Virus record (IMG/VR): IMGVR_UViG_3300028591_003737
Coordinates: 96,001-160,000 of that record
Reading direction: 5' to 3' (one strand)
Origin: a virus
Taxonomy: Duplodnaviria > Caudoviricetes
DNA: 64,000 nt
Shown here: one piece after another, positions 1-64,000 of the stretch
Layout of the letters: the number at the start of each line of letters is the position of its first letter
Position numbering within the stretch: position 1 is the first letter of the stretch
Made by a program: the position numbers and the translations under genes
The notes under the pieces: model-generated
Seen by the model: the letters and a program-made list of their open reading frames with translations, nothing else
The model's database searches: none
Told to the model about the DNA's origin: nothing

Positions 1-2
1 GT

Positions 3-2198
3 TCAAATGAAGATCTTGGTGAAGAAGATAATACTGAAATTGATGAAACTGAAGAAGATACTAATGCTTATGTAAAAGAAAAGAATATTACTAGAATTGT
101 TCCTGGTGATAAGAAACCTTTATATCACAAGAATAGTAATAATACATATACATTAGTTAATTTAAATACTGATTCTATTTATTCAACTGCTGAATATTAC
201 ATCTTAGATGATAATTACATTTATGAAGAAATTCTTGGTAGTGATGCTAAAGAAAATGGTATTTCAGAACTTTATAATAGAAATACTAATGGTACATATT
301 CATTAAATGTAAGTATAGTAGTTGATAATAATATATATTATATAAGAAAAGAAAATTATATTAAAGTAGATAATCCTGAAGAATATCTTTCAACATATGA
401 TTTAGTTTTATTCTATGGTGAACCTAAAGTATTACCTATTTCAATATATCCAGTAAATTCTTATAGAAGTTATGTTACAGTAGAATATGATCCTGAAAAG
501 ATTATATTATATGAAGATGGTAGAATTGCTGCTACAGTTGGTAATAACTTTGATTCTCAAGTAATTATCAAAGCAACAAATAATCCTAATGTATATTGTA
601 CAATTAATGTAAGATTAACAACCCCTGTTAAACAAATAGTATTTGCAAATGATAATATTAAAGAATTAAATATTGGAGAAAGTGGAGTTATTAATTACAA
701 TGTTTTACCAGCAACAGCATTTGATAAAGGAATTAATTGGACATTATCAGATAATGAAGCTATTTCTATTGAACAAATTAATGAAAGTTCAATCAGATTA
801 ACTGCTAATAAGAAATGTGAAAAATGTACAATTACTGCTGAAGCTGCTGATGGTTTTGGTGCTGCTGCTTCATTTGATTTTGAAGTTATTCAACCAGCAG
901 AATCTGTAGTATGGGATCAGGATAATATAATTTATAATGAACCAGTTTATTATACTCCACAAGAAGTTGCTGCATTTGAAGCAGAACATATGGATGAAAT
1001 AGCAGCTGGTACAATAGTTCCTATTACAACAGATGATATTAAAGAACCAGCATACTATTCAATGGTAGCTTTACTTTATAAAGAATATATACTTAGTCCA
1101 AAAGTATCTCCAGAAGATACTTCATATAAAGATATAAACTGGACAAGTTCAGATTCTTCAATAGCAGAAGTTATTGAAAAGAATGTTAAAGTTATTGATG
1201 TTGAAAAAGTATCTCACATTGCTACAGAACTTGATGTTGAAGCAGGACGTGCAACAGAAGTAGGACAAGAAGTTATTGATACTCCTGAACGTTCACATAC
1301 TGAATTAAAATATGTTTTAACTTCTCATAAAGTTGGTAATGTTGAAATTACTGGTGCATTAAGAAGATATAATGATTTAGTAGTAAAGATTAGTGTTAGA
1401 ATTGATCAATCAATTGAAACAATTAACGTTTATCCTTCTACTTTATCACTTAATATAAATACTAAGAAAAAACTTACTGCAGAAATTTTACCTGAAACTG
1501 CAGTTAATGGAACAATTACTTGGTTAAGTAGAAATAACAATATTGTTACAGTTAGTCCTCAAGGAACAATTACTGCTGTAAATCCTGGTGCTACAACAGT
1601 TGTAGCTCATGCTCTTGATGGTAGTGATGTTGATGGTATATGCTCAGTAACAGTAACAATTCCTGCTAAAGACATTACTTTAAGTGGTGATACTACAAAT
1701 GGTATTGTTTATGTAGGTATTGGTAACACAACAGTTATTACTGCTGAAATAACTCACAATACTACTTATGGTACAAATGAATCTAATATGAACAAACAAA
1801 TTAATTGGGTAAGTTCAGATACAAATGTAGCAACAATTAATGAAAGTGGTGTTGTAACAGGTATTACATTAGGTAAGACAACAATAATTGCAAATGCAAA
1901 AGATGGTTCTGGTGTATTTGGAACAATTCAAGTACAGGTAATCAAATTAATCGAAGAAATTGGATTTGAATTTGATGAAATTGAAATGGAATTAAGTGAT
2001 TCATTAGTACTTGTACCAAATATTTTACCTGCTGATGCTTCTAATGAAATAGTTATTTGGTCATCAAGTGATGAAACAGTAGCTAAAGTAAAAGAAAGTG
2101 GTATTGTTTATGCTCTTTCACAAGGAACTGCAACAATCACAGCAACTACAACAGATGGTAGTAATTTAACAGCAACTTGCAATATTACAATTTTATAA
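3..2198 (+). CDS. Ig-like (Big_2) repeat virion/tail protein, 5'-truncated by window edge
   Basis: The frame of ORF 990..2198 appears open back to position 3 (SNEDLGEED...). It has repeated Big_2 signatures: WTSSDSSIAEV, WVSSDTNVATINESGVVTG, WSSSDETVAKVKESGIV, TATTTDGSNLTATCNITI. Confidence 0.85.
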   Translation, partial: SNEDLGEEDNTEIDETEEDTNAYVKEKNITRIVPGDKKPLYHKNSNNTYTLVNLNTDSIYSTAEYYILDDNYIYEEILGSDAKENGISELYNRNTNGTYSLNVSIVVDNNIYYIRKENYIKVDNPEEYLSTYDLVLFYGEPKVLPISIYPVNSYRSYVTVEYDPEKIILYEDGRIAATVGNNFDSQVIIKATNNPNVYCTINVRLTTPVKQIVFANDNIKELNIGESGVINYNVLPATAFDKGINWTLSDNEAISIEQINESSIRLTANKKCEKCTITAEAADGFGAAASFDFEVIQPAESVVWDQDNIIYNEPVYYTPQEVAAFEAEHMDEIAAGTIVPITTDDIKEPAYYSMVALLYKEYILSPKVSPEDTSYKDINWTSSDSSIAEVIEKNVKVIDVEKVSHIATELDVEAGRATEVGQEVIDTPERSHTELKYVLTSHKVGNVEITGALRRYNDLVVKISVRIDQSIETINVYPSTLSLNINTKKKLTAEILPETAVNGTITWLSRNNNIVTVSPQGTITAVNPGATTVVAHALDGSDVDGICSVTVTIPAKDITLSGDTTNGIVYVGIGNTTVITAEITHNTTYGTNESNMNKQINWVSSDTNVATINESGVVTGITLGKTTIIANAKDGSGVFGTIQVQVIKLIEEIGFEFDEIEMELSDSLVLVPNILPADASNEIVIWSSSDETVAKVKESGIVYALSQGTATITATTTDGSNLTATCNITIL

Positions 2199-2221
2199 GA
2201 AAATAATAAAAGTATTAAAAT

Positions 2222-5221
2222 ATGAATAATTTAAGTAATATACAAAATTTAGATTCAATTATATTTTTTACAGGAGAATATTCAACAGTTGCTGCTCAAA
2301 CTTTAGAAAATAGAGACTATGGTACATCTGTTGAAGGATATGGAACACTAAAGAAAGATGGTAATTCTTATTCATATTATAGTAGTTTTCCTAATGTAAA
2401 ATATATTGAAAGAAATGTTAATTTTGAAAATATGAATGATTTGTATTTTGAAACATTAAGTTATGTTTCAGATATAAATCCTGATTTCTCAGTTGGATAT
2501 ACTTATATTGCAAAGAATAGATATAATGCTATTTATACATATGAAACTGATTTAGATAATGATTTTGATAATGCAAAGATTTTTGTACCTAGAGATTTAA
2601 ATGACTTCTTAGTTGGTTTAAATAATCAAAAGTATAATAAACAAGCAAAATATGGTAATGGAATTGAAGTATCATCAATTAAGATTGATCAAACATATTA
2701 TAGATGGTACCCTAAAGATACTATTGCTTACTATAATATTATCGAACATGAAATTCCTATCACATATACATATTATACTATGAATGATAATAGTACAAAT
2801 GCATTCACTGATTGGGATAGTGTTGAAATGACAGAAGAATTATCTGAAATGAAAGCATATGCTGAAGCAAATAATTTATATCTTCACCAGTTTACATATA
2901 GTTATACTGAAATTGAAACAGAAAGTATTCCTTATATAATTGGTGGTAACTATTACTCATATGTAAGAAAATCTTATGATACTATCAATAATACAATAGT
3001 TAATAAAGTAGCTTATAATCTTGGAAAATTTGAAGAAAAATATAATAATGATCCATCAATTTATGCTTACTATATGTATGATTGTAATTCTGATATTGAA
3101 ATGTTATTAACAACAGAAAGTCTTGGAATTAAACAAAGTACATTTAAGATTGGATTTGATAGTAAATATGATAACTGGTTTGGTAATACTATTAATATTA
3201 AAGCTGATTTATCTTCTGGTGATGAAGTTGCTAAGATAACATCATTTAAAGATAATGAAGTATTCTCAATTTTCAAAAATAAGAAAGATAGATTAACTGG
3301 AGAAAATATACAAATTAATAAAGATAATACTGAAACATTTGTTGCACAATTATCTTCTTCAATTGAAGATGAAGATATAATCAATATTCTTACTCCTTAT
3401 TCTATTGATACTTTAGATTTAAGTCCTATTAAGACAAAGATTTCTTCAGTATTTAATATTAATGAAAGTAACTGGATTTTAAGAGATTGTAATCTTAAAT
3501 CACTTATTCTTGATGATGGTGATAATAATACTAAATCTAATATTGAAAAGATTTTTGGATTAAATGATATTACAACATTAGAATATATTAATATATCAAA
3601 TGTTAATAAACTTAGAGCAACTCCTGCTATTGATAAACTTGAAAATCTTAAAGTTTTCAGTGCAAGTAATAGTAATATTGATTCATTCCGTCCAGCAAGA
3701 GGTGCTACATTATATCATGTAGATCTTCCAGAAAGTGTTAAATCAATTAAATTAGTTGATAATACATTTGAAAGTGGAGTATTAACTATTGCTGGAGAAG
3801 CAAGAGAATTTGATGGTAAATTAAATTATACTCCTAATACAAATTTAAGTAATTTAACATTAAGAAATATTGATAATGAATTATCATATAATCTTGTAAC
3901 AGATTGGTATAGTGTATTAGATGATGCTAATATGTTAGATAATAGTTTAATTTATCTTGAAATGAAGAATATTAATTGGAATAATGTTCCAGCATCAACA
4001 CTTATTAATCTTAAGAAATTTGATATTAATCCTAATTTAAGTGGAGAAATTTCAATTATTGGTTCTGGTAATTATAAATGGTTAACTAGAAGTGAATATC
4101 AGAATATTACAAAATTATATGGTGTTAATGCCTTTGTTCAAGGAAATACTGTATCTAATAAGATATTTAAAGATTTAGATATTGATGTAACAAAGAATAA
4201 AGAAACATTTGAATTTACATTACAAGTAAAAAATGATAATGTAACTAATAAAAATGCTGCTTTAACAATTGATGATATTACTGCAACAAGATATAAAGAT
4301 ACTCTTAATGTAGAATTCAAAGGATATATTTATGATAGATCAGATAATGCTGAAACAATAGTATCTCCTTATAATAACAGAGCTGCTAATTCTGTTTTAG
4401 ATATGATTTATTCAGGAGAAGTTACAGAATTTAACTTTGTAAAAGATCCTATTGATAAATATGTATATTGTAAACTTCCTAGAAGTATTGATACTTCTTC
4501 TTCAAATGAAGTAAAGAATATTAATGCTGGTGATATACTTTTATTCAATGGTGATACACTTGTAATTTTCTTTGAAAATACTACAAATACATTATATGAA
4601 TATATTAAACTTGGTTCAATAGTTGATGAAACTGTACAAGATTATATGGGTAGATTAGTTTCAAGTATTGCACACTGGTTTGATGATGACGATGAAAGTT
4701 ATAAATTAACATTTATTCCATCTCAAAGAGAAACAGTTATTCAAGAACTTTCAATTGAACTTGAAGGAAATCATGAAAATAATATAATTTATAATACAGA
4801 TGTAAATCCATTTAGTATTAAAGTTTATATTGATGAAAATGCTCTTGAAAATCTTGAAGATGTAGAAAATAAACAAGTTAATATTGAATATGATTCAAAT
4901 ATATTAACTATTACAGAAGAAGAACCTACTGATGAATATAAATTATATTCAGTTCAAGCAAAAGATGGTTATAACTTTAATGAAATAGTTAATACTACAA
5001 TTTCAATTTATTGTGATGCTAATAGAGTAGATACTGAACAAGTTATTAATGTATCACTTAGAAATGAATTTGAATATTCACAATATGATGAAAATGAAAA
5101 TAATCTTCTTCTTAATAGTAATATGTATCAATATAATGATAATGATCAATATATAACAATTGATACTTCATTAGTTGATGTACATTATGATGAAGATACT
5201 CAAATACTTACAATTGATTAA
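2222..5221 (+). CDS. Structural protein with leucine-rich-repeat region and cyclophilin-like (Cyclophil_like2-type) domain
   Basis: 999 aa. LRR-like stretch GLNDITTLEYINISNVNKL...LENLKVFSASNS; segment KLPRSIDT...AGDILLFNGDTLVIFF...YIKLGSI resembles the cyclophilin-like family. Confidence 0.6.
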   Translation: MNNLSNIQNLDSIIFFTGEYSTVAAQTLENRDYGTSVEGYGTLKKDGNSYSYYSSFPNVKYIERNVNFENMNDLYFETLSYVSDINPDFSVGYTYIAKNRYNAIYTYETDLDNDFDNAKIFVPRDLNDFLVGLNNQKYNKQAKYGNGIEVSSIKIDQTYYRWYPKDTIAYYNIIEHEIPITYTYYTMNDNSTNAFTDWDSVEMTEELSEMKAYAEANNLYLHQFTYSYTEIETESIPYIIGGNYYSYVRKSYDTINNTIVNKVAYNLGKFEEKYNNDPSIYAYYMYDCNSDIEMLLTTESLGIKQSTFKIGFDSKYDNWFGNTINIKADLSSGDEVAKITSFKDNEVFSIFKNKKDRLTGENIQINKDNTETFVAQLSSSIEDEDIINILTPYSIDTLDLSPIKTKISSVFNINESNWILRDCNLKSLILDDGDNNTKSNIEKIFGLNDITTLEYINISNVNKLRATPAIDKLENLKVFSASNSNIDSFRPARGATLYHVDLPESVKSIKLVDNTFESGVLTIAGEAREFDGKLNYTPNTNLSNLTLRNIDNELSYNLVTDWYSVLDDANMLDNSLIYLEMKNINWNNVPASTLINLKKFDINPNLSGEISIIGSGNYKWLTRSEYQNITKLYGVNAFVQGNTVSNKIFKDLDIDVTKNKETFEFTLQVKNDNVTNKNAALTIDDITATRYKDTLNVEFKGYIYDRSDNAETIVSPYNNRAANSVLDMIYSGEVTEFNFVKDPIDKYVYCKLPRSIDTSSSNEVKNINAGDILLFNGDTLVIFFENTTNTLYEYIKLGSIVDETVQDYMGRLVSSIAHWFDDDDESYKLTFIPSQRETVIQELSIELEGNHENNIIYNTDVNPFSIKVYIDENALENLEDVENKQVNIEYDSNILTITEEEPTDEYKLYSVQAKDGYNFNEIVNTTISIYCDANRVDTEQVINVSLRNEFEYSQYDENENNLLLNSNMYQYNDNDQYITIDTSLVDVHYDEDTQILTID

Positions 5222-5243
5222 TAAATATATTTAAATATATACA

Positions 5244-5468
5244 ATGACAGAAAAATTAGTTAAAGGTTTAAAATTATCAAATTCAGAAGATACATTTGTT
5301 ATTGACTGTAAAAATGATAATTTAGTTGAAACACTTAGTAGTCAAGTAACTTCATTAATTGAAGAAGTAAATGCTTTAAAATCTAAATGTAATGCTTTAC
5401 AAGAAGAAGTTAATGATCTTAAGTATAATCAATCTGATGAACAAGGAGAACATAATTCAAATAATTAA
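5244..5468 (+). CDS. Small coiled-coil protein
   Basis: 74 aa, heptad pattern LIEEVNALKSKCNALQEEVNDLK; lies within the structural operon. Confidence 0.7.
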   Translation: MTEKLVKGLKLSNSEDTFVIDCKNDNLVETLSSQVTSLIEEVNALKSKCNALQEEVNDLKYNQSDEQGEHNSNN

Positions 5469-5557
5469 TCCTTTTTATTATAGCATATTTTATATTTTTG
5501 AGGTGGTATATTTTATATATATCACCTTTATTTATGGAAATTTATACAGTTTTTAGT

Positions 5558-5571
5558 TTTATTTTTAATTA
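5558..5571 (+). promoter_or_regulatory. Putative late promoter motif TTTATTTTTA
   Basis: tttatttttaatta 62 nt upstream of the 2954-aa gene; the same core precedes most structural operons. Confidence 0.55.
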
Positions 5572-5633
5572 AATAAGTTCTTATTTGTTAAGAATTGAAT
5601 TATACAAAATAAATAAATATACTTTAATAAAAT

Positions 5634-8600
5634 ATGGCAACAATACTTTGGGATCAAGAGATTGATAAAACAATTGATTGGGCTGGTGATGTTAATACTG
5701 GTAACGCACCTGTTTCTGGAAAGTATGTACAAAAATTTATCAAAGACACTCTTGCAAAGAAGTTTGGTTACATGTATTATGATAGATCTGCTCTTAAATA
5801 CTTAGTATTTGCAGATGAAGATGATTATAATACATATTCATTAGATCCTACAAATAATAGCAGCTTATTGCTTGCAACATTCGATGCTCCAGCACCTGCT
5901 ACTATTTCTATTGTAGATTCTTCAGACTATAATGTAACAACACTTTTAACAGCAAGTCAAAGAAAATTACACTTCAATTATTATATCATTGATAAGTCAA
6001 GTAATGCTGTAGCTGAAAACGTTTCTATGAGAGTTTTAATTACTCGTAGTGGTGAATCTCAGTCATTTACTGATACTATCTCAATCGATAGAGAGAATTA
6101 TAATAAACCTGAAGTTGGTACATATAAGGAAATAGAACTTGATAGTTATCTTACAGAAGAAGGTAACTATACAATTACTATTACCTTAACAGGTCTTAAC
6201 ACCCAAGCTTCAACAACTTTAACATATTTCTATACAGTTGTTAATCTTGATCTTTCATTAGATAACTTTAAGTATTATATTCCATTTGATAGCACAGAAG
6301 GTACATTTGAAATTTCATTTACTGCTAAAGGTGCTGCTGGTATTCAGAAATCAATGGAAGTATACATTGATGGTGAAGAATTAAATCAGGAAGGATTAGG
6401 ATTTAGAAATGCTTTCTCAAGTGGTAATACAATCGGTGGTGGTGCTTCTATTACTGATTATCTTACTCTTTACAATAAAGATATTAATGGTAATCTTGTA
6501 AAATGGGGAACAGATATTGAAAATAGTAATTTATGGAATAAATCAAAATTTGCTCCTGGTAAGCACTCAATTCAGTTAAGAATTTCTATTCCTGGTGAAG
6601 AACTTGATAAGCCATTCTACTCAAAGACAAAATACTTTGACTTTGTTGTAGTAGATCCTGAATCAACATTAAAACCAACTTACTTACTTTATGCTACTGA
6701 TGTTGAAGCTGGTAAGATTTTCGATGTTAATAGTCCTATCGAAATTACTGGTCAACAGTATACATCTATTGGTTTAAATGTTGCTGCAGTTGATGTTGGT
6801 AATAGAAAAACAGTTGTTAATTATAATATTGAAGGTGAAACTTCACATACAACTAATTCAATTCAGCACACTGTAGATAATCAAACTGTTGATACATTCG
6901 AATATATCTTCGATACTCCTGATACATATGTATTAACAGTAACTGATGGTTTCACAAATTCAGTACAGGTTGAAGCTAAAATTACAGTAACAGCTTTCAA
7001 TACTAATGGTGAAAAACTTGAAGAACAAGATCAATCTAACTTACTTGTTAAATATACAGCTCTTAATAGAAGTAATTCTGAATTAAATAAGACAGTTTGG
7101 GAAAACAGTGCTATTAACTTCTCACACAATAAATATTCTGCAATATTTAACAATGTTCTTTGGAATGACCAATCTGGTTGGAATGGTGAAGCACTTGTAC
7201 TTAAGAATGGTGCTACAGTAGAACTTCCAGTTGATTTATTTAGTATTTTCGATAATGCTGGTCTTGGTCTTACATTTGAAATTGATTTTGAAACATTCGA
7301 TGTTCAAAATGATGATGCTTTAGTTATGGACTATAGCGATAATCAATTAATTAACTCTTCATATATTAAGATTACCGCTACACAAGCATCTATGAATTCT
7401 AATAAAGGTATTTTCCTTAAGACAAACTTCAAGGATAATACAAGAAATAAGATTGCATTCGTATTTAACCCTACAACAAAAGTAGAAGGTGGTATTTCTC
7501 AGGGTACAGGTAATCCTAACCTTATGTTAATCTATGTTAACGGTGTTCTTGACCGTGCAGGTAAATGGGGTAATGGTGAACCAGCATCAGATGATATTAA
7601 CTGGACAAATCCTAATACTAAATCAATTATTATTGGTAATACAACAGGTGAAGCTGGTATTAAGGTTTATAGTATTAGAATTTATCGTTCATCACTTGTT
7701 CCTGAACAGGCATTTATGAACTATATCGTTGACCAGGGTAAGAATATTCCTGCAATTATTAATAAAAACCACGTTATTGATGAAAGTGGTAATATCAGCT
7801 TAGACTTAGTAAAGGGTAAGATTCCTACACTTATTCTTTCAACTGATTACACTTTAATCAATAACCAAACAAATAAGAAGAATAATACTCAGTATGAATT
7901 ACAGTATTTTGACCCAATTGATCCAACTCTTAACTTCTATGTAAGAAATGGTTGGTTATCATGTCAGGGTACTTCTTCTATGCAATATCCTATTAAGAAC
8001 TTACGTCCTTATTTCAATAAACAGGCTAATGAAAAAACATTCTCATTTGGTATTTCATCAAGTGCTGCAGCTCAGGCATTAATTTCTAATGGTATTAGTG
8101 TTACTCCTAACTTTAATACAGAATTCTGGCCAGCATGTGAATATAACAATGATTCAATCGGTAATCATGAAGAAGATGTTGCTTCATTCGTTGATGCTAA
8201 TGGTATTCTTCCTTATTCTGTTAATAAGAAAGAAGTTGTAAAAGATAAGGAATTTAAGAATGATAATGGTGATAATGAATTCCATGAAATTGGTAAAGGT
8301 TTATCTAAAGAATATAAGATTGATTTAGGTACTAAATATTTTGGTAAGACTGAAATTTATTATCTTAATGGTACTGCTACTGTTAAAGGTAAAGAAGTTG
8401 ATCACTATGAAATATTAACTCTTGCTGATGGTCAATCAGCTAAAGATGCTATAACAAATCTTGTAGAAGCTGGTAAATCTATTTATATCTCAGCATATCG
8501 TCCACTTCTTAGATATGGTTGGGAAATTGGTTCTGATGATTATTGGATTTATATAAAACAACTTAGATATTCTGGTCAGAAATTATTTACTAAGGAAGTT

Positions 8601-11600
8601 ATCTCTGATCAAGATGGTAATGTTTTAGGTATTAGATATAATAAAGCTAAGAAGCTTAATAAAGATACAGAATATTACGGTTTAGGTGCTTGTTGGAGAC
8701 AATATGCTGAACCTCTTCACTACTCTGGTTGGACAGATAAATGGACACTTAAAACTGACTATGCTGAATCTTCAATGTGTCATAACTCTGGTATTGCTAG
8801 AGTATGGGGTAATGCTCTTAGAAATGTAATGCTTAATGGTGTTGCAGTTGGTTTAACAAAGGCACAGGGTTGTTCTAATGATCCATATTTCATTGATATT
8901 AGAACTTCTTGTGATGGTAAACCTGTTGTTCTTTTTGTAAAGAATCCTATTGGTTATGATGAAACAACTGGTAAAGTTGTATATGGTTCAGCTGAATTTG
9001 CTGGATTATTCAATATCATGACTGATAAATCTTCTACTCCATTATTTGGTTTCGAAGATATTAAAGATGAAAATAATAAATATTTATTTATCGCTAATGC
9101 AGACCTTGAAGATGATAAATCTAAGATTCCTGTAGGACAAGAAGATAATAAAGTTCAATGTTGGGAATTCTTACAGAATGGTTCTGCTCTTGGTACTGGT
9201 AATTCTCTTGCATTTGATACTCCTGGTGCAGCAGTATACAATGAAAAGGGTGAATTAATTTCTGGTGAAGTTACATATGCTGATGCTCAAACAGATAAAA
9301 AATTAGGTAAGAATATTGGTGAAGGTCGTCCAATCTTTACAGATTTTGAACCAAGATGGCCTGAAAGTGGTGAAGCTTATCATGAAGGTGATATGAACTT
9401 CTTCCAGGATGATGTATTCGGTGTTGAATCTAATTCATTTGAATCATTCTGGAACTGGCTTAACTTCACTAAACCAGCTGTTAACTATATAGTTTCTGGT
9501 AAATCTGGTTATGACTTCAGTCCTTATGTACCATTTGCAAATACTGCAGAAGCTGTATCTTGGAAAGCAGCTAACCCAGATAAACATATCTATATTCAGT
9601 GGAATAATTCAGGTAATATTGCTTATGCTGAAGAAGGTACACAATATGGTCTTAAGGGTGAAGAAACAATATTTGAATTTAATCCAAATATTGAAGGTCA
9701 ACCAATTTATTGGTTAGATGAATCAATTGATTATGAAGATGTTTCTAAATCACTTAATAATGCTAAGATTGGTGAAGTTTGGGGAAGTGATGTTTATGAA
9801 GTTCCTATTTATGGATTTGACTCTCTTAACCGTTTCGTTGATTCTGAAACAGGTTCAATCAATGAAGATGAAGCTTCTAAGTATGCAGTAACAGTATATA
9901 TGTCAAGAAATGGTAGAACATATACATATACAGATTGTTATGGCGTAACTAAGACATATGCTAATAGTTCTGAAATTTCTGATGATGAATATATGAGAGC
10001 AAGTGATGGTATATCATATGCTCAAAAGACATTTATGCAATTCTTCAGTGCAACTAAGTATGATCACTTAGATGTTTATAAAGTAGCTGCATATTATGTA
10101 TATATTATGAGATTCGGTGCTGTTGACCAGGTTGTTAAAAACTGTATGATGACATCAGAAGATGGTAAGCACTGGTATTTCATTAACTATGATAATGATA
10201 CTACTCTTGGTGTTAGAAATGATGCTCAGTTAATCTTTAACTGGGACTTCGATAGAGATACTTATGACTATTCAGGTAACTCATATGCTTACGCTGGTGC
10301 TAAGTCAGTTCTTTGGAATAACCTTTCAATGGATAATGACTTTATGAATATCGTTAAAGCAATTGATGCAGTTATGTATTCAACTGGTTTACTTTCAGCT
10401 AAAGCAGTTCTTGAATATCTTGATGAAAAACAAATGAATGTTTGGTGTGAAAGACTTTATAATAGTCAGGAACAGATCAAGTATCTTTCAACATTCAAGA
10501 ATAATTTTGAAACTGATAAATTCTTGTTATTCATGCAAGGAACAAGACATTCACATAGACAGTGGTGGGTAAATCACCGTTGGGAATTATTCGATGCTAT
10601 GTGGAGTAATGGTTCTTATGCTGATAAGAAGATTAAATATTATGAAGTTATTACAGATGCTTCTAATACTAATGAACTTGAATTCTTAAAGATTACAGCT
10701 GCTTCTAAGTATTACTTCACAGTTCAGAAGAACAATAATACAATTAATGGTGGTTTTGTTGAATTAAAGGCAGGTGAAAGTGCTTCATTCAAGACAAAAG
10801 AAAATATTGCTATTGGTGACCCTATGGTATTCATTGGTCCTCATAAGACTAAAGTTCTTAACTTCCGTCCTGGTAATAGATATCTTTCTGCAACACTTTC
10901 ACTTAATGAAACTTATCAGATCACAGAATCAGATGGTGTTACTAAGAGAAATACTAACTGGGTAGCAGAAGGTGGTACAATGATGAGTAAGTTATTAATT
11001 GGTAATGGTGTAACTAATTGTCCTGTAACTAATATCTCTGGTCTTAATGATATTTCTTCTCTTGAAGAAATTGATATTAGAAACTGTACATTATTAACAG
11101 CTTCACCATCAGTTAATAGACTTTCTAACTTACATATCTTTAGAGCAACTGGTTCAACATGTACAGTATTTGAACCTGCACAAGGTGTTATCTTACAAGA
11201 AGTTTCACTTCCTTCAGATAATGCTGCAGCATCAGGTGAAATTTATGTAACTGATGAACAAGGTAATCTTATTCCTAAGAAGGATGAACAAGGAAACATC
11301 TTAACTGATGAACAAGGTAATACTATTTATGAAACACAAAGAGTTTCTAATGTATATGCTCTTCAAACATTATCTCTTAATAGAGTAATCTTCCAGGCAC
11401 CTAATGAAAATTATGTTGTTTACCAGGAAGGTACTGATAATGATGCTCTTCCATATTCATTTGATGAAGAAGGTCATCTTACAGGTGTTTATACAGATGA
11501 TAAAGCATATAGATATACTTCAGAAAGTAAAGCAATCTTTGATGTACAACCTACAGCAAGATTAACTAATGTAACATTTAATAATGTTGTTGGTCTTGAT

Positions 11601-14498
11601 ACAAAACAATTTGTATTAGATTGGAAAGACAAAGTTGTTGCTTCTGGTGAATCATTAAGTAGTAGACTTGTTGTTCTTAGTGGTATTGATTGGAAGGATA
11701 TTACAGTATCTCAACTTATTGAATTCGTATTTGGTGTTAAAGCTGATGGTTCAAGAACTGCTACATTTAATATCAAAGAATTCACAGGTACAGTTAAGGT
11801 TAAATCAGATGATCCTGAAAATAGTTCAATTAGTATTGATGAATATAATAGAATTATTGAATTCTTCGGAGAAAATGCATTTGATCCTGAAAACCCTGTA
11901 TTTATTACATGTAATGATGGTATTTTCTATCAGCCAACATCTACAACAAAACAAGTTGTTCTTAGTTCTTATGATGCTGATAGTGTTGCTTATTCTCTTG
12001 TATCAAGATATGGTAATGTATATGAACTTATTAGAGGAGATGAATTTAAAGTAAAAGCTACAATCTTCCCTAATGATGGTACAAAATATGTATATGTATT
12101 AACTGGTTTCACTAGAAATAATCCATTTACAATTACACCATCAGAATCATTAGTTTATAATCATGGTACTTCAGGTGCTAGATTAGTAAATAATGCAGAT
12201 GGTACAGCTACACTTAAATTCGCTGAAGGTTCAGTATATACAAACTATATATTCGCAATTACTGTATGTAGATTAAATGATGATGGTACTCCTGATTTCA
12301 CAACATCATCAGTATATGATGAAGATCATAATATTTACATTGGTTCAGTAGCAAGAAATATTCCTGTTGCAAATCAAATTACTGTAAATATTGATAGTGA
12401 TACTAGAAATATTACTGAATATAATGTTGTTGATGAAAACAAACATACTGTTAAATTTAATTTACCTGCTAATACTAATGCAGCAGTAAATGAAGTTAAT
12501 ATTACTTTAAGTAATATTGGTTATGCAGAAAATATTACTATTGATAAGGATAATTTCAGAATTGAAAATAATGTTGTAAGTGTTGATTTTGAATGTGTAA
12601 TTCCTGCAGAAAAGATTGAAAACTTAGCTGTTACATTTGGTCTTATCTTCGATACAACAGATGCTTCAATTAGAGAAGTAAATAAGATAATTACATTTAC
12701 AATCACTCCTATTTATCCTTCATCAATTACATTATTAAATGGTGAAGATACTATTACTGATAGATTTGTAATTAATCAAAGTGGTGAATATAATTTCAGT
12801 ATTGAAGTAAATCCTTCAAATTATAATGTTGAAGTTACTGAATTAACACTTTCTTCAGAAAATGTATTTGGTGGTAACCATCGTCAAGTAACATATTCTG
12901 AAATTGAAAATAATACTTTCAAGATAACTGTTAACAATACTAATTATGAATCATTCGCAAGAAGAGATAATATTACAATAACATTAGTAAATAAATTTGA
13001 TACTAATAAACAGAATACAATTACTAAGACAATTGAAGTAGAAACATTTATAGTATATCCTGAAAATACTTATGTTGCTATCCAGGATTATAATGGTAAT
13101 ACTGAAAATTATATCAGAACAAATACTACTGATAGAAATCTTGCTGATATTTATGTATTAAATGGTCAGGGTACAATTAATCCTCATAGCTTATCTAATT
13201 ATACTAGTTTAATAAGTGGTTCAGAAGTAATATATGCTAAGATATTACCTGAAAATGTTGAGATGTTTGTTCCTGGTGTAAGTACTCCAGAAGTATTTGA
13301 ACCTACTGAAGATTATACAATTACAATTGGTAATAATATTAATGTTGTAAGTAGTAGTATTGAACAAGTTTCTTCTGATGATGTTAATGTAACAATCGAT
13401 GGTAATACACTTGCTATTAAGATTGCTGCTAATACAAATATCATTGCAACAGTAACAATTAGTGGTACTTATACAATTGTATATGATGTTGATAGAGATG
13501 ATACAACAAATAATGGAGTTAATAATACTTATAACTTTACAATTAATGTAAATTATACATTAGCAACTCAAACAACATATACTAAATTAAGTGCTGGTGA
13601 ATATTACTTAGTTGATGAAAATTCTAACTATTATTCAGTAGATCTTGATGGAGAATATAATCTTACTGAAGAATCAAGAAATAGAATTACTAGAGCTCAT
13701 AACTTAGGTATTAAATTTGCTGGTGTCGGTTATAATAGCCAAACATCTACTCAGATAATTCCTCACTTTATTGCTCTTGTTGATGATAGCAGATACTTTA
13801 GAACAATTGGTGAATTTACTGCTAATGGTGCTAATTCTCCTGTTCCTGTATTCTATCCTCAAAGTGCTAAAACAGGTATTATTGAATCAGCATATCATAA
13901 TGATAATGATAATGATATTAGATTTAATGGTAATGATAATACAGAATACTGGTATGATTTATTACAAGAAGCTAATGATTATCTTGATTCAGGATTTAAT
14001 GCTATCTATAGTAAATATGGTACTACTTTAAATATTACTCCTAAGGTATATGGACAAATGAGAACAGGTAAAGTTCTTCTTTATATTCCTACAAATAAAG
14101 AACTTACTGGTTTCTTTGGAACATCTACAACAACATATATACAGATTGATAAGATTATTGAATACCTTAATACTAAGGAAGGAAATAATTATATGTTAAT
14201 TGCAAATATATTATATGATAAGGATGGATTTAGAACTGGTTCTGTAGGTAATGATGTTCATGGTGTTGATAATAATATGTTAAATAATCTTGGAGATTAT
14301 GATAAGATTATGCTTATATTAACATCTAATGCTAATAATACAGCTTCTTCTGCTCATGTAGTAGCAAGAATTGGTGTTAAGAATGCAGGTGGTGCAAATA
14401 GTGTATTTGTAAATACTCCAATTACATTAAATATTGTTACACAATATTATGGTCACTATAACTATACATCAATTTTACCATTCGTAAAGGTATCTTAA
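5634..14498 (+). CDS. Giant tail/baseplate-associated protein: LamG-like + CotH-kinase-like + LRR domains
   Basis: 2954 aa. LamG-like MLIYVNGVLD...IKVYSIRIY; CotH-like QGTSS.YP.KN, TLKTDYAESS..HN, DQVVKN...YDNDT; LRR GLNDISSLEEIDIRNC; beta-rich C-terminus. Confidence 0.7.
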   Translation: MATILWDQEIDKTIDWAGDVNTGNAPVSGKYVQKFIKDTLAKKFGYMYYDRSALKYLVFADEDDYNTYSLDPTNNSSLLLATFDAPAPATISIVDSSDYNVTTLLTASQRKLHFNYYIIDKSSNAVAENVSMRVLITRSGESQSFTDTISIDRENYNKPEVGTYKEIELDSYLTEEGNYTITITLTGLNTQASTTLTYFYTVVNLDLSLDNFKYYIPFDSTEGTFEISFTAKGAAGIQKSMEVYIDGEELNQEGLGFRNAFSSGNTIGGGASITDYLTLYNKDINGNLVKWGTDIENSNLWNKSKFAPGKHSIQLRISIPGEELDKPFYSKTKYFDFVVVDPESTLKPTYLLYATDVEAGKIFDVNSPIEITGQQYTSIGLNVAAVDVGNRKTVVNYNIEGETSHTTNSIQHTVDNQTVDTFEYIFDTPDTYVLTVTDGFTNSVQVEAKITVTAFNTNGEKLEEQDQSNLLVKYTALNRSNSELNKTVWENSAINFSHNKYSAIFNNVLWNDQSGWNGEALVLKNGATVELPVDLFSIFDNAGLGLTFEIDFETFDVQNDDALVMDYSDNQLINSSYIKITATQASMNSNKGIFLKTNFKDNTRNKIAFVFNPTTKVEGGISQGTGNPNLMLIYVNGVLDRAGKWGNGEPASDDINWTNPNTKSIIIGNTTGEAGIKVYSIRIYRSSLVPEQAFMNYIVDQGKNIPAIINKNHVIDESGNISLDLVKGKIPTLILSTDYTLINNQTNKKNNTQYELQYFDPIDPTLNFYVRNGWLSCQGTSSMQYPIKNLRPYFNKQANEKTFSFGISSSAAAQALISNGISVTPNFNTEFWPACEYNNDSIGNHEEDVASFVDANGILPYSVNKKEVVKDKEFKNDNGDNEFHEIGKGLSKEYKIDLGTKYFGKTEIYYLNGTATVKGKEVDHYEILTLADGQSAKDAITNLVEAGKSIYISAYRPLLRYGWEIGSDDYWIYIKQLRYSGQKLFTKEVISDQDGNVLGIRYNKAKKLNKDTEYYGLGACWRQYAEPLHYSGWTDKWTLKTDYAESSMCHNSGIARVWGNALRNVMLNGVAVGLTKAQGCSNDPYFIDIRTSCDGKPVVLFVKNPIGYDETTGKVVYGSAEFAGLFNIMTDKSSTPLFGFEDIKDENNKYLFIANADLEDDKSKIPVGQEDNKVQCWEFLQNGSALGTGNSLAFDTPGAAVYNEKGELISGEVTYADAQTDKKLGKNIGEGRPIFTDFEPRWPESGEAYHEGDMNFFQDDVFGVESNSFESFWNWLNFTKPAVNYIVSGKSGYDFSPYVPFANTAEAVSWKAANPDKHIYIQWNNSGNIAYAEEGTQYGLKGEETIFEFNPNIEGQPIYWLDESIDYEDVSKSLNNAKIGEVWGSDVYEVPIYGFDSLNRFVDSETGSINEDEASKYAVTVYMSRNGRTYTYTDCYGVTKTYANSSEISDDEYMRASDGISYAQKTFMQFFSATKYDHLDVYKVAAYYVYIMRFGAVDQVVKNCMMTSEDGKHWYFINYDNDTTLGVRNDAQLIFNWDFDRDTYDYSGNSYAYAGAKSVLWNNLSMDNDFMNIVKAIDAVMYSTGLLSAKAVLEYLDEKQMNVWCERLYNSQEQIKYLSTFKNNFETDKFLLFMQGTRHSHRQWWVNHRWELFDAMWSNGSYADKKIKYYEVITDASNTNELEFLKITAASKYYFTVQKNNNTINGGFVELKAGESASFKTKENIAIGDPMVFIGPHKTKVLNFRPGNRYLSATLSLNETYQITESDGVTKRNTNWVAEGGTMMSKLLIGNGVTNCPVTNISGLNDISSLEEIDIRNCTLLTASPSVNRLSNLHIFRATGSTCTVFEPAQGVILQEVSLPSDNAAASGEIYVTDEQGNLIPKKDEQGNILTDEQGNTIYETQRVSNVYALQTLSLNRVIFQAPNENYVVYQEGTDNDALPYSFDEEGHLTGVYTDDKAYRYTSESKAIFDVQPTARLTNVTFNNVVGLDTKQFVLDWKDKVVASGESLSSRLVVLSGIDWKDITVSQLIEFVFGVKADGSRTATFNIKEFTGTVKVKSDDPENSSISIDEYNRIIEFFGENAFDPENPVFITCNDGIFYQPTSTTKQVVLSSYDADSVAYSLVSRYGNVYELIRGDEFKVKATIFPNDGTKYVYVLTGFTRNNPFTITPSESLVYNHGTSGARLVNNADGTATLKFAEGSVYTNYIFAITVCRLNDDGTPDFTTSSVYDEDHNIYIGSVARNIPVANQITVNIDSDTRNITEYNVVDENKHTVKFNLPANTNAAVNEVNITLSNIGYAENITIDKDNFRIENNVVSVDFECVIPAEKIENLAVTFGLIFDTTDASIREVNKIITFTITPIYPSSITLLNGEDTITDRFVINQSGEYNFSIEVNPSNYNVEVTELTLSSENVFGGNHRQVTYSEIENNTFKITVNNTNYESFARRDNITITLVNKFDTNKQNTITKTIEVETFIVYPENTYVAIQDYNGNTENYIRTNTTDRNLADIYVLNGQGTINPHSLSNYTSLISGSEVIYAKILPENVEMFVPGVSTPEVFEPTEDYTITIGNNINVVSSSIEQVSSDDVNVTIDGNTLAIKIAANTNIIATVTISGTYTIVYDVDRDDTTNNGVNNTYNFTINVNYTLATQTTYTKLSAGEYYLVDENSNYYSVDLDGEYNLTEESRNRITRAHNLGIKFAGVGYNSQTSTQIIPHFIALVDDSRYFRTIGEFTANGANSPVPVFYPQSAKTGIIESAYHNDNDNDIRFNGNDNTEYWYDLLQEANDYLDSGFNAIYSKYGTTLNITPKVYGQMRTGKVLLYIPTNKELTGFFGTSTTTYIQIDKIIEYLNTKEGNNYMLIANILYDKDGFRTGSVGNDVHGVDNNMLNNLGDYDKIMLILTSNANNTASSAHVVARIGVKNAGGANSVFVNTPITLNIVTQYYGHYNYTSILPFVKVS

Positions 14499-14525
14499 TT
14501 AAGAAATATATAAAATTAAAATATA

Positions 14526-15071
14526 ATGAATACATTTTTTAATAATTTCGGAAAAACATCAGAATTCAAATATATTGTTGAATTAAATGATGGTAAGTAT
14601 CTTGTTAGTTTTGATAAAGTTGATATATTAGTTGATGAAGTAGTTTACAAAAATAGTAAACCAGTTAAAACTGGAAACTCTTTACCATCTGGTGAATCTG
14701 TATGGAAATCAATTATTTTGGATTTCCATGCAGATCCAGTAACAATAGCAAATACATTAACTCAGTTAATTGACAAAGATACTCAATATAATATTATTAA
14801 TTCATTCATTTGGAATGGTTATAATGTTTACTTAAGTAAAGAAAACCAAATGAATTATAAAAATGCATATGATTTAGCAGTATCAACAAATGGAGAATCA
14901 CTCCCTGTAACATTTAAATTTAAAAAGAATGGAAAAGGTGTATATTATACATTTGATACTGTTGCTGAATTAAAAGATTTTTATATCAAATTAAACAAAC
15001 ATATTAATGGTTGTTTAGAAAATGGATGGAAACGTAAAGATGATATTATTGCAGACAATTATAAAATTTAA
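14526..15071 (+). CDS. DUF4376-like tail fibre-associated protein
   Basis: FIWNGYNVYLSKENQMNYK...LPVTFKF...ELKDFY...GWKRKD resembles the family found after tail fibre genes in Bacteroidales phages. Confidence 0.65.
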   Translation: MNTFFNNFGKTSEFKYIVELNDGKYLVSFDKVDILVDEVVYKNSKPVKTGNSLPSGESVWKSIILDFHADPVTIANTLTQLIDKDTQYNIINSFIWNGYNVYLSKENQMNYKNAYDLAVSTNGESLPVTFKFKKNGKGVYYTFDTVAELKDFYIKLNKHINGCLENGWKRKDDIIADNYKI

Positions 15072-15096
15072 TATTTTATAAAGTATATTTATTTTG

Positions 15097-15135
15097 AAGA
15101 ATGTGTATAATTTACTTTATACACATTCTTTTTTT
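15097..15135 (+). terminator. Intrinsic terminator
   Basis: aagaatgtgtataa / ttatacacattctt stem followed by a T run. Confidence 0.8.
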
Positions 15136-15167
15136 ATTTTTATATATAAAATATATATAATTTAATT

Positions 15168-15455
15168 ATGTCTGCTCAAATTGGAATTCCTACTTATAAA
15201 GATGAAATTAATGCAGTAAAACTTAATGAAATTAAAGAATATATTAATGGTTTATGTTTTGATTTTGCTAAATTATCATCTACAGAAGCAATTGAAAATA
15301 GAGAATCAGATGGTTATGAAGCATATGCACATCAATATGAACATGATATGGCTATAATGAAAGATATTGTTTCATTAGCACAAAAATTACAAAATACAGT
15401 TAATGATTCATTATTTGCTATTGCAACTCGCGAAGTTTATTCTCATTTAGTATAA
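15168..15455 (+). CDS. Hypothetical protein (late-motif promoter at 15133-15146)
   Basis: 95-aa ORF bounded by its own promoter motif and terminator. Confidence 0.75.
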   Translation: MSAQIGIPTYKDEINAVKLNEIKEYINGLCFDFAKLSSTEAIENRESDGYEAYAHQYEHDMAIMKDIVSLAQKLQNTVNDSLFAIATREVYSHLV

Positions 15456-15492
15456 AAAAATAAAGGTATCAATATTGATACCTTTTTATTTT
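15454..15492. terminator. Bidirectional intrinsic terminator
   Basis: aaaggtatcaa-ta-ttgataccttt inverted repeat with A/T runs between convergent genes. Confidence 0.85.
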
Positions 15493-15924
15493 TTAGAAAC
15501 TAGGATCTCGATATGGTTTTGCACTTCCAAAATAAACTGGTGAAGAATAACCATACTGACCGGTCTTAACTAATTTTCTCCATTCTCCTTTCTTTCTCTT
15601 AGAATAAGTTTCACACTTCTTTCTATCTATTTTATGAAAATCTTCATACCACATTATTCCATCTTCATCAACAGAAATATTACTCTGATTATAAATATTA
15701 TTTTCATCAAATTCGTGAAGACGTTTAAGAAGAATTCTCTTAGGAGTTAAATTATCTACACAAACAACAGCATATCTATCAGAACCAACATATTCTGTAC
15801 CCATCATTCCTGGTTTAGGATCCCAATCAGATTTATTTGTTAAATCTAATTTTTTTAAAGGAATTTCATTAATAGGAGTTCTATTAGGAAGATCTACTTT
15901 AAGATTTTTATCAAGCTTCAGCAT
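15493..15924 (-). CDS. Hypothetical protein
   Basis: 143-aa ORF with its own early-type promoter. Confidence 0.8.
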   Translation of the reverse strand: MLKLDKNLKVDLPNRTPINEIPLKKLDLTNKSDWDPKPGMMGTEYVGSDRYAVVCVDNLTPKRILLKRLHEFDENNIYNQSNISVDEDGIMWYEDFHKIDRKKCETYSKRKKGEWRKLVKTGQYGYSSPVYFGSAKPYRDPSF

Positions 15925-15950
15925 AATATTATTGTTTGTTTTACATTAAT

Positions 15951-15978
15951 AATATAGTTAATTTTTTAGAAAATTCAA
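15951..15978 (-). promoter_or_regulatory. Putative early/middle promoter TTGAAT-N16-TATATT
   Basis: Reverse complement reads TTGAAT tttctaaaaaattaac TATATT; recurrent motif. Confidence 0.65.
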
Positions 15979-16244
15979 TTTACTTTATCTAAATAATCAA
16001 CTAACTTCCAATATCTTTCATCTAAACCAAACAATTCTTCATATGCTTGTAAAACAGTATTATATCCATCACAATATCCTGTATCAAGTATACTATTAAT
16101 AAAATCTCTGATATCTTGAATTTTAGCATCTAACTTTCTTTTTGTCCAGAATCTACGTGATGATTGTCTACCTCTTACTCCTTTCTTCCAAAGTTCAAAC
16201 TCTTCTTTTGGTAATTCTTCAAGTATTATATCTTCTTCTATCAT
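15975..16244 (-). CDS. Hypothetical protein
   Basis: 89-aa ORF in a tightly packed operon. Confidence 0.75.
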   Translation of the reverse strand: MIEEDIILEELPKEEFELWKKGVRGRQSSRRFWTKRKLDAKIQDIRDFINSILDTGYCDGYNTVLQAYEELFGLDERYWKLVDYLDKVN

Positions 16245-16567
16245 ACTATATCTCTAAAATAATTACATTGAAAAAAGTCAATAACTGTATATATATCATC
16301 TGGATTTAATAAATCATAATTTAATGTATTATTATTTTCAAATAATATATATAAATCATTATTTGTGTATAGATTCTTTATAAATCCAGATATATTTCTA
16401 TTATTTATAATAAAATCTTTTACCATATCATGTGCTTTAAAAATTTGAGAATTATTATCAACATGACATGTTATATATTTACTATCTTCAGACTCAGTAT
16501 TATAACAATTTGACATAAATTTACTAAGTCTATTTAATATTTCTTCTTTTATACTTTCTTTATTCAT
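16241..16567 (-). CDS. Hypothetical protein
   Basis: Track start is 16588; the downstream Met (MNKESIKEE) at 16567 minimises overlap. Confidence 0.7.
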   Translation of the reverse strand: MNKESIKEEILNRLSKFMSNCYNTESEDSKYITCHVDNNSQIFKAHDMVKDFIINNRNISGFIKNLYTNNDLYILFENNNTLNYDLLNPDDIYTVIDFFQCNYFRDIV

Positions 16568-16760
16568 AGTCTTCAATTTTTTCTTCAATACAATTTACTT
16601 TAAAACTTACTTCTCCCCAATGATCAAGAGAATCAAAAAGCTGTAAATCAACTTGATTTTTCCAATTTTCAAGTTTTTCTTCAAAGGTATCACCTTCCAT
16701 ATTTGAAGTATCTATCTCAGCAGTTACCTCAAATTTTACTACTAATTTTTTATCTTCCAT
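16560..16760 (-). CDS. Hypothetical protein
   Basis: 66 aa, overlapping its neighbours as in translational coupling. Confidence 0.7.
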   Translation of the reverse strand: MEDKKLVVKFEVTAEIDTSNMEGDTFEEKLENWKNQVDLQLFDSLDHWGEVSFKVNCIEEKIEDYE

Positions 16761-17337
16761 TTTTTACTCTTTCTTTATTATACTTAATCTGTTCAGTAAA
16801 ATCATATTCTGTCATACCCATAGATTTTCTAATTGTATTAGAAGCTTGACATGCAGTTTCAAAATTATTAAATGCAATCCATTTACCTTCTTTAACTAAA
16901 TCTAACCACTTTCCACTCATTTTAAATGCTTGCATATAATCTTCACATGGTTGAGGTAAAAAATCTAAATCACGAATATACCACCAATAACCAAACTTTT
17001 CTATAAATCTTTCTTGTTTACTTTTCTTTTCTTCTTTCTCCACAGGCCAATATACTTTTACTTTAGATGGATCATATTCTTTAATATATTCATCAGTATA
17101 CCAATCAGGACGTTGAAATCTTGAATTAAATTCAATTTTCTTAACTTCTTCTGAATCTATATCATGTGCTTCTGGCCATTGTTTATATAATTCATCCAAT
17201 GAATCAACATAAGCAACAATAATAAAATCAGTATAGCTTTCGCCAGTACACCAATATGGATATTTTACAGGCCAAATAACTGGTCTATAATCATTATCAC
17301 ATTTTTTAAATGGTAAATAAAATCTAGTCCAAATCAT
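16750..17337 (-). CDS. Hypothetical phage protein
   Basis: 195 aa, DYRPVIWPVKYPYWCTG motif. Confidence 0.8.
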   Translation of the reverse strand: MIWTRFYLPFKKCDNDYRPVIWPVKYPYWCTGESYTDFIIVAYVDSLDELYKQWPEAHDIDSEEVKKIEFNSRFQRPDWYTDEYIKEYDPSKVKVYWPVEKEEKKSKQERFIEKFGYWWYIRDLDFLPQPCEDYMQAFKMSGKWLDLVKEGKWIAFNNFETACQASNTIRKSMGMTEYDFTEQIKYNKERVKNGR

Positions 17338-17358
17338 AATTTAAAAATCAAAATTTAA

Positions 17359-17805
17359 TTATCCTGCACAAGGAGTAAGATATAATCTATTAAATAAATC
17401 CTCCATACTTGTTGCTTCATATACAATAGCATGATCTCTTGCAATATCAGATACAAGTCTACCAGTAGCTCTTAATGATTTAATTTCATGTTTTTCAAAC
17501 TTTTCTGGTGTAAGAATACAATAAATAACTAAATCTACATTAGTTCCATACATATTAGCAAGATGTGCTGAATGAATTATTTCTGCAATAGAATATACAC
17601 CTTGCATTTCTGGAGTAATTACATAAAGATGAATATTACATTTATTATTCTTTTCATCTTCTTCAATTACTTGACATTCTGGTGTCCAATCTTCTACAAC
17701 AGGATTAAAATATTCCACCCCTTGTTTATCAAGTAATGGCATTAATTCATCTCTCCATGTTGTTTCACAACAAGTACCACCTAAAAAATATCTTTGTTTT
17801 TTCAT
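17359..17805 (-). CDS. Nucleoside 2-deoxyribosyltransferase-like protein
   Basis: FLGGTC..TWR...YFNPVVEDW...GVYSIAE pattern of the NDT-like family. Confidence 0.75.
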   Translation of the reverse strand: MKKQRYFLGGTCCETTWRDELMPLLDKQGVEYFNPVVEDWTPECQVIEEDEKNNKCNIHLYVITPEMQGVYSIAEIIHSAHLANMYGTNVDLVIYCILTPEKFEKHEIKSLRATGRLVSDIARDHAIVYEATSMEDLFNRLYLTPCAG

Positions 17806-17829
17806 TATATAACTTAAAATATATTTATA

Positions 17830-18321
17830 TTAACTAAAACATACACAACGATGTTTCTTTTCTTTAAGATTAATCCACCATTCTCTACCTGCTAATACTT
17901 TCCAACTTATTTCTGGTGTTCTTGCTGAAATTTCACCATCATTCATTATAGTTATTGTCAATTCATCAAGACCTTTATCATCAGTTTGTAAAAGTTCTTT
18001 TACAATTTCTCTTTCTTCATGAGTTAAAGTATATGGTTTCTTAGAAGCTTTTTTATTTTCATATGCTTTCCATTTTGCTACTTCTTCAGGATGTTCTTCT
18101 TCCCATTTCTTTCTTTTTTCTTCCTCTTCTTTTCTCCAAGCAGCATATTCTTCTTCTGTTTGAGCTTTTAGAGGTTTTATATCAAATCCAATAGTTTTTG
18201 AAACGACATCAAAAGCTAATTTAAGATCCTTTTCTTTATAAGTATCTGTCGATGATTTAGGTTTAAATGTTTCAAACATTTCCTTCATCTGATTACCTAA
18301 CTTATTATAATCTGGTTCCAT
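17830..18321 (-). CDS. Hypothetical protein
   Basis: 163 aa with a charged helical middle region. Confidence 0.75.
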   Translation of the reverse strand: MEPDYNKLGNQMKEMFETFKPKSSTDTYKEKDLKLAFDVVSKTIGFDIKPLKAQTEEEYAAWRKEEEEKRKKWEEEHPEEVAKWKAYENKKASKKPYTLTHEEREIVKELLQTDDKGLDELTITIMNDGEISARTPEISWKVLAGREWWINLKEKKHRCVCFS

Positions 18322-18322
18322 A

Positions 18323-18514
18323 TTAATCTTCTAATTTAAAATTTTCTTCAAAATCTTCTTTTGTTCTTGCAAAATACTCTCCATCAGGATTATCATATTC
18401 TGTTTTATAAAGGCAAAGACCTCGTCTCCATTGACCATTATCTTTAAACATAAAATTATCAGTAATCAATGTATAAGGCTTACCAGTTTTAATATGAAAA
18501 TATCTTTTATTCAT
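18323..18514 (-). CDS. DUF1653-like small protein
   Basis: YFHIKTGKPY...LYK...YFARTKEDFEENFK. Confidence 0.65.
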   Translation of the reverse strand: MNKRYFHIKTGKPYTLITDNFMFKDNGQWRRGLCLYKTEYDNPDGEYFARTKEDFEENFKLED

Positions 18515-18547
18515 AATCTTGTATCTTTCTATATACCATAAATCTTT

Positions 18548-18802
18548 TTATAAGAACAGGTCTTTTAAATAATCTTTTTCAATATCATTTATATGTTTTA
18601 TTCCTTCATTAACATATTCTGGATAAATATATTCAATATCATTATTTTCTTTTATAAGAATATTAGGTAAACAAGATGAAATTATTTTACTTCTTAAATT
18701 ACAAAAATAATTTTGAATTTCTTTAATTCTTTCATCTTGCAATCTTCTTAAATAAGGATTGGATAATATAAAAGATTGTTTAATTTTTTGTGTATTAGTC
18801 AT
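18548..18802 (-). CDS. Hypothetical protein
   Basis: 84-aa ORF in operon. Confidence 0.7.
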   Translation of the reverse strand: MTNTQKIKQSFILSNPYLRRLQDERIKEIQNYFCNLRSKIISSCLPNILIKENNDIEYIYPEYVNEGIKHINDIEKDYLKDLFL

Positions 18803-19142
18803 AATCCTTTTCTAATTTTCTATATCCCATAAATCCTTTCATAGGAACTTGTTCTTTCAAATAATGGAATTTACCAGTTCTTGAAATATAATTACCATCA
18901 GCCCAATCTTTACCAGTTGTAGTACAAGTAAATCCATCTCTTTTAGATATATTAGATATTTTCATCCAACCTTTAATATATCCATTATGACAAATATAAC
19001 ATCTATCCCCAATATTCACATCTTTAGGAATAGTAGGAATACGATAATTCATCTCTTGAGTTTCATCCTCAACAGTCTTTAATTCCTTCTCATAATCTTC
19101 CCATTTTATAGACTTAGGAATTGTTATACAAATACTACTCAT
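18795..19142 (-). CDS. ASCH/PUA-like domain protein
   Basis: GDRCYICHNGYIKG...PMKGFMGYRK ending is typical of ASCH-like folds. Confidence 0.5.
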   Translation of the reverse strand: MSSICITIPKSIKWEDYEKELKTVEDETQEMNYRIPTIPKDVNIGDRCYICHNGYIKGWMKISNISKRDGFTCTTTGKDWADGNYISRTGKFHYLKEQVPMKGFMGYRKLEKDYD

Positions 19143-19326
19143 TTATTTTCTTATATTTATTTACTTTACACTTTACTAATGCATCTGTTGGATGACCATC
19201 ATAAGTACATTTTCCATTTGTATCAGAAAATCTTCCTGCTACAGGACCAAAATCTTCATATAATTTACATGAATAACACATTCCTGGATAATCATCAGGA
19301 TTTAATAAACAACCAAATCTACCCAT
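19135..19326 (-). CDS. Small Cys-rich hypothetical protein
   Basis: 63 aa, CxxC plus further Cys residues. Confidence 0.65.
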   Translation of the reverse strand: MGRFGCLLNPDDYPGMCYSCKLYEDFGPVAGRFSDTNGKCTYDGHPTDALVKCKVNKYKKINE

Positions 19327-19327
19327 A

Positions 19328-19525
19328 TTACCAATTACCTTTTATATGATTAACATGAAATGGAAACCAACCAAATGCCCAGTCTCTACTACAAAATATA
19401 GTACAGAGAACTTTCAATGGATTCCAATAAAATACATATAAACCACCACTTTGTGTGGATTTAAACCAAATACCTTGTTTGTCAATGTGATTAATCACAA
19501 ACCATTTAAACTTCGGAGCTGTCAT
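19328..19525 (-). CDS. Hypothetical protein
   Basis: 65-aa ORF abutting its neighbours. Confidence 0.65.
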   Translation of the reverse strand: MTAPKFKWFVINHIDKQGIWFKSTQSGGLYVFYWNPLKVLCTIFCSRDWAFGWFPFHVNHIKGNW

Positions 19526-19890
19526 ATTTTGAAAATTAATATAAAATTATCATTATAACTATTTATATCATAAGAATATGCTGCTGGATATATTCGTTTC
19601 ATATAGCCATTATAACCCTTTACTTCAGTAATATATCCTTCCCTATCACATAAAGTAAGTCTTACATTATTAACTTTAGATATCATAAATTTTGAATCTA
19701 AATTTTTAAATAACTTAGTATATTTTACAATGATGAAAATTTCAGAAGGACTCATATAAACATCGGTTACACCCTCATTTAGTCCTTTAATTTCATCATC
19801 ATCAATATAAAAATTTAATTCAAATAGATCTCTTCTATCATTTTCATCTATTGGTTCAGGAATCCAAGGTTCAAATTTAACTTTATCCAT
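19522..19890 (-). CDS. Hypothetical protein
   Basis: 122-aa ORF. Confidence 0.7.
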   Translation of the reverse strand: MDKVKFEPWIPEPIDENDRRDLFELNFYIDDDEIKGLNEGVTDVYMSPSEIFIIVKYTKLFKNLDSKFMISKVNNVRLTLCDREGYITEVKGYNGYMKRIYPAAYSYDINSYNDNFILIFKI

Positions 19891-19894
19891 AATA

Positions 19895-20146
19895 TTATAC
19901 TGTTATTACTATTAGTCGTGCTAATTCATTAAATGTACAAATATGATATTTCTCTTCATATTCTTTTTTAATATATTCTGTAACTTTATTAATATCATAT
20001 TCATAAGGAATATTTAATATTACACAAAAACCATAATCTGGTCTTTCAAATAAAATTTCAGGATATTCAGTAACAATATATCTTAAAACTTCACTGAAAT
20101 TACCAAATAAACTACCCCATTGATTTTTTCTACCTAAATTTTTCAT
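19895..20146 (-). CDS. Hypothetical protein
   Basis: 83-aa ORF. Confidence 0.7.
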   Translation of the reverse strand: MKNLGRKNQWGSLFGNFSEVLRYIVTEYPEILFERPDYGFCVILNIPYEYDINKVTEYIKKEYEEKYHICTFNELARLIVITV

Positions 20147-20148
20147 AA

Positions 20149-20631
20149 TTATGCTCTATTAATATCAATATCTAATTCTGTATCTCCTTTATCAGATATA
20201 TCTCTTACATATCCATATCCATTTTTAATACACCAAACTAATGTATTATAACCAGCAATTAATGGATATTCTGCATAAGGAGCATCTCCATTTTCTTTAC
20301 TATCTTCTGTCTTATAATAAAAACCATAAAATGGAGCATCTTTAAAGAAAGTTACTCCTTTATAACCATCTTTTCCAATCCATTCTGGAAGTTTTAATAA
20401 AAGTTCAGGAAGAGTATATGTATCACAAACAAAACTATAATCTTTTGGATTATTTATTTGACTTTCCCAACCAAAATTAGTTTTATATACAACAAATAAA
20501 TTTAATGGATCTATATTAGCCTGTATAATACAAAACTTTGAATCAGATGTATCTACACCTAATTCAATTAATTTCTGCATTCTTTCTGGACTTAAAAACT
20601 CTTGTTTAGTTTTATTATCTAACCTTATCAT
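20149..20631 (-). CDS. Hypothetical phage protein
   Basis: 160 aa, LSPERMQKLIELGVD...YTLPELLLKLP. Confidence 0.75.
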   Translation of the reverse strand: MIRLDNKTKQEFLSPERMQKLIELGVDTSDSKFCIIQANIDPLNLFVVYKTNFGWESQINNPKDYSFVCDTYTLPELLLKLPEWIGKDGYKGVTFFKDAPFYGFYYKTEDSKENGDAPYAEYPLIAGYNTLVWCIKNGYGYVRDISDKGDTELDIDINRA

Positions 20632-20632
20632 A

Positions 20633-20971
20633 TTAAAAATCTATACAATCTCTATATAATCTTTCAACTACAAGTTCATCCCCTTTATATTGATATTCAT
20701 TCCACCATACCCAATCAGAAGTCATTGGAATTTCACCTGTAATATCATATAACTTATTATTTATATAACATGCATAATGATTTTCTTTATCATTATACAT
20801 TATTTGTGATTCAGGTTCAAATGAACAAAATCTATAATTAAGTATGTATGCAAACCAATAACAACATCCTTGAGTGAATGTTTTTATAGTTCCTTCATTT
20901 TGGAATCTTTTAATGAAATTTAATATTTCTTCTTCAGTATATCTTAATATTCCAAATTGATCTTTATACAT
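20633..20971 (-). CDS. Putative papain/transglutaminase-like (Cys-His-Asp) protein
   Basis: GCCYWFA...NHYACYINNKLYDITG. Confidence 0.5.
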   Translation of the reverse strand: MYKDQFGILRYTEEEILNFIKRFQNEGTIKTFTQGCCYWFAYILNYRFCSFEPESQIMYNDKENHYACYINNKLYDITGEIPMTSDWVWWNEYQYKGDELVVERLYRDCIDF

Positions 20972-20973
20972 AA

Positions 20974-21120
20974 CTAATAATCATAAACATCCATTTCATC
21001 ATCTTCTATATCGAGGCATTCTTGATAAACATCTCGATATACTTTACGAACTTCATCAGGAAGAGTTAAATCTTCTGACTTATTCTTACAATATCTTTTT
21101 ATTTTATCGTATTTATACAT
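20974..21120 (-). CDS. Small hypothetical protein (48 aa, not in ORF track)
   Basis: MYKYDKIKRYCKNK...DVYDY* fills the gap between grpE and the next gene; ends in TAG. Confidence 0.65.
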   Translation of the reverse strand: MYKYDKIKRYCKNKSEDLTLPDEVRKVYRDVYQECLDIEDDEMDVYDY

Positions 21121-21667
21121 TTACTCCAACTTTAGCATATCTTAAAATTGTATCACCCATCTTATATCCTTTAAACTGAGTGAACTTAACTGTATTCTTT
21201 TTATCTTCTTCACCAGGAATAGCAACAATAGCTTCATGAACAGAGTCATCAAACTTATCACCATCTTGAGGATTAATAGTATCTATACCATTAGCTTTAA
21301 GCATATTCATAATCTTATTGTAAATAAACTCAACACCTTCAGTAAGTTCACCAGCTTCCTTTGCTTTTTCAAAGTCATCAATAATAGGAAGAAGATCCTT
21401 AAATACAGAAATTTTACCAGCATTCTTAGAACTGGCAATATTAGCGTCAGAAATACGCTTTAAATTTTGATAATCAGCAAGAGCACGAAGATACTTATCA
21501 TTAGTTTCTTTAATAGTAACTCCGCAAGTTTTAATAGTTTCATTTGCTAAAGACATAGCTTTCTTATTTTCTTCAAGAGTCTTTTCAAGCTCTTCATAAG
21601 TAGGTTTTACTTTCTCTACTTCTTCAACTTTCTGAAAATCTTCAATAATTTCTTTATTTTCTTCCAT
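21113..21667 (-). CDS. grpE: GrpE nucleotide exchange factor (co-chaperone)
   Basis: YLRALADYQNLKR, LLPIIDDFEKA, FDDSVHEAI, KGYKMGDTILRYAKV. Confidence 0.93.
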   Translation of the reverse strand: MEENKEIIEDFQKVEEVEKVKPTYEELEKTLEENKKAMSLANETIKTCGVTIKETNDKYLRALADYQNLKRISDANIASSKNAGKISVFKDLLPIIDDFEKAKEAGELTEGVEFIYNKIMNMLKANGIDTINPQDGDKFDDSVHEAIVAIPGEEDKKNTVKFTQFKGYKMGDTILRYAKVGVNV

Positions 21668-21707
21668 GATTTATTTATTTAAATTATTATACCAATACTT
21701 TGAATAT

Positions 21708-21735
21708 AATATAGTATAAAATACCTCTATTTCAA
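21708..21735 (-). promoter_or_regulatory. Putative early/middle promoter TTGAAA-N16-TATATT
   Basis: Heads the grpE/small-ORF operon. Confidence 0.65.
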
Positions 21736-21744
21736 TATAGAAAT

Positions 21745-21774
21745 AAAAAAGAGTTGGTTTCAAAACCAACTCTT
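21745..21774 (-). terminator. Intrinsic terminator
   Basis: aagagttggttt / aaaccaactctt stem, T run on the minus strand. Confidence 0.8.
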
Positions 21775-21778
21775 AATT

Positions 21779-22033
21779 TTAAACAATTAATTCTTTTAAA
21801 TGTAAAGATCCTTTATTATCTATTAATTTACAAATTATCCTAATTATATTTTTGTTTTCAAAAACATATTCTTTAGAACCATCTTTATTATGTATCTCAT
21901 TATAATTTACCTTACAATTAGATAAATCAAGATCTCTATAATAAAAATTATTATTGTCATCAATTCCAGGATAAAAATATAAATGTATAAATTTATCAGA
22001 ATCTTTAAAAATTGTTACGTAACCAGGAAACAT
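21779..22033 (-). CDS. Hypothetical protein
   Basis: 84-aa ORF. Confidence 0.7.
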   Translation of the reverse strand: MFPGYVTIFKDSDKFIHLYFYPGIDDNNNFYYRDLDLSNCKVNYNEIHNKDGSKEYVFENKNIIRIICKLIDNKGSLHLKELIV

Positions 22034-22037
22034 AATT

Positions 22038-22892
22038 TTATTGTTTTACAAGAATCATCTTAAACTTATTAATATCAAAGTCTGCACCAAATAACTTAGC
22101 TACTGATTCGCAACCCCAGTCACCAGCATTGAATAATTTGTCACCCCATGGATATACAGGATCTGCACCTTCATATTCAAATCTGATCTTAGCATTTACA
22201 TTTTCTGTAATATTTGGACATACCCAAGGATATTGTGCACCAGGATTATTAACTGCACCAGCCCAACTTCTACCACAATCACTTGAATAAGTAATAGATG
22301 AAATAGATAAAGTCTTATTAGCTGATTCTGTTAATGCAACATCATTAAATAATGCAACATCTTTTGGTTCAAAACCATAGAAAATAGCTCCATAATATTC
22401 AACACCATCAATAACTAATTTCTGTGCATCGTTACTTGCCCAAGATGCTGAAGCTGATACATTAGCTGATGATTCTGAATCAATAAGAGTACCTATATAA
22501 ACTCTATCATTGTAGTTACATGCTCTATTAGCAGCATTGTTCCACCAATCTTCTTCAGGATATTTAGCATGATACTTAGCAAGAGCACCATTTGCTTCAG
22601 ATTCATTCCAAGAAGCTTCATCCCATACATAATCATAAGCGGTAGATTCTTCTTCTACTGGTTCAGCTGGTACTACTGGTTCTTCAGGTTTTTCTTCTGG
22701 TTCAACATCAGAGAATTTTTCTGAAAGATCAAGACCAGCATCTTCCATAAATTCTTTAGTAAGTTCAGCTCTTCTATTATTTTTACCTTCAAGCATAGCT
22801 CCATCAGGAATTAACCAAGCTAATTTTTCTTCTGAAAGATTAGAAGGATCAAATGTAAGACCTGTTACTTTTGTAAATAATTGTCTATCCAT
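22038..22892 (-). CDS. Putative virion protein; N-terminal ~55-aa domain shared with neighbour
   Basis: LFTKVTGLTFD...KLAWLIPDGAML, then a Pro/Glu linker and a C-terminal domain. Confidence 0.7.
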   Translation of the reverse strand: MDRQLFTKVTGLTFDPSNLSEEKLAWLIPDGAMLEGKNNRRAELTKEFMEDAGLDLSEKFSDVEPEEKPEEPVVPAEPVEEESTAYDYVWDEASWNESEANGALAKYHAKYPEEDWWNNAANRACNYNDRVYIGTLIDSESSANVSASASWASNDAQKLVIDGVEYYGAIFYGFEPKDVALFNDVALTESANKTLSISSITYSSDCGRSWAGAVNNPGAQYPWVCPNITENVNAKIRFEYEGADPVYPWGDKLFNAGDWGCESVAKLFGADFDINKFKMILVKQ

Positions 22893-22915
22893 ATTGTATT
22901 ATTTAAATATAATTT

Positions 22916-23167
22916 TTAGTCATTACTTGATGAACTATTATTTTCTTCTTCATCATCATAGTCTACTTCTACTGTTGAGAATTTAGAATCTTCACTAAGA
23001 CCAACAAGAGTCATAAATTCCTTTGTTTCTTTTGCTTTTCTACCATCTGTATTATCAAGCATTGCACCATCAGGAATTAACCATGCTAACTTATCAAGAT
23101 CTGTTATTTTTTCAACATCAAAAGTAAGACCAGTTACCTTTGTAAATAATTCTTGTTTTGTAGCCAT
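22916..23167 (-). CDS. Small paralog of the 22038..22892 N-terminal domain
   Basis: LFTKVTGLTFD...KLAWLIPDGAML...TKEFM; late motif at 23194-23207. Confidence 0.75.
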   Translation of the reverse strand: MATKQELFTKVTGLTFDVEKITDLDKLAWLIPDGAMLDNTDGRKAKETKEFMTLVGLSEDSKFSTVEVDYDDEEENNSSSSND

Positions 23168-23210
23168 TTTATATTTTATATATTTTTACTTTATATATAA
23201 AAATAAAACT

Positions 23211-24464
23211 TTAAAATAGTTCAAGTTGAACAACATTACTAGCATTTACAAGAGGTATCTTCATAACTTCCAAGAAGCGGTTAATTGGATCTATGACAGT
23301 TTTTTGCCATTGTGTAAGTTTATCCATTTTAGGTGCCCAAGCTGGAAGTTCACCAGCAGGGAATCCAAAATAACCAGTATCATCTTTACCAAGACCAGTC
23401 CTTATATTATAATATTTAATTTTACCAGAATAGAACTTAAGATGGTCTTCTCCATTTTTATGAGCTAAATAATTAAATCTTGCTACAGAGTGTACAGATA
23501 CAGGAGTGCCTTTACCAAGAATAAGTTCAGATGTATCATTTATTACATATTTTTTATAATCACCAACACCAATTGATTGTGATATATCTTCAAGAGGTGC
23601 TTGATAGAATTGTCTTCTATATTCAGAAAGTTTATCATTGAAATACATTATATATTCTTCTCTCTTTTCAGGAGTTGAATCATCAAAGTCAAACATAAGA
23701 CTTTTCATTAAATCAGAGAGAATAGTTCTACAAAGTTTAGGTGTTGTAGATTTAATAATTTCAATACCAGTTCCTGAAACTTTAGGATTATCATAGAAAT
23801 TACCTTTACTAAATACAAGTCCTTTAAGATATTTCTTTTTAGCAAGATAAATACCTGCTTTACTTATAGTTTCAAGCTCAAATTCATGAATAGAATGACC
23901 ATGACGAGGATTATAAATCTCTTCACACCATTTTGTATTTTGTTTATCAAGGAATTCTTTATTAAACTTAAGAATAAAATCTACTTTCTTTTTATCAGTA
24001 TTAAAATTCTTTTGACTTTCTGGAGTCATTGCTTGGAATAATGTTCCATATGTTGTATAAACAGAATCAGTATCAGAATAAATACTTATTGTTTGTTGAC
24101 GATACCAATCATGTTTACTTTCATCTAATTCAAAACCAAATTGTTCTTGTAAATCTTTTCTTTCCCAAAGAGTTTCATGGAAAAAGTTCTCAAGATTATG
24201 CCACATTGTTTTTGTAAGATGACGGCATTCACCTGTAATATCTCCTGCAAGAGCTATATTAAAGAAATAAAAATATTGATTTGCAGCAGCGCCATAAGCA
24301 GCATTACCTAATGCTTTACATGCCATTTCAAGAAGCCAATACTCTTGACGTAAAATAGTTACTTCTTCTTTAAATGCTTTAAGTTCTTCCAGATTCATTT
24401 GATATATATCTTTATCTGGAAAATGTTCTTTCATTAATTGAACAATATCTTCAGAAAAATTCAT
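23211..24464 (-). CDS. Family B DNA polymerase, C-terminal subunit (gp43B-like, split polymerase)
   Basis: Motif B KALGNAAYG, motif C YSDTDS, KKKY, GIEIIKSTTP. No exonuclease domain or motif A. Confidence 0.88.
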   Translation of the reverse strand: MNFSEDIVQLMKEHFPDKDIYQMNLEELKAFKEEVTILRQEYWLLEMACKALGNAAYGAAANQYFYFFNIALAGDITGECRHLTKTMWHNLENFFHETLWERKDLQEQFGFELDESKHDWYRQQTISIYSDTDSVYTTYGTLFQAMTPESQKNFNTDKKKVDFILKFNKEFLDKQNTKWCEEIYNPRHGHSIHEFELETISKAGIYLAKKKYLKGLVFSKGNFYDNPKVSGTGIEIIKSTTPKLCRTILSDLMKSLMFDFDDSTPEKREEYIMYFNDKLSEYRRQFYQAPLEDISQSIGVGDYKKYVINDTSELILGKGTPVSVHSVARFNYLAHKNGEDHLKFYSGKIKYYNIRTGLGKDDTGYFGFPAGELPAWAPKMDKLTQWQKTVIDPINRFLEVMKIPLVNASNVVQLELF

Positions 24465-24503
24465 CTTTCAAATTTATAAGTTGTATTTGTAATATTAAAA
24501 TAG

Positions 24504-24529
24504 AAAAACCAATGAATTAAATTCATTGG
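24504..24529 (-). terminator. Terminator hairpin overlapping a promoter-like motif
   Basis: ccaatgaat-taa-attcattgg with a T run on the minus strand; ATGAAT-N18-TATTTT overlaps it (24497-24526). Confidence 0.7.
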
Positions 24530-24530
24530 C

Positions 24531-25472
24531 TTAATAATTCAAATAAAGACTATCATAAACAATATCTGTTGGATTTGTCTTTACTGTTTTTGATCTCAAC
24601 TTTTTGAATGATGAGTGTCCACTATCTACATAAACATGACGAGTATAAAATTTTCTAACATTACATGTTCTATCATCTTTTCCTGATGTTCCATCATATG
24701 AAAGAAGTATTTTTACATTTTTAGCAGTAAGGTTTTCAATAACATCATACATATGTTCTGAATTAAATGTATCTGCCATAAAATACATACTTCCAGTATT
24801 TTCATAAGGAGGATCCATATAAATTACATCTCCTTCATGAGCATCTTTAATTATATCATCATAAGAACCACTTATAAATGTAATCTTATCTTTAACAGGT
24901 TCAATAACAGAATACCAAGAATCTAATACCTTTTCAAGTTCTTCTGGTTTAATACCATATCTTCCACCAACATGAAATGGTGTATTGAATTTACCACTTG
25001 GATTATATCTAATAAGTCCATTAAAACAAGTTCTAGAAATCCAATAAAGAAGTTTTGCTCTTTCTGGATCATCTTCACTCATATTATTATACTTTTCTCT
25101 ATTCTCATAATATACTGGTTGAATTAACTTTATATCATCATGAGTTAATTCTTTTGCATCTTTATAATCAACTTGTTTTCTAAGTTTTTCATAATTCTCA
25201 GTATAATAATCTAATAGTTCTTCTCTATTATCTTTTAATAAATTCCAGATATTCATAAGATCTTTATTAAGATCAGAACATACAATCTTATTTACTTTAA
25301 TATTACCAAGAGCTATTTCATTTAATAACTCATGAAGAACAGAACCACCACCAAGAAATGGCTCATAATATGTATCTATTTCTTTTGGAAATTGATGTAC
25401 AATATATGGAGCTTGCTTTCTTTTAGAACCACTCCATTTAATAAAAGGTTGTTTACCAATATTTACTAACAT
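24531..25472 (-). CDS. dam: DNA adenine methyltransferase (D12/Dam class)
   Basis: PFIKWSGSK, YYEPFLGGGSV, FNGLIRYN, DPPY. Confidence 0.92.
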   Translation of the reverse strand: MLVNIGKQPFIKWSGSKRKQAPYIVHQFPKEIDTYYEPFLGGGSVLHELLNEIALGNIKVNKIVCSDLNKDLMNIWNLLKDNREELLDYYTENYEKLRKQVDYKDAKELTHDDIKLIQPVYYENREKYNNMSEDDPERAKLLYWISRTCFNGLIRYNPSGKFNTPFHVGGRYGIKPEELEKVLDSWYSVIEPVKDKITFISGSYDDIIKDAHEGDVIYMDPPYENTGSMYFMADTFNSEHMYDVIENLTAKNVKILLSYDGTSGKDDRTCNVRKFYTRHVYVDSGHSSFKKLRSKTVKTNPTDIVYDSLYLNY

Positions 25473-25473
25473 A

Positions 25474-26364
25474 TTATTTAATTAAATCACTTAATTTTAT
25501 TATTCTTATTTTACATATTTCATATAATCTTTCATATATTACTTTATTAAGACCTTGATATATTGTATCAAGTAAATCCATATCCATTTTATAATTATTA
25601 ATTAAGAATTTATTTAATGCTTCTGTAAAGTTATTAATATATTCTTCATCATAATGTAAAAATTTCATTAATCTTATTACTGATTTAAAAAATTCAGGAT
25701 GGTTTTCAATAAATTCTTTAGAAATATAATCATAAGTATGAATATCAAACTTCTTTTTTAATACTTCTTCCGCAGCTTCTTTTGTTTTAAATATAAACTG
25801 TCCATCATAATCAGAATATATCTTATCATTCATAATTATGATATATTTATCCGTAATAAAATTTGATACTTTATCATTTAAATAAAGATTTCTAACAGAG
25901 CGTGATAATGCATCTTCAATATTATCATCAGGTGGTGCAAAAGTAAATTTATTTAAATCTCTTTTAATTTCCTCATGTTCATCTTTTGGAAATGCATTCT
26001 TATTTACTTCATCATCAGTTATACAATTATCATATAATTCTTTAGAATCACCCCCATATGAATATTTCCATTCATCAATAAGTTGATTTACTAAATTGCT
26101 TTCAAAATATTTATTGAATGCATCATATAAATCTTCTATTAATCTATCAACCTCTTCTTTAATATATTCTACTGGTTTTTCTCCTTTAGGTGTTATATCT
26201 TTAGGAGTAGACATAGCAAGAGATAATAAATCACCCTTTAATTTATCTAATTCATTATTTGCAGAAGTTTCAGCAGATTTTGCTTCATATACTGATTCTA
26301 TATCAACATTATCAAAATAAAGAATTGGCTTTCTTAATCTTATTTCAGTACCATTTGAACTCAT
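25474..26364 (-). CDS. Hypothetical protein
   Basis: 296-aa helical ORF; promoter motif TTGATT-N18-TATATT at 26395-26424. Confidence 0.8.
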   Translation of the reverse strand: MSSNGTEIRLRKPILYFDNVDIESVYEAKSAETSANNELDKLKGDLLSLAMSTPKDITPKGEKPVEYIKEEVDRLIEDLYDAFNKYFESNLVNQLIDEWKYSYGGDSKELYDNCITDDEVNKNAFPKDEHEEIKRDLNKFTFAPPDDNIEDALSRSVRNLYLNDKVSNFITDKYIIIMNDKIYSDYDGQFIFKTKEAAEEVLKKKFDIHTYDYISKEFIENHPEFFKSVIRLMKFLHYDEEYINNFTEALNKFLINNYKMDMDLLDTIYQGLNKVIYERLYEICKIRIIKLSDLIK

Positions 26365-26476
26365 ATTATAATGTTTTAAACATAATTATAATTTAATATA
26401 GATTAATTATAACTAAAAAATCAATCTCTCAAAGTTTTATTTTTATATATAATATAGTGTTTTGTAATGTATACTT

Positions 26477-26869
26477 ATGGCAGGTGTTAAAATATCTAAA
26501 ATGGATAAATATGAACAGATGTTTGATGGTACTAATTTACCAGAAGACATTACTAATATGATACTTCCAATAAGTTTTGGAAATCAAACTATTAGTATTA
26601 CTGTTGGAACATTGATTCATTTAATGCAACAACAAGATGATGATCAAGATATTAAAATTGATGCTAATACTCAGCTTATTCTTCAGAATACTGAACTTAT
26701 TAATTCTCTTAGTGATGAAATATATCAAAGAATACAGCAATTACAAGAAGAAGCAGAAGCAAAACACAAACAAATGATTGATGACCAAAATGTTATCGAT
26801 ACAGAACAGAATGAACGTATTGGTGATATAGAAGCTACAAATCTTTGGGAAATATATGGAACTGAATAA
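26477..26869 (+). CDS. Putative tail fibre-associated structural protein
   Basis: N-terminal VKISKM and a coiled coil; late motif at 26436-26449. Confidence 0.6.
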   Translation: MAGVKISKMDKYEQMFDGTNLPEDITNMILPISFGNQTISITVGTLIHLMQQQDDDQDIKIDANTQLILQNTELINSLSDEIYQRIQQLQEEAEAKHKQMIDDQNVIDTEQNERIGDIEATNLWEIYGTE

Positions 26870-26871
26870 TA

Positions 26872-27372
26872 ATGCCTAGTAATATCTTTGTTGGAAAAAA
26901 TAATTCTAAGAAAATATCTGAATTAAGACCTCGTGATATTATTACTACTCATCGAGATCATTCATGGATTCCTGTTGCTCAATTTGATAGCAGAATCAAT
27001 GCTTATACAAACTTTGCAATTAACTTATCAGCTATAACTGAATATACTGATGCATATTCATATGCAGCAGCTCAAGTAGTTATGGCTAATTTTGCTTATG
27101 AATATAACTTAGATGAATGGGAAAGATTACATGATTTTGGTGCTACTGAAAATCCTGGATATATAACTAATGAAATGGACACATTAATTACATATTCAAG
27201 TATTGCACAAAATATTGTAACTTATTCTTTCTCATATACAGATAAAATTCATGGTTGGCAATATCTTTTTGGACATTATGATGTATTTATTCCAGAAAGA
27301 CCAGCTTATATTTACACAGAACTTGAAGAATATATTAATACTGAAGACGGTACTAATAGAATTACATTATAA
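26872..27372 (+). CDS. Putative structural protein
   Basis: KKISEL motif common at fibre protein N-termini. Confidence 0.6.
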   Translation: MPSNIFVGKNNSKKISELRPRDIITTHRDHSWIPVAQFDSRINAYTNFAINLSAITEYTDAYSYAAAQVVMANFAYEYNLDEWERLHDFGATENPGYITNEMDTLITYSSIAQNIVTYSFSYTDKIHGWQYLFGHYDVFIPERPAYIYTELEEYINTEDGTNRITL

Positions 27373-27378
27373 TAGAAT

Positions 27379-28440
27379 ATGGATGAAATTATTAATAGAA
27401 TAACTGTTGACCAATTAAAAGAAAATCCTCCAGTAATTACTAAGAAATTTCTTTTAGTTGATTCATCATTATATACTAATGAAGCTTATGAATATCTTTT
27501 AGAGATTATAAATGAGACAGATTCTATCGCATTTATAAGAGATTTAAAAAAGATATATACTCATGGTGAATATTTTGGTGGAGATATTTGGGAAGAATCA
27601 TTATTCTATTTTGGTAGTTTTCAGATTTTAGATAATGAAAGTGAAGAAGTATTAACTAATCTTGAAGCTGAAATAAGAAATGAAACTTTAAGATTAAAAG
27701 GAATAAATAATATTAAGTTAATTCCTGAAATAGAATGGAGTAATGGTGTTAAATATAAAACTATAAAAATTGGTTATAATATTGATAATTCAATAGATAA
27801 AACACCAGTTACTATTGATGATAATACTGCTCAATATAATCTTGAAATAAAAGATGATAAAATATCTGTAAATAAATATATTCCAATAAGAATAGAAGCA
27901 CCAAAGTTAAATCTTATAGAATATGATACAGAAATAGAATCATTTGAATTTAATATCAATATTTTAGGAAATGATGATGATAAAAGAGTAGTAATTACTT
28001 CAGACCAAGCTATTGTAAACTTATCTGATGATTTTAGAACAGTATATACTAATATACTTAGACCAAATGCTACTATTGAATATTTAGTTTTATATAGTGA
28101 TTCTAAAACACAAGGAGCAATGAATATTTATCAAAAATATGGATTTGCTAATATATATTCAGTAAATCAAATAACTAAAGAAAATTTTAATTTATTTGAT
28201 AAATATATATCAGAAGATAGTTGTCAAGGAGAATTTACATTAGATATTCCTGATGATCAATATGGATGGTTTGCTTGTCCAAGCTTTTTAAAACCAAAAT
28301 TTATTGATAAAGATACAAATATTTGCGGTGGTTGGGAACAACATAGTTATGTATATTTATATTCATTAAATATGGAATATATTGTATATAAAACTGTTAA
28401 TAGTGGTTTAGGATTAACAAATTGGAAAGTTATTGAATAA
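27379..28440 (+). CDS. Putative tail fibre/structural protein
   Basis: IAFIRDLKKIYTHG motif and C-terminal YGWFACP segment. Confidence 0.6.
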   Translation: MDEIINRITVDQLKENPPVITKKFLLVDSSLYTNEAYEYLLEIINETDSIAFIRDLKKIYTHGEYFGGDIWEESLFYFGSFQILDNESEEVLTNLEAEIRNETLRLKGINNIKLIPEIEWSNGVKYKTIKIGYNIDNSIDKTPVTIDDNTAQYNLEIKDDKISVNKYIPIRIEAPKLNLIEYDTEIESFEFNINILGNDDDKRVVITSDQAIVNLSDDFRTVYTNILRPNATIEYLVLYSDSKTQGAMNIYQKYGFANIYSVNQITKENFNLFDKYISEDSCQGEFTLDIPDDQYGWFACPSFLKPKFIDKDTNICGGWEQHSYVYLYSLNMEYIVYKTVNSGLGLTNWKVIE

Positions 28441-28457
28441 AATTATTAATTTAATTA

Positions 28458-29906
28458 ATGGCTAGATTAACTTATAATGAAATATTTACTAATGTTCATA
28501 AATATGATGAGACTGGTGCTTATATTGGCCTCCAAATAGCTAGTAAGTTAAATCAAAAGAATGGTCAAGATTATAAACTTATTGATGCAGTTGATATTGA
28601 TTGGAATGGTGCATTTTTAAGAATAACTGGCGCATACATTAATAATACTGAAGATTTATTTGAATCAATAAATAATATTGCAGATTTATCTGACCTTGAA
28701 TGGATTAGAGAAAAGATAAATACTTTAACAGAAAATGTTGATACAATATTATCAACATATGTTACTAAAACAGAATTAGATGAAATATTAGCACAATATC
28801 AAAAACCAATATCTGCTGGTGAAAATATTACTATTGATAATGATAATGTAATTAGTACTTATGGATTAATTACTTCAGAACTTGCAAATGAGTTATTTGC
28901 TAAAGAATTAGATTTTGAAGAATTAGTTCAACGTTTAGATGAAGATTATTATACAAAAACAGAAACTGCAGAAGTTGCAGGTGAAATTACTCTTGCTACA
29001 ATACAAAGTATTATTATAAAAGATGCTGATGAAAGATATAATGATTTAGAAAAAATTTCTAATTGGATTTTATCTCAACCAGAAAGTATAACAGAAGATT
29101 TTGAAATATTTAATAATAGATTAAATCGTATAGATGAAGCTCTTGGTTATGTAGTATATAATGAAGAATTTAATACTTATACTTATACTGATGGTCTTTT
29201 ATATGAGACACATAATCTTCAAATTCAAACAGGTGAATTAAATACCAGAATGGTTAATTTAGAGAATACTGTTGAAGATTTTGGTGTAAAAGTTACTCAA
29301 GCTTATAATACTGCAAATACTGCATATGATATGGCATATGAAGCATATACTACTTCTAATAGTTCTTCTGAAATGGCAGAACTTGCATATGAAATGGCAT
29401 ATACTTCTGTAGTTAAAATTGGTAATAGAAGTGAAGATGAAAGATTTGAAGAATTAACTCAAGAAGATATTGATTTATTAAATGAAGATCCTAATGCTAT
29501 TCAGGTTTATACTATTCGTGATGATAATCATTCAGGTATTCCTCTTCCAGATTATTATAATCCAGATTCTGGTTTAATATATTATAAATTTATTGAAGCC
29601 GTTGAAGGAACAGGAATTTATAAGGAACTTGAAGATGTAGTTGATATAGCAAATGAAGCTAAAGAATCAGCAGATAATTCATTATTTAGATTACATACTG
29701 ATAGAAGAGGAACTACTTATGCTTATTTATCATTATCACCAGATGAAAATGATGGTTCTGGACATAGAACAATTACTTTAAATGTTGATGAAGCACAGAT
29801 AAATAGTTATAATGGTGAAATAGAACAAGAAGGTTTAATTACAACATTTTCATTATCTAATACATTATCTTATATCTCAACTTTTGAAATTATTGAGGTA
29901 AACTAG
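28458..29906 (+). CDS. Putative tail fibre protein (coiled coil)
   Basis: LIDAVDIDWNG, ISAGENITIDNDNVIS, YNDLEKISNWI, AYxxAxx heptads; ends in TAG. Confidence 0.65.
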   Translation: MARLTYNEIFTNVHKYDETGAYIGLQIASKLNQKNGQDYKLIDAVDIDWNGAFLRITGAYINNTEDLFESINNIADLSDLEWIREKINTLTENVDTILSTYVTKTELDEILAQYQKPISAGENITIDNDNVISTYGLITSELANELFAKELDFEELVQRLDEDYYTKTETAEVAGEITLATIQSIIIKDADERYNDLEKISNWILSQPESITEDFEIFNNRLNRIDEALGYVVYNEEFNTYTYTDGLLYETHNLQIQTGELNTRMVNLENTVEDFGVKVTQAYNTANTAYDMAYEAYTTSNSSSEMAELAYEMAYTSVVKIGNRSEDERFEELTQEDIDLLNEDPNAIQVYTIRDDNHSGIPLPDYYNPDSGLIYYKFIEAVEGTGIYKELEDVVDIANEAKESADNSLFRLHTDRRGTTYAYLSLSPDENDGSGHRTITLNVDEAQINSYNGEIEQEGLITTFSLSNTLSYISTFEIIEVN

Positions 29907-29977
29907 GTATAAAATAATTTATTTTTAAATATATAAATATAAATATAAAAAATACATAATATATAATTTATAAAAAT

Positions 29978-32900
29978 ATGGCTAATTCAAATGTAAATAT
30001 TGCTAATAAATTATATGCATATATTAAACATGGTGTTGATATATCTCCTGAGATAAAGCAGATATATAACAATTCTATGATTTTTATTGGCGATGAACAA
30101 CAGATTTATGTACCAGTAATGGATACATATGTTGGTATCGGTATGACTGCATATAATGCAACAATTAACAGAATTGCATCAGTTGAAGAACAATTAAGAC
30201 AATTAGCTGAAAACCTTGCTACAGACCTTGTTACCAAGATCTATGCTGACTACTCTTTAACAGAACTTTCTAAGGGTGGTATGATCGAAGGTGGTCTTCC
30301 AGAAGGTTTTAGTGATGATTCTTGGTCATTAAATAATGATATCACTATTAAAGGTATCAATGATTATAACCCAGAAACTCATTATGCTCGTAGAATAGTT
30401 AATGGAGAAATAATTACTTTAACAGATGCTAATGGTGTTAGTGCTCAATTAGTAAATAATGGTAATACTTATGTTGGTGTTGCTCCTTATTCACAAGAAC
30501 CAGGTGTTGAAACATTTGTAAATGCTAGTTCTGGTATTACAATTACTCCACACTGGGGAGATAAAGTAAGAACAACTAACCCTGTTACTGGTCAAGTATT
30601 TGAAAAACGTACTGGTAACTATATCACTATTGATGATAAACTTACATGGAGCTACATGACAAGTGCTTATTCATACTCATTAGCATTTGCTCAGAATTAT
30701 ACAGCTTCTGAAATTGATAGAGTTTATCATAATCTTCTTGGTGAAAGTGAAGTTACTTATAATCCTGTTTCATTCAGATCATTTGTTGATGATGTAACTG
30801 AAGAATTTTCAGCATACACAGAAGGTTTAACAACTGATTTTATTAATCAATATAATGCATCTCACCCTGATACTTGGGTAGTATTACATGATAGTGGTAC
30901 TGTTGATAGTGAAAATAAACCTATTTATGATGGTGCTTATCGTATTGATAGAAAGAATATATATGTTGCTACATATACTGGTAATGATATTCTTCTTGGA
31001 GATAAGGTATACTTTGAAACAACTTATGCTCAAATTGCAAATGTATTAAGTGGTTCAGGTACATCATTTACACCAGCAACTGGAACTTCTTATGTATTAT
31101 ATGATAATGCTGAAGTTTTAGGTGTAACTTCTAATTTCTATCAGTTATATGAAAGAAGTGAACAGTATAATTCATCATATAACATGAATATTAAAGATGG
31201 TATTGAAACTCTTAAAGAAGTTGCTTACTTACTTGATGTTCTTACAGATGGTACACTTGGTGAAACAACATATTTAACATATGGTGAATGGAAAACTACA
31301 GATGCTTTAAAGGATCTTACATTTACAGATGAAGATGGTGATGGTGTTTATACAGGAACCGTTAATGATGTAACATATACTAAAGTATATAAAGGAACTG
31401 CTCCTAATGATAATGAGACATATGCTTTCTATACAGTAATGAATCCAGAAAATCTTGGTATTCAGATGGCTTATTCAATTGCTGGTAATAAGAAAGATAT
31501 TGAAGATTTACATAAGCATGCTGAATTATTAGAAAAAGGTGAAACTACTCTTAGAAGTATTCAATCAACTAATTCACAATTTGCTAATGTAACTTTACTT
31601 GGTGGTACAAAACATTGGACAAATACTGATACTAATCAAGGTGAAGCTAATTTCAATGATGAAGATGGTGATGGTCATAAAATTCATCCAAATCATGATG
31701 TAGATGAACATGCTAGACAAGAAAATTCATATCTTGTTGGTGATGTAAATATTAAAGTTACATTAAATACATCATTAACATATGCAACTGTTCATACTAC
31801 TGATGGTACAACAAATCCTCCATTTACTGATGAGGCTGGTGTTGAATGGCATGGTTTCTATACAGCTGCTGATATGGATGCAATAGATACAGCACATGCT
31901 ACTTATTATACTATTTCAGGTGGTGCTGGTACTTTACAAAGTCCTTATGAATTCCAACCAATAAGTGCTGCAGCTATTGCTGAAGCTCATACAAATGATT
32001 CTAGATATCAGACAGAACAGTATTATTGGGTTCCTGGTGGAATATATAATGAAGAAACTAATCCTGATGGTCTTGCTAAGAATAGTGTTACAGAAAATGC
32101 AGTATTCACAAAAATTAAAGTTAAAGATTTATTAGCTTTAGGTGATGCTGATGATGTTAAAGATACTGGATTTACAAAGAGTGCAATTACAGAATTCTTT
32201 ACTTGGGATGAAGGAAATGATAGATGGTCTAGTTTCGTCGATAATCAGGGTGGTAAAACTGCTATTTCAAAACTTATTGAGCAAGTAAATGCAGATGGTA
32301 TTGATGTTAATGATTATGTTGCATTTATTTCTAAATATGATCAAACAGTTATTCATACTGTTAATGATGAAAATAAACTTGCTACAACTGAATGGACAGA
32401 AGTTTATGTAAATTCAAAGGTTGGTGAAATTGCTGATGATCTTGAAAATATTCTTGAAGAAGCAAAGAAATATACTGATGATGAAATTGCTAAACTTGAT
32501 AATGAATATATTTATTCAGATTTCAGTACATATTGGTCATATTATGTAAGCTTAAATGTTGCTACAAATCCTAATTTAGGTGTAGAAGGTACTCCTGAAT
32601 ATGTAGAAGCATATAATAGAGAATATGCAGCATTTGTTTCTAATGATAGTACAAGAGTATTTGATAGTTCATATGAAGAATCAAATCCTGGTGAAGTAAA
32701 TCCTTATAGATTAAGTTATATTACTAATTCTCAATATACATATAATATTATTGAAAAGGATGGTATTGTAACAGCTGCTTCTAGAGAACTTCCTACAGAT
32801 ACTCTTAGAGTAAATGCTTATGTTTGGGGTTCAGAACAAAGTTCAACAAGAATTCAATATGCTGATATTGAAAATCTTGAAATACAAGCTCCATTATTAG

Positions 32901-33973
32901 ATGCTCTTTATGCTTGGAAAGATGCTAATCAAGATAATCAGATCTTTGTAATGGTTAATGATGATAATACTTGGGAACCAGTTCCTACAAATACTGATTT
33001 ATCAGGTATAGATAATTTTGGTAATTATAGAGTTAAACTTGATGATGGTAGTTTTGCTGCTGTTGAAGGTGCAGAATATTCAGTTATTCCAAGTATTTAT
33101 GCTAATACAAATGATATTAGATGGAAACCTCTTTATAAGAAAGTTCCTAAATATCTTGAATTAAATTTACAAGATGCTGTAGTTGGTGATAAGACTAATT
33201 CTATCACTATTACAAAAGATGGTGTTGTATTTACATTAACTAAGAGAAAGAGTGGTGACAATGTAGGTAAGATAGTAGTTACAAGTAGTGTTGAAGGTTA
33301 TGTTTATTCAGATAATATTCTTAAACATATTTCATCTAAACCAGCTGATTCTACTAAATATTTATCTGTTGAAAATAAACACTTCTCATATGTAGATAAT
33401 GGTCATGGTGAAAATCAGTTTGAAGTAACTGCTCATATTACAAAACTTGAAGATGCTACTCCTACAAATACAGGTTTTGCTGATGCATATGATGTAAGAT
33501 CATTTATTGAAAATATGTTCAGATGGGTTGATATTTCAGCTACAATTTCTGCTGATACTATTAGTCATAGAGATGTATTCTTTAAGAATACTAATCTTGA
33601 AGATGTTCCTAATGGAGCTACATTATATAGCAGAAGTGAAGCTAGCAATGTTGTTACATTCACAGAAGTTAACAATCCTGTATATGGTTGGTTCTGGCTT
33701 GATGATAATAAATTTGCTGGTACTGCAACAGGCGATAGTTTATACACTAATGATATGCCTTCAGGAATTACTATTGGTACTCATATTAAGTGTGCTGTTG
33801 AAGGCTCTGAAACAACATTCTATCTTGTTAAGAGATTCTGTGGTAATAGTGCTAATCCAGCAGTTGGTGATCCATTCTCAACAACTTATAACTATTACAT
33901 CAATATTGAAACAGCTAAGACTAATCCTCTTAATCTTAATGAAACTCTTTATGGCGCACCTGTACAGGGTTAA
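29978..33973 (+). CDS. Long tail fibre-like protein
   Basis: 1331 aa; IFIGDEQQIY, DGIETLKEVAY, LEEAKKYTDDEI fibre-type motifs; late motif at 29918-29931. Confidence 0.65.
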   Translation: MANSNVNIANKLYAYIKHGVDISPEIKQIYNNSMIFIGDEQQIYVPVMDTYVGIGMTAYNATINRIASVEEQLRQLAENLATDLVTKIYADYSLTELSKGGMIEGGLPEGFSDDSWSLNNDITIKGINDYNPETHYARRIVNGEIITLTDANGVSAQLVNNGNTYVGVAPYSQEPGVETFVNASSGITITPHWGDKVRTTNPVTGQVFEKRTGNYITIDDKLTWSYMTSAYSYSLAFAQNYTASEIDRVYHNLLGESEVTYNPVSFRSFVDDVTEEFSAYTEGLTTDFINQYNASHPDTWVVLHDSGTVDSENKPIYDGAYRIDRKNIYVATYTGNDILLGDKVYFETTYAQIANVLSGSGTSFTPATGTSYVLYDNAEVLGVTSNFYQLYERSEQYNSSYNMNIKDGIETLKEVAYLLDVLTDGTLGETTYLTYGEWKTTDALKDLTFTDEDGDGVYTGTVNDVTYTKVYKGTAPNDNETYAFYTVMNPENLGIQMAYSIAGNKKDIEDLHKHAELLEKGETTLRSIQSTNSQFANVTLLGGTKHWTNTDTNQGEANFNDEDGDGHKIHPNHDVDEHARQENSYLVGDVNIKVTLNTSLTYATVHTTDGTTNPPFTDEAGVEWHGFYTAADMDAIDTAHATYYTISGGAGTLQSPYEFQPISAAAIAEAHTNDSRYQTEQYYWVPGGIYNEETNPDGLAKNSVTENAVFTKIKVKDLLALGDADDVKDTGFTKSAITEFFTWDEGNDRWSSFVDNQGGKTAISKLIEQVNADGIDVNDYVAFISKYDQTVIHTVNDENKLATTEWTEVYVNSKVGEIADDLENILEEAKKYTDDEIAKLDNEYIYSDFSTYWSYYVSLNVATNPNLGVEGTPEYVEAYNREYAAFVSNDSTRVFDSSYEESNPGEVNPYRLSYITNSQYTYNIIEKDGIVTAASRELPTDTLRVNAYVWGSEQSSTRIQYADIENLEIQAPLLDALYAWKDANQDNQIFVMVNDDNTWEPVPTNTDLSGIDNFGNYRVKLDDGSFAAVEGAEYSVIPSIYANTNDIRWKPLYKKVPKYLELNLQDAVVGDKTNSITITKDGVVFTLTKRKSGDNVGKIVVTSSVEGYVYSDNILKHISSKPADSTKYLSVENKHFSYVDNGHGENQFEVTAHITKLEDATPTNTGFADAYDVRSFIENMFRWVDISATISADTISHRDVFFKNTNLEDVPNGATLYSRSEASNVVTFTEVNNPVYGWFWLDDNKFAGTATGDSLYTNDMPSGITIGTHIKCAVEGSETTFYLVKRFCGNSANPAVGDPFSTTYNYYINIETAKTNPLNLNETLYGAPVQG

Positions 33974-33995
33974 CCATAATAAAGTATACATAAAT

Positions 33996-34030
33996 AAAAA
34001 AGAGAGCTTTTTAAAAAGCTCTCTTTTTTT
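33996..34030. terminator. Bidirectional intrinsic terminator
   Basis: aaaaaagagagctttt / aaaagctctcttttttt between convergent genes. Confidence 0.85.
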
Positions 34031-34044
34031 ATATTTAAAATTAA

Positions 34045-34818
34045 TTAAAGATTAATAAATTTTGATTCTTCAGGAATTTCTTCTTTATTTTCTTCAGAAG
34101 GTCCAACTAAAACTCCATTCTTTACTGCTTCATTTAATGATTCAATTGATTTATCTTCAATTTCATCCTTTGAATTTTCCTTTTCATCTACTTCTTCTTC
34201 CTCTTTATAATCATTATCATCTGGAAGATTTTCAACATATTCATCATTTGCTTTATCTTCTGGATTATCTAGTTCATCATCTTCTAAAATAAGTTTCTTC
34301 TCACCATCTTCTTCTGGTTCATCTTCTTCATCAGGAAGATCTTCAACATATTCTATTTCCTCTTCAAGTTCATCTTTTCTATTTAAGAAACCAGTTACCA
34401 TACTTGTAAGAAGAAGTGCAACAATAGGAAGAATAGCACCTTGAATATAAGAAAGAATTACATTTGCTTCAGCATCTGGAAGTTGAGTCCATATAAATAA
34501 TGGTTCTTTAAAGAATTTAAGATTATCACCAGCATTAAGAAGTAAATATTTATAACAATTATATACATTACCCATTACTTGAACTAATGTGAGTATTGTC
34601 ATAAGTACCCAAGGCATTACTTTCTTTTGTTGAGTTTTATCTGTCAATATACTGAATAATACTGCTGCTTGACCTACTTCAAAAGCTACTGCAAGCATAA
34701 TAGCAAGTATAGGAGTATTAGCAAGACCAAAGAAAGCAAATCCATGAATACCAGATACTAATGCTACAAATACATAAAGTAATAAGAAAAGTATTATGTA
34801 AATTTTTTTATTTTTCAT
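34045..34818 (-). CDS. Membrane protein (about 4 TM helices) with acidic C-terminal tail
   Basis: Hydrophobic segments followed by an E/D-rich tail; late motif at 34844-34857. Confidence 0.75.
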   Translation of the reverse strand: MKNKKIYIILFLLLYVFVALVSGIHGFAFFGLANTPILAIMLAVAFEVGQAAVLFSILTDKTQQKKVMPWVLMTILTLVQVMGNVYNCYKYLLLNAGDNLKFFKEPLFIWTQLPDAEANVILSYIQGAILPIVALLLTSMVTGFLNRKDELEEEIEYVEDLPDEEDEPEEDGEKKLILEDDELDNPEDKANDEYVENLPDDNDYKEEEEVDEKENSKDEIEDKSIESLNEAVKNGVLVGPSEENKEEIPEESKFINL

Positions 34819-34857
34819 ATCGATATTTTATATATTTACCTTTAGATTAAAAATAAA

Positions 34858-34891
34858 AATAAAGGCCTACTTTTTAAAATAGACCTTTATT
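34858..34891 (-). terminator. Intrinsic terminator
   Basis: aataaaggccta / tagacctttatt imperfect stem. Confidence 0.6.
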
Positions 34892-34909
34892 CTTTAAAAA
34901 TTCAATATC

Positions 34910-35437
34910 TTATTCTTGTGTGAATTCAGTTAATTCTGAATTATATTTAAGACTTACAGGATATTTATTTATTTCACTTGAATCAAGTTTTGATAGAACT
35001 TCATTAAGAACATTCTTTGGTTCATCATCATTCTTATCAAGAAGTTCAAACTCATCAAAAAGAATAATATACTTCAAATTTGTTAATTTGAACATATCAA
35101 TCTTTTCATCTTTTACTCTATCATCATAATATGGATCCCATTTTAAATTAATCTGTTCATCTTCATAAGTATCTGAAGAATGTTCAAATTTCTCATATTC
35201 AAAATATGCATCATTTATATAATCCTTATTCTTACCAAGAAGATTTTGATATTTAGTATTTTCTGAAGGAAGTTCTTTAAGAAGAACATCTCCAAGATAA
35301 ATTTGAATATCACTTTCAGAATAAATTTCTGGACCAGTGAGAGTAAAAACCTGTGGATTTATATCAAAAACTGCCTTAACATTAGTTAAGTGGATTTTCT
35401 CATAAGATTCTTTAATATAATTAACTAAATTCTTCAT
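34910..35437 (-). CDS. Hypothetical protein with CTS-like leader
   Basis: Starts MKNLVNYIKE; directly follows the sigma gene. Confidence 0.75.
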   Translation of the reverse strand: MKNLVNYIKESYEKIHLTNVKAVFDINPQVFTLTGPEIYSESDIQIYLGDVLLKELPSENTKYQNLLGKNKDYINDAYFEYEKFEHSSDTYEDEQINLKWDPYYDDRVKDEKIDMFKLTNLKYIILFDEFELLDKNDDEPKNVLNEVLSKLDSSEINKYPVSLKYNSELTEFTQE

Positions 35438-36669
35438 TATTCATCACCATCGATATTATTAAGACCAAACATCTTATCTTCCATTATTCTGGTTGAAAGA
35501 TAGATTGGTTCTCCATCATCTTCATATTCATCTTCATCATGCTTTGCTTCTTGCATAAGTTCAAAGATGTCTACGAATTTCTGGAACATTTTTTTATCTT
35601 TCTTGATAAAGTTGATAACTTTAGCAATTTCTGCTGTAATTGAAGATGGTGAACTATAACCATACTTCTTAGCCATTTCTTTACCAGAAAGCTTCTTTTC
35701 TCCATTTTCAAGACCAAAACCAAAGTGGTTCTTAAAGATATCCATAGTCTTTTCACCGAACTTATCTTCAAGAGCCTTAAGAATTTGTGACCAAAGGTCT
35801 TCAATTTCCTGACGGTCAATATTCTTACCAGGATTTTCCATTCCACCTACAAGGTCGAATAATGTCTTACCTTCTTCACCATCCTTTCCACCAAGATGAC
35901 GGTCACCAGATACTGAATTAGATTTAGCGATATAACCTTTCTCTTCCTTTTCTTTCTTTTGTCTTGAAATAGGAATACGTACAAGATGTGAGAAATTCTT
36001 TGTTGCTTCAAGAATTTCTACACGAATCATTTGTGCAGCATACTGAAGGAAAGTATATGACTTATACTTAGAAATATCAATTTCTTCACCAGTCAATTCT
36101 TCCTTCTTTTTCTGTTTATTACTCTTCTTTCCATAAGTGTCCATTGCATAGACAAGTCCCTTCATACCAAAGGCATAAATATCATCTCTATCGAATGAAG
36201 TCTTACCAAGCCAAGAATTAGTAATCTTATGTACAAGAGGTTCATACTTCTTTACAATTTCAGTTCTACCCTTCTCTGTAGTAAGGTCCATGATAATTTC
36301 ATCAGGAGAAGCAGTCTTATCAATAATTGAATCAAACTGTTCTTTTGTCATAAGAGTAGGGATTTCAAGTATACGACCACTTGAATATATTTTACTGATG
36401 TTACTATATAATGATTTAAGAGATGCTTCCTTTGGAAGTCCCTTATTGAAGAAATCAACAATAGCATTATCAGTATCTCCTGTAGAAAGATCTTTAATAT
36501 ATGTCTTATTGTTATCAATTAACCATTTACATACTTCTTTTGCTTCAGGAGAAATAAATTTATCAGCAATTTCAAGATACTTGTTAAGCTGATCAACTGT
36601 TAAATAATTAACTGAATCCTCTTGGATTTCAATTGTTTTTGCTTCGAATAACTGCGAAAATCTCTTCAT
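35437..36669 (-). CDS. Phage RNA polymerase sigma70-family factor
   Basis: Region 2 YEPLVHKI...GMKGLVYAMDTY...TFLQYAAQMIR, LVRIP, and region 4 HTH FGFG...LSGKEMAKKYG. Confidence 0.88.
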   Translation of the reverse strand: MKRFSQLFEAKTIEIQEDSVNYLTVDQLNKYLEIADKFISPEAKEVCKWLIDNNKTYIKDLSTGDTDNAIVDFFNKGLPKEASLKSLYSNISKIYSSGRILEIPTLMTKEQFDSIIDKTASPDEIIMDLTTEKGRTEIVKKYEPLVHKITNSWLGKTSFDRDDIYAFGMKGLVYAMDTYGKKSNKQKKKEELTGEEIDISKYKSYTFLQYAAQMIRVEILEATKNFSHLVRIPISRQKKEKEEKGYIAKSNSVSGDRHLGGKDGEEGKTLFDLVGGMENPGKNIDRQEIEDLWSQILKALEDKFGEKTMDIFKNHFGFGLENGEKKLSGKEMAKKYGYSSPSSITAEIAKVINFIKKDKKMFQKFVDIFELMQEAKHDEDEYEDDGEPIYLSTRIMEDKMFGLNNIDGDE

Positions 36670-36713
36670 ATTATATGTTTAATTAAACTTATTTGTTAGC
36701 ATACTTCAGATAA

Positions 36714-36813
36714 AACATAGAATAAATTTTCAAAAATTCAATATTTTTTACTAAAAAAATTAAAATATTGAAATATAAATTCCAAGTTATCTATATTTAT
36801 ATATAAAAATAAA
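36714..36813. promoter_or_regulatory. Divergent control region with early- and late-type motifs
   Basis: Minus strand: TTGAAT-N16-TATGTT (36714-36741) and TTTATTTTTATATA (36800-36813). Plus strand: TTGAAA-N18-TATATT (36768-36797). Confidence 0.6.
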
Positions 36814-36830
36814 AGTTTTATATCATAGTT

Positions 36831-37367
36831 ATGTCTTTATTTAAATGGTCTTACCAACATTCTCTATTAGGAAGGACTATTAATATGGTATCAGATTATA
36901 TATATTTCAAAAGAGATAAAAAAATAGTATCTGATACTTTATATGGTGATGCTTTTAAAGTTGTAATTAGAAAATATTTAAAGACAACTCTTAAAAAGGA
37001 TTGGATTGGACGTTTATATGGTGTTGTTAATCCTAATCTTGATGAAAATGGTAAATACGATTTCAATAGTGTAATTATTGAAATTGATGGAGATAATACA
37101 AATAATAATGAATATGTAAAGAATTGGGTTTACAGACAAATGCAATTAATTGCTTCATTATTTAAAATTGAAAAATTATATGATTATATTGATATAGACT
37201 TCAAACATGTAGGTCCTGAAAATCAAGATAATTATTTAGTTATATTCGATATAGTTTCAAGACAAAGTTTCGTTGATAGTGTAAAAAAGTTTTTCCGTCA
37301 TATTTTATTTGATGGTGGTCTTACTGCAATAATACTAATAATTTTGAAACTTTTATTAATTATATAA
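36831..37367 (+). CDS. Hypothetical protein with C-terminal membrane anchor
   Basis: 178 aa ending GGLTAIILIILKLLLII. Confidence 0.75.
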   Translation: MSLFKWSYQHSLLGRTINMVSDYIYFKRDKKIVSDTLYGDAFKVVIRKYLKTTLKKDWIGRLYGVVNPNLDENGKYDFNSVIIEIDGDNTNNNEYVKNWVYRQMQLIASLFKIEKLYDYIDIDFKHVGPENQDNYLVIFDIVSRQSFVDSVKKFFRHILFDGGLTAIILIILKLLLII

Positions 37368-37387
37368 AAATATTTTTAACGTTAAAA

Positions 37388-37891
37388 ATGGATGTACTTG
37401 AAAAGAAAAAGCAATTAGCTGAGTACGAGAAGAGTTTAAAGAGTTTAACTCTTGATGAGCTTAAAGCAAAGGAACAGGAAATTATCAAAGAAGCTGATGA
37501 GAATGATAAAGCTATCGCTTCTAAGGAATTCAAACTTCCTGGTGAAAATTATAAGGTAGTTGCAAATGGAATCAGAAACATTCTTAATAAGCAGAGTGTT
37601 GAATGGAGATTTACTCTTGGTATGGTTTCAATGTATGAATTCTGGGATCCTGAAAATTTCCCTGGAAATGTAGGTTATCCTATGCTTGATGCAACACTTC
37701 GTACAATTGGTGAAATGAAATTCACCGGTTATGAAGAGTGGGCAGCAGTAGTAGCAATTAATAAGTATTTTGAAACACTTCATAAAGAATATGAAGAAGC
37801 TACAGAAAAGATTTATGATATTGCTTCTAAGCATAATGCTATCGTAGATGAAATTACTCTTCGTGAGCCAGTTAAAGCACAAGCTGAATAA
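37388..37891 (+). CDS. Hypothetical coiled-coil protein
   Basis: 167 aa. Confidence 0.8.
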   Translation: MDVLEKKKQLAEYEKSLKSLTLDELKAKEQEIIKEADENDKAIASKEFKLPGENYKVVANGIRNILNKQSVEWRFTLGMVSMYEFWDPENFPGNVGYPMLDATLRTIGEMKFTGYEEWAAVVAINKYFETLHKEYEEATEKIYDIASKHNAIVDEITLREPVKAQAE

Positions 37892-37923
37892 TTTAGTTTA
37901 GCCAAGTTTATATTTTAGTATTT

Positions 37924-37960
37924 CCTTTATTGGAGAGTAAAATCTTCAATAAAGGTTTTT
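37924..37960 (+). terminator. Intrinsic terminator
   Basis: cctttattggaga / tcttcaataaagg followed by a T run. Confidence 0.75.
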
Positions 37961-38034
37961 ATTTAGTCCCAGATTTAATCTAAAACTATTAACCATATAC
38001 TAATATATTTTTTTAGTTAAAGCGCTCCAGAATT

Positions 38035-38074
38035 AAAAAGAGCTATCAAGGATTTAAAATCTTTGATAGCTTTT
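38035..38074 (-). terminator. Intrinsic terminator
   Basis: agctatcaagga / tctttgatagct stem. Confidence 0.75.
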
Positions 38075-38078
38075 AAAT

Positions 38079-38285
38079 TTAAATTCCATATATTTTAGGT
38101 AATCTGTCTAAAGTCTCTTTTAAATTAGAACCAGGATAAATATACCTGTCATTCCAACCATTATATTGTATAAACCATTTTAAATGTATTATACAATTTT
38201 GTGAATTAGCAATATCAATACATTGTTGAATATCTTCATCAGATGGATGACCATTACTTATAAATTCTTTTACAGGAGTTATCAT
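38079..38285 (-). CDS. Hypothetical protein
   Basis: 68 aa, overlapping the helicase stop codon. Confidence 0.7.
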   Translation of the reverse strand: MITPVKEFISNGHPSDEDIQQCIDIANSQNCIIHLKWFIQYNGWNDRYIYPGSNLKETLDRLPKIYGI

Positions 38286-40087
38286 ATATTCTTTACAACT
38301 ATTTTATAATCATATTTATTTTCTTTATAAATCTTTACTTTTTCAAGTCCTTGACGATATATAGATTTATTACATATATCATCATCAAAACAATCTATAA
38401 AATCATAAACTATATATTTATCTTTAAGTTTACTAAGACCAAGTCCACGACCAAGAGATTGCATATTAATTGTACCTGATTTGAAACTTTCAAAAAGTAC
38501 ACCAAAACAAAGATTAGAAAGAGTAATACCAGTTCCTATACAACCATAAGAAGCTACAAGAATACAATTATTATTTTCTTTAAGGGTCTTTTTAATTTGG
38601 TCTCTTTCTTTAGATTTTGTCTTACCATGAATTATACATACAATTTTATCTGGCATTCTTTTCTTTATTTCTTCAGCAACATATACAAGATATTCTGTAT
38701 GATGAGCAAGAACAAGAGTATTATATGGACAAATACTAAGAATATCATTACATAGAATATCAATTCTTTCATTCATAAAATGTACCATCATTTTCTCAAT
38801 CATAAGACTATTTGCTCCTGTTGAGGCTTTTATCTGTTCTTGAAGAAAATCAATATATTTCATATCCTTTTGTTCTTTACTTAAATTAGGATCATGATAT
38901 ATCTGATTTTTAACCATTAAAATACCATAAGGAAATTGTTTCTCATACTGTATAAGAAATTCTGGATTTTTAAGTAATACTTTATCTTTCTTTTTTGAAT
39001 TCTTTTTATTTGGTACTTCTACAAAAGGAGAAAGACAATATTCAGCACAACGAATAAATAATTCTTTTTGTTTTTCAAAATTCTTATAATTTATTCTATA
39101 CTGATAAATTTCAATATCAGAAATATATCCAGCATCCATCAACTCTCTTGGTTTAATTTCTTGTATCTTTGCACCAATAAGAGCATGAAGACAATAATGT
39201 TCAATTGTCTTTTCTTTAGGAAGTGTACCAGTCATACCAAAAGCAATCTTTACTTTATTCATGAATGGTTGAGAGATAATATTCTTAATCTGTGCTGCTG
39301 TCGCACGATGAACTTCATCTACAAATACACAATCATAATCATCAAAGAAACGAGGATTATATTTCTTATTTCCTCTTTCAATATATCTGATAAGACTTTG
39401 GAATGTACCAACTGTAAGATTTGCTGACTCAACTAATTTACCACCAGACCAAATGCATTCTGTTTTAAAAAATTCAGCATACTCATTAAAATCATCAAAT
39501 GCTTGTTTAACAAGATCAACAGAAGGAACAATCATAAGTATTTTCTTGACACCAAGATATTCCATAGAATATCTGAATATCATATATGAAATAAGAGTTT
39601 TACCAGCACGAGTTGCAAGTTGTGAAAGAGATTTATTCCATTCAATTATTTTATATGCAGCTTCATATTGATATGGTCTAGGTTCAAGAGAAAGATTCCA
39701 AGATTTAACTATTTCTTTGAATTCATCAAATGTATGAATCATTTTACGTTTAAATCTTGAAGGCTCTAGACCATCATAAGGAATATTGTTCTTTTTAAGA
39801 AATTTATATATATCTTGCCAAAGCCCAATACTACACCAAAGAATTTTCTGTCCACTTGGTTGGACATAATCAAATATAAAATCTTGTGTAAATCTTGGTC
39901 CAGTAAATGTTGGAAGATAACAAATAGGATCTACAAGATTTATATGATTTTTTAATTCTTCAAATACATGTTTACGAAAATATTTCTTTACAGATTTATC
40001 AAAAACCTGCATATATTCATCTTCTGTCCAATCACATTTGAGAAATAAATATCTATTATCTTTATCTGAAAAAGTAAAATGTACCAT
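38282..40087 (-). CDS. uvsW: UvsW-like SF2 DNA helicase
   Basis: PRPYQ, ATRAGKT, DEVH, GMTGT, QSLGRGL, VYDFID. Confidence 0.88.
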   Translation of the reverse strand: MVHFTFSDKDNRYLFLKCDWTEDEYMQVFDKSVKKYFRKHVFEELKNHINLVDPICYLPTFTGPRFTQDFIFDYVQPSGQKILWCSIGLWQDIYKFLKKNNIPYDGLEPSRFKRKMIHTFDEFKEIVKSWNLSLEPRPYQYEAAYKIIEWNKSLSQLATRAGKTLISYMIFRYSMEYLGVKKILMIVPSVDLVKQAFDDFNEYAEFFKTECIWSGGKLVESANLTVGTFQSLIRYIERGNKKYNPRFFDDYDCVFVDEVHRATAAQIKNIISQPFMNKVKIAFGMTGTLPKEKTIEHYCLHALIGAKIQEIKPRELMDAGYISDIEIYQYRINYKNFEKQKELFIRCAEYCLSPFVEVPNKKNSKKKDKVLLKNPEFLIQYEKQFPYGILMVKNQIYHDPNLSKEQKDMKYIDFLQEQIKASTGANSLMIEKMMVHFMNERIDILCNDILSICPYNTLVLAHHTEYLVYVAEEIKKRMPDKIVCIIHGKTKSKERDQIKKTLKENNNCILVASYGCIGTGITLSNLCFGVLFESFKSGTINMQSLGRGLGLSKLKDKYIVYDFIDCFDDDICNKSIYRQGLEKVKIYKENKYDYKIVVKNI

Positions 40088-40219
40088 TTAATTTACTAAT
40101 AAATATCCAAATGAAATTAATAGTATTACAATACCAAAGATAATAACACACCAAATATCACTATCAATTTTCTTTAATTGATTTACTATTAAATTTATTT
40201 TTTCTTTAATCCATTTCAT
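40088..40219 (-). CDS. Small membrane protein (43 aa, not in track)
   Basis: MKWIKEKINL...WCVIIFGIVILLISFGYLLVN*; its stop abuts the helicase start. Confidence 0.65.
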   Translation of the reverse strand: MKWIKEKINLIVNQLKKIDSDIWCVIIFGIVILLISFGYLLVN

Positions 40220-40336
40220 AATTATAAAATAGTAAACTTAATAAATAAAATACAAATAAATTAGAGCGCTTAGAATAAGTGCAAAAGAATATAAATATAT
40301 AAGATTATATAATTTTTGTTAAACTATCCCAGAATT

Positions 40337-40377
40337 AAAAAGAGGCGCTAAATATTAAGTTTTTTTAGTGCCTCTTT
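40337..40377 (-). terminator. Intrinsic terminator
   Basis: aaagaggcgctaaa / tttagtgcctcttt stem. Confidence 0.75.
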
Positions 40378-40385
40378 AAAATCAA

Positions 40386-40565
40386 TTATTCATTAGGAAT
40401 AAGAATTGCTCCAATAAAATATGGAAGTATTCCAAATCCATAACAAAGAGTAAGAATACCAACACCAATTCTAACTATAGTAGGATCAATACCAAAATAG
40501 TTAGCAACACCAGAACAAACTCCGCAGAGCATCTTTTCACCTTTAACTAATCTTTTGTCACTCAT
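40386..40565 (-). CDS. pspC: PspC domain protein (59 aa, not in track)
   Basis: MSDKRLVKGEKMLCGVCSGVANYFGIDPTIVRI...LPYFIGAILIP. Confidence 0.88.
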   Translation of the reverse strand: MSDKRLVKGEKMLCGVCSGVANYFGIDPTIVRIGVGILTLCYGFGILPYFIGAILIPNE

Positions 40566-40567
40566 AA

Positions 40568-41308
40568 TTAAATATATTCTCTTTTTTGATAAGTTTTTAT
40601 AATAATAGCATAATCTTTATAATCTATTTCAATTCCAGTTTTCCATGGACATAGATTATCAGCATCACATTCATCTATACCAGATTTAACCAATAAATCA
40701 AATAAAGGACTATTTGGATGATAATCACAATATAATTGTGCTTTATATTCTGTACCATCAGAAAATTTATATTTACATCCATTCAAGAAATATTCTTTAA
40801 TATTTTCTCTTAATGTTTTATATGTATTTTCATCATATTTTTCAGATGATAAAGTCTTTAAATATGAACCAAGCATACACATATTAAAACTATGTTCTTC
40901 ATCTAATGCTCCATTATCTTGAAGATGAAAACCAAGAATTCTTTTAGTCCATTCATCAGCAGCAAGATTACATGCTTCTAAGAAATTTCTTCTCCAACCA
41001 TTACGATAAATAAATTCATCTTCAATACTATGTACCCAATTTGAATATTCATAATGTTCTATAAAATTACCATTTTCGGTTCTTTCAATTGTACCATAGA
41101 AATAATCAGAATATTCTTTATAATAATCACTTTTCCAATCATCTCCTTTTGGTTCAGGAAAATATTTATTACATTCTTCAATGATATAATTATAAATATC
41201 TTGATAATATTTTATATCATTAAAAAGTTTATTTATACATTCAGCAATATTTTCTTTTTTAATTCTTGAACACTCTGGAAAAGAATTTATAATTTCTTCA
41301 TTAGTCAT
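40568..41308 (-). CDS. Hypothetical phage protein
   Basis: 246 aa, CDYHP...CPWKT motifs. Confidence 0.8.
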   Translation of the reverse strand: MTNEEIINSFPECSRIKKENIAECINKLFNDIKYYQDIYNYIIEECNKYFPEPKGDDWKSDYYKEYSDYFYGTIERTENGNFIEHYEYSNWVHSIEDEFIYRNGWRRNFLEACNLAADEWTKRILGFHLQDNGALDEEHSFNMCMLGSYLKTLSSEKYDENTYKTLRENIKEYFLNGCKYKFSDGTEYKAQLYCDYHPNSPLFDLLVKSGIDECDADNLCPWKTGIEIDYKDYAIIIKTYQKREYI

Positions 41309-41433
41309 AATTTATACTATTTTTAAAAAATCTATATAATAAATATAGAAAATCAAATGTATTTTCTACTGAAATAAAAAATGTTTATTATATTATTAGA
41401 TATTTAGAAAAAATATAAAATTTAAATTAAATA

Positions 41434-41814
41434 ATGAATTATCTTAGTATTAATGATCTTGTATCAAAAGAAATCTTACCTCAAATAAATGATACTGTTG
41501 CAGATTATCTTGAAGATAAGTTTTCTTATATTGAAAATCAAGAAGATTTAGAAGATTTAGAAGAATATGAAATTGAAGAAGATTTAATTGAAATAGTAAC
41601 AAGTGCAATTATTGATATGATTGCAGAAGTTAAAGATGATTATTCTGAAGAATTATCAAAGGTAGATGAACCAATGGATAGTACAGAATTATATAATATG
41701 ATAGAATCTTCTTTCAATGATTATAAAGAAATCATGATTCAGAGATTCAATGATGAATTTGAAAGAGAAGAATATTTAGATGAATATTATTCAGAAGGTG
41801 ATTTTGATTTTTAA
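41434..41814 (+). CDS. Highly acidic small protein (candidate DNA mimic)
   Basis: 126 aa; hand count about 41 D/E versus 7 K/R. Confidence 0.75.
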   Translation: MNYLSINDLVSKEILPQINDTVADYLEDKFSYIENQEDLEDLEEYEIEEDLIEIVTSAIIDMIAEVKDDYSEELSKVDEPMDSTELYNMIESSFNDYKEIMIQRFNDEFEREEYLDEYYSEGDFDF

Positions 41815-41846
41815 AAAAAAGAGGTTCATTAAGAACCTCTTTTTTT
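41813..41846. terminator. Bidirectional intrinsic terminator
   Basis: aaaaaaaagaggttc / gaacctctttttttt. Confidence 0.85.
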
Positions 41847-42305
41847 ATTCTTTCGATATTCCATAAGCCATCTACGCCAAGCTTTACCACCATCAATATT
41901 TACATTAGGTCTTTTAGCAAGTTCTTCTTTAATTTCTTCCATTTGACCTTCCCAATATAATCCATCAAAATGGATTTTCATAAAGTTACCATAATTAACA
42001 GTTCTCCACCTATGTTCTTTAGGAACATACTCATAATGTCTACCACCTTGTTTAGATTTAATAATTGTATGTTCTTTAATTACCTGTTCACGGGTTTTAT
42101 CTGACAGCTTCATATACAGACACATTTTAGGAAGATTTATTTTTTCATCCTTATATGGTCCATATACATTTTCCCATACTTCATATGTATTCTTAATAAT
42201 ATTATACTTAATATAATAATCATACATATAACCAGGTTTACAATATCGATTTTTACGATATTCATGAAGCAAAGCCTCTGTAGGAAATTCAGATAATTTA
42301 TTCAT
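41829..42305 (-). CDS. Hypothetical basic protein
   Basis: 158 aa. Confidence 0.75.
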   Translation of the reverse strand: MNKLSEFPTEALLHEYRKNRYCKPGYMYDYYIKYNIIKNTYEVWENVYGPYKDEKINLPKMCLYMKLSDKTREQVIKEHTIIKSKQGGRHYEYVPKEHRWRTVNYGNFMKIHFDGLYWEGQMEEIKEELAKRPNVNIDGGKAWRRWLMEYRKNKKRGS

Positions 42306-42313
42306 ATTAATTT

Positions 42314-42721
42314 TTATTTAGATAAAGTATAATATGTTTTCATTTTATATCGTCCACAATCCCAAGTGTCATTAATCTGACCATTCTTTACACAAGCAAC
42401 ATGACTGCGGATATTTACAATATAAATACCATTCTTATGAGTTTCACAAAATCTGCGTACAGTTATATAATCTGGAAGTGATACTTTAGAAAAATTATTC
42501 TGAAGAGCAAACTTCTCAATCACTTTAGGATCATTTGGCATATCAAACATTTTTGCTGCCAAAATACAAATCTCATTGAATACTTTGCTCCAAGTAAAAT
42601 TAAGAGCACAAGCGAATGCACGAATCACACAATCACCCTTTCTCCAAGTTTTAGGTTTTCCAGTCTTCTTATCAAACTTGACATCAGGATTGGGGTTGAA
42701 GTATTTAAAAGTCTCGCTCAT
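42314..42721 (-). CDS. Putative Cys-His-Asp (C39/papain-like) protein
   Basis: GDCVIRA...SHVACVKNGQINDTWDC; promoter motif TTGAAT-N16-TATATT at 42747-42774. Confidence 0.55.
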   Translation of the reverse strand: MSETFKYFNPNPDVKFDKKTGKPKTWRKGDCVIRAFACALNFTWSKVFNEICILAAKMFDMPNDPKVIEKFALQNNFSKVSLPDYITVRRFCETHKNGIYIVNIRSHVACVKNGQINDTWDCGRYKMKTYYTLSK

Positions 42722-42772
42722 AATGTTTTAATGTTTTAACAATATTAATATAGCACTATTTTTTAAAAATTC

Positions 42773-42805
42773 AAAAAAAAAGAGGATGAATTTATCATCC
42801 TCTTT
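42773..42805 (-). terminator. Intrinsic terminator after tail tube
   Basis: aaagaggatga / tcatcctcttt stem with a T run on the minus strand. Confidence 0.8.
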
Positions 42806-42835
42806 AATTTTAACTATTTGAAAGTGATTTAGTTA

Positions 42836-43420
42836 TTATGCTAAATCTTCATCCCACCAGTCACTTCTGAATGAAACTGTAACTGTTCTAGCATCCATGT
42901 TTGTATAATTTAAATCATCAATACCAGTAATACCTGTAAGCATTACTTTGTGGAATACATAACTTCTCCAAACAGTACCATCTCTATTAGCTTCAGCAAT
43001 TCTAAGATTATCAGCTACATAGTCAGCCATAAGTGTTCTTGTACCATCACTAAGGTCATAACCAAGTTTTCCCCATGCTTTTAAAACTTTAAGTACATAA
43101 GCATCTGTAGCATTTCTGATATTAAGATTGAAAACAATCTGTAATTCAGCAAATGTGCTATCAAGAACTGGGTTAAGGAATGATACATCAACACCAAGGA
43201 ATTTCTGTGAACCAGCAGCAACAGTCTTCTGAAGAGCGTCAAGGCCAGCAACTGAAACAACCTGTTCTGTTAAAATAGCTTCATCATCTTTAAATGTGCT
43301 TTGAAGTGCAGTTGGTAAAGTAAAATATACCTCAAAGATACTTGAATGCATAGGATCGTAAAAATTATTACCAGCCTGTGTATTCTTTATATGAGGTAAA
43401 TGTGAAACTTGACTTGCCAT
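42836..43420 (-). CDS. Tail tube protein (T4 gp19-like)
   Basis: 194 aa directly downstream of the sheath gene; FEVYFTLP...W.KLGYD...DLNY...TVSFRSDWW tube pattern. Confidence 0.8.
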   Translation of the reverse strand: MASQVSHLPHIKNTQAGNNFYDPMHSSIFEVYFTLPTALQSTFKDDEAILTEQVVSVAGLDALQKTVAAGSQKFLGVDVSFLNPVLDSTFAELQIVFNLNIRNATDAYVLKVLKAWGKLGYDLSDGTRTLMADYVADNLRIAEANRDGTVWRSYVFHKVMLTGITGIDDLNYTNMDARTVTVSFRSDWWDEDLA

Positions 43421-43509
43421 TTTATATATAAAATCTTATGTTTTTGTTATCTAATTAAAAATATACAATATTTTAATTCTGGAGAGATTTTATTCTCTCC
43501 AGAAATAAA

Positions 43510-46509
43510 TTATTTAGTTTCAATAATATTACTTGACATCTGACCTGTCTTGTAAAGTGTAAGTTCGTGAATCATCTTACCACAACCCATACCTGGTTCG
43601 ATATGTGTAGAAAGAATTGCCATTTCATTGTCAATAATTTCTGGAGTATTATTTGATTCATCCATTACATTAAGATAAGCCTGAATACCACCATTAGCAG
43701 CAACTCTTGCGCAGATGAAATTAGCTTTATCAAGGATAGCATTTCTTGTTGTAGGATTATTGAATTCCCACTGATATGCCTGAAGTACCTTTTCAATTTC
43801 ATCCTGTAAGTAAATTACAAGTTCACGTACATTTACTTTAGAAAGAGCTGAAACAGGAGTCTGTTTTGCAGTCTGGTTAGCATTGATAAATGTACCAAAA
43901 CCTGGACGGTAAACAAGACAGTTAACACCAAATGGTTCAATAATCTGAAGTTCATCCATTGAGTAACTGTAATCAGGACCTACAAGATCTGCACATTCAA
44001 TCTTAGCATTGTTAGGACCAGCTACGATGTAGTAAGGCTGTCTTGATGTGTACTTAGTCATGAATAAGTTAGAAACAACACCTGCTGAAGGAACGATTGT
44101 ATCTACATAACCATCACTGAGTTTCATTGGTGAATAGAATGCTGCAAATGATGCACCTTCTGCTTCTGTAGGAAGTGAGAATTTCTTACCAAATGCTTTC
44201 TTCTTATTATAACCAGCAGCTACATATGCTACATTGAATACACCCTTAGCATCTGTGAATGAAGTGTAAGGACATTTAAGGAATGTCTTTACTGAAGGGA
44301 AGTTAAGAATTGCAAATGCACTCTGCTTTTCTTTTGCAAGGTATGAAAGAACCTTCTTAGCTGAGCTATCAACATAAGTTTCAAATGTATCAATGATATA
44401 TCTGTAGTCGATATTAGCTTTATTAAGAAGAGCAGTCTTAAGACCCTTATATTCAGAAATAGCTGAAAGTAAGAAGTTCTGCCAATTAAGTTTGTCAATC
44501 ATGCTTGTTGAAGCAGGTTTGCCATTCTTATATACATAACCTTCAAGATACTGAGGAACGAATGTACCAATTTCCTGATTAAGAGCAGCATCAATTCTTA
44601 CAAGATATGAATTACCATCATTATCTACTTTAAGAAGAGGTTCACCAGTTAATCTGATAATATATTTAACTTTATCAGTACCTTCTATCTTTTCTGAAAG
44701 AATTTCCTGAACATATACATTATCGAAGAAACCATCTTCTGCATCAGCTTCACCATCACCATCTTTATCAATAGAACCGTCTTCTGCAAGGAAGCAGTCA
44801 CCTACTGAAAGACTTGTGAAAATACTCTTGTCCCAAGGACTATCAGCGTTTACAAATTCATAAACACCATTATTTTCACTACCAACCCATGCTTGATCAT
44901 CAACAGGAATAAATGTTACTGAAGAACCATAAACTGTATTAGCTTCATCATCATTCTTTACAGATTCTGGTGTAACTTCTACTAATGAAACCTTCATGTT
45001 ATTATCTGTATCACCATAAACACCATAAGGAGATGTTGCTGAAGTTGCTTCAAGACGAGTAATAGAAGTAATAACTGTAGCAGGACCTTCTGATGTAAAT
45101 TCACCATTTTCATCAATGAATGCATTACCACTTGTAAATACTGAACCATAACCATCTGTTAAAATACCATTTTCACCAATAGCATTTAATTTACCAAGAA
45201 TAGTATTGAATTCAGCAGCATTATCACCACATTCAATATCAATTGTCTTCTGAGAATCACCTACTTGTGTAAGAGTAATCTTATGATTTTCTTCATCAAT
45301 ATTAGATATATAAAGTGTACCTGTTACTTTCTTTTCATTCTTATTATCGAAATCAATAATAGCTTTAAGAGCACCATTTTCATCTCTCTTAACAACATTG
45401 TTTGTAAATTCAACCTTTTCAGAAACAACAGGAGCATTTAAGTTACCAAGAAGTGAAGTAGTTGCAGTACCATTAAATAAATTATCAAGTAATTCTTCAT
45501 TAATTGAAAGTCTACCTGAAAGATCAATATTAGCAATACCATCTTCTTCAAGTAAATCAACATTGAAACTCATCATCATATTGTGAGTATCACTGTCATT
45601 ATTGAAAAGTATATCAAGTGCTGCATAACCACCTTGCTTGTTCTTGAAGTAAGGAATAAGAGCACCTACATAGTGACCGATAGCACCAGATGTTTCATCT
45701 GCATAAAGAGCATCAAGAGCATCGATTTCATCACCATAAGCATTAAGAACATGTTTCTTTAATTTAACATCTTCTGAGTTAATATCATCTACACCATCGA
45801 AATAGAATTTAAGTGTTGAAGAAGCAAGAACCTGTGATTTTGTGAATTTTCCTTTGAATACATAGATTTCTGCAAAGAAGTCAGAAATTAATGAATTCTT
45901 ATATGGTTCAAGATATTCTGGAAGTTCTTCATCTGAATACCAATCACTTACTGTGATATTATATCCATTTACTTTAGAACCAGAAGCTTTACGGATAAAG
46001 TATGTACCTGATAACTGCTTAGTGTTGATAGCACTAATGTTAATGTACTGATCCATGAAAGCACCAGAAGCTGATTTAAGACCATTAAGTTTTTCTGCAG
46101 AAAGTTCCCAGAATCTTGTTGTGTCATAAATATCTTCAACATTTAACTTAACTGTGTTAATAATATCGTATTTAGGATTAAAGTCTGTATTGATAGTTGC
46201 AGCATCAACTGTTTCACCATCAAACTTCTTAAGGTTCAAGCAAAGGATAGGACCAGATGCAAGAGCCTGAATAGCGATACGATGGAAGAAAACTCCTCTC
46301 TTTTCGAGTTTCTTTGAAATATCACCATAAACAGCTTTAAAATCAGTAACAGATGTAATATAAGTAGGAATGTTGAAAGGACCCTTTTCTGAGTAACCAA
46401 CAACAAGTCTAAGAACACTACTTTCTACGCCAGCTACGGTTGATTTATCAAAAACAATACGGTATATACCAGCAGCTTTAAATTGTTGTAAATAAACTGG
46501 AATAGCCAT
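43510..46509 (-). CDS. Contractile tail sheath protein (T4 gp18-like)
   Basis: N-terminal AAGIYR..VVGYSEKGPFNIP; C-terminal SKVNVREL, WEFN, VMDESNNTPEIIDN. Confidence 0.92.
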   Translation of the reverse strand: MAIPVYLQQFKAAGIYRIVFDKSTVAGVESSVLRLVVGYSEKGPFNIPTYITSVTDFKAVYGDISKKLEKRGVFFHRIAIQALASGPILCLNLKKFDGETVDAATINTDFNPKYDIINTVKLNVEDIYDTTRFWELSAEKLNGLKSASGAFMDQYINISAINTKQLSGTYFIRKASGSKVNGYNITVSDWYSDEELPEYLEPYKNSLISDFFAEIYVFKGKFTKSQVLASSTLKFYFDGVDDINSEDVKLKKHVLNAYGDEIDALDALYADETSGAIGHYVGALIPYFKNKQGGYAALDILFNNDSDTHNMMMSFNVDLLEEDGIANIDLSGRLSINEELLDNLFNGTATTSLLGNLNAPVVSEKVEFTNNVVKRDENGALKAIIDFDNKNEKKVTGTLYISNIDEENHKITLTQVGDSQKTIDIECGDNAAEFNTILGKLNAIGENGILTDGYGSVFTSGNAFIDENGEFTSEGPATVITSITRLEATSATSPYGVYGDTDNNMKVSLVEVTPESVKNDDEANTVYGSSVTFIPVDDQAWVGSENNGVYEFVNADSPWDKSIFTSLSVGDCFLAEDGSIDKDGDGEADAEDGFFDNVYVQEILSEKIEGTDKVKYIIRLTGEPLLKVDNDGNSYLVRIDAALNQEIGTFVPQYLEGYVYKNGKPASTSMIDKLNWQNFLLSAISEYKGLKTALLNKANIDYRYIIDTFETYVDSSAKKVLSYLAKEKQSAFAILNFPSVKTFLKCPYTSFTDAKGVFNVAYVAAGYNKKKAFGKKFSLPTEAEGASFAAFYSPMKLSDGYVDTIVPSAGVVSNLFMTKYTSRQPYYIVAGPNNAKIECADLVGPDYSYSMDELQIIEPFGVNCLVYRPGFGTFINANQTAKQTPVSALSKVNVRELVIYLQDEIEKVLQAYQWEFNNPTTRNAILDKANFICARVAANGGIQAYLNVMDESNNTPEIIDNEMAILSTHIEPGMGCGKMIHELTLYKTGQMSSNIIETK

Positions 46510-46615
46510 TTTTTTATATTTGTAATATATTTATTATTTTTTCAATTAATAGAATTAAACATAACTTCTATAATTTAATTAAAAATAAACTTTTTTAATA
46601 GCAATATTTTTAAAA

Positions 46616-46648
46616 TAAAAAAATCCAGGAGAAATTCCCCTGGATTTT
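46616..46648 (-). terminator. Intrinsic terminator after major capsid gene
   Basis: aaaatccagg / cctggatttt stem with a T run. Confidence 0.8.
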
Positions 46649-46713
46649 CCATCTTACGATGTGAATTATATATAGAGTGCGAGGTTAAAGTCGCATTATA
46701 TATATCTTTCAGA

Positions 46714-48441
46714 TTAGATAAGTCCAAATTCTGAACCAACTGTAAATGTGAAGTACTGTGTTTCTGGATAGAAACCAGCGTCAACAATAGCATATCTTGA
46801 GTTAACAAGCATCTTAGGAGCCATTGTACCTTCAGCTGTGATAGATACTGTATCAGCAAGAATATAAGGCATAAAGATTACACCAGGTTCATTACCGTTA
46901 CCCTTTCTACCAACGCAAACTCTTGTGTCATCCCAATCCATATAAGGATCAACATAAACCTTAAGACCTGCAATTGTACCACTCATGAATAAGTTCTGTG
47001 AACCATCCTGTGCGAAGTTGTTTACCATAGGAGCAACAACATAACCACTAACATCCTGAAGAGCTGTAGCAACCTGAGCATTTGTAACAACCCATGTTGG
47101 TCTACCTCTACGTCCAGTTACCTGGATAAGGTTAGCAGCAGCAAGAAGCTTAGAACCAATTCTTCTCTGACGAGTATGAAGATTTTCAGCACTTGTGTTA
47201 ACTTCACTGTTCTTGATTGTTCCCCAATCTCCTTTGTGTTCTACACCATATACATCCTTGAAAGTCTTGATTGACTGAGCAGCCATTGTGCTATCTGATG
47301 TACCCATCCAAAGGTTAAGGTCAACACCCTGATAGATCTTCTGGTTAATAGCGTTAGTTACACCAAGAGCAAATACATGTTCAAGAATTCTAGCATTGAT
47401 TGACTGAGTGATTTCATTCTGCATTGCTTCCATAACCTTAGCAACAGCGTCAACACCGTAAAGAGGAAGATCCTGAAGTTGCTGTCTTGTTACAGTACCA
47501 GTTACTTCATAAGAACCCATCTGTACCCATTTGCTGAATAATCTAAGACCAAGTACATTACCTGTACCAGTTTCATTTTCAGCTCTTGTCATTGATCTCT
47601 TTTCACCAGTTGCGAAGTTAGCGAAACCATCAACGAAATCAACCATTGTCTGAGCGAAATCAACTGAAGTTACATTACCAGCAGCAACACCGCTAAGAAC
47701 TGCAGGATTTACACCATCGAAAAGATCTGCTACAGCAGCGTGACCATCAGCACCTTCGCAAGAAACAACCTTAACGATAAGACCGTGATCCATTCTACCA
47801 AGCTGTACAAATGTACCCTTGAATGTTACACCATTACCTACAACAGTAACTGATTTGTCAGCATCATCAGCAAGTTTTCTAAGAGCTGCTGTATCACCAT
47901 CAAAACCAAGGAATTTTACATAAAGAGGTTTGTTTTCAGCACCTTCTCCTCTACCATCAAGGCCAGCTACTTCGTTCTTTCTACCCATCTTACCACCAGC
48001 ATATGGGAAGTCCATATAAGTTAACATTGCCCAAGGACCTTTAGCAGGAATAACTGGAACAAGTTCAAGACCGATTGTAAGAAGTGCTACGTTAAGGGCC
48101 ATAGGAAGTGTTGATACAGGAATATCACCGCTACCAACTGCCTGTTTAAAGAAGTCACCTGATGCACCCATTGGAACCTGACCATTAGCACCATAACCTG
48201 GAGCCATTGGATTACCCATACCAAGAGTATTAAGAGGTGTAGCATAAAGTGGAGAAACACCCTGTGCAGGAGCTACCTGACCATTGATATTAGCGCCACC
48301 AACACCAAGCATTGATTCATGAATTTCATGGATAGCTGCATATTGTGATACCCAGTTTAACTTTTCGTTATCTGTAACGTTGAAATTTTCTTTCAACATT
48401 TTAGTCCACATCTGTGTACCATTTTGTTCGTTAATAAACAT
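46714..48441 (-). CDS. Major capsid protein (T4 gp23-like)
   Basis: NEITQSIN, GRRGRPTWVV, GTIAGLKVYVDPY, GVIFMPY, TMAPKMLVNSRYA; late motif at 48523-48536. Confidence 0.92.
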   Translation of the reverse strand: MFINEQNGTQMWTKMLKENFNVTDNEKLNWVSQYAAIHEIHESMLGVGGANINGQVAPAQGVSPLYATPLNTLGMGNPMAPGYGANGQVPMGASGDFFKQAVGSGDIPVSTLPMALNVALLTIGLELVPVIPAKGPWAMLTYMDFPYAGGKMGRKNEVAGLDGRGEGAENKPLYVKFLGFDGDTAALRKLADDADKSVTVVGNGVTFKGTFVQLGRMDHGLIVKVVSCEGADGHAAVADLFDGVNPAVLSGVAAGNVTSVDFAQTMVDFVDGFANFATGEKRSMTRAENETGTGNVLGLRLFSKWVQMGSYEVTGTVTRQQLQDLPLYGVDAVAKVMEAMQNEITQSINARILEHVFALGVTNAINQKIYQGVDLNLWMGTSDSTMAAQSIKTFKDVYGVEHKGDWGTIKNSEVNTSAENLHTRQRRIGSKLLAAANLIQVTGRRGRPTWVVTNAQVATALQDVSGYVVAPMVNNFAQDGSQNLFMSGTIAGLKVYVDPYMDWDDTRVCVGRKGNGNEPGVIFMPYILADTVSITAEGTMAPKMLVNSRYAIVDAGFYPETQYFTFTVGSEFGLI

Positions 48442-48557
48442 TGTAATTTATAAAAATTTATTTGTTATTTTTTGTAATTATATTCTTTTTATTTATCTTC
48501 CGATAAATGTTGTCTATTTACTTAATTAAAAATAAATAATTTTAAATGAGATAGAAA

Positions 48558-50303
48558 TTAAGCTCTTCTGAGTCTCATCATCTGAGCATATACATTGTTA
48601 TAATGACTTTCAAGAACGTCCTTTGGTTCTTCAACTGACTGAGGAGTTTTTGCTGAAGCAAAATCTACACTCTGCCAGAATGATTCAAGAACACCTTCTT
48701 TCTTAAAGTCATAAGCCTTTGACATTCTAACTATTTCGTCTTGTCTTTCTTCTGAAAGAGCATTCCAAGATGGCTGATATTCAGCAGGCATATTTTCAAC
48801 TACGTATACACCAGCGAACTTATCTTGTGCTTTCTGTTCTTTTACAAGCTGTGAGATAGCTTCATCTTTGTTTTCAAGGCTTTCAATAAGAGCGTCAATA
48901 TCTGAAAGCTTAGCAGATTTCTGACTTTCCATGAAAGCAGAAACATTTTCATTTACTTTTGCTTCGATATTAGCATTGTTTTCAGGAGTATATTCTTCAT
49001 TAATCCAACCTTCGATAACTGGAGCAAATTCTTCACAAACCCAATTCTGAACTTCTGGTGCAAATTCTTCACATACCCAATTCTGTACTTCTGGAGCAAA
49101 TTCTTCACATACCCAGTTCTGTACTTCTGGAGCGAATTCTTCTGTAATCCAATTCTGTACTTCAGGAGCGAATTCTTCGCATACCCAATTCTGAATAGTT
49201 TCTGAGAAATTCTCAACTACCCAATTTTGAACATCTGAATTAATAGACTCTGAAAGTTCTGTCTTAAATTCAGGAGCAAATTCTTCTGTAACCCATTTTT
49301 CAATCTTTTCATACTGAGGAGCTTCATAAGCATTTACCTTTTCATTTACACCATTAAGTGTTTCATTAACACTATTAATAGAAGTATTAACACCTTCAAG
49401 TGTTTCATTAAGTTTTGCAATTTCTGCATCCTTAGCTGTTAATGATTCTTGAGCAACATGAAGTTCAGCTTCTAAACTAGTTACCTTTTCAGTAAGTTTA
49501 TCAATTGCTTCTTTTAAATCATTCATTGTAGTATCTTGACTATTTTTGTTATTATCATCTTTATCAGATGTATCTTCTTTATTTTCATCGTCATTTTCTT
49601 CATCTTCTTTCTTGTCATCACCTTCTTCAGATTTTTCATCTTTCTTAGGTTCGTTTTCAGAAGAAGAATCTCCTTCACCTTTATCCTTGTTGTCTTTATT
49701 ATCTTCTTCACCAAGTAAATCATCGTCTTCGCTTTCATCTACGATAGCCCAGATTTCATTACCGTCTTCAGCAGATTCATTTAAACATTCAAGGGTTTGA
49801 TTGGCTTTAAGGTTTAATTTAGCTTGAGCAAAACCAGGTGTACCAACTAAGTCATAAGTTTTAATAGTAGAAAGTGTTACATTACCATTTTCATCAATAG
49901 AACCAGCACCTCTAGAAGAAATATAAAGAGGAACACCACCAGCAACAATAGCTTTTGCATCTTTACCTTTAGCAGTATCAAGTAAAAGAATTGTACCAGT
50001 AATTGTACCATCTTCATTCATTTCAATAGACTCAATCTTATGTGAAACATTATTAAGATTAATATTCATAGTATTAGGATGTTCAAGTTCTCCAAGAAGA
50101 CCTTCAGTTGAAATAACTTTTTGAAGATTTTCAACCATTAATCCGTAATTTTCCTTTGAATATATACGTCTATTTTCATTCTTAATTCCGCAAACACCAA
50201 ATACACCTGTCATACGAACTTCATTAGTATTCTGAGACTCCTGGATCTGCAATCCTGTTGTAGGTCCTAAAGTTTCAAATACCATGCATTTTTTATTTGC
50301 CAT
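48558..50303 (-). CDS. Prohead core protease (T4 gp21-like) fused to an acidic/coiled-coil scaffold region
   Basis: NENRRIY, GELEHP, VSHKI, ISSRGAGS, TYDLVGTPGF, then an acidic linker, coiled coil and 12-aa repeats. Confidence 0.9.
   Translation of the reverse strand: MANKKCMVFETLGPTTGLQIQESQNTNEVRMTGVFGVCGIKNENRRIYSKENYGLMVENLQKVISTEGLLGELEHPNTMNINLNNVSHKIESIEMNEDGTITGTILLLDTAKGKDAKAIVAGGVPLYISSRGAGSIDENGNVTLSTIKTYDLVGTPGFAQAKLNLKANQTLECLNESAEDGNEIWAIVDESEDDDLLGEEDNKDNKDKGEGDSSSENEPKKDEKSEEGDDKKEDEENDDENKEDTSDKDDNNKNSQDTTMNDLKEAIDKLTEKVTSLEAELHVAQESLTAKDAEIAKLNETLEGVNTSINSVNETLNGVNEKVNAYEAPQYEKIEKWVTEEFAPEFKTELSESINSDVQNWVVENFSETIQNWVCEEFAPEVQNWITEEFAPEVQNWVCEEFAPEVQNWVCEEFAPEVQNWVCEEFAPVIEGWINEEYTPENNANIEAKVNENVSAFMESQKSAKLSDIDALIESLENKDEAISQLVKEQKAQDKFAGVYVVENMPAEYQPSWNALSEERQDEIVRMSKAYDFKKEGVLESFWQSVDFASAKTPQSVEEPKDVLESHYNNVYAQMMRLRRA
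48985..49308 (-). repeat. 36-bp coding tandem repeat (EVQNWVCEEFAP)
   Basis: Nine in-phase 36-nt units; five near-identical at 49021-49200. Confidence 0.92.
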
Positions 50304-50424
50304 ATTATATATTATGTATTATATTTGATATTTCCTAATTACTTTATTAAAAATAAATAAAAAATAAACTAATTGAAAAATGATGACAGATCTCAAATAG
50401 TTTATTAAAAATAATATTAATTTG

Positions 50425-51084
50425 TTAACTCGCAATTTCTTTTGCTATTAAATCTTCTGCTAATACTTCTCCTGTTTCAATATCTACATTTTCTCCATTT
50501 TCTAATGATTGAACTTTTATAGTACTATTACTTTCAGATTTAGAAAGTGATTCAATAAATTCTTTAGAACCACGTACAATAACTGAACCATCTTCAAGAT
50601 TAGTTTCTTTAGGTTTCTCAGAGAATGTCTTTTCAGCATTATCCTGCATATCTTTAAATATTGCCTCAACACTTGCAACAATTTCATTTAATTGTTTCTG
50701 GATATCAAGCATTGATTTTTGAAGTGCTGTAAGAGATGTATAAAGAGCACCTTTACCAGCATTCATTGTAATATTTTGTATAAGAGTATCTTGGGCCTTT
50801 TCATTTACACTCTGCATTTTAAGGAGCATACGGATTTGGTCCATTTCTTGAGAAATCTTATTTGGAATATATGGATGTTCTTCAATATACTTTTGATCAA
50901 AATAATAATTAGAAAGACGTTCTGTTATTTGTTTAGCTTTATCTTTAGCTTGTCCTTCTACTTCATCTAAATCAATAACTAATGTTGGGGTTTCAAGAAC
51001 ATCATCAGGAGAATCATAAACAGGATTCTCTTCACTTCTTAAGAAAAGATCATTAAGAGCGTCTCTATCTTCATTTGTAACCAT
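50425..51084 (-). CDS. Late hypothetical protein, possibly terminase small subunit-like
   Basis: Helical core plus VRGSKEFI, weakly reminiscent of the gp16 C-terminal GS motif; late motif at 51104-51117. Confidence 0.35.
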   Translation of the reverse strand: MVTNEDRDALNDLFLRSEENPVYDSPDDVLETPTLVIDLDEVEGQAKDKAKQITERLSNYYFDQKYIEEHPYIPNKISQEMDQIRMLLKMQSVNEKAQDTLIQNITMNAGKGALYTSLTALQKSMLDIQKQLNEIVASVEAIFKDMQDNAEKTFSEKPKETNLEDGSVIVRGSKEFIESLSKSESNSTIKVQSLENGENVDIETGEVLAEDLIAKEIAS

Positions 51085-51176
51085 ATAACATTTAATATTT
51101 TTACAAATAAAAATAAAAAAATAAAGATAACTAATGTAAATTAGCTATCTTTTTATATAAAATATGTAAATTTTTC

Positions 51177-51359
51177 TTATGAAGTCATCAACTTTGAAAG
51201 AGATTCAATGTGATTTTTAAGATTTATTTTAGTATCAGGACAAACATCTTCAAGAAAAGGAGAACTCATTTCTTCAGGAGTAAGTTCAGTTTCAAGAACT
51301 GTTTTCATAACAGTCATATAAGCGAAATTCTCAAATCTTTTCTGTTTTGTATATGCCAT
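51177..51359 (-). CDS. Small hypothetical protein
   Basis: 60 aa with its own promoter motif TTGAAT-N16-TATATT (51383-51410) and terminator (51123-51152). Confidence 0.7.
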   Translation of the reverse strand: MAYTKQKRFENFAYMTVMKTVLETELTPEEMSSPFLEDVCPDTKINLKNHIESLSKLMTS

Positions 51360-51406
51360 ATTGTCTATTGTTTTACACTATTAATATAGTATTAAAACTA
51401 AATAAT

Positions 51407-51730
51407 TCAATACTTAGGATAAATATATAATATCATATTGTTTGTTTTACAAGGTTTTTCAACATCTAAATTTTCTTCAATCCATTTAGCAACTGGTTTA
51501 TATATCCATCTATGTTGTTTCTGTACTGATAAGAAAATATATTTCTTTGATTTACCTACGTTAATATATTCTTCATAATTATCAAATTTTACTAATCCAG
51601 AATATTTTTCAATAATATATTTTTTAATCTCTGAAATAAATTTATTGTTTATTTCATCAATATCATCTAATACTTCTGTTTCTTTATTTAAGTGAAGTTT
51701 TTCTAATATGTAATTATTGATATTAATCAT
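51407..51730 (-). CDS. Putative internal head protein (CTS-like leader)
   Basis: MININNYILEKLHLNK. Confidence 0.7.
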   Translation of the reverse strand: MININNYILEKLHLNKETEVLDDIDEINNKFISEIKKYIIEKYSGLVKFDNYEEYINVGKSKKYIFLSVQKQHRWIYKPVAKWIEENLDVEKPCKTNNMILYIYPKY

Positions 51731-51732
51731 TT

Positions 51733-52161
51733 TTATTTATATAATTTTTTATTACCATCAATATATTCATAATATTCATCATATAGTTCTCTACCTGATA
51801 AATGCATACTATCATTACCAAAAGTTATAGTTACTCTACTTCTATTAACTAACCATTCAATAATTCTTCTATGTTTTTTAATTAATAAAAATATATCACC
51901 ATCTCTTCTATTAATATCAGACATACTAAAACTATATTGGAAATAATTATTTAAAATATTAATAATTTCTTCATAATCTATTCTACCCCAATATATTTGT
52001 TTTTGAAATGTAGAATTTTCTTTATATATTTTATATATCATAATACATAAATATGTAGCAATGATAATATCTCTAACTTTATCAATATTATCAATTTCAG
52101 ATGATTCAAAATCTTTATTTAAATGTAATTTTTCAGATATATAATTATTAATGTTAATCAT
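51733..52161 (-). CDS. Putative internal head protein (CTS-like leader)
   Basis: MININNYISEKLHLNK. Confidence 0.7.
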   Translation of the reverse strand: MININNYISEKLHLNKDFESSEIDNIDKVRDIIIATYLCIMIYKIYKENSTFQKQIYWGRIDYEEIINILNNYFQYSFSMSDINRRDGDIFLLIKKHRRIIEWLVNRSRVTITFGNDSMHLSGRELYDEYYEYIDGNKKLYK

Positions 52162-52649
52162 TTTTCTTCTAATTCTTCTTTAATTTTTTTAATATCTGCT
52201 TTTGTATTTATTTTGGTATTTCCTGGATCATATCTAAATGATGAAAATAAAAAAAGTTTATTACGATTAATATAATCATCTATCATTTTAATTGCTTTAT
52301 CTACTTTCATTAATGCAGACCACTCACCATTCTTTTTATAAAATGCAAATGTATTTTGTATATGAGGACTTGAATGAGTATGATCTTCAAATGTATATTC
52401 TATCTCTCTGACTACTTTACCAGTTCTATAACTCTTTAAAATTATTGTTTCTTCATTTATTTCTTCTATAATACCAACAAATAATTTAACATATTTATAT
52501 GAAGTATTTGTTTTAGGAGAACTACATATCCCTAACACTTTATCTCCAACATGTATATTATATATATCACAATGTATAGAAGAAGTATTAGTATCTATAT
52601 TCTTATCTAAATGTAATTTTTCAAATATGTAGTTATATATCTGTTTCAT
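52158..52649 (-). CDS. Putative internal head protein (CTS-like leader)
   Basis: MKQIYNYIFEKLHLDK. Confidence 0.7.
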   Translation of the reverse strand: MKQIYNYIFEKLHLDKNIDTNTSSIHCDIYNIHVGDKVLGICSSPKTNTSYKYVKLFVGIIEEINEETIILKSYRTGKVVREIEYTFEDHTHSSPHIQNTFAFYKKNGEWSALMKVDKAIKMIDDYINRNKLFLFSSFRYDPGNTKINTKADIKKIKEELEEK

Positions 52650-53122
52650 TATTTCTTTTCAAATACTCTTAATAAAGGTTCAAGACCATTTTGTGCTGCT
52701 ATATCAATAAGGCATTCATCTTTTACATATATAAAATGATCTGCACCACCATCATCTACCCAAGTATATTCTGATTTAGCTCCTGAAATAGCAATATTTT
52801 TAAATTTTTTTAATATCTCATTATTTTCAGAATAAAATTCTTTTTGTTTCTTATTTACTTTCCAATCATCTAAATTATAATCTTGTGCATATACATTAAA
52901 ATCAATTACATCATTATCTTCAATCCATTTAAGTATTATTGAACTCATCTCATCTTTTCTAGTATTATCAGTAATTGTAAAATTCTTATAATGATTATCA
53001 TATTTATCAAATGATAATATACAAATAATTTTACCAAGAAGTTTTCCTTTTAATACATCACCACTTTCTAAATCTTTATTAAGATGGAGTTTTTCTAATA
53101 TATATGTACTTAAATTAATCAT
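52649..53122 (-). CDS. Putative internal head protein (CTS-like leader)
   Basis: MINLSTYILEKLHLNK. Confidence 0.7.
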   Translation of the reverse strand: MINLSTYILEKLHLNKDLESGDVLKGKLLGKIICILSFDKYDNHYKNFTITDNTRKDEMSSIILKWIEDNDVIDFNVYAQDYNLDDWKVNKKQKEFYSENNEILKKFKNIAISGAKSEYTWVDDGGADHFIYVKDECLIDIAAQNGLEPLLRVFEKK

Positions 53123-54186
53123 TTATTATCTGTTATTATTTTATTTATTCTTTCTTGGAATTCTTTAGATATTACAAATCCTCTTTTCTTTTCTTTATAA
53201 AATAACTTAATAAATAATTCTAATAATTGTTTATATACATTACCCTTTTGACGAATTGCTTTTTGTAATTCAGGAATAACTCTATCAACTTGTACAGCAT
53301 ATGTTTTAGAAGTATTAAGTCTAATTTTTGCACCAAGATTAATTAATTTATTAAATATCTTAGTATCACTCATCATATAAAAGAATGCTCTTTGTAATTT
53401 CTCTAACCAACTAACATCAACATTCCATTCTGGATCTTTTGCATTTTCAAGATAATCTACAAAAGTATTATATATCTTCTCATAAGTATCAGCATTCTTT
53501 TCTCTTTCTTCTTCATTTCCTTTATCTCTATCTTTCATACTCTGTCTATAAGTAGGATCAACTATTTTATATTCAGCAATCTTTTCACCAACTGGAAAGA
53601 AGAATACAATACCTTCAATATAATCATCAGCAGCAGATATAAGTTTATCTGGGAAATTCTTATAAGTATCAAACATTGAATGAACCCAATTAATAAATTC
53701 TTTCTTTTCTGGAACAATAGCACTTGAAAGAATATTTACGATACTGTCAATCTGTTCATCAGTAAGTTTACCCTCCCAAAGAGTAGGCATTACATCAGTA
53801 CCAAGTTCATCAGCTATTTCTTTAATCTTATCAGCAGACTGAATAAAATTATCATTCTTATCAATAATAGCAGTAAGAAGAAGTAAATTATCAATTACTT
53901 CAAATGTCAAAAACTTATAGTTTTTAAATACATCTACATGTTTTTCAACATGAGCGATAGCATCATTAACTGGTTTTGAGAATAATCTTGTATAGTCATC
54001 AATCTCTGGACCAACATGAGTTTCATCACCAGAACGACCATGATATTCTAATGAATCTGATTGTTCATTATAAAGAACTTGAAATGGTTTACCATCTACT
54101 TTAAGATTGATTTTAATACCATCAAGTTCAAGAAGTTTTTCACAAACTTCTGGTTTCTTTTTATATATATCAATAAAATGTTCCAT
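53119..54186 (-). CDS. ATP-dependent ligase/capping-enzyme fold nucleotidyltransferase (RNA ligase-like)
   Basis: Motif I KVDG, FE, motif IV EGIV, motif V YKIVDP. Confidence 0.6.
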   Translation of the reverse strand: MEHFIDIYKKKPEVCEKLLELDGIKINLKVDGKPFQVLYNEQSDSLEYHGRSGDETHVGPEIDDYTRLFSKPVNDAIAHVEKHVDVFKNYKFLTFEVIDNLLLLTAIIDKNDNFIQSADKIKEIADELGTDVMPTLWEGKLTDEQIDSIVNILSSAIVPEKKEFINWVHSMFDTYKNFPDKLISAADDYIEGIVFFFPVGEKIAEYKIVDPTYRQSMKDRDKGNEEEREKNADTYEKIYNTFVDYLENAKDPEWNVDVSWLEKLQRAFFYMMSDTKIFNKLINLGAKIRLNTSKTYAVQVDRVIPELQKAIRQKGNVYKQLLELFIKLFYKEKKRGFVISKEFQERINKIITDNK

Positions 54187-54200
54187 AATATATTATTTAA

Positions 54201-55103
54201 TTAATCTTTTACTTTACCATAACTTCCATCATCTTTATAATAAGTACATGGAAAATCTTCTTTTTCAACAGGAACTTCACATTTAGGATCATTTATATAT
54301 TCCATATAAAATCTCTTTTCAGTTCTTTCAAGAACTTCTTTACCCCAAGGCCATAAATCTGAATGAATTGCTTTCCAAAGTCCTTCTACAGTATTAAATA
54401 TCTTAGGATCAATATCATTAGTATCAAATATAAATCTCATTACATTCATAGGATCATTAGAAACAAGTTCTTTAAATTCTTGCTTAGCAGTACTTACATA
54501 TTGACCTTTCTTTCCAACATGATTAGCAAGATATTTGAATACACCTTCTTGATTAAATGTATATCTCCATTTTTTCTTTACATCTCCATTGTCAAAATAT
54601 TCATTCTGTGCATCTTTTACAGGAATACTTGATACAATATGTTGAATAAGATATACTTTAGGAGCAGCTTTATATTTACTTTCTCCTTTCTTAAAATCTG
54701 GACTTGAGAATCTCCATTTAGCCCAATCAATATTATCTGTAAACATAAAATCAACTTGAGCAACTCCTTTCTTTCCTTCTTTATCCCATTCATATCCAAT
54801 AGATACAATCTTAGGAGTAGTAAAAGGATTTAATTCTGATTCAGGAAATACTTCCTTAATCATATTCATAAGTTCTTCTCTATTATTTAAATCAATAGCG
54901 ATATCAATATCACCATTAAAATCATCATCTTTCTTTTTACCAATACTTCCAAGAGGAGCCATTTTTACACTACTTTTCCAAGCATGTACTTTATCTTCTA
55001 TTTCTTTATATATAAGAGGAGTTATATATGCAGGAATTGGTTGAGAAGAAACTGCATGTCCACTTTCTAACATTAAATTAATATATTCAATTATTGATTT
55101 CAT
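54201..55103 (-). CDS. Pol-beta superfamily nucleotidyltransferase with CTS-like leader
   Basis: LGSIGKK...GDIDIA...QVDFM; starts MKSIIEYINLMLE. Confidence 0.8.
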   Translation of the reverse strand: MKSIIEYINLMLESGHAVSSQPIPAYITPLIYKEIEDKVHAWKSSVKMAPLGSIGKKKDDDFNGDIDIAIDLNNREELMNMIKEVFPESELNPFTTPKIVSIGYEWDKEGKKGVAQVDFMFTDNIDWAKWRFSSPDFKKGESKYKAAPKVYLIQHIVSSIPVKDAQNEYFDNGDVKKKWRYTFNQEGVFKYLANHVGKKGQYVSTAKQEFKELVSNDPMNVMRFIFDTNDIDPKIFNTVEGLWKAIHSDLWPWGKEVLERTEKRFYMEYINDPKCEVPVEKEDFPCTYYKDDGSYGKVKD

Positions 55104-55105
55104 AA

Positions 55106-55420
55106 TTATTTATCTTCATCTTTATTTTGTAATGTTGATAATGAAACAAAATGTTTACAAAATTTAGTTAAATTTTTAAAATCTCTTTGCATTAATATTT
55201 TAAATCCTAAAATCATTAATGCTCCTCCTAATTGTATAGGATGCCAGATTTTTTTAGCTTCTATACCTTCTTTTTCTAAAAGATTACGTAATTTAATTTC
55301 ATCAATTTCTAATTCTTGAAGAAAATTAGAAAATATTTTATCTATATCTTTATTTTCTAAACTTTCAGAAATTAATAAATTATTTACTGGTTTATTTATA
55401 AATTCTTCTAATGATTTCAT
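55106..55420 (-). CDS. Hypothetical protein with CTS-like leader
   Basis: MKSLEEFINK...LISE. Confidence 0.65.
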   Translation of the reverse strand: MKSLEEFINKPVNNLLISESLENKDIDKIFSNFLQELEIDEIKLRNLLEKEGIEAKKIWHPIQLGGALMILGFKILMQRDFKNLTKFCKHFVSLSTLQNKDEDK

Positions 55421-56337
55421 TTTATATATTCTATAGCTTTATTTAATAATTGTGTAAATTCATCAACTAATGATTTATCAGTTTTCATTTTAAACTGCCA
55501 ATCTTCAAGATATGATTTCTTAATATTTTCCATCATTTCTTTACTTCTTCTTGGATATTTATCAGATACAAGATAATCAAGAAGAGATTCAAAAGAATTA
55601 CAATCACTTTGTTCTGATTCTTTACCAAGAATTAAATCAAGTATCTTTCTTACATTAGTAGTAACTTTTTCTTTTGAAACTGTTTTAGGTGAAGCAAGTG
55701 GTTTTGTTTTACCTTCAAATGATTTTTTAACTATCAATAATCCTTCTGCTTGTGATAATTGATATTTATAAAATTCTTTAACTTGTCCAGAATATTTACC
55801 ATTAAATTCATCAGTAAATTTAACTTCTTCTTTTCCTTCAACTGGAGTATTTGATACAACAGCCATTAAAAGATTAGACTGATACATTCCTTTATATTTT
55901 GATTCTCCTTTAGTAAAATCTGGTGAATTATAAGCAAATTTAGCAAATTCAACATCATTTACAAACATAAAATCAACTTGAACAATCTTTTCTGTTCCAT
56001 CTTCATCATATTTATATCCAATATTAAATACATGAAGACCTTCATTTATATTTCCAATTTCACTTCCAAATTGTTTCTTTACAAAATCAATAACTTTATC
56101 TTTATCTTCCCAAGGTAATTCAAGAGCAATATCAATATCTCCTGAAGTTTGTTCTTTAGATTTCTTACCTGTTGAACCAAGTGCTGAAGCTTTACATTTA
56201 AATTCTTTAGTAATAGAATTAATAATTTCATCTGCTACTACTTTAGCAAGATCACCACGAATAGGTGATGCATTTTCAACGGAATGTCCACCTTCAACTA
56301 TTAAAGATTCTTTTATATATTCAATTATTGATTTCAT
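55417..56337 (-). CDS. Pol-beta superfamily nucleotidyltransferase (paralog of 54201..55103) with CTS-like leader
   Basis: LGSTGKK...SGDIDIA...QVDFM...SPDF.KGESKYK shared with the paralog; starts MKSIIEYIKE. Confidence 0.8.
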   Translation of the reverse strand: MKSIIEYIKESLIVEGGHSVENASPIRGDLAKVVADEIINSITKEFKCKASALGSTGKKSKEQTSGDIDIALELPWEDKDKVIDFVKKQFGSEIGNINEGLHVFNIGYKYDEDGTEKIVQVDFMFVNDVEFAKFAYNSPDFTKGESKYKGMYQSNLLMAVVSNTPVEGKEEVKFTDEFNGKYSGQVKEFYKYQLSQAEGLLIVKKSFEGKTKPLASPKTVSKEKVTTNVRKILDLILGKESEQSDCNSFESLLDYLVSDKYPRRSKEMMENIKKSYLEDWQFKMKTDKSLVDEFTQLLNKAIEYIK

Positions 56338-56338
56338 A

Positions 56339-57154
56339 TTAATAAATTTCTTTATTTACTTCTTCTTCTATTCTATTAATAAAATCTGAACATCTTTTTA
56401 TAAATTTATCATCTCCATCATAATATTGTTTATTCTCTTCTAATCCTTTTTTTGCTCCTTTTATAAAAGAACTTAAAACATTTCCAAAGAATTCTACTCC
56501 CCATTCACCAATCCAAGATTTACCATAATTTTCAATATCTTGTAATCTTGTTTTTGATTCATTAACTATATATTCATTAATTGATTTCATATTATTATTT
56601 TGTATATATTTCAATATATTGCTTTCTTTAATTGATGATATTTGTTTTTTAAATTCAGAGAATAAATCATGAGCTTCTTTAGGCATTAATTCTTTAAATT
56701 TTTCTTCATCATCATTTTTTATTGCTTCTCTAACATCTGTTGCTGAACCATATCTTTTAGTAATATAAAATTCTGGTTCATCTATTCCAAGTTCATCTTT
56801 AATAGATTTACCTTTCATTAATTTTTTATATCCATCAATTCTATCTTCACCAGCAAGCCAAAGAACTGGTTCATATCCATTTTCAATACATACTCTACAT
56901 ATTGTCATTGGCATTGGTCTTCTTATCCAATTAATTCCTTCAATATATTCATATTTATCTACAAGACGTTCAAGTTCTTTCTTTGTCAATTCATCATCAA
57001 ATGGTTTTCTTGAATCAAACTTTTCATTATGAATATACATAATATAAACTGGAAGACCATTCTTTTTGAATGCATCTTCACAAGCTTTCAAGTGACCATT
57101 ATGAAATGGTTGAAAACGACCTGGGAATATATTTACTTTTTTAAGTTCTGACAT
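56339..57154 (-). CDS. HxGH cytidylyl/adenylyltransferase family protein (NadM/NMNAT-like fold)
   Basis: GRFQPFHNGH, AGEDR, SATDVREAI. Confidence 0.85.
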   Translation of the reverse strand: MSELKKVNIFPGRFQPFHNGHLKACEDAFKKNGLPVYIMYIHNEKFDSRKPFDDELTKKELERLVDKYEYIEGINWIRRPMPMTICRVCIENGYEPVLWLAGEDRIDGYKKLMKGKSIKDELGIDEPEFYITKRYGSATDVREAIKNDDEEKFKELMPKEAHDLFSEFKKQISSIKESNILKYIQNNNMKSINEYIVNESKTRLQDIENYGKSWIGEWGVEFFGNVLSSFIKGAKKGLEENKQYYDGDDKFIKRCSDFINRIEEEVNKEIY

Positions 57155-57163
57155 AATATTTAT

Positions 57164-59059
57164 TTATTTTTTTACAAAACCAATTGTTCCATGTCCATTC
57201 CAATCTGATGGACCACAACCAGCAATATCAAATTTAAATACTTGTTTATTTAATGGATATAATTTCAAAATAATATCTAATTTTTTATCTTCTTTGTTCC
57301 ATTTTATTTCAGTATCTATTTGATTAGATTCTAAATAATTATTTAATAAAATAGATAATATATTAGAAGTATCATTTTCATTATTTATTTCATTTGAATA
57401 TAAATTATTTAATTCATCTACACATCTAATAATTAATGGGTACATAATTTTTGAATAATTTTCTTGATAAACTTTATTCTTTCCTCCACTTTTAATATAA
57501 TAATCAGTATTTTTTATATCCTTTTCAGAACTTAATCCATCCCAAGATATAAAATTCCAATCCATATTACCTTTTATTTTTGTTTTATTACTTATACCAA
57601 TTAAAATATCTTTTATCTCATCTTTATTTTTATAATTATCTATTAAATATAATGCTCTATCTTTTTCTGGATAATCCCAATTATCTTTTTTTAATTGTAA
57701 AATATTACATAATTTTTTAAAATTCTCATCATCTTCAAATAATGACCAAGATAATTTCCATATATTTCTATTTTGATCAGTTTTTGCTAAACCGCTTCCA
57801 TCTTTTTTTAATTTATAAAATATTTTCATTCTTTCAAGAAATTCATCAATTTCTTGTTTAGTAATATTAAATGAATCAGCTATTTGATAAATATTATTTA
57901 AAATATCTTTATCTTTATTATCAATTTCTTTAAAAATATTTATCATTATAGAAGAAATACTTGGTCTATGTCCATTTTTAGAATCTTTACTTTTAATAGA
58001 AATACCTATTCCATTAAAATATAAATCATTTAAAAATTCACTACCATTATCTGGCCAATATAATGAATTTCTATCTTCTTTTTTACAATATTTATATAAT
58101 AACAATCCTGCTAATACTTCTCCAAATCCTACTTCTAATGAATTTCTATCTTGTGGAGATAATGTATTATAAATATTATTATACTTTTCTGTTAAATTAA
58201 TTGTATGTTTTATTTCTAAATTATTTTTTGATAATTTAGATAAAATATCTTTATCAATTATATAATTACTAATATTAGAATTTAAAATTTCTTTTGATAT
58301 ATATGATATAAAATCTGAATATATACCATCTTCTATAGTTATATTTTTCTTTGAGTTATTTGTAATTAATGATAATATTCTTTCTATATCTTTATTATTT
58401 TGTAAATTAAATCCATCTTCAATCGAATTTGAAGTTAATCCTAATGCTTTTGGTTGTACTGATTCTGTTTTTATAAGAATTCTTTCTCCTTTACCATTTG
58501 AATCTGTATTACAAATATAAAATTCTTTATCTTTCCAAGTAACTTTTACACTAAGGAAACTTCTAGAAGATTTTTCTCTATTTATTTTTGGTTCATCTAC
58601 TTTAAAATCATCCATTCCAACAATATTACCTCCCAAAATTTTTTCAATATTTTCTTTAAAAGTTGATGAATGACCAAATTCTCCTCTTATATATTCTTCA
58701 GGATATTTTCCAGAATTCCAACCTTTAACTATATTTGGCCCAGTTTTTATATAAAAAGATACATTTCTTTTTCCTAAAATATTTAAATATGTTTTTAATG
58801 AATTAGCATTTGAAGTACAAATAACTTTTGAACCCTTTTTATAAATTGGTTCATTATTATCATTAAATCCTTCTATAGGAAATTTAGTATTATAAATAGA
58901 ATATTTTTGATCTTTAGAAGGAAATAAATAATCATATAAAGAAATATTATATTTTGACATAATACTTCTCATAGCATCATATTTATTTTTTGATGTTTCT
59001 TCTATGTCTTCAAAAATATTTATAATATTTTCATTAATATATTCTATAATACTTTTCAT
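57164..59059 (-). CDS. Large CTS-leader protein with putative PD-(D/E)xK nuclease-like motif
   Basis: Likely start MKSIIEYINE at 59059; FGEVLA...WP...NDLYFNGIGISIKSK. Confidence 0.55.
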   Translation of the reverse strand: MKSIIEYINENIINIFEDIEETSKNKYDAMRSIMSKYNISLYDYLFPSKDQKYSIYNTKFPIEGFNDNNEPIYKKGSKVICTSNANSLKTYLNILGKRNVSFYIKTGPNIVKGWNSGKYPEEYIRGEFGHSSTFKENIEKILGGNIVGMDDFKVDEPKINREKSSRSFLSVKVTWKDKEFYICNTDSNGKGERILIKTESVQPKALGLTSNSIEDGFNLQNNKDIERILSLITNNSKKNITIEDGIYSDFISYISKEILNSNISNYIIDKDILSKLSKNNLEIKHTINLTEKYNNIYNTLSPQDRNSLEVGFGEVLAGLLLYKYCKKEDRNSLYWPDNGSEFLNDLYFNGIGISIKSKDSKNGHRPSISSIMINIFKEIDNKDKDILNNIYQIADSFNITKQEIDEFLERMKIFYKLKKDGSGLAKTDQNRNIWKLSWSLFEDDENFKKLCNILQLKKDNWDYPEKDRALYLIDNYKNKDEIKDILIGISNKTKIKGNMDWNFISWDGLSSEKDIKNTDYYIKSGGKNKVYQENYSKIMYPLIIRCVDELNNLYSNEINNENDTSNILSILLNNYLESNQIDTEIKWNKEDKKLDIILKLYPLNKQVFKFDIAGCGPSDWNGHGTIGFVKK

Positions 59060-59063
59060 AATT

Positions 59064-59534
59064 CTATACTTTTTTATCTTCTTTAACTGGAATTGGTGGA
59101 ATTGGTACAATATTCAATGCAGGAACATTTACTTGTACACCCCTTATGTCTTCCATATTCTTTGGTGGATTTGATTCTCCAAAATTTTCTTTATAATATT
59201 TATCCAAATCAATACTATCTTTTGGAATATATGGAATTGGAACAATTGTCAAAAGAGGAACTTTAAGTTGTGTTGTCTTTCCATTAGCATCAGTAAATTT
59301 TATTTTACCGTCAGATTCAACAATATTTGGATGATCAAACTTAGGATATTCTTTAATTAAATCTTCAAGAAAATCTTTAGTAAATACTCCAGGTAATTGT
59401 TCTAATTTTTGAACATGATTATTCATTAATTCATCAACAGTCATATCTGCCGCATCAACTACTCTTACGGTGTTTGGTAATATAAACTTACCAATTTTTT
59501 CTCTAAGCTTATTAAACATATTTAATTTATTCAT
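59064..59534 (-). CDS. Hypothetical Pro-rich protein
   Basis: 156 aa, duplicated VP.L.IVPIP motif. Confidence 0.7.
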   Translation of the reverse strand: MNKLNMFNKLREKIGKFILPNTVRVVDAADMTVDELMNNHVQKLEQLPGVFTKDFLEDLIKEYPKFDHPNIVESDGKIKFTDANGKTTQLKVPLLTIVPIPYIPKDSIDLDKYYKENFGESNPPKNMEDIRGVQVNVPALNIVPIPPIPVKEDKKV

Positions 59535-59553
59535 TATCTTTTAAAATTTTATA

Positions 59554-60195
59554 TTAATCTTTCCATGCTTGAATAACCTTCAAATTATCTAATTGAAGTC
59601 CACGAGCATATTGTATATTTTTGGTATCATCATCAACAAAGATGACTTTATCATATTTTGAGCAAAGATCTTTAAGAACATTTGCTTTCTTTTCTGCATC
59701 AGATTTTCCAGGATAATCTTTGAATTCATCATTGATAGCATGAGAAAGTGTTTCTTTAAATATATCTTCTAATTCTTTAAGATTACCTTCATCATCTTTA
59801 TATCTTAAGAAATCACGAAGTGCTTTTTTAACGGCTTCTTCACAACCTCTAGCAGTTAAGAAACAGAAATGATAACCAGCTTTAATATAAGAATCCATAA
59901 TCTTAAGATTCTTTATAAGTGGTGTTCCTTCAATAATTGAATTATATACTTTTACTTCATCACGAAAATCTCTAAAGTCAAACCAATCTCTATGATTAGC
60001 AATATCTGGATCAACAGCAAATTCTTCTGTTGTTAATGCTATTTCTTTTTTAGTAGTAGGATCTTTTTTATAAATCTTTATACTATCTGGTTTTACTTTA
60101 AGAAGAGTATCATCTATATCAAAAACAATCAAGCCACTCACTGATTTAGGAAGTGGTTTGATTGCCTCATATATATATTCTATAATGCTTTTCAT
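59554..60195 (-). CDS. HAD-superfamily phosphatase with CTS-like leader
   Basis: FDIDDTL, LTARG, K, FVDDD; likely start MKSIIEYIYE at 60195; late motif at 60222-60235. Confidence 0.85.
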   Translation of the reverse strand: MKSIIEYIYEAIKPLPKSVSGLIVFDIDDTLLKVKPDSIKIYKKDPTTKKEIALTTEEFAVDPDIANHRDWFDFRDFRDEVKVYNSIIEGTPLIKNLKIMDSYIKAGYHFCFLTARGCEEAVKKALRDFLRYKDDEGNLKELEDIFKETLSHAINDEFKDYPGKSDAEKKANVLKDLCSKYDKVIFVDDDTKNIQYARGLQLDNLKVIQAWKD

Positions 60196-60239
60196 TTTTA
60201 TATAATTAATATGATTTAATATATATAAAAATAAAATCT

Positions 60240-60584
60240 TTATTCCCAATAATTTTTAGGATTTAAACAATTATCTCCAAAAGTGCCGCATAAATCCTTT
60301 CTACCATCAACATAATGCCATATATCAAGAGCAATATCTTTAGTAGTTTTTATTTCTTCATTTAAAACAAATCTAAGATTTAAATCAGTATTTATTTCAT
60401 CTAATAATTTTTGATTAAAAATTTTAATAATCCAATAAAGATGTTCTATATGATTAAAATTACCTTGTTCATCTTCTATTCTTTTATAACAATCAGATAT
60501 TTCATAATCTAAATGAAATTTAATTACTTCATCATCTTTAATATTCATTAAATCTTCAATATGTTCTAATTCTTTTACTCGCAT
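60240..60584 (-). CDS. Hypothetical protein
   Basis: 114 aa, no CTS-like leader. Confidence 0.7.
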   Translation of the reverse strand: MRVKELEHIEDLMNIKDDEVIKFHLDYEISDCYKRIEDEQGNFNHIEHLYWIIKIFNQKLLDEINTDLNLRFVLNEEIKTTKDIALDIWHYVDGRKDLCGTFGDNCLNPKNYWE

Positions 60585-60742
60585 ATCAATTCAACTTTAG
60601 TAATTTTAACTTCATCAGTAAGTCCATGTTTATATATACCTACTTCAACTGCATCATATTCATCATAGACATTATCCACATAGAATTCACCTTTTGATGA
60701 ATAACTATCACCATATAAATAAGAAACTTTATACGTTGCCAT
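60575..60742 (-). CDS. Small hypothetical protein (55 aa, not in track)
   Basis: MATYKVSYLYG...ELICE*, downstream of promoter motif TTGATT-N18-TATATT (60778-60807). Confidence 0.65.
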   Translation of the reverse strand: MATYKVSYLYGDSYSSKGEFYVDNVYDEYDAVEVGIYKHGLTDEVKITKVELICE

Positions 60743-60784
60743 ATATTATTGATATATTTTTTTAGTTTATATATAATAATATAG

Positions 60785-60815
60785 AAAAAGAGGTTGAATT
60801 AAATCAACCTCTTTT
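60785..60815 (-). terminator. Intrinsic terminator overlapping a promoter motif
   Basis: aaaagaggttga / tcaacctctttt. Confidence 0.75.
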
Positions 60816-61445
60816 AGTATACCATGATGGTTTTTTCTTTAATTTATTACAATCTTTAAACATTAAAGTTTTTTTACCAATTCTTTTATAATCCCAAGAT
60901 TCTAAATCTCTATTAAAATTCTTACAACCCCAGAACATATAATCACAATCACAACCATTTTCTCTGAATTTCCAATTAGATATATCTTCATTAAATAATT
61001 CACAATTCATGAACATACTTTTTGTACTTCTACAATTATCTAATTCCCAATATCTTAAACCATTTCCTTCAAAGTTTTTACAATTCAAGAACATACCATA
61101 CATGTCTTGAACATTATGTACATCCCATTTAGATAAATCACAATCAAAGTTTACACAATCTCTAAACATTTCATCCATATCTTTTACATTAGATACATCC
61201 CAATCAGATATATTAATATTATATATCTTATCTCCGAATGGTTTAAATAAATCACTCATATAATCTATTTTAGATACATCAATATCATTTAAATCTGCAT
61301 CTCTTCCTCTTTCATTAATAAGTCTTTCAAGAAGTTCACTTAATTCTTTTTTATTTTCTGGAAAGAATTGAGGTTCTACTTCTTTTTTAACTTCTGAATG
61401 ATTAAACTTAAGTTTTTCTATTATGTAGTTATCTATATGTTTCAT
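60804..61445 (-). CDS. DUF285/BspA-type repeat protein with CTS-like leader
   Basis: LNDIDVSKI, ISDWDVSNVKDMDEMF, LSKWDVHNVQDM.GMF, FNEDISNW; starts MKHIDNYIIEKL. Confidence 0.85.
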   Translation of the reverse strand: MKHIDNYIIEKLKFNHSEVKKEVEPQFFPENKKELSELLERLINERGRDADLNDIDVSKIDYMSDLFKPFGDKIYNINISDWDVSNVKDMDEMFRDCVNFDCDLSKWDVHNVQDMYGMFLNCKNFEGNGLRYWELDNCRSTKSMFMNCELFNEDISNWKFRENGCDCDYMFWGCKNFNRDLESWDYKRIGKKTLMFKDCNKLKKKPSWYTKRG

Positions 61446-61448
61446 GAA

Positions 61449-61748
61449 TTATTGTTTAATATATTTTACTATAAATTCAGCAATTTGATCTTTTATTTTA
61501 TCTTTCTTATCATCTTGTAAAAATTCATCATCAGATGGTTGATATGCAAGATATTCTTTTGGATATTTCTCTGCTAAACAATCTGATAATTTCTTTAATC
61601 TACCTTCAACATCACAAATTCCATCAAGTAATTCACTATAATTTTCTTTAGTAAAGTTTTTACTTGACTTAAACATATTTATTGTTATTTCACACCAAAG
61701 AGGATGTTTCTTTAATTCCTCAGTAATATATTCATTAATCTTTATCAT
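61449..61748 (-). CDS. Putative internal head protein (CTS-like leader)
   Basis: MIKINEYITEEL. Confidence 0.7.
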   Translation of the reverse strand: MIKINEYITEELKKHPLWCEITINMFKSSKNFTKENYSELLDGICDVEGRLKKLSDCLAEKYPKEYLAYQPSDDEFLQDDKKDKIKDQIAEFIVKYIKQ

Positions 61749-61750
61749 AA

Positions 61751-62209
61751 TTAAATTACTCCTGAAATTATAAAACTTTTTGTATCATCAGTTATTGAAA
61801 ATCCAATAATTCTATCTGATAAACAATATCTTTCAACATACTTAGATAAATTTCCATTATCTAAAATTACTTCTGTACTAGTTTGTGAAGCAACTATATC
61901 ATTTATTTTATCTCTATCTTGTTTTGAATATTTTCCATAACTTGGAATATACTTTTCAATAAAATCTTTACTTTCTTCAGATAATTTTCCTTTATTTGGA
62001 TAATCAGTAGTTCCTCTATAAAGATATTTAAAATCTTCAATTTTAGAAACATGCATATCTTTAAAAAGTTTTTTAATATTTTCACTTTCTTTTAACTCTT
62101 CCCAATCAAATAATTCAGATATAGTTTTTAAAAAATCATCCATATCTGATACTTTAGTATTCTTATCTAAATGAAGTTTTTCTATTATATATGTATTAAG
62201 TTTTATCAT
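61751..62209 (-). CDS. Putative internal head protein (CTS-like leader)
   Basis: MIKLNTYIIEKLHLDK. Confidence 0.7.
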   Translation of the reverse strand: MIKLNTYIIEKLHLDKNTKVSDMDDFLKTISELFDWEELKESENIKKLFKDMHVSKIEDFKYLYRGTTDYPNKGKLSEESKDFIEKYIPSYGKYSKQDRDKINDIVASQTSTEVILDNGNLSKYVERYCLSDRIIGFSITDDTKSFIISGVI

Positions 62210-62224
62210 TATTTAATATTTTCT

Positions 62225-62620
62225 TTATTTAATATTTTCTTTTAAAAAATTATAAAAACTATTAAAGAGATTATTCATATTATCTCTATCATCAAGATCA
62301 TTATATTCTATTTTATTTTTTGATGACCATCCATTTTCATCTGGCCAATCTATAGTATCATTATAAATTAAAGATAATTCTAAATGATGCATATCAGAAT
62401 ATCTAAATATATGAATAAATTTTTCGGTATCTGATAAATAAATATTTAAAGCACTTTTATGATCTTTTCCTTTTAAATATCTAGATATAACTTTTTTATT
62501 ATCAGATAATTCTAAATCACTTAATTTAGAAATAGATAATAAATTTATATTAGATTCTTTTGCTTCACTGTTTTTATTAAGTTGAAGTTTCTCAATTATA
62601 TATGTATTAAGTTCTTTCAT
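62225..62620 (-). CDS. Putative internal head protein (CTS-like leader)
   Basis: MKELNTYIIEKLQLNK. Confidence 0.7.
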   Translation of the reverse strand: MKELNTYIIEKLQLNKNSEAKESNINLLSISKLSDLELSDNKKVISRYLKGKDHKSALNIYLSDTEKFIHIFRYSDMHHLELSLIYNDTIDWPDENGWSSKNKIEYNDLDDRDNMNNLFNSFYNFLKENIK

Positions 62621-63318
62621 TATGCTCCTAATTCTTTTTTTAATTCATCAATAAATTGTTGACTCCATTTAAAATTTTTATCATTTACCCTATAATTATA
62701 ATATGTTCCTCCAATTATAAATATTATTTCACATTTAGCACTTTTATTCTTATAAGTTACTTTAAAAGGTAAAGCAATTTTTCCATTTCTTTCTTTCATT
62801 ATTTCAAGAGCTTCTTTTGAATAACTATCATAATCAGTATAATTAAATTCTATTCTATACTTTTGATTCTTAATTATTACATCTAATAAAGTTTCAATAA
62901 CATCATAATATTCTGCTGCTAATTTAGTAGGTAAATCATGTAATTCTTCTGGTTTAGCTAATTCATAAGCATTTATAAAATCTTGAGGTTTAGCATTATA
63001 TTGATCTATTCCTCTATCAACAAAATATGAACCAAAATTACCTGGAAGAGAAATTAGTGTATTTTTATAAATATATGGTACAGAATTAGTCATTATCATT
63101 ATTGTAACCCATTTTTTAATACAACTATTAGCACTTAAACATTTATTAGAAAGATTTTTACATCTTTCTCTATCATAACCAACACTATATCTTGATGTAG
63201 AATTAAAAATATCTTTTACCTTTTCTTCATCTTCTTTAGTGATAGTATATGTATTGATATCTTTAATATCTTTATTAAGTTTAAGTTTCTCTACTATATA
63301 ATTATCTAATTCTATCAT
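62620..63318 (-). CDS. Putative internal head protein (CTS-like leader)
   Basis: Likely start MIELDNYIVEKLKLNK at 63318. Confidence 0.7.
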   Translation of the reverse strand: MIELDNYIVEKLKLNKDIKDINTYTITKEDEEKVKDIFNSTSRYSVGYDRERCKNLSNKCLSANSCIKKWVTIMIMTNSVPYIYKNTLISLPGNFGSYFVDRGIDQYNAKPQDFINAYELAKPEELHDLPTKLAAEYYDVIETLLDVIIKNQKYRIEFNYTDYDSYSKEALEIMKERNGKIALPFKVTYKNKSAKCEIIFIIGGTYYNYRVNDKNFKWSQQFIDELKKELGA

Positions 63319-63319
63319 A

Positions 63320-63511
63320 TTATCCTTTATGTGCAAAATATGCTTTTAATGCATTTTCAGCATCTGTTTTTGTATGATATTTAGCTTTCCAATATCCTCG
63401 TTTAGGTGTATTAGTTCCTTTACCAGCATGTCCTTTTATTCTCCAATAATCACCAACTTTTACAATGACATCTTCAAGTTCTTCTGTTAAATATTGTTTT
63501 AATGTTTTCAT
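63320..63511 (-). CDS. Small basic putative internal head protein (CTS-like leader)
   Basis: MKTLKQYLTEE; late motif at 63513-63526. Confidence 0.7.
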   Translation of the reverse strand: MKTLKQYLTEELEDVIVKVGDYWRIKGHAGKGTNTPKRGYWKAKYHTKTDAENALKAYFAHKG

Positions 63512-63528
63512 ATATATAAAAATAAAAA

Positions 63529-63999
63529 TTAAGGTGTGACTAAACCATTTAAGTCAATAATCTTTCTAGCAGTATCATTAATTAAAAGATTAGAATTTGT
63601 TGGGTACATTTGAAGTATTTCACTAACATTATCTATATAAATATCAAATACTTTAATATTTGTTATATTACCATAAAATGAACTTAATATAACTTCTGAT
63701 TTAGTATCTATAACTAATTCAATATCAAATCTTGATACACTCTTTATAGAATTATCAATATCAAACCAATAATGATGGTTTTGTAATTTATAAATAGGTA
63801 AATCAGCATGTGTATATTCTGAAGCAGAAAATTCTGAAACATTCAAATCTTGACTATATCTGAAATATACAAAATATGTTTTATCTGGAGTTAATTCTAA
63901 TGACATATTTTTAAGATTAATTAAAGTAAGTTTACAGCTAGTTTTTGTTTGTTTTATCTTAATTTTAATATGTCCAACTTCAAATAATACTCCTTCATA
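63529..63999 (-). CDS. Hypothetical protein, 5'-truncated by window edge
   Basis: The frame of ORF 63529..63906 stays open to the window end (YEGVLFEVGHIKIK...). Confidence 0.7.
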   Translation of the reverse strand, partial: YEGVLFEVGHIKIKIKQTKTSCKLTLINLKNMSLELTPDKTYFVYFRYSQDLNVSEFSASEYTHADLPIYKLQNHHYWFDIDNSIKSVSRFDIELVIDTKSEVILSSFYGNITNIKVFDIYIDNVSEILQMYPTNSNLLINDTARKIIDLNGLVTP

Positions 64000-64000
64000 A

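Follow-up and report, generated by a model that had tools for sequence, protein, structure and literature searches.

A σ70-family factor with a leader-like N-terminus in a T4-type jumbo phage: probable cascade regulator or possible virion cargo

Introduction

Phage-encoded σ factors and proteins that are loaded into the capsid are each well known. SPO1 (gp28, gp33/34) and T4 (gp55) make σ factors early in infection that redirect the host core RNA polymerase to middle and late promoters, and we know of no such cascade factor with an N-terminus resembling a capsid-targeting sequence or with a late promoter in tandem with an early one. Whole enzymes can also be delivered, as occurs in N4, phiKZ-like and crAss-like phages, which inject virion RNA polymerases and thus transcribe their early genes independently of host specificity factors. 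The phiKZ virion RNA polymerase is summarised in PMC7318152. Jumbo phages of the T4 lineage, known as “group 2”, have no RNA polymerase of their own and encode RpoD-like σ factors (Iyer et al., 2021; PMC7824862). In T4 itself, the internal proteins IPI-III and Alt are loaded via the capsid targeting sequence MKTYQEFIAE, which is cut by gp21 (PMC8442874; PMC3012670). A σ factor has also been found in virions: Gp10 of Salmonella phage Arash was detected by mass spectrometry with 100% coverage and 24 unique peptides, and these virions carry the β and β′ subunits of the phage’s own RNA polymerase beside it (PMC10585845).

Here, a 64,000-nt window (positions 96,001 to 160,000 of IMG/VR virus record IMGVR_UViG_3300028591_003737) was analysed, in which an earlier note had pointed to a σ70-family factor apparently tagged for packaging into the capsid. 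This interpretation fares unevenly. The leader peptide on which it rests is plausibly a T4-type prohead signal, but the N-terminus of the σ factor deviates from it at the two most invariant positions. The accompanying statement that virion-delivered σ factors are undescribed has to be qualified in view of Arash Gp10, which occurs there alongside phage RNA polymerase subunits. The best explanation, to which we give a probability of about 0.5, is an ordinary temporal-cascade σ factor that carries a degenerate leader and acts on the host core polymerase. Delivery of this factor within the virion is a possible but so far hypothetical route.

The phage and its probable host

The phage is a jumbo myovirus with a T4-type head. 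Its major capsid protein is of the gp23 type (PF07068, 103–104 bits; phrog_28442, 4.8e-109), its gp21-type prohead protease is fused to the scaffold (PF03420, 36.5–38.7 bits; phrog_207, 4.6e-40), and a tail sheath gene is present. The phage recurs widely in gut metagenomes from sheep and cattle, in 12 studies, and its host is probably a rumen Bacteroidota. The search for a cultured close relative gave PAU, PTm1, pT24 and MA9V as the nearest by capsid protein, at just 31–38% identity; PTm1 was dropped as a source of a transferable virion proteome, as the 50 kb examined contain no leader genes.

The β′ catalytic domain of RNA polymerase (PF00623) was found neither in this record, which is 60% complete, nor in three relatives, one of them a 410-kb genome that is 97% complete, a result to be read with the strong divergence of phiKZ-type enzymes in mind. 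The 410-kb relative has exactly two σ-family ORFs, against three promoter classes, and the ORF studied here is one of the two σ factors of this phage.

A divergent but genuine σ70-family factor

The 410-aa ORF upstream of ORF175 (Table 1) is a divergent but genuine σ70-family factor, as the earlier note had claimed. The NCBIfam model TIGR02937 matches it with E=7.7e-8 (residues 202–355, model positions 48–161 of 165), at 32.1 bits, under the cut-off of 42.9, which the orthologue in the 410-kb relative passes with 44.5 bits. NCBIfam models of SigB/F/G, FliA and SigI match at about residues 132–186. As a single sequence the protein gave nothing in Pfam or PHROGs, no match in the PDB with phmmer and no relative among 50,697 phage records with tblastn and megablast. 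Because a scan of IMG/VR with the single protein returned only one close relative, an alignment was needed to find its homologues. All 39 PDB matches of the resulting family profile are σ factors (best E=2e-5); the profile aligns with RpoS/SigA regions 2.1–2.2 and 2.3–2.4 and, weakly, with RpoS region 4. PF04542 matches 19 of 33 family members. The best Foldseek matches of the structural model are all σA/σ70 chains, and its alignments with full-length σA/σ70 extend over ~380–410 columns with probability 1.0.

Towards the C-terminus the model places helices at residues 329–336 and 341–357, and there is moderate evidence that a σ4 helix-turn-helix (region 4.2, for −35 recognition) is present. 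The Trp-Trp pair of primary σ factors reads Gln-Met in this ORF. The N-terminal extension of ~125 aa that had been noted before turns out to be a conserved and confidently folded helical domain (residues 10–130; 33 homologues and model), for which there is no Pfam family.

Table 1. Features of the σ operon and of the two head genes, in window coordinates.
Feature	Position	Strand	Basis or remark
σ70-family ORF, 410 aa	35437-36669	(-)	starts MKRFSQLFEAKTIE
σ residues 1-9, MKRFSQLFE, leader-like peptide (probably degenerate) ending L-x-E	36643..36669	(-)	leader matrix
σ residues 10-130, helical N-terminal domain	36280..36642	(-)	33 aligned homologues, pLDDT 78-92
σ residues 132-236, σ2 domain (regions 2.1-2.4; core binding and −10 recognition)	35962..36276	(-)	NCBIfam, profile, PF04542
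σ residues ~285-357, σ3/4 region with probable C-terminal helix-turn-helix	35599..35817	(-)	TIGR02937, profile, model
ORF175, 175 aa, acidic (pI 4.5)	34910-35437	(-)	conserved, translationally coupled to σ gene
ORF175 residues 1-10, MKNLVNYIKE, strict leader	35408..35437	(-)	leader matrix 17.8
Distal class A promoter-like motif TTATTTTTATATA, late-type	36800..36812	(-)	131 nt upstream of σ start codon
Proximal class B promoter-like motif TTGAAT-N16-TATGTT, early-type	36714..36741	(-)	45 nt upstream of σ start codon
Terminator-like hairpin and T run, closing the two-gene operon	34855..34894	(-)	terminator scan
T4-type prohead protease (S77 domain, about residues 1-170) fused to coiled-coil/repeat scaffold	48558..50303	(-)	PF03420, phrog_207
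T4 gp23-type major capsid protein	46714..48441	(-)	PF07068, phrog_28442

The σ-ORF175 operon and its tandem promoters

The start of ORF175 overlaps the end of the σ gene by ATGA, and the order σ gene, ORF175, membrane protein gene is kept in the relatives L006, L007, L008 and L010. The hairpin that closes the operon is the only terminator-like site in 34700–36900, where 0.3 were expected, and is followed by a class C motif at 34846–34856 that serves the next gene. ORF175 is modelled with confidence as an α/β protein, and searches for its function assigned none: nothing was found in Pfam, PHROGs, NCBIfam or Atlas, Foldseek against the PDB gave no clear structural relative (E of 0.045 or worse) and VIA-align returned only generic ferredoxin/ACT-like folds (Z at most 5.4). 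A predicted complex of the σ factor with ORF175 scored 0.00, which is uninformative either way.

The phage has three sharply defined promoter classes, A, B and C. Both motifs that had been seen upstream of the operon, one late and one early, belong to recurrent and mostly intergenic classes and so hold up. Class A has 14 intergenic sites in the genome including that of the σ gene, and the remaining ones lie 2–29 nt before fibre-like giant genes and arrays of leader genes. For class B (consensus TTGAAT-N16/17-CTATATT), 17 of 30 matches fall inside the intergenic ~8% of the genome, typically 24–45 nt before non-leader genes. A scan with a generic σ70 consensus found 14 sites in this AT-rich DNA versus 14.5 in shuffles, and only the recurrent, strict class B consensus was therefore counted. 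Classes A and C precede structural and leader genes and class B precedes non-leader, early-type genes; it is from these genes that the late or early timing of each class is deduced. In relatives, the class B motif upstream of the σ gene is conserved, and a class A-like motif is kept there in L006, L008 and L010. Nowhere else in the genome does class A stand immediately upstream of class B without an intervening gene, as it does at the σ operon. Four metatranscriptome runs have contigs over parts of the σ gene, with DNA carry-over possible; such RNA-library contigs, which carry no information on start, strand, level or timing, were kept out of the evidence on promoter use.

In the preferred reading, the main task of the σ factor would be to associate with the core RNA polymerase of the host and recruit it to one of three phage promoter classes, its gene being transcribed together with ORF175 from the two tandem promoters, of which the distal, late-type one would keep the operon on late in infection, for positive feedback or for the supply of ORF175. 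Both σ genes of the phage sit behind class B motifs, which is what an ordinary temporal cascade would predict. Several observations fit a cascade less well: relatives retain the late-type promoter at the distal site, its stacking on class B is confined to this operon, and two σ factors face three promoter classes. Moreover, if the host is a Bacteroidota, a cascade leaves unexplained which factor reads class B at time zero, because the primary σ factor of these bacteria does without the classical −35/−10 boxes (PMC7366714). Taken as a Bacteroidetes-type promoter, class B has a −10 box that partly fits TAnnTT, yet it lacks the conserved TTTG end and its spacing deviates.

A ten-residue leader throughout the genome

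The pattern M-K-x-[LI]-x-x-[YF]-[IL]-x-E opens 31 of 214 ORFs, where 0.04 were expected, and 83 of 506 ORFs in the 410-kb relative, so that this ten-residue leader, carried by about 15–16% of all genes, is far beyond chance. Position 7 is aromatic in 31/32 and 83/90 leaders, Glu is fixed at residue 10, and the residue after it is mostly Ser, Ala or Gly, as at a protease site. Synonymous codon variation in the leaders indicates that selection acts on the peptide. Leader genes lie behind late-type promoters (24 versus 2, p=8e-8; 73 versus 3, p=7e-22), and the largest arrays of simple leaders are neighbours of the head genes and share their strand. The core signature [YFW][ILV]xE[EK][FL] occurs 29 times where 2 were expected, with 21 of the copies at residues 7–12; in the whole proteome, six of its eight internal occurrences are inside the protease-scaffold protein, whose repeats N-W-[VI]-x-E-E-F-A-P-E-V contain it, and the 410-kb relative repeats this distribution. 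On the leader matrix, on which true leaders score at least 7.5 (median 15), the T4 capsid targeting sequence scores 7.8 (p=0.002), inside the range of true leaders.

The leader is thus probably a T4-like signal for targeting to the prohead core, putatively with cleavage. It is read as a prohead-loading signal because the leader matrix places the T4 sequence among the leaders, because the scaffold repeats share its signature, and because tagged genes follow late-type rather than −35/−10-type promoters; the T4-type protease-scaffold and capsid protein encoded in this genome make the reading plausible.

Alternatively, the leader may be a short amphipathic helix with some other role common to late proteins, such as oligomerisation, localisation or docking to an assembly of the phage, with the σ factor and ORF175 staying outside the particle. 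The N-terminus of the σ factor would then be an unrelated amphipathic start or an element of its own, for example an autoinhibitory or partner-binding helix, for which its ungapped leader match of just p=0.03 leaves room. The share of genes tagged would make a very large set of putative cargo, and the tagged proteins, with a median pI of 5.2–5.6, are acidic; some look like ordinary enzymes, for example a HAD hydrolase (59554–60195). PTm1 has the same protease-scaffold fusion and no leader genes in its 50 kb. We consider this alternative rather unlikely, given that it is specifically the repeats of the prohead protease-scaffold that share the signature, that the leader resembles an experimentally defined T4 targeting sequence, that Glu stands exactly at residue 10 before a protease-like Ser/Ala/Gly, and that the largest arrays lie beside the head genes.

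The N-termini of the two operon proteins

In ORF175 the leader is strict, as had been proposed. It reads I8-K9-E10 followed by Ser, and a strict leader opens 70 of 77 distinct N-termini of its homologues, with Glu10 invariant in the alignment. Residues 1–10 have a pLDDT of 53 and lie outside the globular fold.

The σ factor, by contrast, follows this pattern only loosely. The earlier note had called its N-terminus a leader variant, and it does end in L-x-E at Glu9 (L7-F8-E9, then Ala); however, it fails the strict pattern, with Leu instead of Tyr or Phe at residue 7 and Glu at residue 9 instead of 10. It scores −5.0 on the leader matrix without gaps (p=0.03), rising to 9.3 (p=0.0024) once a single residue may be deleted, and is the only nine-residue form in this genome. 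Residues 1–9 are predicted to be a short helical segment lying apart from the fold (pLDDT < 50). Whether homologues conserve the leader, a check that had been called for, has a mixed answer. Among 102 representatives of the σ family, 17 have a strict leader and 55 a looser version (25 loose 10-mers and 30 nine-residue forms), while 30 have none. One canonical case is the homologue in L009, which starts MHNFTQYIVE at 25% identity. The position of the Glu varies between 9 and 12. The motif M-K-x-F/L-S/T-x-hydrophobic-hydrophobic-x-E is nevertheless kept in ~70% of these distant representatives, which argues for a retained function and against decay. In the preferred reading, residues 1–9 of the σ factor are a degenerate and probably ancestral form of the ten-residue leader. 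For a plain cascade σ factor this persistence, with canonical forms in some members, is awkward.

Possible delivery in the virion

The earlier note proposed that the σ factor travels in the particle. In such a scheme, class A would transcribe the operon late in infection, and the leader-like N-terminus would dock the σ factor on the protease-scaffold core of the prohead, which ORF175 would join via its strict leader. The T4-type protease would cut after Glu9 of the σ factor and Glu10 of ORF175, and both mature proteins would stay in the head and be ejected with the DNA. In the next cell, the σ factor would capture host core polymerase and start class B transcription, including that of its own gene and of the second σ gene, whose product would turn on the TTATTTTTA-type late classes.

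The likeness of the leader to a T4-type targeting signal, in T4 sequence score, scaffold signature, late promoters and codon variation, speaks for this scheme, as do the leader match of the σ factor (p=0.0024–0.03) in a segment outside the fold, the canonical leaders of 17/102 family representatives, the conserved tandem of classes A and B, the presence of two σ factors for three classes, a Bacteroidota host that does not use −35/−10 promoters and the precedent of the σ factor in Arash virions. Against it, the peptide has neither of the two most invariant leader features, the aromatic residue 7 and Glu10; across the family the Glu lies anywhere from residue 9 to 12, and the motif is absent from 30 of the 102 representatives, compared with the near-invariant leader of ORF175. 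The late promoter could serve ORF175 alone, the tagged proteins are acidic whereas T4 internal proteins are basic, and the host σ factor could still read class B. On balance virion delivery is unlikely, although it keeps an appreciable share of our belief. The narrower claim that a Bacteroidota jumbo phage devoid of RNA polymerase injects a σ factor alone, possibly with ORF175, to fire early promoters that the host σ factor does not read, appears to us doubtful.

Prohead loading could also be a means of removal. The leader-like peptide would then take the σ factor to proheads late in infection, where its removal or degradation would end its promoter class, and any delivery to the next cell would be incidental. 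The weak leader would allow partial and late capture, class A would keep the σ gene on late, and T4-type proteases are known to degrade scaffold-associated proteins, as established for gp21 and gp22 of T4. However, it would be wasteful to boost the production of a factor from a late promoter only to remove it, and we know of no precedent for a σ factor sequestered in proheads; this switch is very improbable.

An ordinary cascade σ factor on host core polymerase thus stays our preferred reading. If delivery were true, a σ factor carried as capsid cargo and acting on host core would add a third mode of launching infection to the two that rely on the host holoenzyme or on an injected whole polymerase, and it would explain how Bacteroidota phages use promoters unlike those of their host. 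Even if the σ factor is not packaged, one operon that combines the strict leader of ORF175 with the weak leader of the σ factor provides a concrete test system, which also offers protease-scaffold repeats with the leader signature and three promoter classes versus two σ factors.

Comparison with known systems

The phage resembles group 2 jumbo phages in its capsid protein of the gp23 type, its family B DNA polymerase and its UvsW-type helicase, and in having σ factors that would recruit host core polymerase with no polymerase of its own found. Unlike group 2 σ factors, this family has an N-terminal domain of ~120 aa with leader-like first 9–12 residues, a fixed partner gene (ORF175) and, here, a tandem of late-type and early-type promoters.

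With T4 cargo it shares a peptide of ~10 residues of the form M-K-x-hydrophobic-x-x-aromatic-I-x-E, a gp21-type protease and a gp23-type capsid, a scheme into which ORF175 fits fully; the peptide of the σ factor differs as a nine-residue variant lacking the aromatic residue. T4 loads few, basic proteins, whereas the putative cargo here is acidic and would amount to 15–16% of all genes. Like Arash Gp10, the factor is a phage-encoded σ70-family protein, a likeness drawn from the published description of Gp10. Since no phage polymerase is detectable here, unlike in Arash, a packaged σ factor would have to capture the host core. N4, phiKZ-like and crAss-like phages deliver whole polymerases, whereas delivery here would concern the specificity subunit only. 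The two σ factors and several promoter classes of this phage, finally, fit the pattern of the SPO1 and T4 cascades.

Identity of the sigma factor and layout of its operon

On profile and structure comparisons, the 410-aa ORF that starts with MKRFSQLFE is a sigma factor, though a divergent one, which bears out the sigma-70-family call of the earlier note. As a single sequence it has no match in Pfam or PHROG searches, and its hit to TIGR02937 (E=7.7e-8, 32 bits) lies below the 42.9-bit cut-off; NCBIfam sigma models nevertheless align to sigma regions 2 and 4, those of SigF/G, FliA and SigI covering residues 132-186. Homologues (n=256) occur on contigs of up to 473 kb. A profile from 33 homologues, 19 of which reach PF04542, retrieves 39 PDB matches, sigma factors only (best 2e-5), with alignments spanning regions 2.1-2.2, 2.3-2.4 and 4, and the best Foldseek matches of the AlphaFold model (pLDDT 72) are all sigmaA/sigma70 chains. 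The N-terminal extension of ~125 aa that had been proposed corresponds to residues 10-130, a conserved helical domain that is confidently folded in the model.

The coordinates first assigned to the operon are correct. The sigma gene overlaps the downstream 175-aa ORF (ORF175) by ATGA and a terminator-like hairpin follows ORF175, and thus the two form a two-gene operon. Searches by family model and by structure gave no function for ORF175, the Foldseek matches in the PDB having E of 0.045 or worse. In all relatives the gene after the operon encodes a membrane protein that has several hydrophobic stretches and carries a long acidic tail; this gene has its own class C motif in front (promoter classes are described below). 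Two conserved genes, always divergent from the operon in relatives, encode a 178-aa protein whose C-terminus has a hydrophobic segment and a 167-aa protein that resembles a coiled coil. The deepest RNA-library contigs within 33000-39000 fall at 37194-37958 in all four runs.

Coordinates of the features discussed (window positions unless marked genome or G001)
Feature	Position	Strand	Remarks
Ig-like (Big_2) protein	3-2198		extends into window start
Giant ORF, 2954 aa	5634-14498
Class B, TTGAAT-N16/17-CTATATT	15951-15978 (example)		17/30 in intergenic DNA (~8%); 24-45 nt before non-leader genes
Giant ORF, 1331 aa	29978-33973		no Pfam or PHROG match (sole one of giant ORFs scanned)
Membrane protein	34045-34818	-
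Terminator-like hairpin	34855-34894		after ORF175
ORF175, 175 aa	34910-35437	-
Sigma factor, 410 aa	35437-36669	-
Class B of sigma operon	36714-36741		-10 box TATGTT
Class A, TTATTTTTATATA	36800-36812 (sigma operon)		14/17 intergenic; 2-29 nt before fibre-like giant genes and leader arrays; here 131 nt from ATG
Divergent gene pair	36831-37891	+
Tail sheath	43510-46509
gp23-type capsid protein	46714-48441
Class C, TTATTTTTAAT	48525-48535 (example)		8/9 intergenic; capsid, protease, sheath
gp21-type S77 protease fused to scaffold	48558-50303	-
Leader array	51407-63511	-
Cytidylyltransferase-like gene	56339-57154		within array, without leader
HAD-type hydrolase	59554-60195		in leader array
DUF285 protein	60804-61445		in leader array
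Leader array	genome 18265-24085	-
Giant ORF, 2319 aa	genome 28925-35884
Giant ORF, 1297 aa	genome 44692-48585
TonB-dependent receptor	genome 73414-75486	-	Plug and barrel domains
Malate/lactate dehydrogenase	genome 80975-81946	-
Second sigma-70-family gene	genome 90858-92108	-	outside window, ~4-5 kb before its start; locus L005:838-2088
Leader gene examples in relative G001	G001 139330-139908, 250947-251741, 292831-293712

Phage type and probable host

The viral record (169.6 kb, ~27% G+C, the window being its bases 96001-160000) is 60% complete by CheckV. Besides the head and tail genes, the window has genes for a UvsW-like helicase and for a fragment of a family B polymerase, and the capsid protein shares 31-39% identity with those of Sphingomonas phage PAU, Tenacibaculum PTm1 and pT24, Chryseobacterium MA9V and Prevotella Lak phages. 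A beta-prime catalytic domain was not found in the record or in three relatives, including a 410-kb genome rated 97% complete, which has exactly two sigma-family ORFs. The second sigma gene of the present phage (PF04542, 31.6 bits; TIGR02937, 76 bits) probably starts at GTG, is without the leader and has a class B-like motif upstream.

The host is presumably among the rumen Bacteroidota. A Shine-Dalgarno-like word precedes only 10 of 214 ORFs; the nearest relatives of the phage malate/lactate dehydrogenase (46-55% identity) belong to Bacteroidota, its best relatives occurring almost only there; the record carries a TonB-dependent receptor; and DNA near-identical to window 33000-39000 is found in gut metagenomes of sheep and cattle (12 studies). 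Two of the giant ORFs have the identical start M-A-N-S-N-V-x-I-x-N-K-L and are thus probably paralogous fibre proteins.

Promoter classes

Upstream regions yield three sharp promoter-like classes, of which A and C have the upstream half in common; their timing as early or late is read from gene content. The sigma operon is the only unit in which class A is stacked directly on class B, an arrangement kept in relatives at 43-90% identity. The pair of late- and early-type motifs reported earlier is confirmed. Four metatranscriptome runs, from at least three studies, gave contigs over parts of the sigma gene, and these are uninformative on starts and timing.

The leader and its probable function

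The leader, a ten-residue N-terminal peptide, is real: in a simple ORF call its strict form, M-[KRINS]-x-[LIVF]-x-x-[YF]-[ILVM]-x-E, opens 31 of 214 ORFs against 0.04 expected from composition, and it fits 1 of 815 internal methionines. The 410-kb relative has it on 83 of 506 ORFs. As the conserved residues are encoded by synonymous codons, it is the peptide, rather than a repeat in the DNA, that is under selection. Two sub-classes occur, a 'simple' one continuing mostly with Ser, Ala or Gly, and a large gene family with the extension E-K-L-H-L-N-K-D here and E-K-F-R-L-S-K-D-N in the relative. Immediately upstream of the head genes, and on their strand, are arrays of genes that carry the leader. 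In relative G001 (loci L102-L122), ~50 paralogues begin M-K-K-L-N-Q-F-I-T-E-K-F-R-L-S-K-D-N, and some proteins have a tandem double leader, M-K-K-L-N-H-Y-I-S-E-A-E-R-...-Y-I-T-E-K-F-R.

Four independent observations suggest that the leader is probably a targeting signal that, as in T4, brings proteins into the prohead core. First, the genome encodes a T4-type protease and capsid protein. Second, MKTYQEFIAE, the capsid targeting sequence established by experiment in T4 (PMC8442874), which the prohead protease cleaves a single time and whose fused proteins remain in the head (PMC8442874; PMC3012670), scores like a member of this leader class (7.8 on the simple-leader matrix, inside the true-leader range and, against a null of 10-mers that begin at internal methionines, in the highest 0.2%). 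Third, the protease-scaffold protein, in which an acidic linker, a coiled coil and some seven tandem copies of N-W-[VI]-x-E-E-F-A-P-E-V are fused to the head protease, shares the aromatic-I/V-x-E-E/K-F/L signature with the leaders: the core [YF​W][ILV]xE[EK][FL] occurs 29 times in the proteome (2.0 expected), 21 times at ORF residues 7-12, and six of the eight internal copies are in these repeats. The 410-kb relative has 64 copies (4.2 expected), 47 N-terminal and seven in its scaffold, with W-I-T-E-E-F repeats alongside F-I-T-E-K-F leaders. Fourth, leader genes lie almost exclusively behind TTATTTTTA-type rather than -35/-10-type promoters (24 vs 2 here, p=8e-8; 73 vs 3 in the 410-kb relative, p=7e-22), and TTATTTTTA-type promoters also precede capsid, protease, sheath and fibre genes. 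An unlikely alternative, that the leader is not a capsid signal at all, draws on the very large size of the tagged set, the acidity of its proteins (median pI 5.2-5.6) and the cultured relative PTm1, which has the same protease-scaffold fusion and no leaders in the 50 kb read.

The N-termini of the sigma factor and ORF175

The 'perfect' leader ascribed to ORF175 holds, the strict pattern being present in 70 of 77 distinct homologue N-termini with Glu10 invariant. The 'variant' ascribed to the sigma factor is leader-related but weakened. It has Leu at position 7, which is Tyr/Phe in 31/32 and 83/90 proteins matching the remaining pattern, and Glu at 9, the sole 9-residue form in its genome. Its ungapped matrix score is -5.0 (rank 39/214, p=0.03), rising to 9.3 with a one-residue deletion allowed (p=0.0024). 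In the models, sigma residues 1-9 (a helix) and the ORF175 leader both lie outside the folded domain at low confidence. Sigma homologues conserve the start M-K-x-F/L-S/T-x-hydrophobic-hydrophobic-x-E-A/S-K, and a relative at 25% identity begins MHNFTQYIVE. Conservation of the leader itself is partial: of 102 full-length sequences, each representing a cluster at 50% identity, 17 carry the canonical leader and 30 none, while 55 have looser forms (25 of ten residues with non-aromatic position 7, 30 of nine residues). The simplest reading is that the sigma peptide is related to the leader and less tightly constrained.

Ordinary cascade or delivery with the virion

We give a rough probability of one half to an ordinary cascade sigma whose N-terminus derives from the leader, a reading that requires no new mechanism. 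The host holoenzyme would read class B promoters, both sigmas would be made early from them, which would explain why both sigma genes lie behind class B, and each would then switch on one TTATTTTTA-type class. The proposal of the earlier note, that a late-made sigma is loaded into the head and injected to redirect host core polymerase to early promoters, is a less likely alternative. In Bacteroidetes, promoters have TAnnTTTG in place of the classical -35/-10 boxes (PMC7366714), so class B looks foreign to the probable host; moreover, there are two sigmas for three promoter classes, A and C having a common upstream half, and of the two sigmas it is the leader-like one that has a late-type promoter in addition. 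Its leader is degenerate, however, and its presence in virions is a prediction. A sequestration switch is highly improbable.

Comparison with known systems

Virion delivery of a sigma factor had been thought undescribed. This stands for a sigma that is delivered by itself and works with the host's core enzyme, of which no description was found in the literature, but not for virion sigmas as such: Gp10 of Salmonella phage Arash is virion-associated (100% coverage), together with the phage's own polymerase subunits (PMC10585845), whereas the present record is without a detected beta-prime catalytic domain. Phage sigmas of this lineage were already known, and the present phage has the same pattern as the 'group 2' jumbo phages, namely a gp23 capsid, no polymerase and sigmas of their own (PMC7824862).

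Follow-up and report, generated by a model that had tools for sequence, protein, structure and literature searches.

Why should proteins that otherwise have little in common begin with nearly the same ten residues? The question is raised by the window analysed here, a stretch of 64,000 nucleotides from an uncultured T4-type phage of sheep and cattle guts, where positions 51407-63511 carry, according to the ORF list, exactly 20 non-nested ORFs, all on the minus strand. A sequence-only reading had proposed that 15 of these share a leader while the remainder of each protein is unrelated, and the ORF list and a trimmed BLASTP comparison confirmed both parts. The leader, M-x-x-[IL]-x-x-[YF]-[IL]-x-E, matches the strict form M-x2-[ILVM]-x2-[YF]-[ILVM]-x-E in 13 of the 15; the other two are variants, one in ORF 54201-55103 (MKSIIEYINLMLE, Glu at 13) and one in ORF 55106-55420 (MKSLEEFINK..LLISE, Glu at 19, like T4 IPI). 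Five ORFs have no N-terminal leader (53119-54186, 56339-57154, 59064-59534, 60240-60584 and 60575-60742), the last two as already stated in that reading, and the three starts that it had moved downstream (59059, 60195, 63318) each coincide with the first ATG in frame, TTG being the start of the longer versions. The upstream flank and the first block are as follows.

63529..64000 (-), gene for a 543-aa T4-type neck protein, here its 3' part, running past the window end, upstream array flank (full ORF: Pfam T4_neck-protein 3.8e-6, PHROG head closure Hc2 4.5e-13)
63320..63511 (-), basic protein of 63 aa (pI 9.7) with leader MKTLKQYLTE, of all members the one most like a T4 IP
62620..63318 (-), 232-aa protein, long leader MIELDNYIVEKLKLNKD, without match in a known-domain search
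62225..62620 (-), 131-aa protein, long leader MKELNTYIIEKLQLNKN
61751..62209 (-), 152-aa protein, long leader MIKLNTYIIEKLHLDKN
61449..61748 (-), 99-aa protein, leader MIKINEYITE; its orthologues in L008 and L002 bear their own phages' leader versions
60804..61445 (-), 213-aa DUF285 (BspA-type repeat) protein, leader MKHIDNYIIEKLKF, Pfam DUF285 2.3e-41 from residue 49, with a paralogue at genome 28204
60787..60814 (-), terminator-like GC-rich hairpin with a T run behind it, end of block 1
60575..60742 (-), 55-aa ORF without leader, behind CTATATTATTA (60774-60784)
60240..60584 (-), 114-aa acidic ORF without leader

Counted at first-ATG N-termini, the leader pattern was present in 32 of 212 ORFs genome-wide, where its frequency in protein interiors would predict 0.12, and relative to such interiors of equal composition N-termini showed it about 280 times more often. 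A leader HMM gave the same picture, with 33 segments at E<0.01, every one N-terminal, plus one weak internal copy (E=0.055). After 20 residues had been trimmed from each of 36 leader proteins, 3 of 630 pairs still matched (BLASTP E<1e-3). A shared start could arise as a by-product of AT-rich codon use, of an initiation preference or of recent copying of gene-head DNA, with no function for the peptide, and the genome's G+C content of 27% and the AT-rich leader codons would suit such an origin; we consider it very improbable, and it is largely refuted by the N-terminal excess, by synonymous variation in the leader codons (Leu TTA/CTT/CTC, Ile ATA/ATT, Glu GAA/GAG) together with unconserved DNA upstream of the leader genes, and by a similar tag in T4 itself and in a phage contig of 44% G+C (L051), so that the tag is no AT-rich artefact. 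The codon variation and the unconserved upstream DNA indicate that selection acts on the peptide, not on the DNA.

Both blocks had been said to lie behind a common late-type motif, and an exact 15-mer was indeed found before each; 'late' for this motif, like 'early' for the other one, is a conjectural label.

63512..63526 (-), 15-mer TTTATTTTTATATAT, immediately adjoining block 1 at its first ATG
60221..60235 (-), second exact copy of TTTATTTTTATATAT, 25 nt before block 2

The genome holds nine exact copies against 0.09 expected, all within ~145 nt upstream of an ATG (seven within 30 nt); four stand immediately 5' of a leader gene or array, and a fifth 5' of a 410-aa ORF that lies upstream of leader gene 34910-35437. 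At two arrays the 15-mer is 0-1 nt from the start codon, and therefore fits a conventional promoter poorly.

As to what the peptide does, T4 offers the closest guide. The capsid-targeting sequence (CTS) of T4 was reportedly the subject of work by Mullaney and Black in 1996, as since reviewed. T4 IPII and IPIII begin MKTYQEFIAE, the present phage MKSIIEYIxE or MKTLKQYLTE. The CTS stands on IPII/IPIII, on IPI in a 19-residue form and on Alt, and is removed by the gp21 prohead protease (PMC9026906, PMC3012670), which cuts after L/I-x-E; in IPIII, positions 4 and 7 serve targeting, and 8 and 10 processing (PMC9026906). The T4 sequences and this source agree with what had been stated about tag and cut. 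Information content in the present leader peaks at positions 1, 7, 10, 8 and 4, so that its most conserved positions (4, 7, 8, 10) match the functional map of the T4 CTS. We favour, with some confidence, the reading that these proteins share a capsid-targeting propeptide of the T4 type at their N-terminus.

The second block bears on cleavage.

59554..60195 (-), 213-aa HAD phosphatase (polynucleotide-kinase-phosphatase-like), leader MKSIIEYIYE
59064..59534 (-), 156-aa ORF without canonical leader, MNKLNMFNKLRE, whose start (L4, F7, L-R-E at 10-12) is possibly a degenerate tag
57164..59059 (-), 631-aa protein, leader MKSIIEYINE, without Pfam, PHROG or PDB match and with viral orphan clusters only in the Atlas
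56339..57154 (-), 271-aa HIGH-motif (cytidylyltransferase-like) nucleotidyltransferase, no N-terminal leader, Pfam CTP_transf_like 1.8e-7
55417..56337 (-), 306-aa Pol-beta-superfamily (PolX-like) nucleotidyltransferase, MKSIIEYIKE-SLIVE-GGHSV
55106..55420 (-), 104-aa protein, 19-aa IPI-like leader MKSLEEFINKPVNNLLISE, missing from one bovine-gut contig (X5 record 27 skips 55065-55414)
54201..55103 (-), 300-aa PolX-like paralogue, MKSIIEYINLMLE-SGHAV, 29% identical to 55417-56337 (E 2.6e-30)
53119..54186 (-), 355-aa ligase-like nucleotidyltransferase without leader, KVDG, EGIV and YKIV motifs read from the sequence, Pfam RNA_ligase match weak (E 0.055)
52649..53122 (-), 157-aa protein, long leader MINLSTYILEKLHLNKD
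52158..52649 (-), 163-aa protein, long leader MKQIYNYIFEKLHLDKN
51733..52161 (-), 142-aa protein, long leader MININNYISEKLHLNKD
51407..51730 (-), 107-aa protein, long leader MININNYILEKLHLNKE

The HAD domain begins at about residue 20 and retains its DxDxT motif (Pfam Hydrolase, residues 22-198, 2.5e-5, slightly under Pfam's cut-off; PHROG 415 at 5e-10), and the L003 orthologue begins MKTLTQHLFE. The HIGH nucleotidyltransferase carries, as an in-frame fusion, an 83-aa module with its own leader, MKSINEYIVNE (nt 56558-56590); this module is a stand-alone leader gene in L009, and in L006 and L009 the same enzyme is joined to different leader-bearing modules. In the 306-aa PolX-like protein, AF2 (pLDDT 95.5) placed the leader as a detached, lower-confidence helix at 4-13 before a domain at pLDDT 97-98, Foldseek returned Pol beta and Pol lambda as top matches, and the catalytic GS...DxD...D is intact. 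This family has 520 representatives. The residue preceding the conserved [GS]G-x-A core was tallied in 104 of its proteins, of which 83 had Glu there and 19 the initiator Met; position -3 was L/I/V in 77 of 86, and a hydrophobic-x-E|GG joint stood ahead of the PolX module in 20 of the 22 multidomain proteins examined. The core is thus preceded either by nothing or by a cuttable site, a pattern that fits cleavage after Glu, and hydrophobic-x-E before Gly-Gly could in part be a structural element of the domain. Another T4-like phage with an S77 protease (L054) has a leaderless PolX-like copy within its head module; hence the enzyme does not require the tag.

Array position is a further line of evidence: the neck-protein gene lies on one side and core/scaffold, protease and capsid genes on the other, which upholds the claim that the array adjoins the protease and capsid genes. 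The phage itself is T4-type, with a gp23 capsid protein and an S77 protease.

51177..51359 (-), 60-aa protein bearing VLE, FLE and HIE sites and also conserved among relatives, presumably a small prohead-core protein
50425..51084 (-), 219-aa very acidic protein, pI 4.4, conserved, a putative scaffold/core protein kept beside the protease in L002, L004, L005, L006, L007, L008 and L009
48558..50303 (-), 581-aa prohead protease (gp21/S77 family), Pfam Peptidase_S77 4.7e-9, PHROG 207 at 4.6e-40
46714..48441 (-), 575-aa gp23-type major capsid protein, Pfam Gp23 1.2e-29

The protease carries GELEHP (His75) and SSRGAGS, whose His and Ser align with T4 gp21 (5JBL), and is fused to an acidic, coiled-coil, repeat-bearing tail. 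In an alignment of 10 relatives, a conserved 42-residue N-terminal piece of the capsid protein ends at an invariant AIHEIHE|S before a variable linker, an arrangement that parallels the gp23 propeptide. This neighbourhood is also where T4 keeps its core genes, and it would suit a leader that targets the prohead and is cut from cargo serving head assembly or DNA packing, not delivered effectors, so that many tagged proteins may share the fate of T4 core proteins, degradation or expulsion; the tagged gp152 of phage PAU is annotated as scaffolding, and no cargo matched a known anti-defence protein or family, a result that lends no support to the expected payload rich in anti-defence effectors. 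We regard this alternative as unlikely, since several members are enzymes with intact catalytic motifs (PolX-like GS...DxD...D, HAD DxDxT), most cargo is neither basic nor coiled-coil, and the array's gene content is not constant across strains and relatives, as that of assembly parts usually is.

Leader versions differ by genome, with Y7 here, H7 in L003, MKxFKQ in L043/L044 and a 9-residue MKTLxxLYE in PAU, and the fact that each genome keeps to one version although the cargo is unrelated fits a single receptor common to all tagged proteins of a phage. The leader might instead be a recognition tag for a factor other than the capsid, such as the phage ClpX unfoldase, a radical-SAM modifying enzyme or, for a helix, a membrane or replication site. 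ClpX recognises N-terminal motifs, its gene (genome 61831-63027) directly adjoins a tagged gene, and one radical-SAM gene (genome 66667-67554) lies two genes from another. We hold this to be quite unlikely: the radical-SAM protein lacks a SPASM domain and is encoded ~80 kb from the array. Neither idea would account for an invariant Glu10 combined with I/L at 8, for the agreement with the T4 functional map, for the choice between E|GG and M|GG or for the head-module placement in PAU and relatives. In the 10-kb flank upstream of the protease, tagged genes were present in eight of nine related contigs (one such gene in L002, none in L010).

The tag is not confined to the proposed modular delivery locus beside the head genes: other clusters of the genome hold ~20 further tagged genes. 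Many tagged genes are distant from head genes and about one ORF in six is tagged, which counts against the capsid-targeting reading, as do the mildly acidic pI of most cargo (5-6), unlike T4's basic internal proteins, the poor promoter fit of the 15-mer, the leaderless PolX-like copy of L054 and the long leader form, where Lys at P1' and a conserved second motif, KLHLNKD, beyond the predicted cut in half of the tagged genes are unexplained by a simple removable tag.

Under the capsid-targeting reading, the array would share its transcription with the neck gene on one flank and the scaffold, protease and capsid genes on the other. The leader, predicted to form a short amphipathic helix with hydrophobic residues at 4, 7 and 8 (also 12 and 14 in the long form), would bind the assembling prohead core, and the gp21-family protease would cut after Glu in [I/L]-x-E, at Glu10 in most members, with an additional second site in the PolX-like enzymes immediately before the conserved Gly-Gly core. 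Once freed, the proteins would be retained inside the head and, most likely, pass into the next host along with the DNA, where they may have a role. The phage thus probably packs many proteins into its head, several of them enzymes (the PolX-like nucleotidyltransferase twice, the HAD phosphatase and the HIGH fusion), in line with the view that it tags far more genes than T4. The principle is already known from T4; the novelty lies in the scale, in a cargo that is mostly acidic and in part enzymatic, in the KLHLNKD motif and in the internal leaders of fusion proteins.

Compared with T4, both phages have an S77-family protease, a gp23-type capsid and a 10-residue N-terminal tag (M1, K2, hydrophobic 4, aromatic 7, I/L 8, E10) on unrelated cargo, as well as a 19-residue variant with I17-x-E19 as in IPI, and in both the tagged gene set differs among related phages. 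However, ~36 tagged genes are present here in a 170-kb fragment, against four in T4; cargo is mostly acidic or neutral and includes several nucleic-acid enzymes of 200-630 residues, whereas that of T4 is small and basic; the second motif stands beyond the predicted cut; some fusion proteins have a leader in their interior; and the host is probably a member of the Bacteroidota, not Escherichia.

The host of the cultured phage PAU is listed as Sphingomonas, since reclassified as Sphingobacterium. PAU (GenBank JQ362498) shares a capsid protein 34% identical and an S77-type protease, and ~20 of its genes begin MKT[LI]xx[LM][YF]E, 13 of them in the head module with portal, protease, scaffold and capsid genes (gp131-133, 142-146, 149-150, 152-154). 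Some PAU tags are likewise followed by a second motif from K11-L12 (KLNE[AS]), but the tag is one residue shorter (Glu9) and the second motif is itself an L-x-E site. The record labels gp142 and gp154 'internal capsid protein' and gp152 'scaffolding', as database annotation with its basis not given, and a literature search found no paper describing this tag family.

In the phiKZ-like giant phages (phiKZ, 201phi2-1, SPN3US), ejection and inner-body proteins are cut by a gp21-related protease at S/A-x-E (PMC9026906, PMC5694885, PMC10052503). These phages, of another lineage and with another P3 residue in the cleavage motif, have long, mutually unrelated propeptides without a common 10-residue N-terminal tag; as predicted here, cleavage after Glu matures many of the proteins inside the head, redundant sites being present in the propeptides, and much protein is delivered with the DNA.

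The window covers bases 96001-160000 of a single viral contig of 169,614 bp (27% G+C, about 60% complete according to CheckV), and near-identical sequence was present in gut metagenomes of sheep and cattle from 14 studies. Positions 51407-63511 hold 20 non-nested ORFs, on the minus strand throughout, most of which abut or overlap by a few bases. Since a neck protein gene lies upstream, and core, protease and capsid genes lie downstream, this array forms part of a run of virion genes on one strand.

Gene order around the array
Upstream of the array: T4-type neck protein
51407-63511, minus strand: array of 20 ORFs
3' of the array, same strand, first: conserved 60-aa protein
3' of the array, same strand, second: very acidic 219-aa protein
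3' of the array, same strand, third: 581-aa protease with an N-terminal Peptidase S77 domain (T4 gp21 family)
3' of the array, same strand, fourth: 575-aa gp23-type capsid protein
3' of the array, same strand, last: tail sheath and adjacent 194-aa ORF

The sequence-only reading had described a leader shared by 15 of the 20 array ORFs, and the ORF listing bears this out. Each of the three starts presented as moved (59059, 60195, 63318) is the first ATG, the longer frames opening at TTG and entering the preceding gene. A short form (MKSIIEYIxE and similar) heads proteins of 63 aa and 99 aa as well as larger ones, several of the latter being enzymes, and eight further proteins, 107-232 residues in length, have a long form, M-x-x-[IL]-x-x-Y-I-x-E-K-L-H-L-N-K-D. 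The pattern x3-[ILVMF]-x2-[YFH]-[ILM]-x-E stands at 32 of 212 first-ATG N-termini, against 0.12 expected from its rate inside the same proteins, and a profile of the first 18 residues, a check of the kind proposed in that reading, returned 33 segments at E<0.01, all N-terminal, besides a few weaker segments and one internal copy. At the conserved positions codons vary synonymously and the upstream DNA is unconserved, which indicates selection on the peptide and not on a DNA cassette or mRNA signal. Moreover, the tag occurs in a contig of 44% G+C (L051), so that an AT-rich initiation bias, raised earlier as the alternative, is excluded by enrichment, codon variation and base composition together.

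Behind the leader the cargo is unrelated (3/630 pairs related among 36 tagged proteins, first 20 residues removed), and homologues of the cargo occur elsewhere without the tag, as seen among the PolX-like homologues compared. Cargo is mostly of pI 5-6 and reaches 631 residues, the protein at 63320-63511 alone being small and basic (pI 9.7); for the 631-aa protein, an Atlas search yielded no more than faint hints of restriction-endonuclease-like clusters (0.84-0.86), and these were set aside. Across the 36 leaders, information content after Met1 is highest at positions 7 (Tyr), 10 (Glu), 8 (Ile) and 4 (Leu/Ile), with polar and charged residues (N, E, K, D) alternating, and the leader was modelled as a short amphipathic helix. 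A Sec, Tat or lipoprotein signal peptide was rejected, because it needs a hydrophobic core of at least about 10 residues behind a basic N-region, and the leader has none.

The tag had been placed at one locus beside the head genes; further clusters of tagged genes were found at genome positions 18-24 kb, 28 kb, 55-57 kb, 63-68 kb, 131 kb and 168-169 kb. The idea that a radical-SAM/SPASM maturase recognizes the leader draws on the only radical-SAM gene of the genome (Radical_SAM + Fer4_12; genome 66667-67554; L058 12667-13554), two genes from another tagged gene, and finds no support, since this gene lacks a SPASM domain and lies about 80 kb from the array.

Strain differences at the array are gene-sized insertions and deletions: one bovine-gut contig (X5) is without the 104-aa gene, exactly at gene borders (window 55065-55414), and a second (X5) is longer by about 330 bases where two tagged genes meet (52138/52162 junction). 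Parts of the array are covered by RNA-library contigs of public runs; these data consist of contigs only, which give no view of transcription start, strand or timing, and stretches without cover carry no meaning.

With the protease as query, nine IMG/VR loci were recovered at 50-84% identity, seven of which have at least two tagged genes upstream of scaffold and protease, L002 one, and L010 none in the fetched flank. Array gene content varies among these relatives, and each locus carries its own version of the leader.

Leader versions in related contigs
L006: YIxEKLHLNKD
L008: YITEKLHLKKG
L003: MKDLKQHIFEKLKIS, with His at position 7
L005: YIQEKLNLSK
L009 (410-kb contig): short form only

Orthologous cargo bears the local version, as in the HAD phosphatase (59554-60195), which starts MKSIIEYIYE here and MKTLTQHLFE in L003. 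A binding partner common to all tagged proteins of a phage would produce this pattern, in which the leader is uniform within a genome across unrelated proteins and drifts from one genome to the next. A back-translated scan of IMG/VR placed YIxEKLHLNK in no more than about ten contigs, which belong to a small number of rumen projects, and thus the long form is lineage-restricted; when 40 N-terminal residues of a long-leader protein were used in a word-indexed search, nothing beyond its own cluster matched, a result that is uninformative on the spread of the tag.

The prohead protease was identified by Pfam PF03420 (4.7e-9) and PHROG 207 (4.6e-40), and its GELEHP and SSRGAGS segments align with the catalytic region of T4 gp21 (5JBL), His and Ser being kept. 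The capsid protein has an N-terminus of 42 residues conserved in ten relatives, with an invariant A-I-H-E-I-H-E end, then Ser and a variable linker, and this has the expected look of a gp23-like propeptide, predicted to be cut at I-x-E. In our assessment, the leader is probably a capsid-targeting signal that undergoes cleavage. The protease tail also holds five tandem 12-residue repeats, QNW[VI]xEEFAPE(V) (window 48950-49230, residues ~359-417), after a long acidic, coiled-coil stretch.

Upstream of several of these genes we found a 15-mer, TTTATTTTTATATAT, always followed by A (16-mer TTTATTTTTATATATA), in nine exact genome copies against 0.09 expected, often just 3' of a hairpin.

Exact 15-mer copies in the window
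15133-15147, plus strand
26436-26450, plus strand
23193-23207, minus strand
36799-36813, minus strand
60221-60235, minus strand: heads one block of the array
63512-63526, minus strand: heads the other block of the array

Three further exact copies lie elsewhere in the genome. The distance to the ATG is 0-145 nt, mostly 0-27, and in two arrays the 15-mer touches the ATG. Besides the two array blocks, two more copies stand directly before leader arrays (genome 24086 and 55403), and some 130-145 nt separate a fifth copy from the downstream ATG of a 410-aa ORF (35437-36669), itself just upstream of a leader gene. Each remaining copy lies before some other ORF (one has 703 residues), near-copies are located before the largest ORFs, and the core stands 4 nt ahead of the capsid gene ATG; most ORFs behind the 15-mer had no PHROG or Pfam match. 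Hairpin and 15-mer look like a putative terminator-plus-start signal unit, for which a late promoter is one candidate class. A second recurrent motif, CTATATTAATA or CTATATTATTA, stands 20-32 nt before other genes, among them the 60-aa core-like gene and two leaderless ORFs within the array.

Copies of the second motif in the window
51379-51389, minus strand
42743-42753, minus strand
60774-60784, minus strand
15947-15957, minus strand

The PolX-like enzyme (55417-56337, 306 aa) serves as a natural control for the position of the predicted protease cut. Its family has 520 representatives, and the enzyme's GS...DxD...D signature is invariant. The AF2 model (76 members, pLDDT 95.5) has family X polymerases as closest solved folds (TM ~0.4) and presents the leader as a separate helix of lower confidence (residues 4-13) that precedes the domain; neither this protein nor the ligase-like one (53119-54186) had a match in a PDB sequence search. 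Of 104 homologues in which the conserved [GS]G-x-A core sits near the N-terminus, 83 have Glu immediately before it, 19 have the initiator Met there and two are exceptions, and position -3 to the core is Leu, Ile or Val in 77/86; the core is thus preceded by nothing or by a gp21-type site. In nine proteins a ten-residue T4-like tag ends exactly at the core (e.g., MKRFKQYIFE followed by GGHAV), and in fourteen, including the one here (MKSIIEYIKE-SLIVE followed by GGHSV), the tag is followed by a spacer of 5-23 residues with a final Glu, ten of these spacers having about 5-6 residues and a second hydrophobic-x-E. Likewise, hydrophobic-x-E precedes the PolX-like module in 20 of the 22 multidomain proteins examined. 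The Glu-or-Met pattern is indirect evidence that the extension may be cut off after Glu. A further explanation is that the leader may be a tag read by the phage-encoded ClpX unfoldase, whose gene (genome 61831-63027; L058 7831-9027) directly adjoins a tagged gene, although this leaves the Glu rule and the head-module placement unexplained. Within very long phage proteins (P0019, P0052, P0055, P0056 and P0143; 1,056-1,802 aa), the PolX-like module always stands behind hydrophobic-x-Glu.

Tagged PolX-like forms were found in T4-like contigs, where neighbouring genes carry the same phage's tag version.

Loci of the PolX-like module
L043, 5164-8313, and L044, 3238-4677: T4-like, with UvsW, UvsY and gp44
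L051, 8859-15115: tagged PolX-like form, 44% G+C
L052, 9074-12902: T4-like, with gp19 and gp25
L054, 3060-5101
L055, 4056-6196

The enzyme recurs beside the HIGH-motif nucleotidyltransferase (L043/L044, L051, L052) and/or with a ligase-like gene (KxDG, some Pfam DUF6267; L043/L044, L051, L054, L055), at times with an HD gene as well; a poly(A)-polymerase/CCA-family gene in L044 and a 2H-phosphoesterase gene in L051 are also tagged. Judged by these neighbours in diverse, mostly T4-like contigs, this is a conserved module with a predicted role like nucleic-acid end repair. We had expected leaderless PolX-like homologues only outside T4-like phages. One, P0016, fits, being in a crAss-like contig (L046; ENA ERZ773180) whose in-frame stop codons in several called genes suggest recoding, as in some crAss-like phages; the expectation failed with L054, in which a leaderless form lies within a head module that is T4-like and includes an S77 protease, and hence the tag is optional even among T4-like phages.

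Leaders also occur inside proteins. The HIGH-motif enzyme (56339-57154) lacks a tag at its N-terminus and continues in frame into an 83-aa module with its own MKSINEYIVNE (nt 56558-56590); in L009 that module forms a tagged gene by itself. In L006 this enzyme is joined to the PolX-like protein via ...PISEYIKESLIVEGGH..., and in L009 to a third partner behind MMTLKEYIFE. Furthermore, a single frame in L004 comprises tag, PolX-like domain, second tag and another module, and L009 has a tandem pair of tags (7512-8804). Such fusions would be harmless if their joints were cut inside the head.

The injected-payload reading is confirmed as to its observation and supported in part as to its interpretation, capsid targeting with cleavage being probable; a delivered role in repair or counter-defence is much less certain, and the tagged proteins may be assembly parts and not delivered effectors. 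It is a speculative and rather improbable proposal, taken as a whole, that across a wide set of T4-type phages the capsid is loaded beforehand with an end-repair kit for nucleic acids, which is then delivered together with the DNA. The kit would comprise the PolX-like enzyme, its working Gly-Gly N-terminus made by the head protease, the HIGH-motif and ligase-like enzymes and a 3'-phosphatase-type HAD, and would mend defence-nuclease damage to the incoming genome or host tRNAs before phage gene expression; the tag would co-evolve with each phage's prohead core, and internally tagged fusions would be cut to separate enzymes in the head. If the tag works as in T4, each particle of this phage and its relatives would hold dozens of different proteins, including enzymes acting on nucleic-acid ends. 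Our view of what a T4-type phage introduces as it infects a cell would then shift, and delivered proteins could be predicted in uncultured phages of gut and rumen by a simple sequence rule.

The cultured phage PAU (JQ362498) has a capsid protein that shares 34% identity with the one here, and in its whole genome about 20 genes start MKT[LI]xx[LM][YF]E, thirteen of them in the head module (100-113 kb). Tagged gp142 and gp154 carry the GenBank label 'internal capsid protein', and tagged gp152 is labelled 'scaffolding'; a literature search found no paper describing this family. Seven PAU tags run on into x-K-L-N-E, a second L-x-E site, followed by Ala/Ser in six and Asn in one. The PAU capsid protein sheds 65 residues, from 585 to 520, by N-terminal sequencing (Hua et al., 2017), and L62-M63-E64 lies one residue off the reported cut, an approximate fit. 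In our window, the 410-aa ORF at 35437-36669, upstream of the tagged 34910-35437, starts MKRFSQLFEA, resembling the PAU form MKTLVQLFES. As PAU is in culture, head loading could be tested by one virion proteomics experiment.

In T4, proteins of diverse kinds enter the head by means of a short tag that is afterwards cleaved away. MKTYQEFIAE starts IPII and IPIII in the T4 record, and MKTFKEFTSTTTPVSTITE starts IPI; this capsid-targeting sequence heads otherwise unrelated proteins, as does the leader of this phage. Cleavage by gp21 follows L/I-x-E, ten N-terminal residues of IPIII are enough for head loading, residues 4 and 7 serve mainly targeting and 8 and 10 processing, and the tag has been suggested to let T4-like phages pack varied proteins (PMC9026906). 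The leader peaks at 4, 7, 8 and 10 coincide with these positions, a match at the level of sequence. The 104-aa gene (55106-55420) has a 19-residue variant ending I17-S18-E19, with the length and cut position of T4 IPI. Protease and scaffold appear to be one fused protein here, as in the annotation of Tenacibaculum phage PTm1. T4 IPI-III are small, basic and DNA-associated, whereas a single cargo protein here is both small and basic. In brief, what is new is the scale, with about one ORF in six tagged, the mostly acidic and often enzymatic cargo, the second motif behind the predicted cut, tags that lie inside fusion proteins, the Glu-or-Met rule and the link to cultured PAU.
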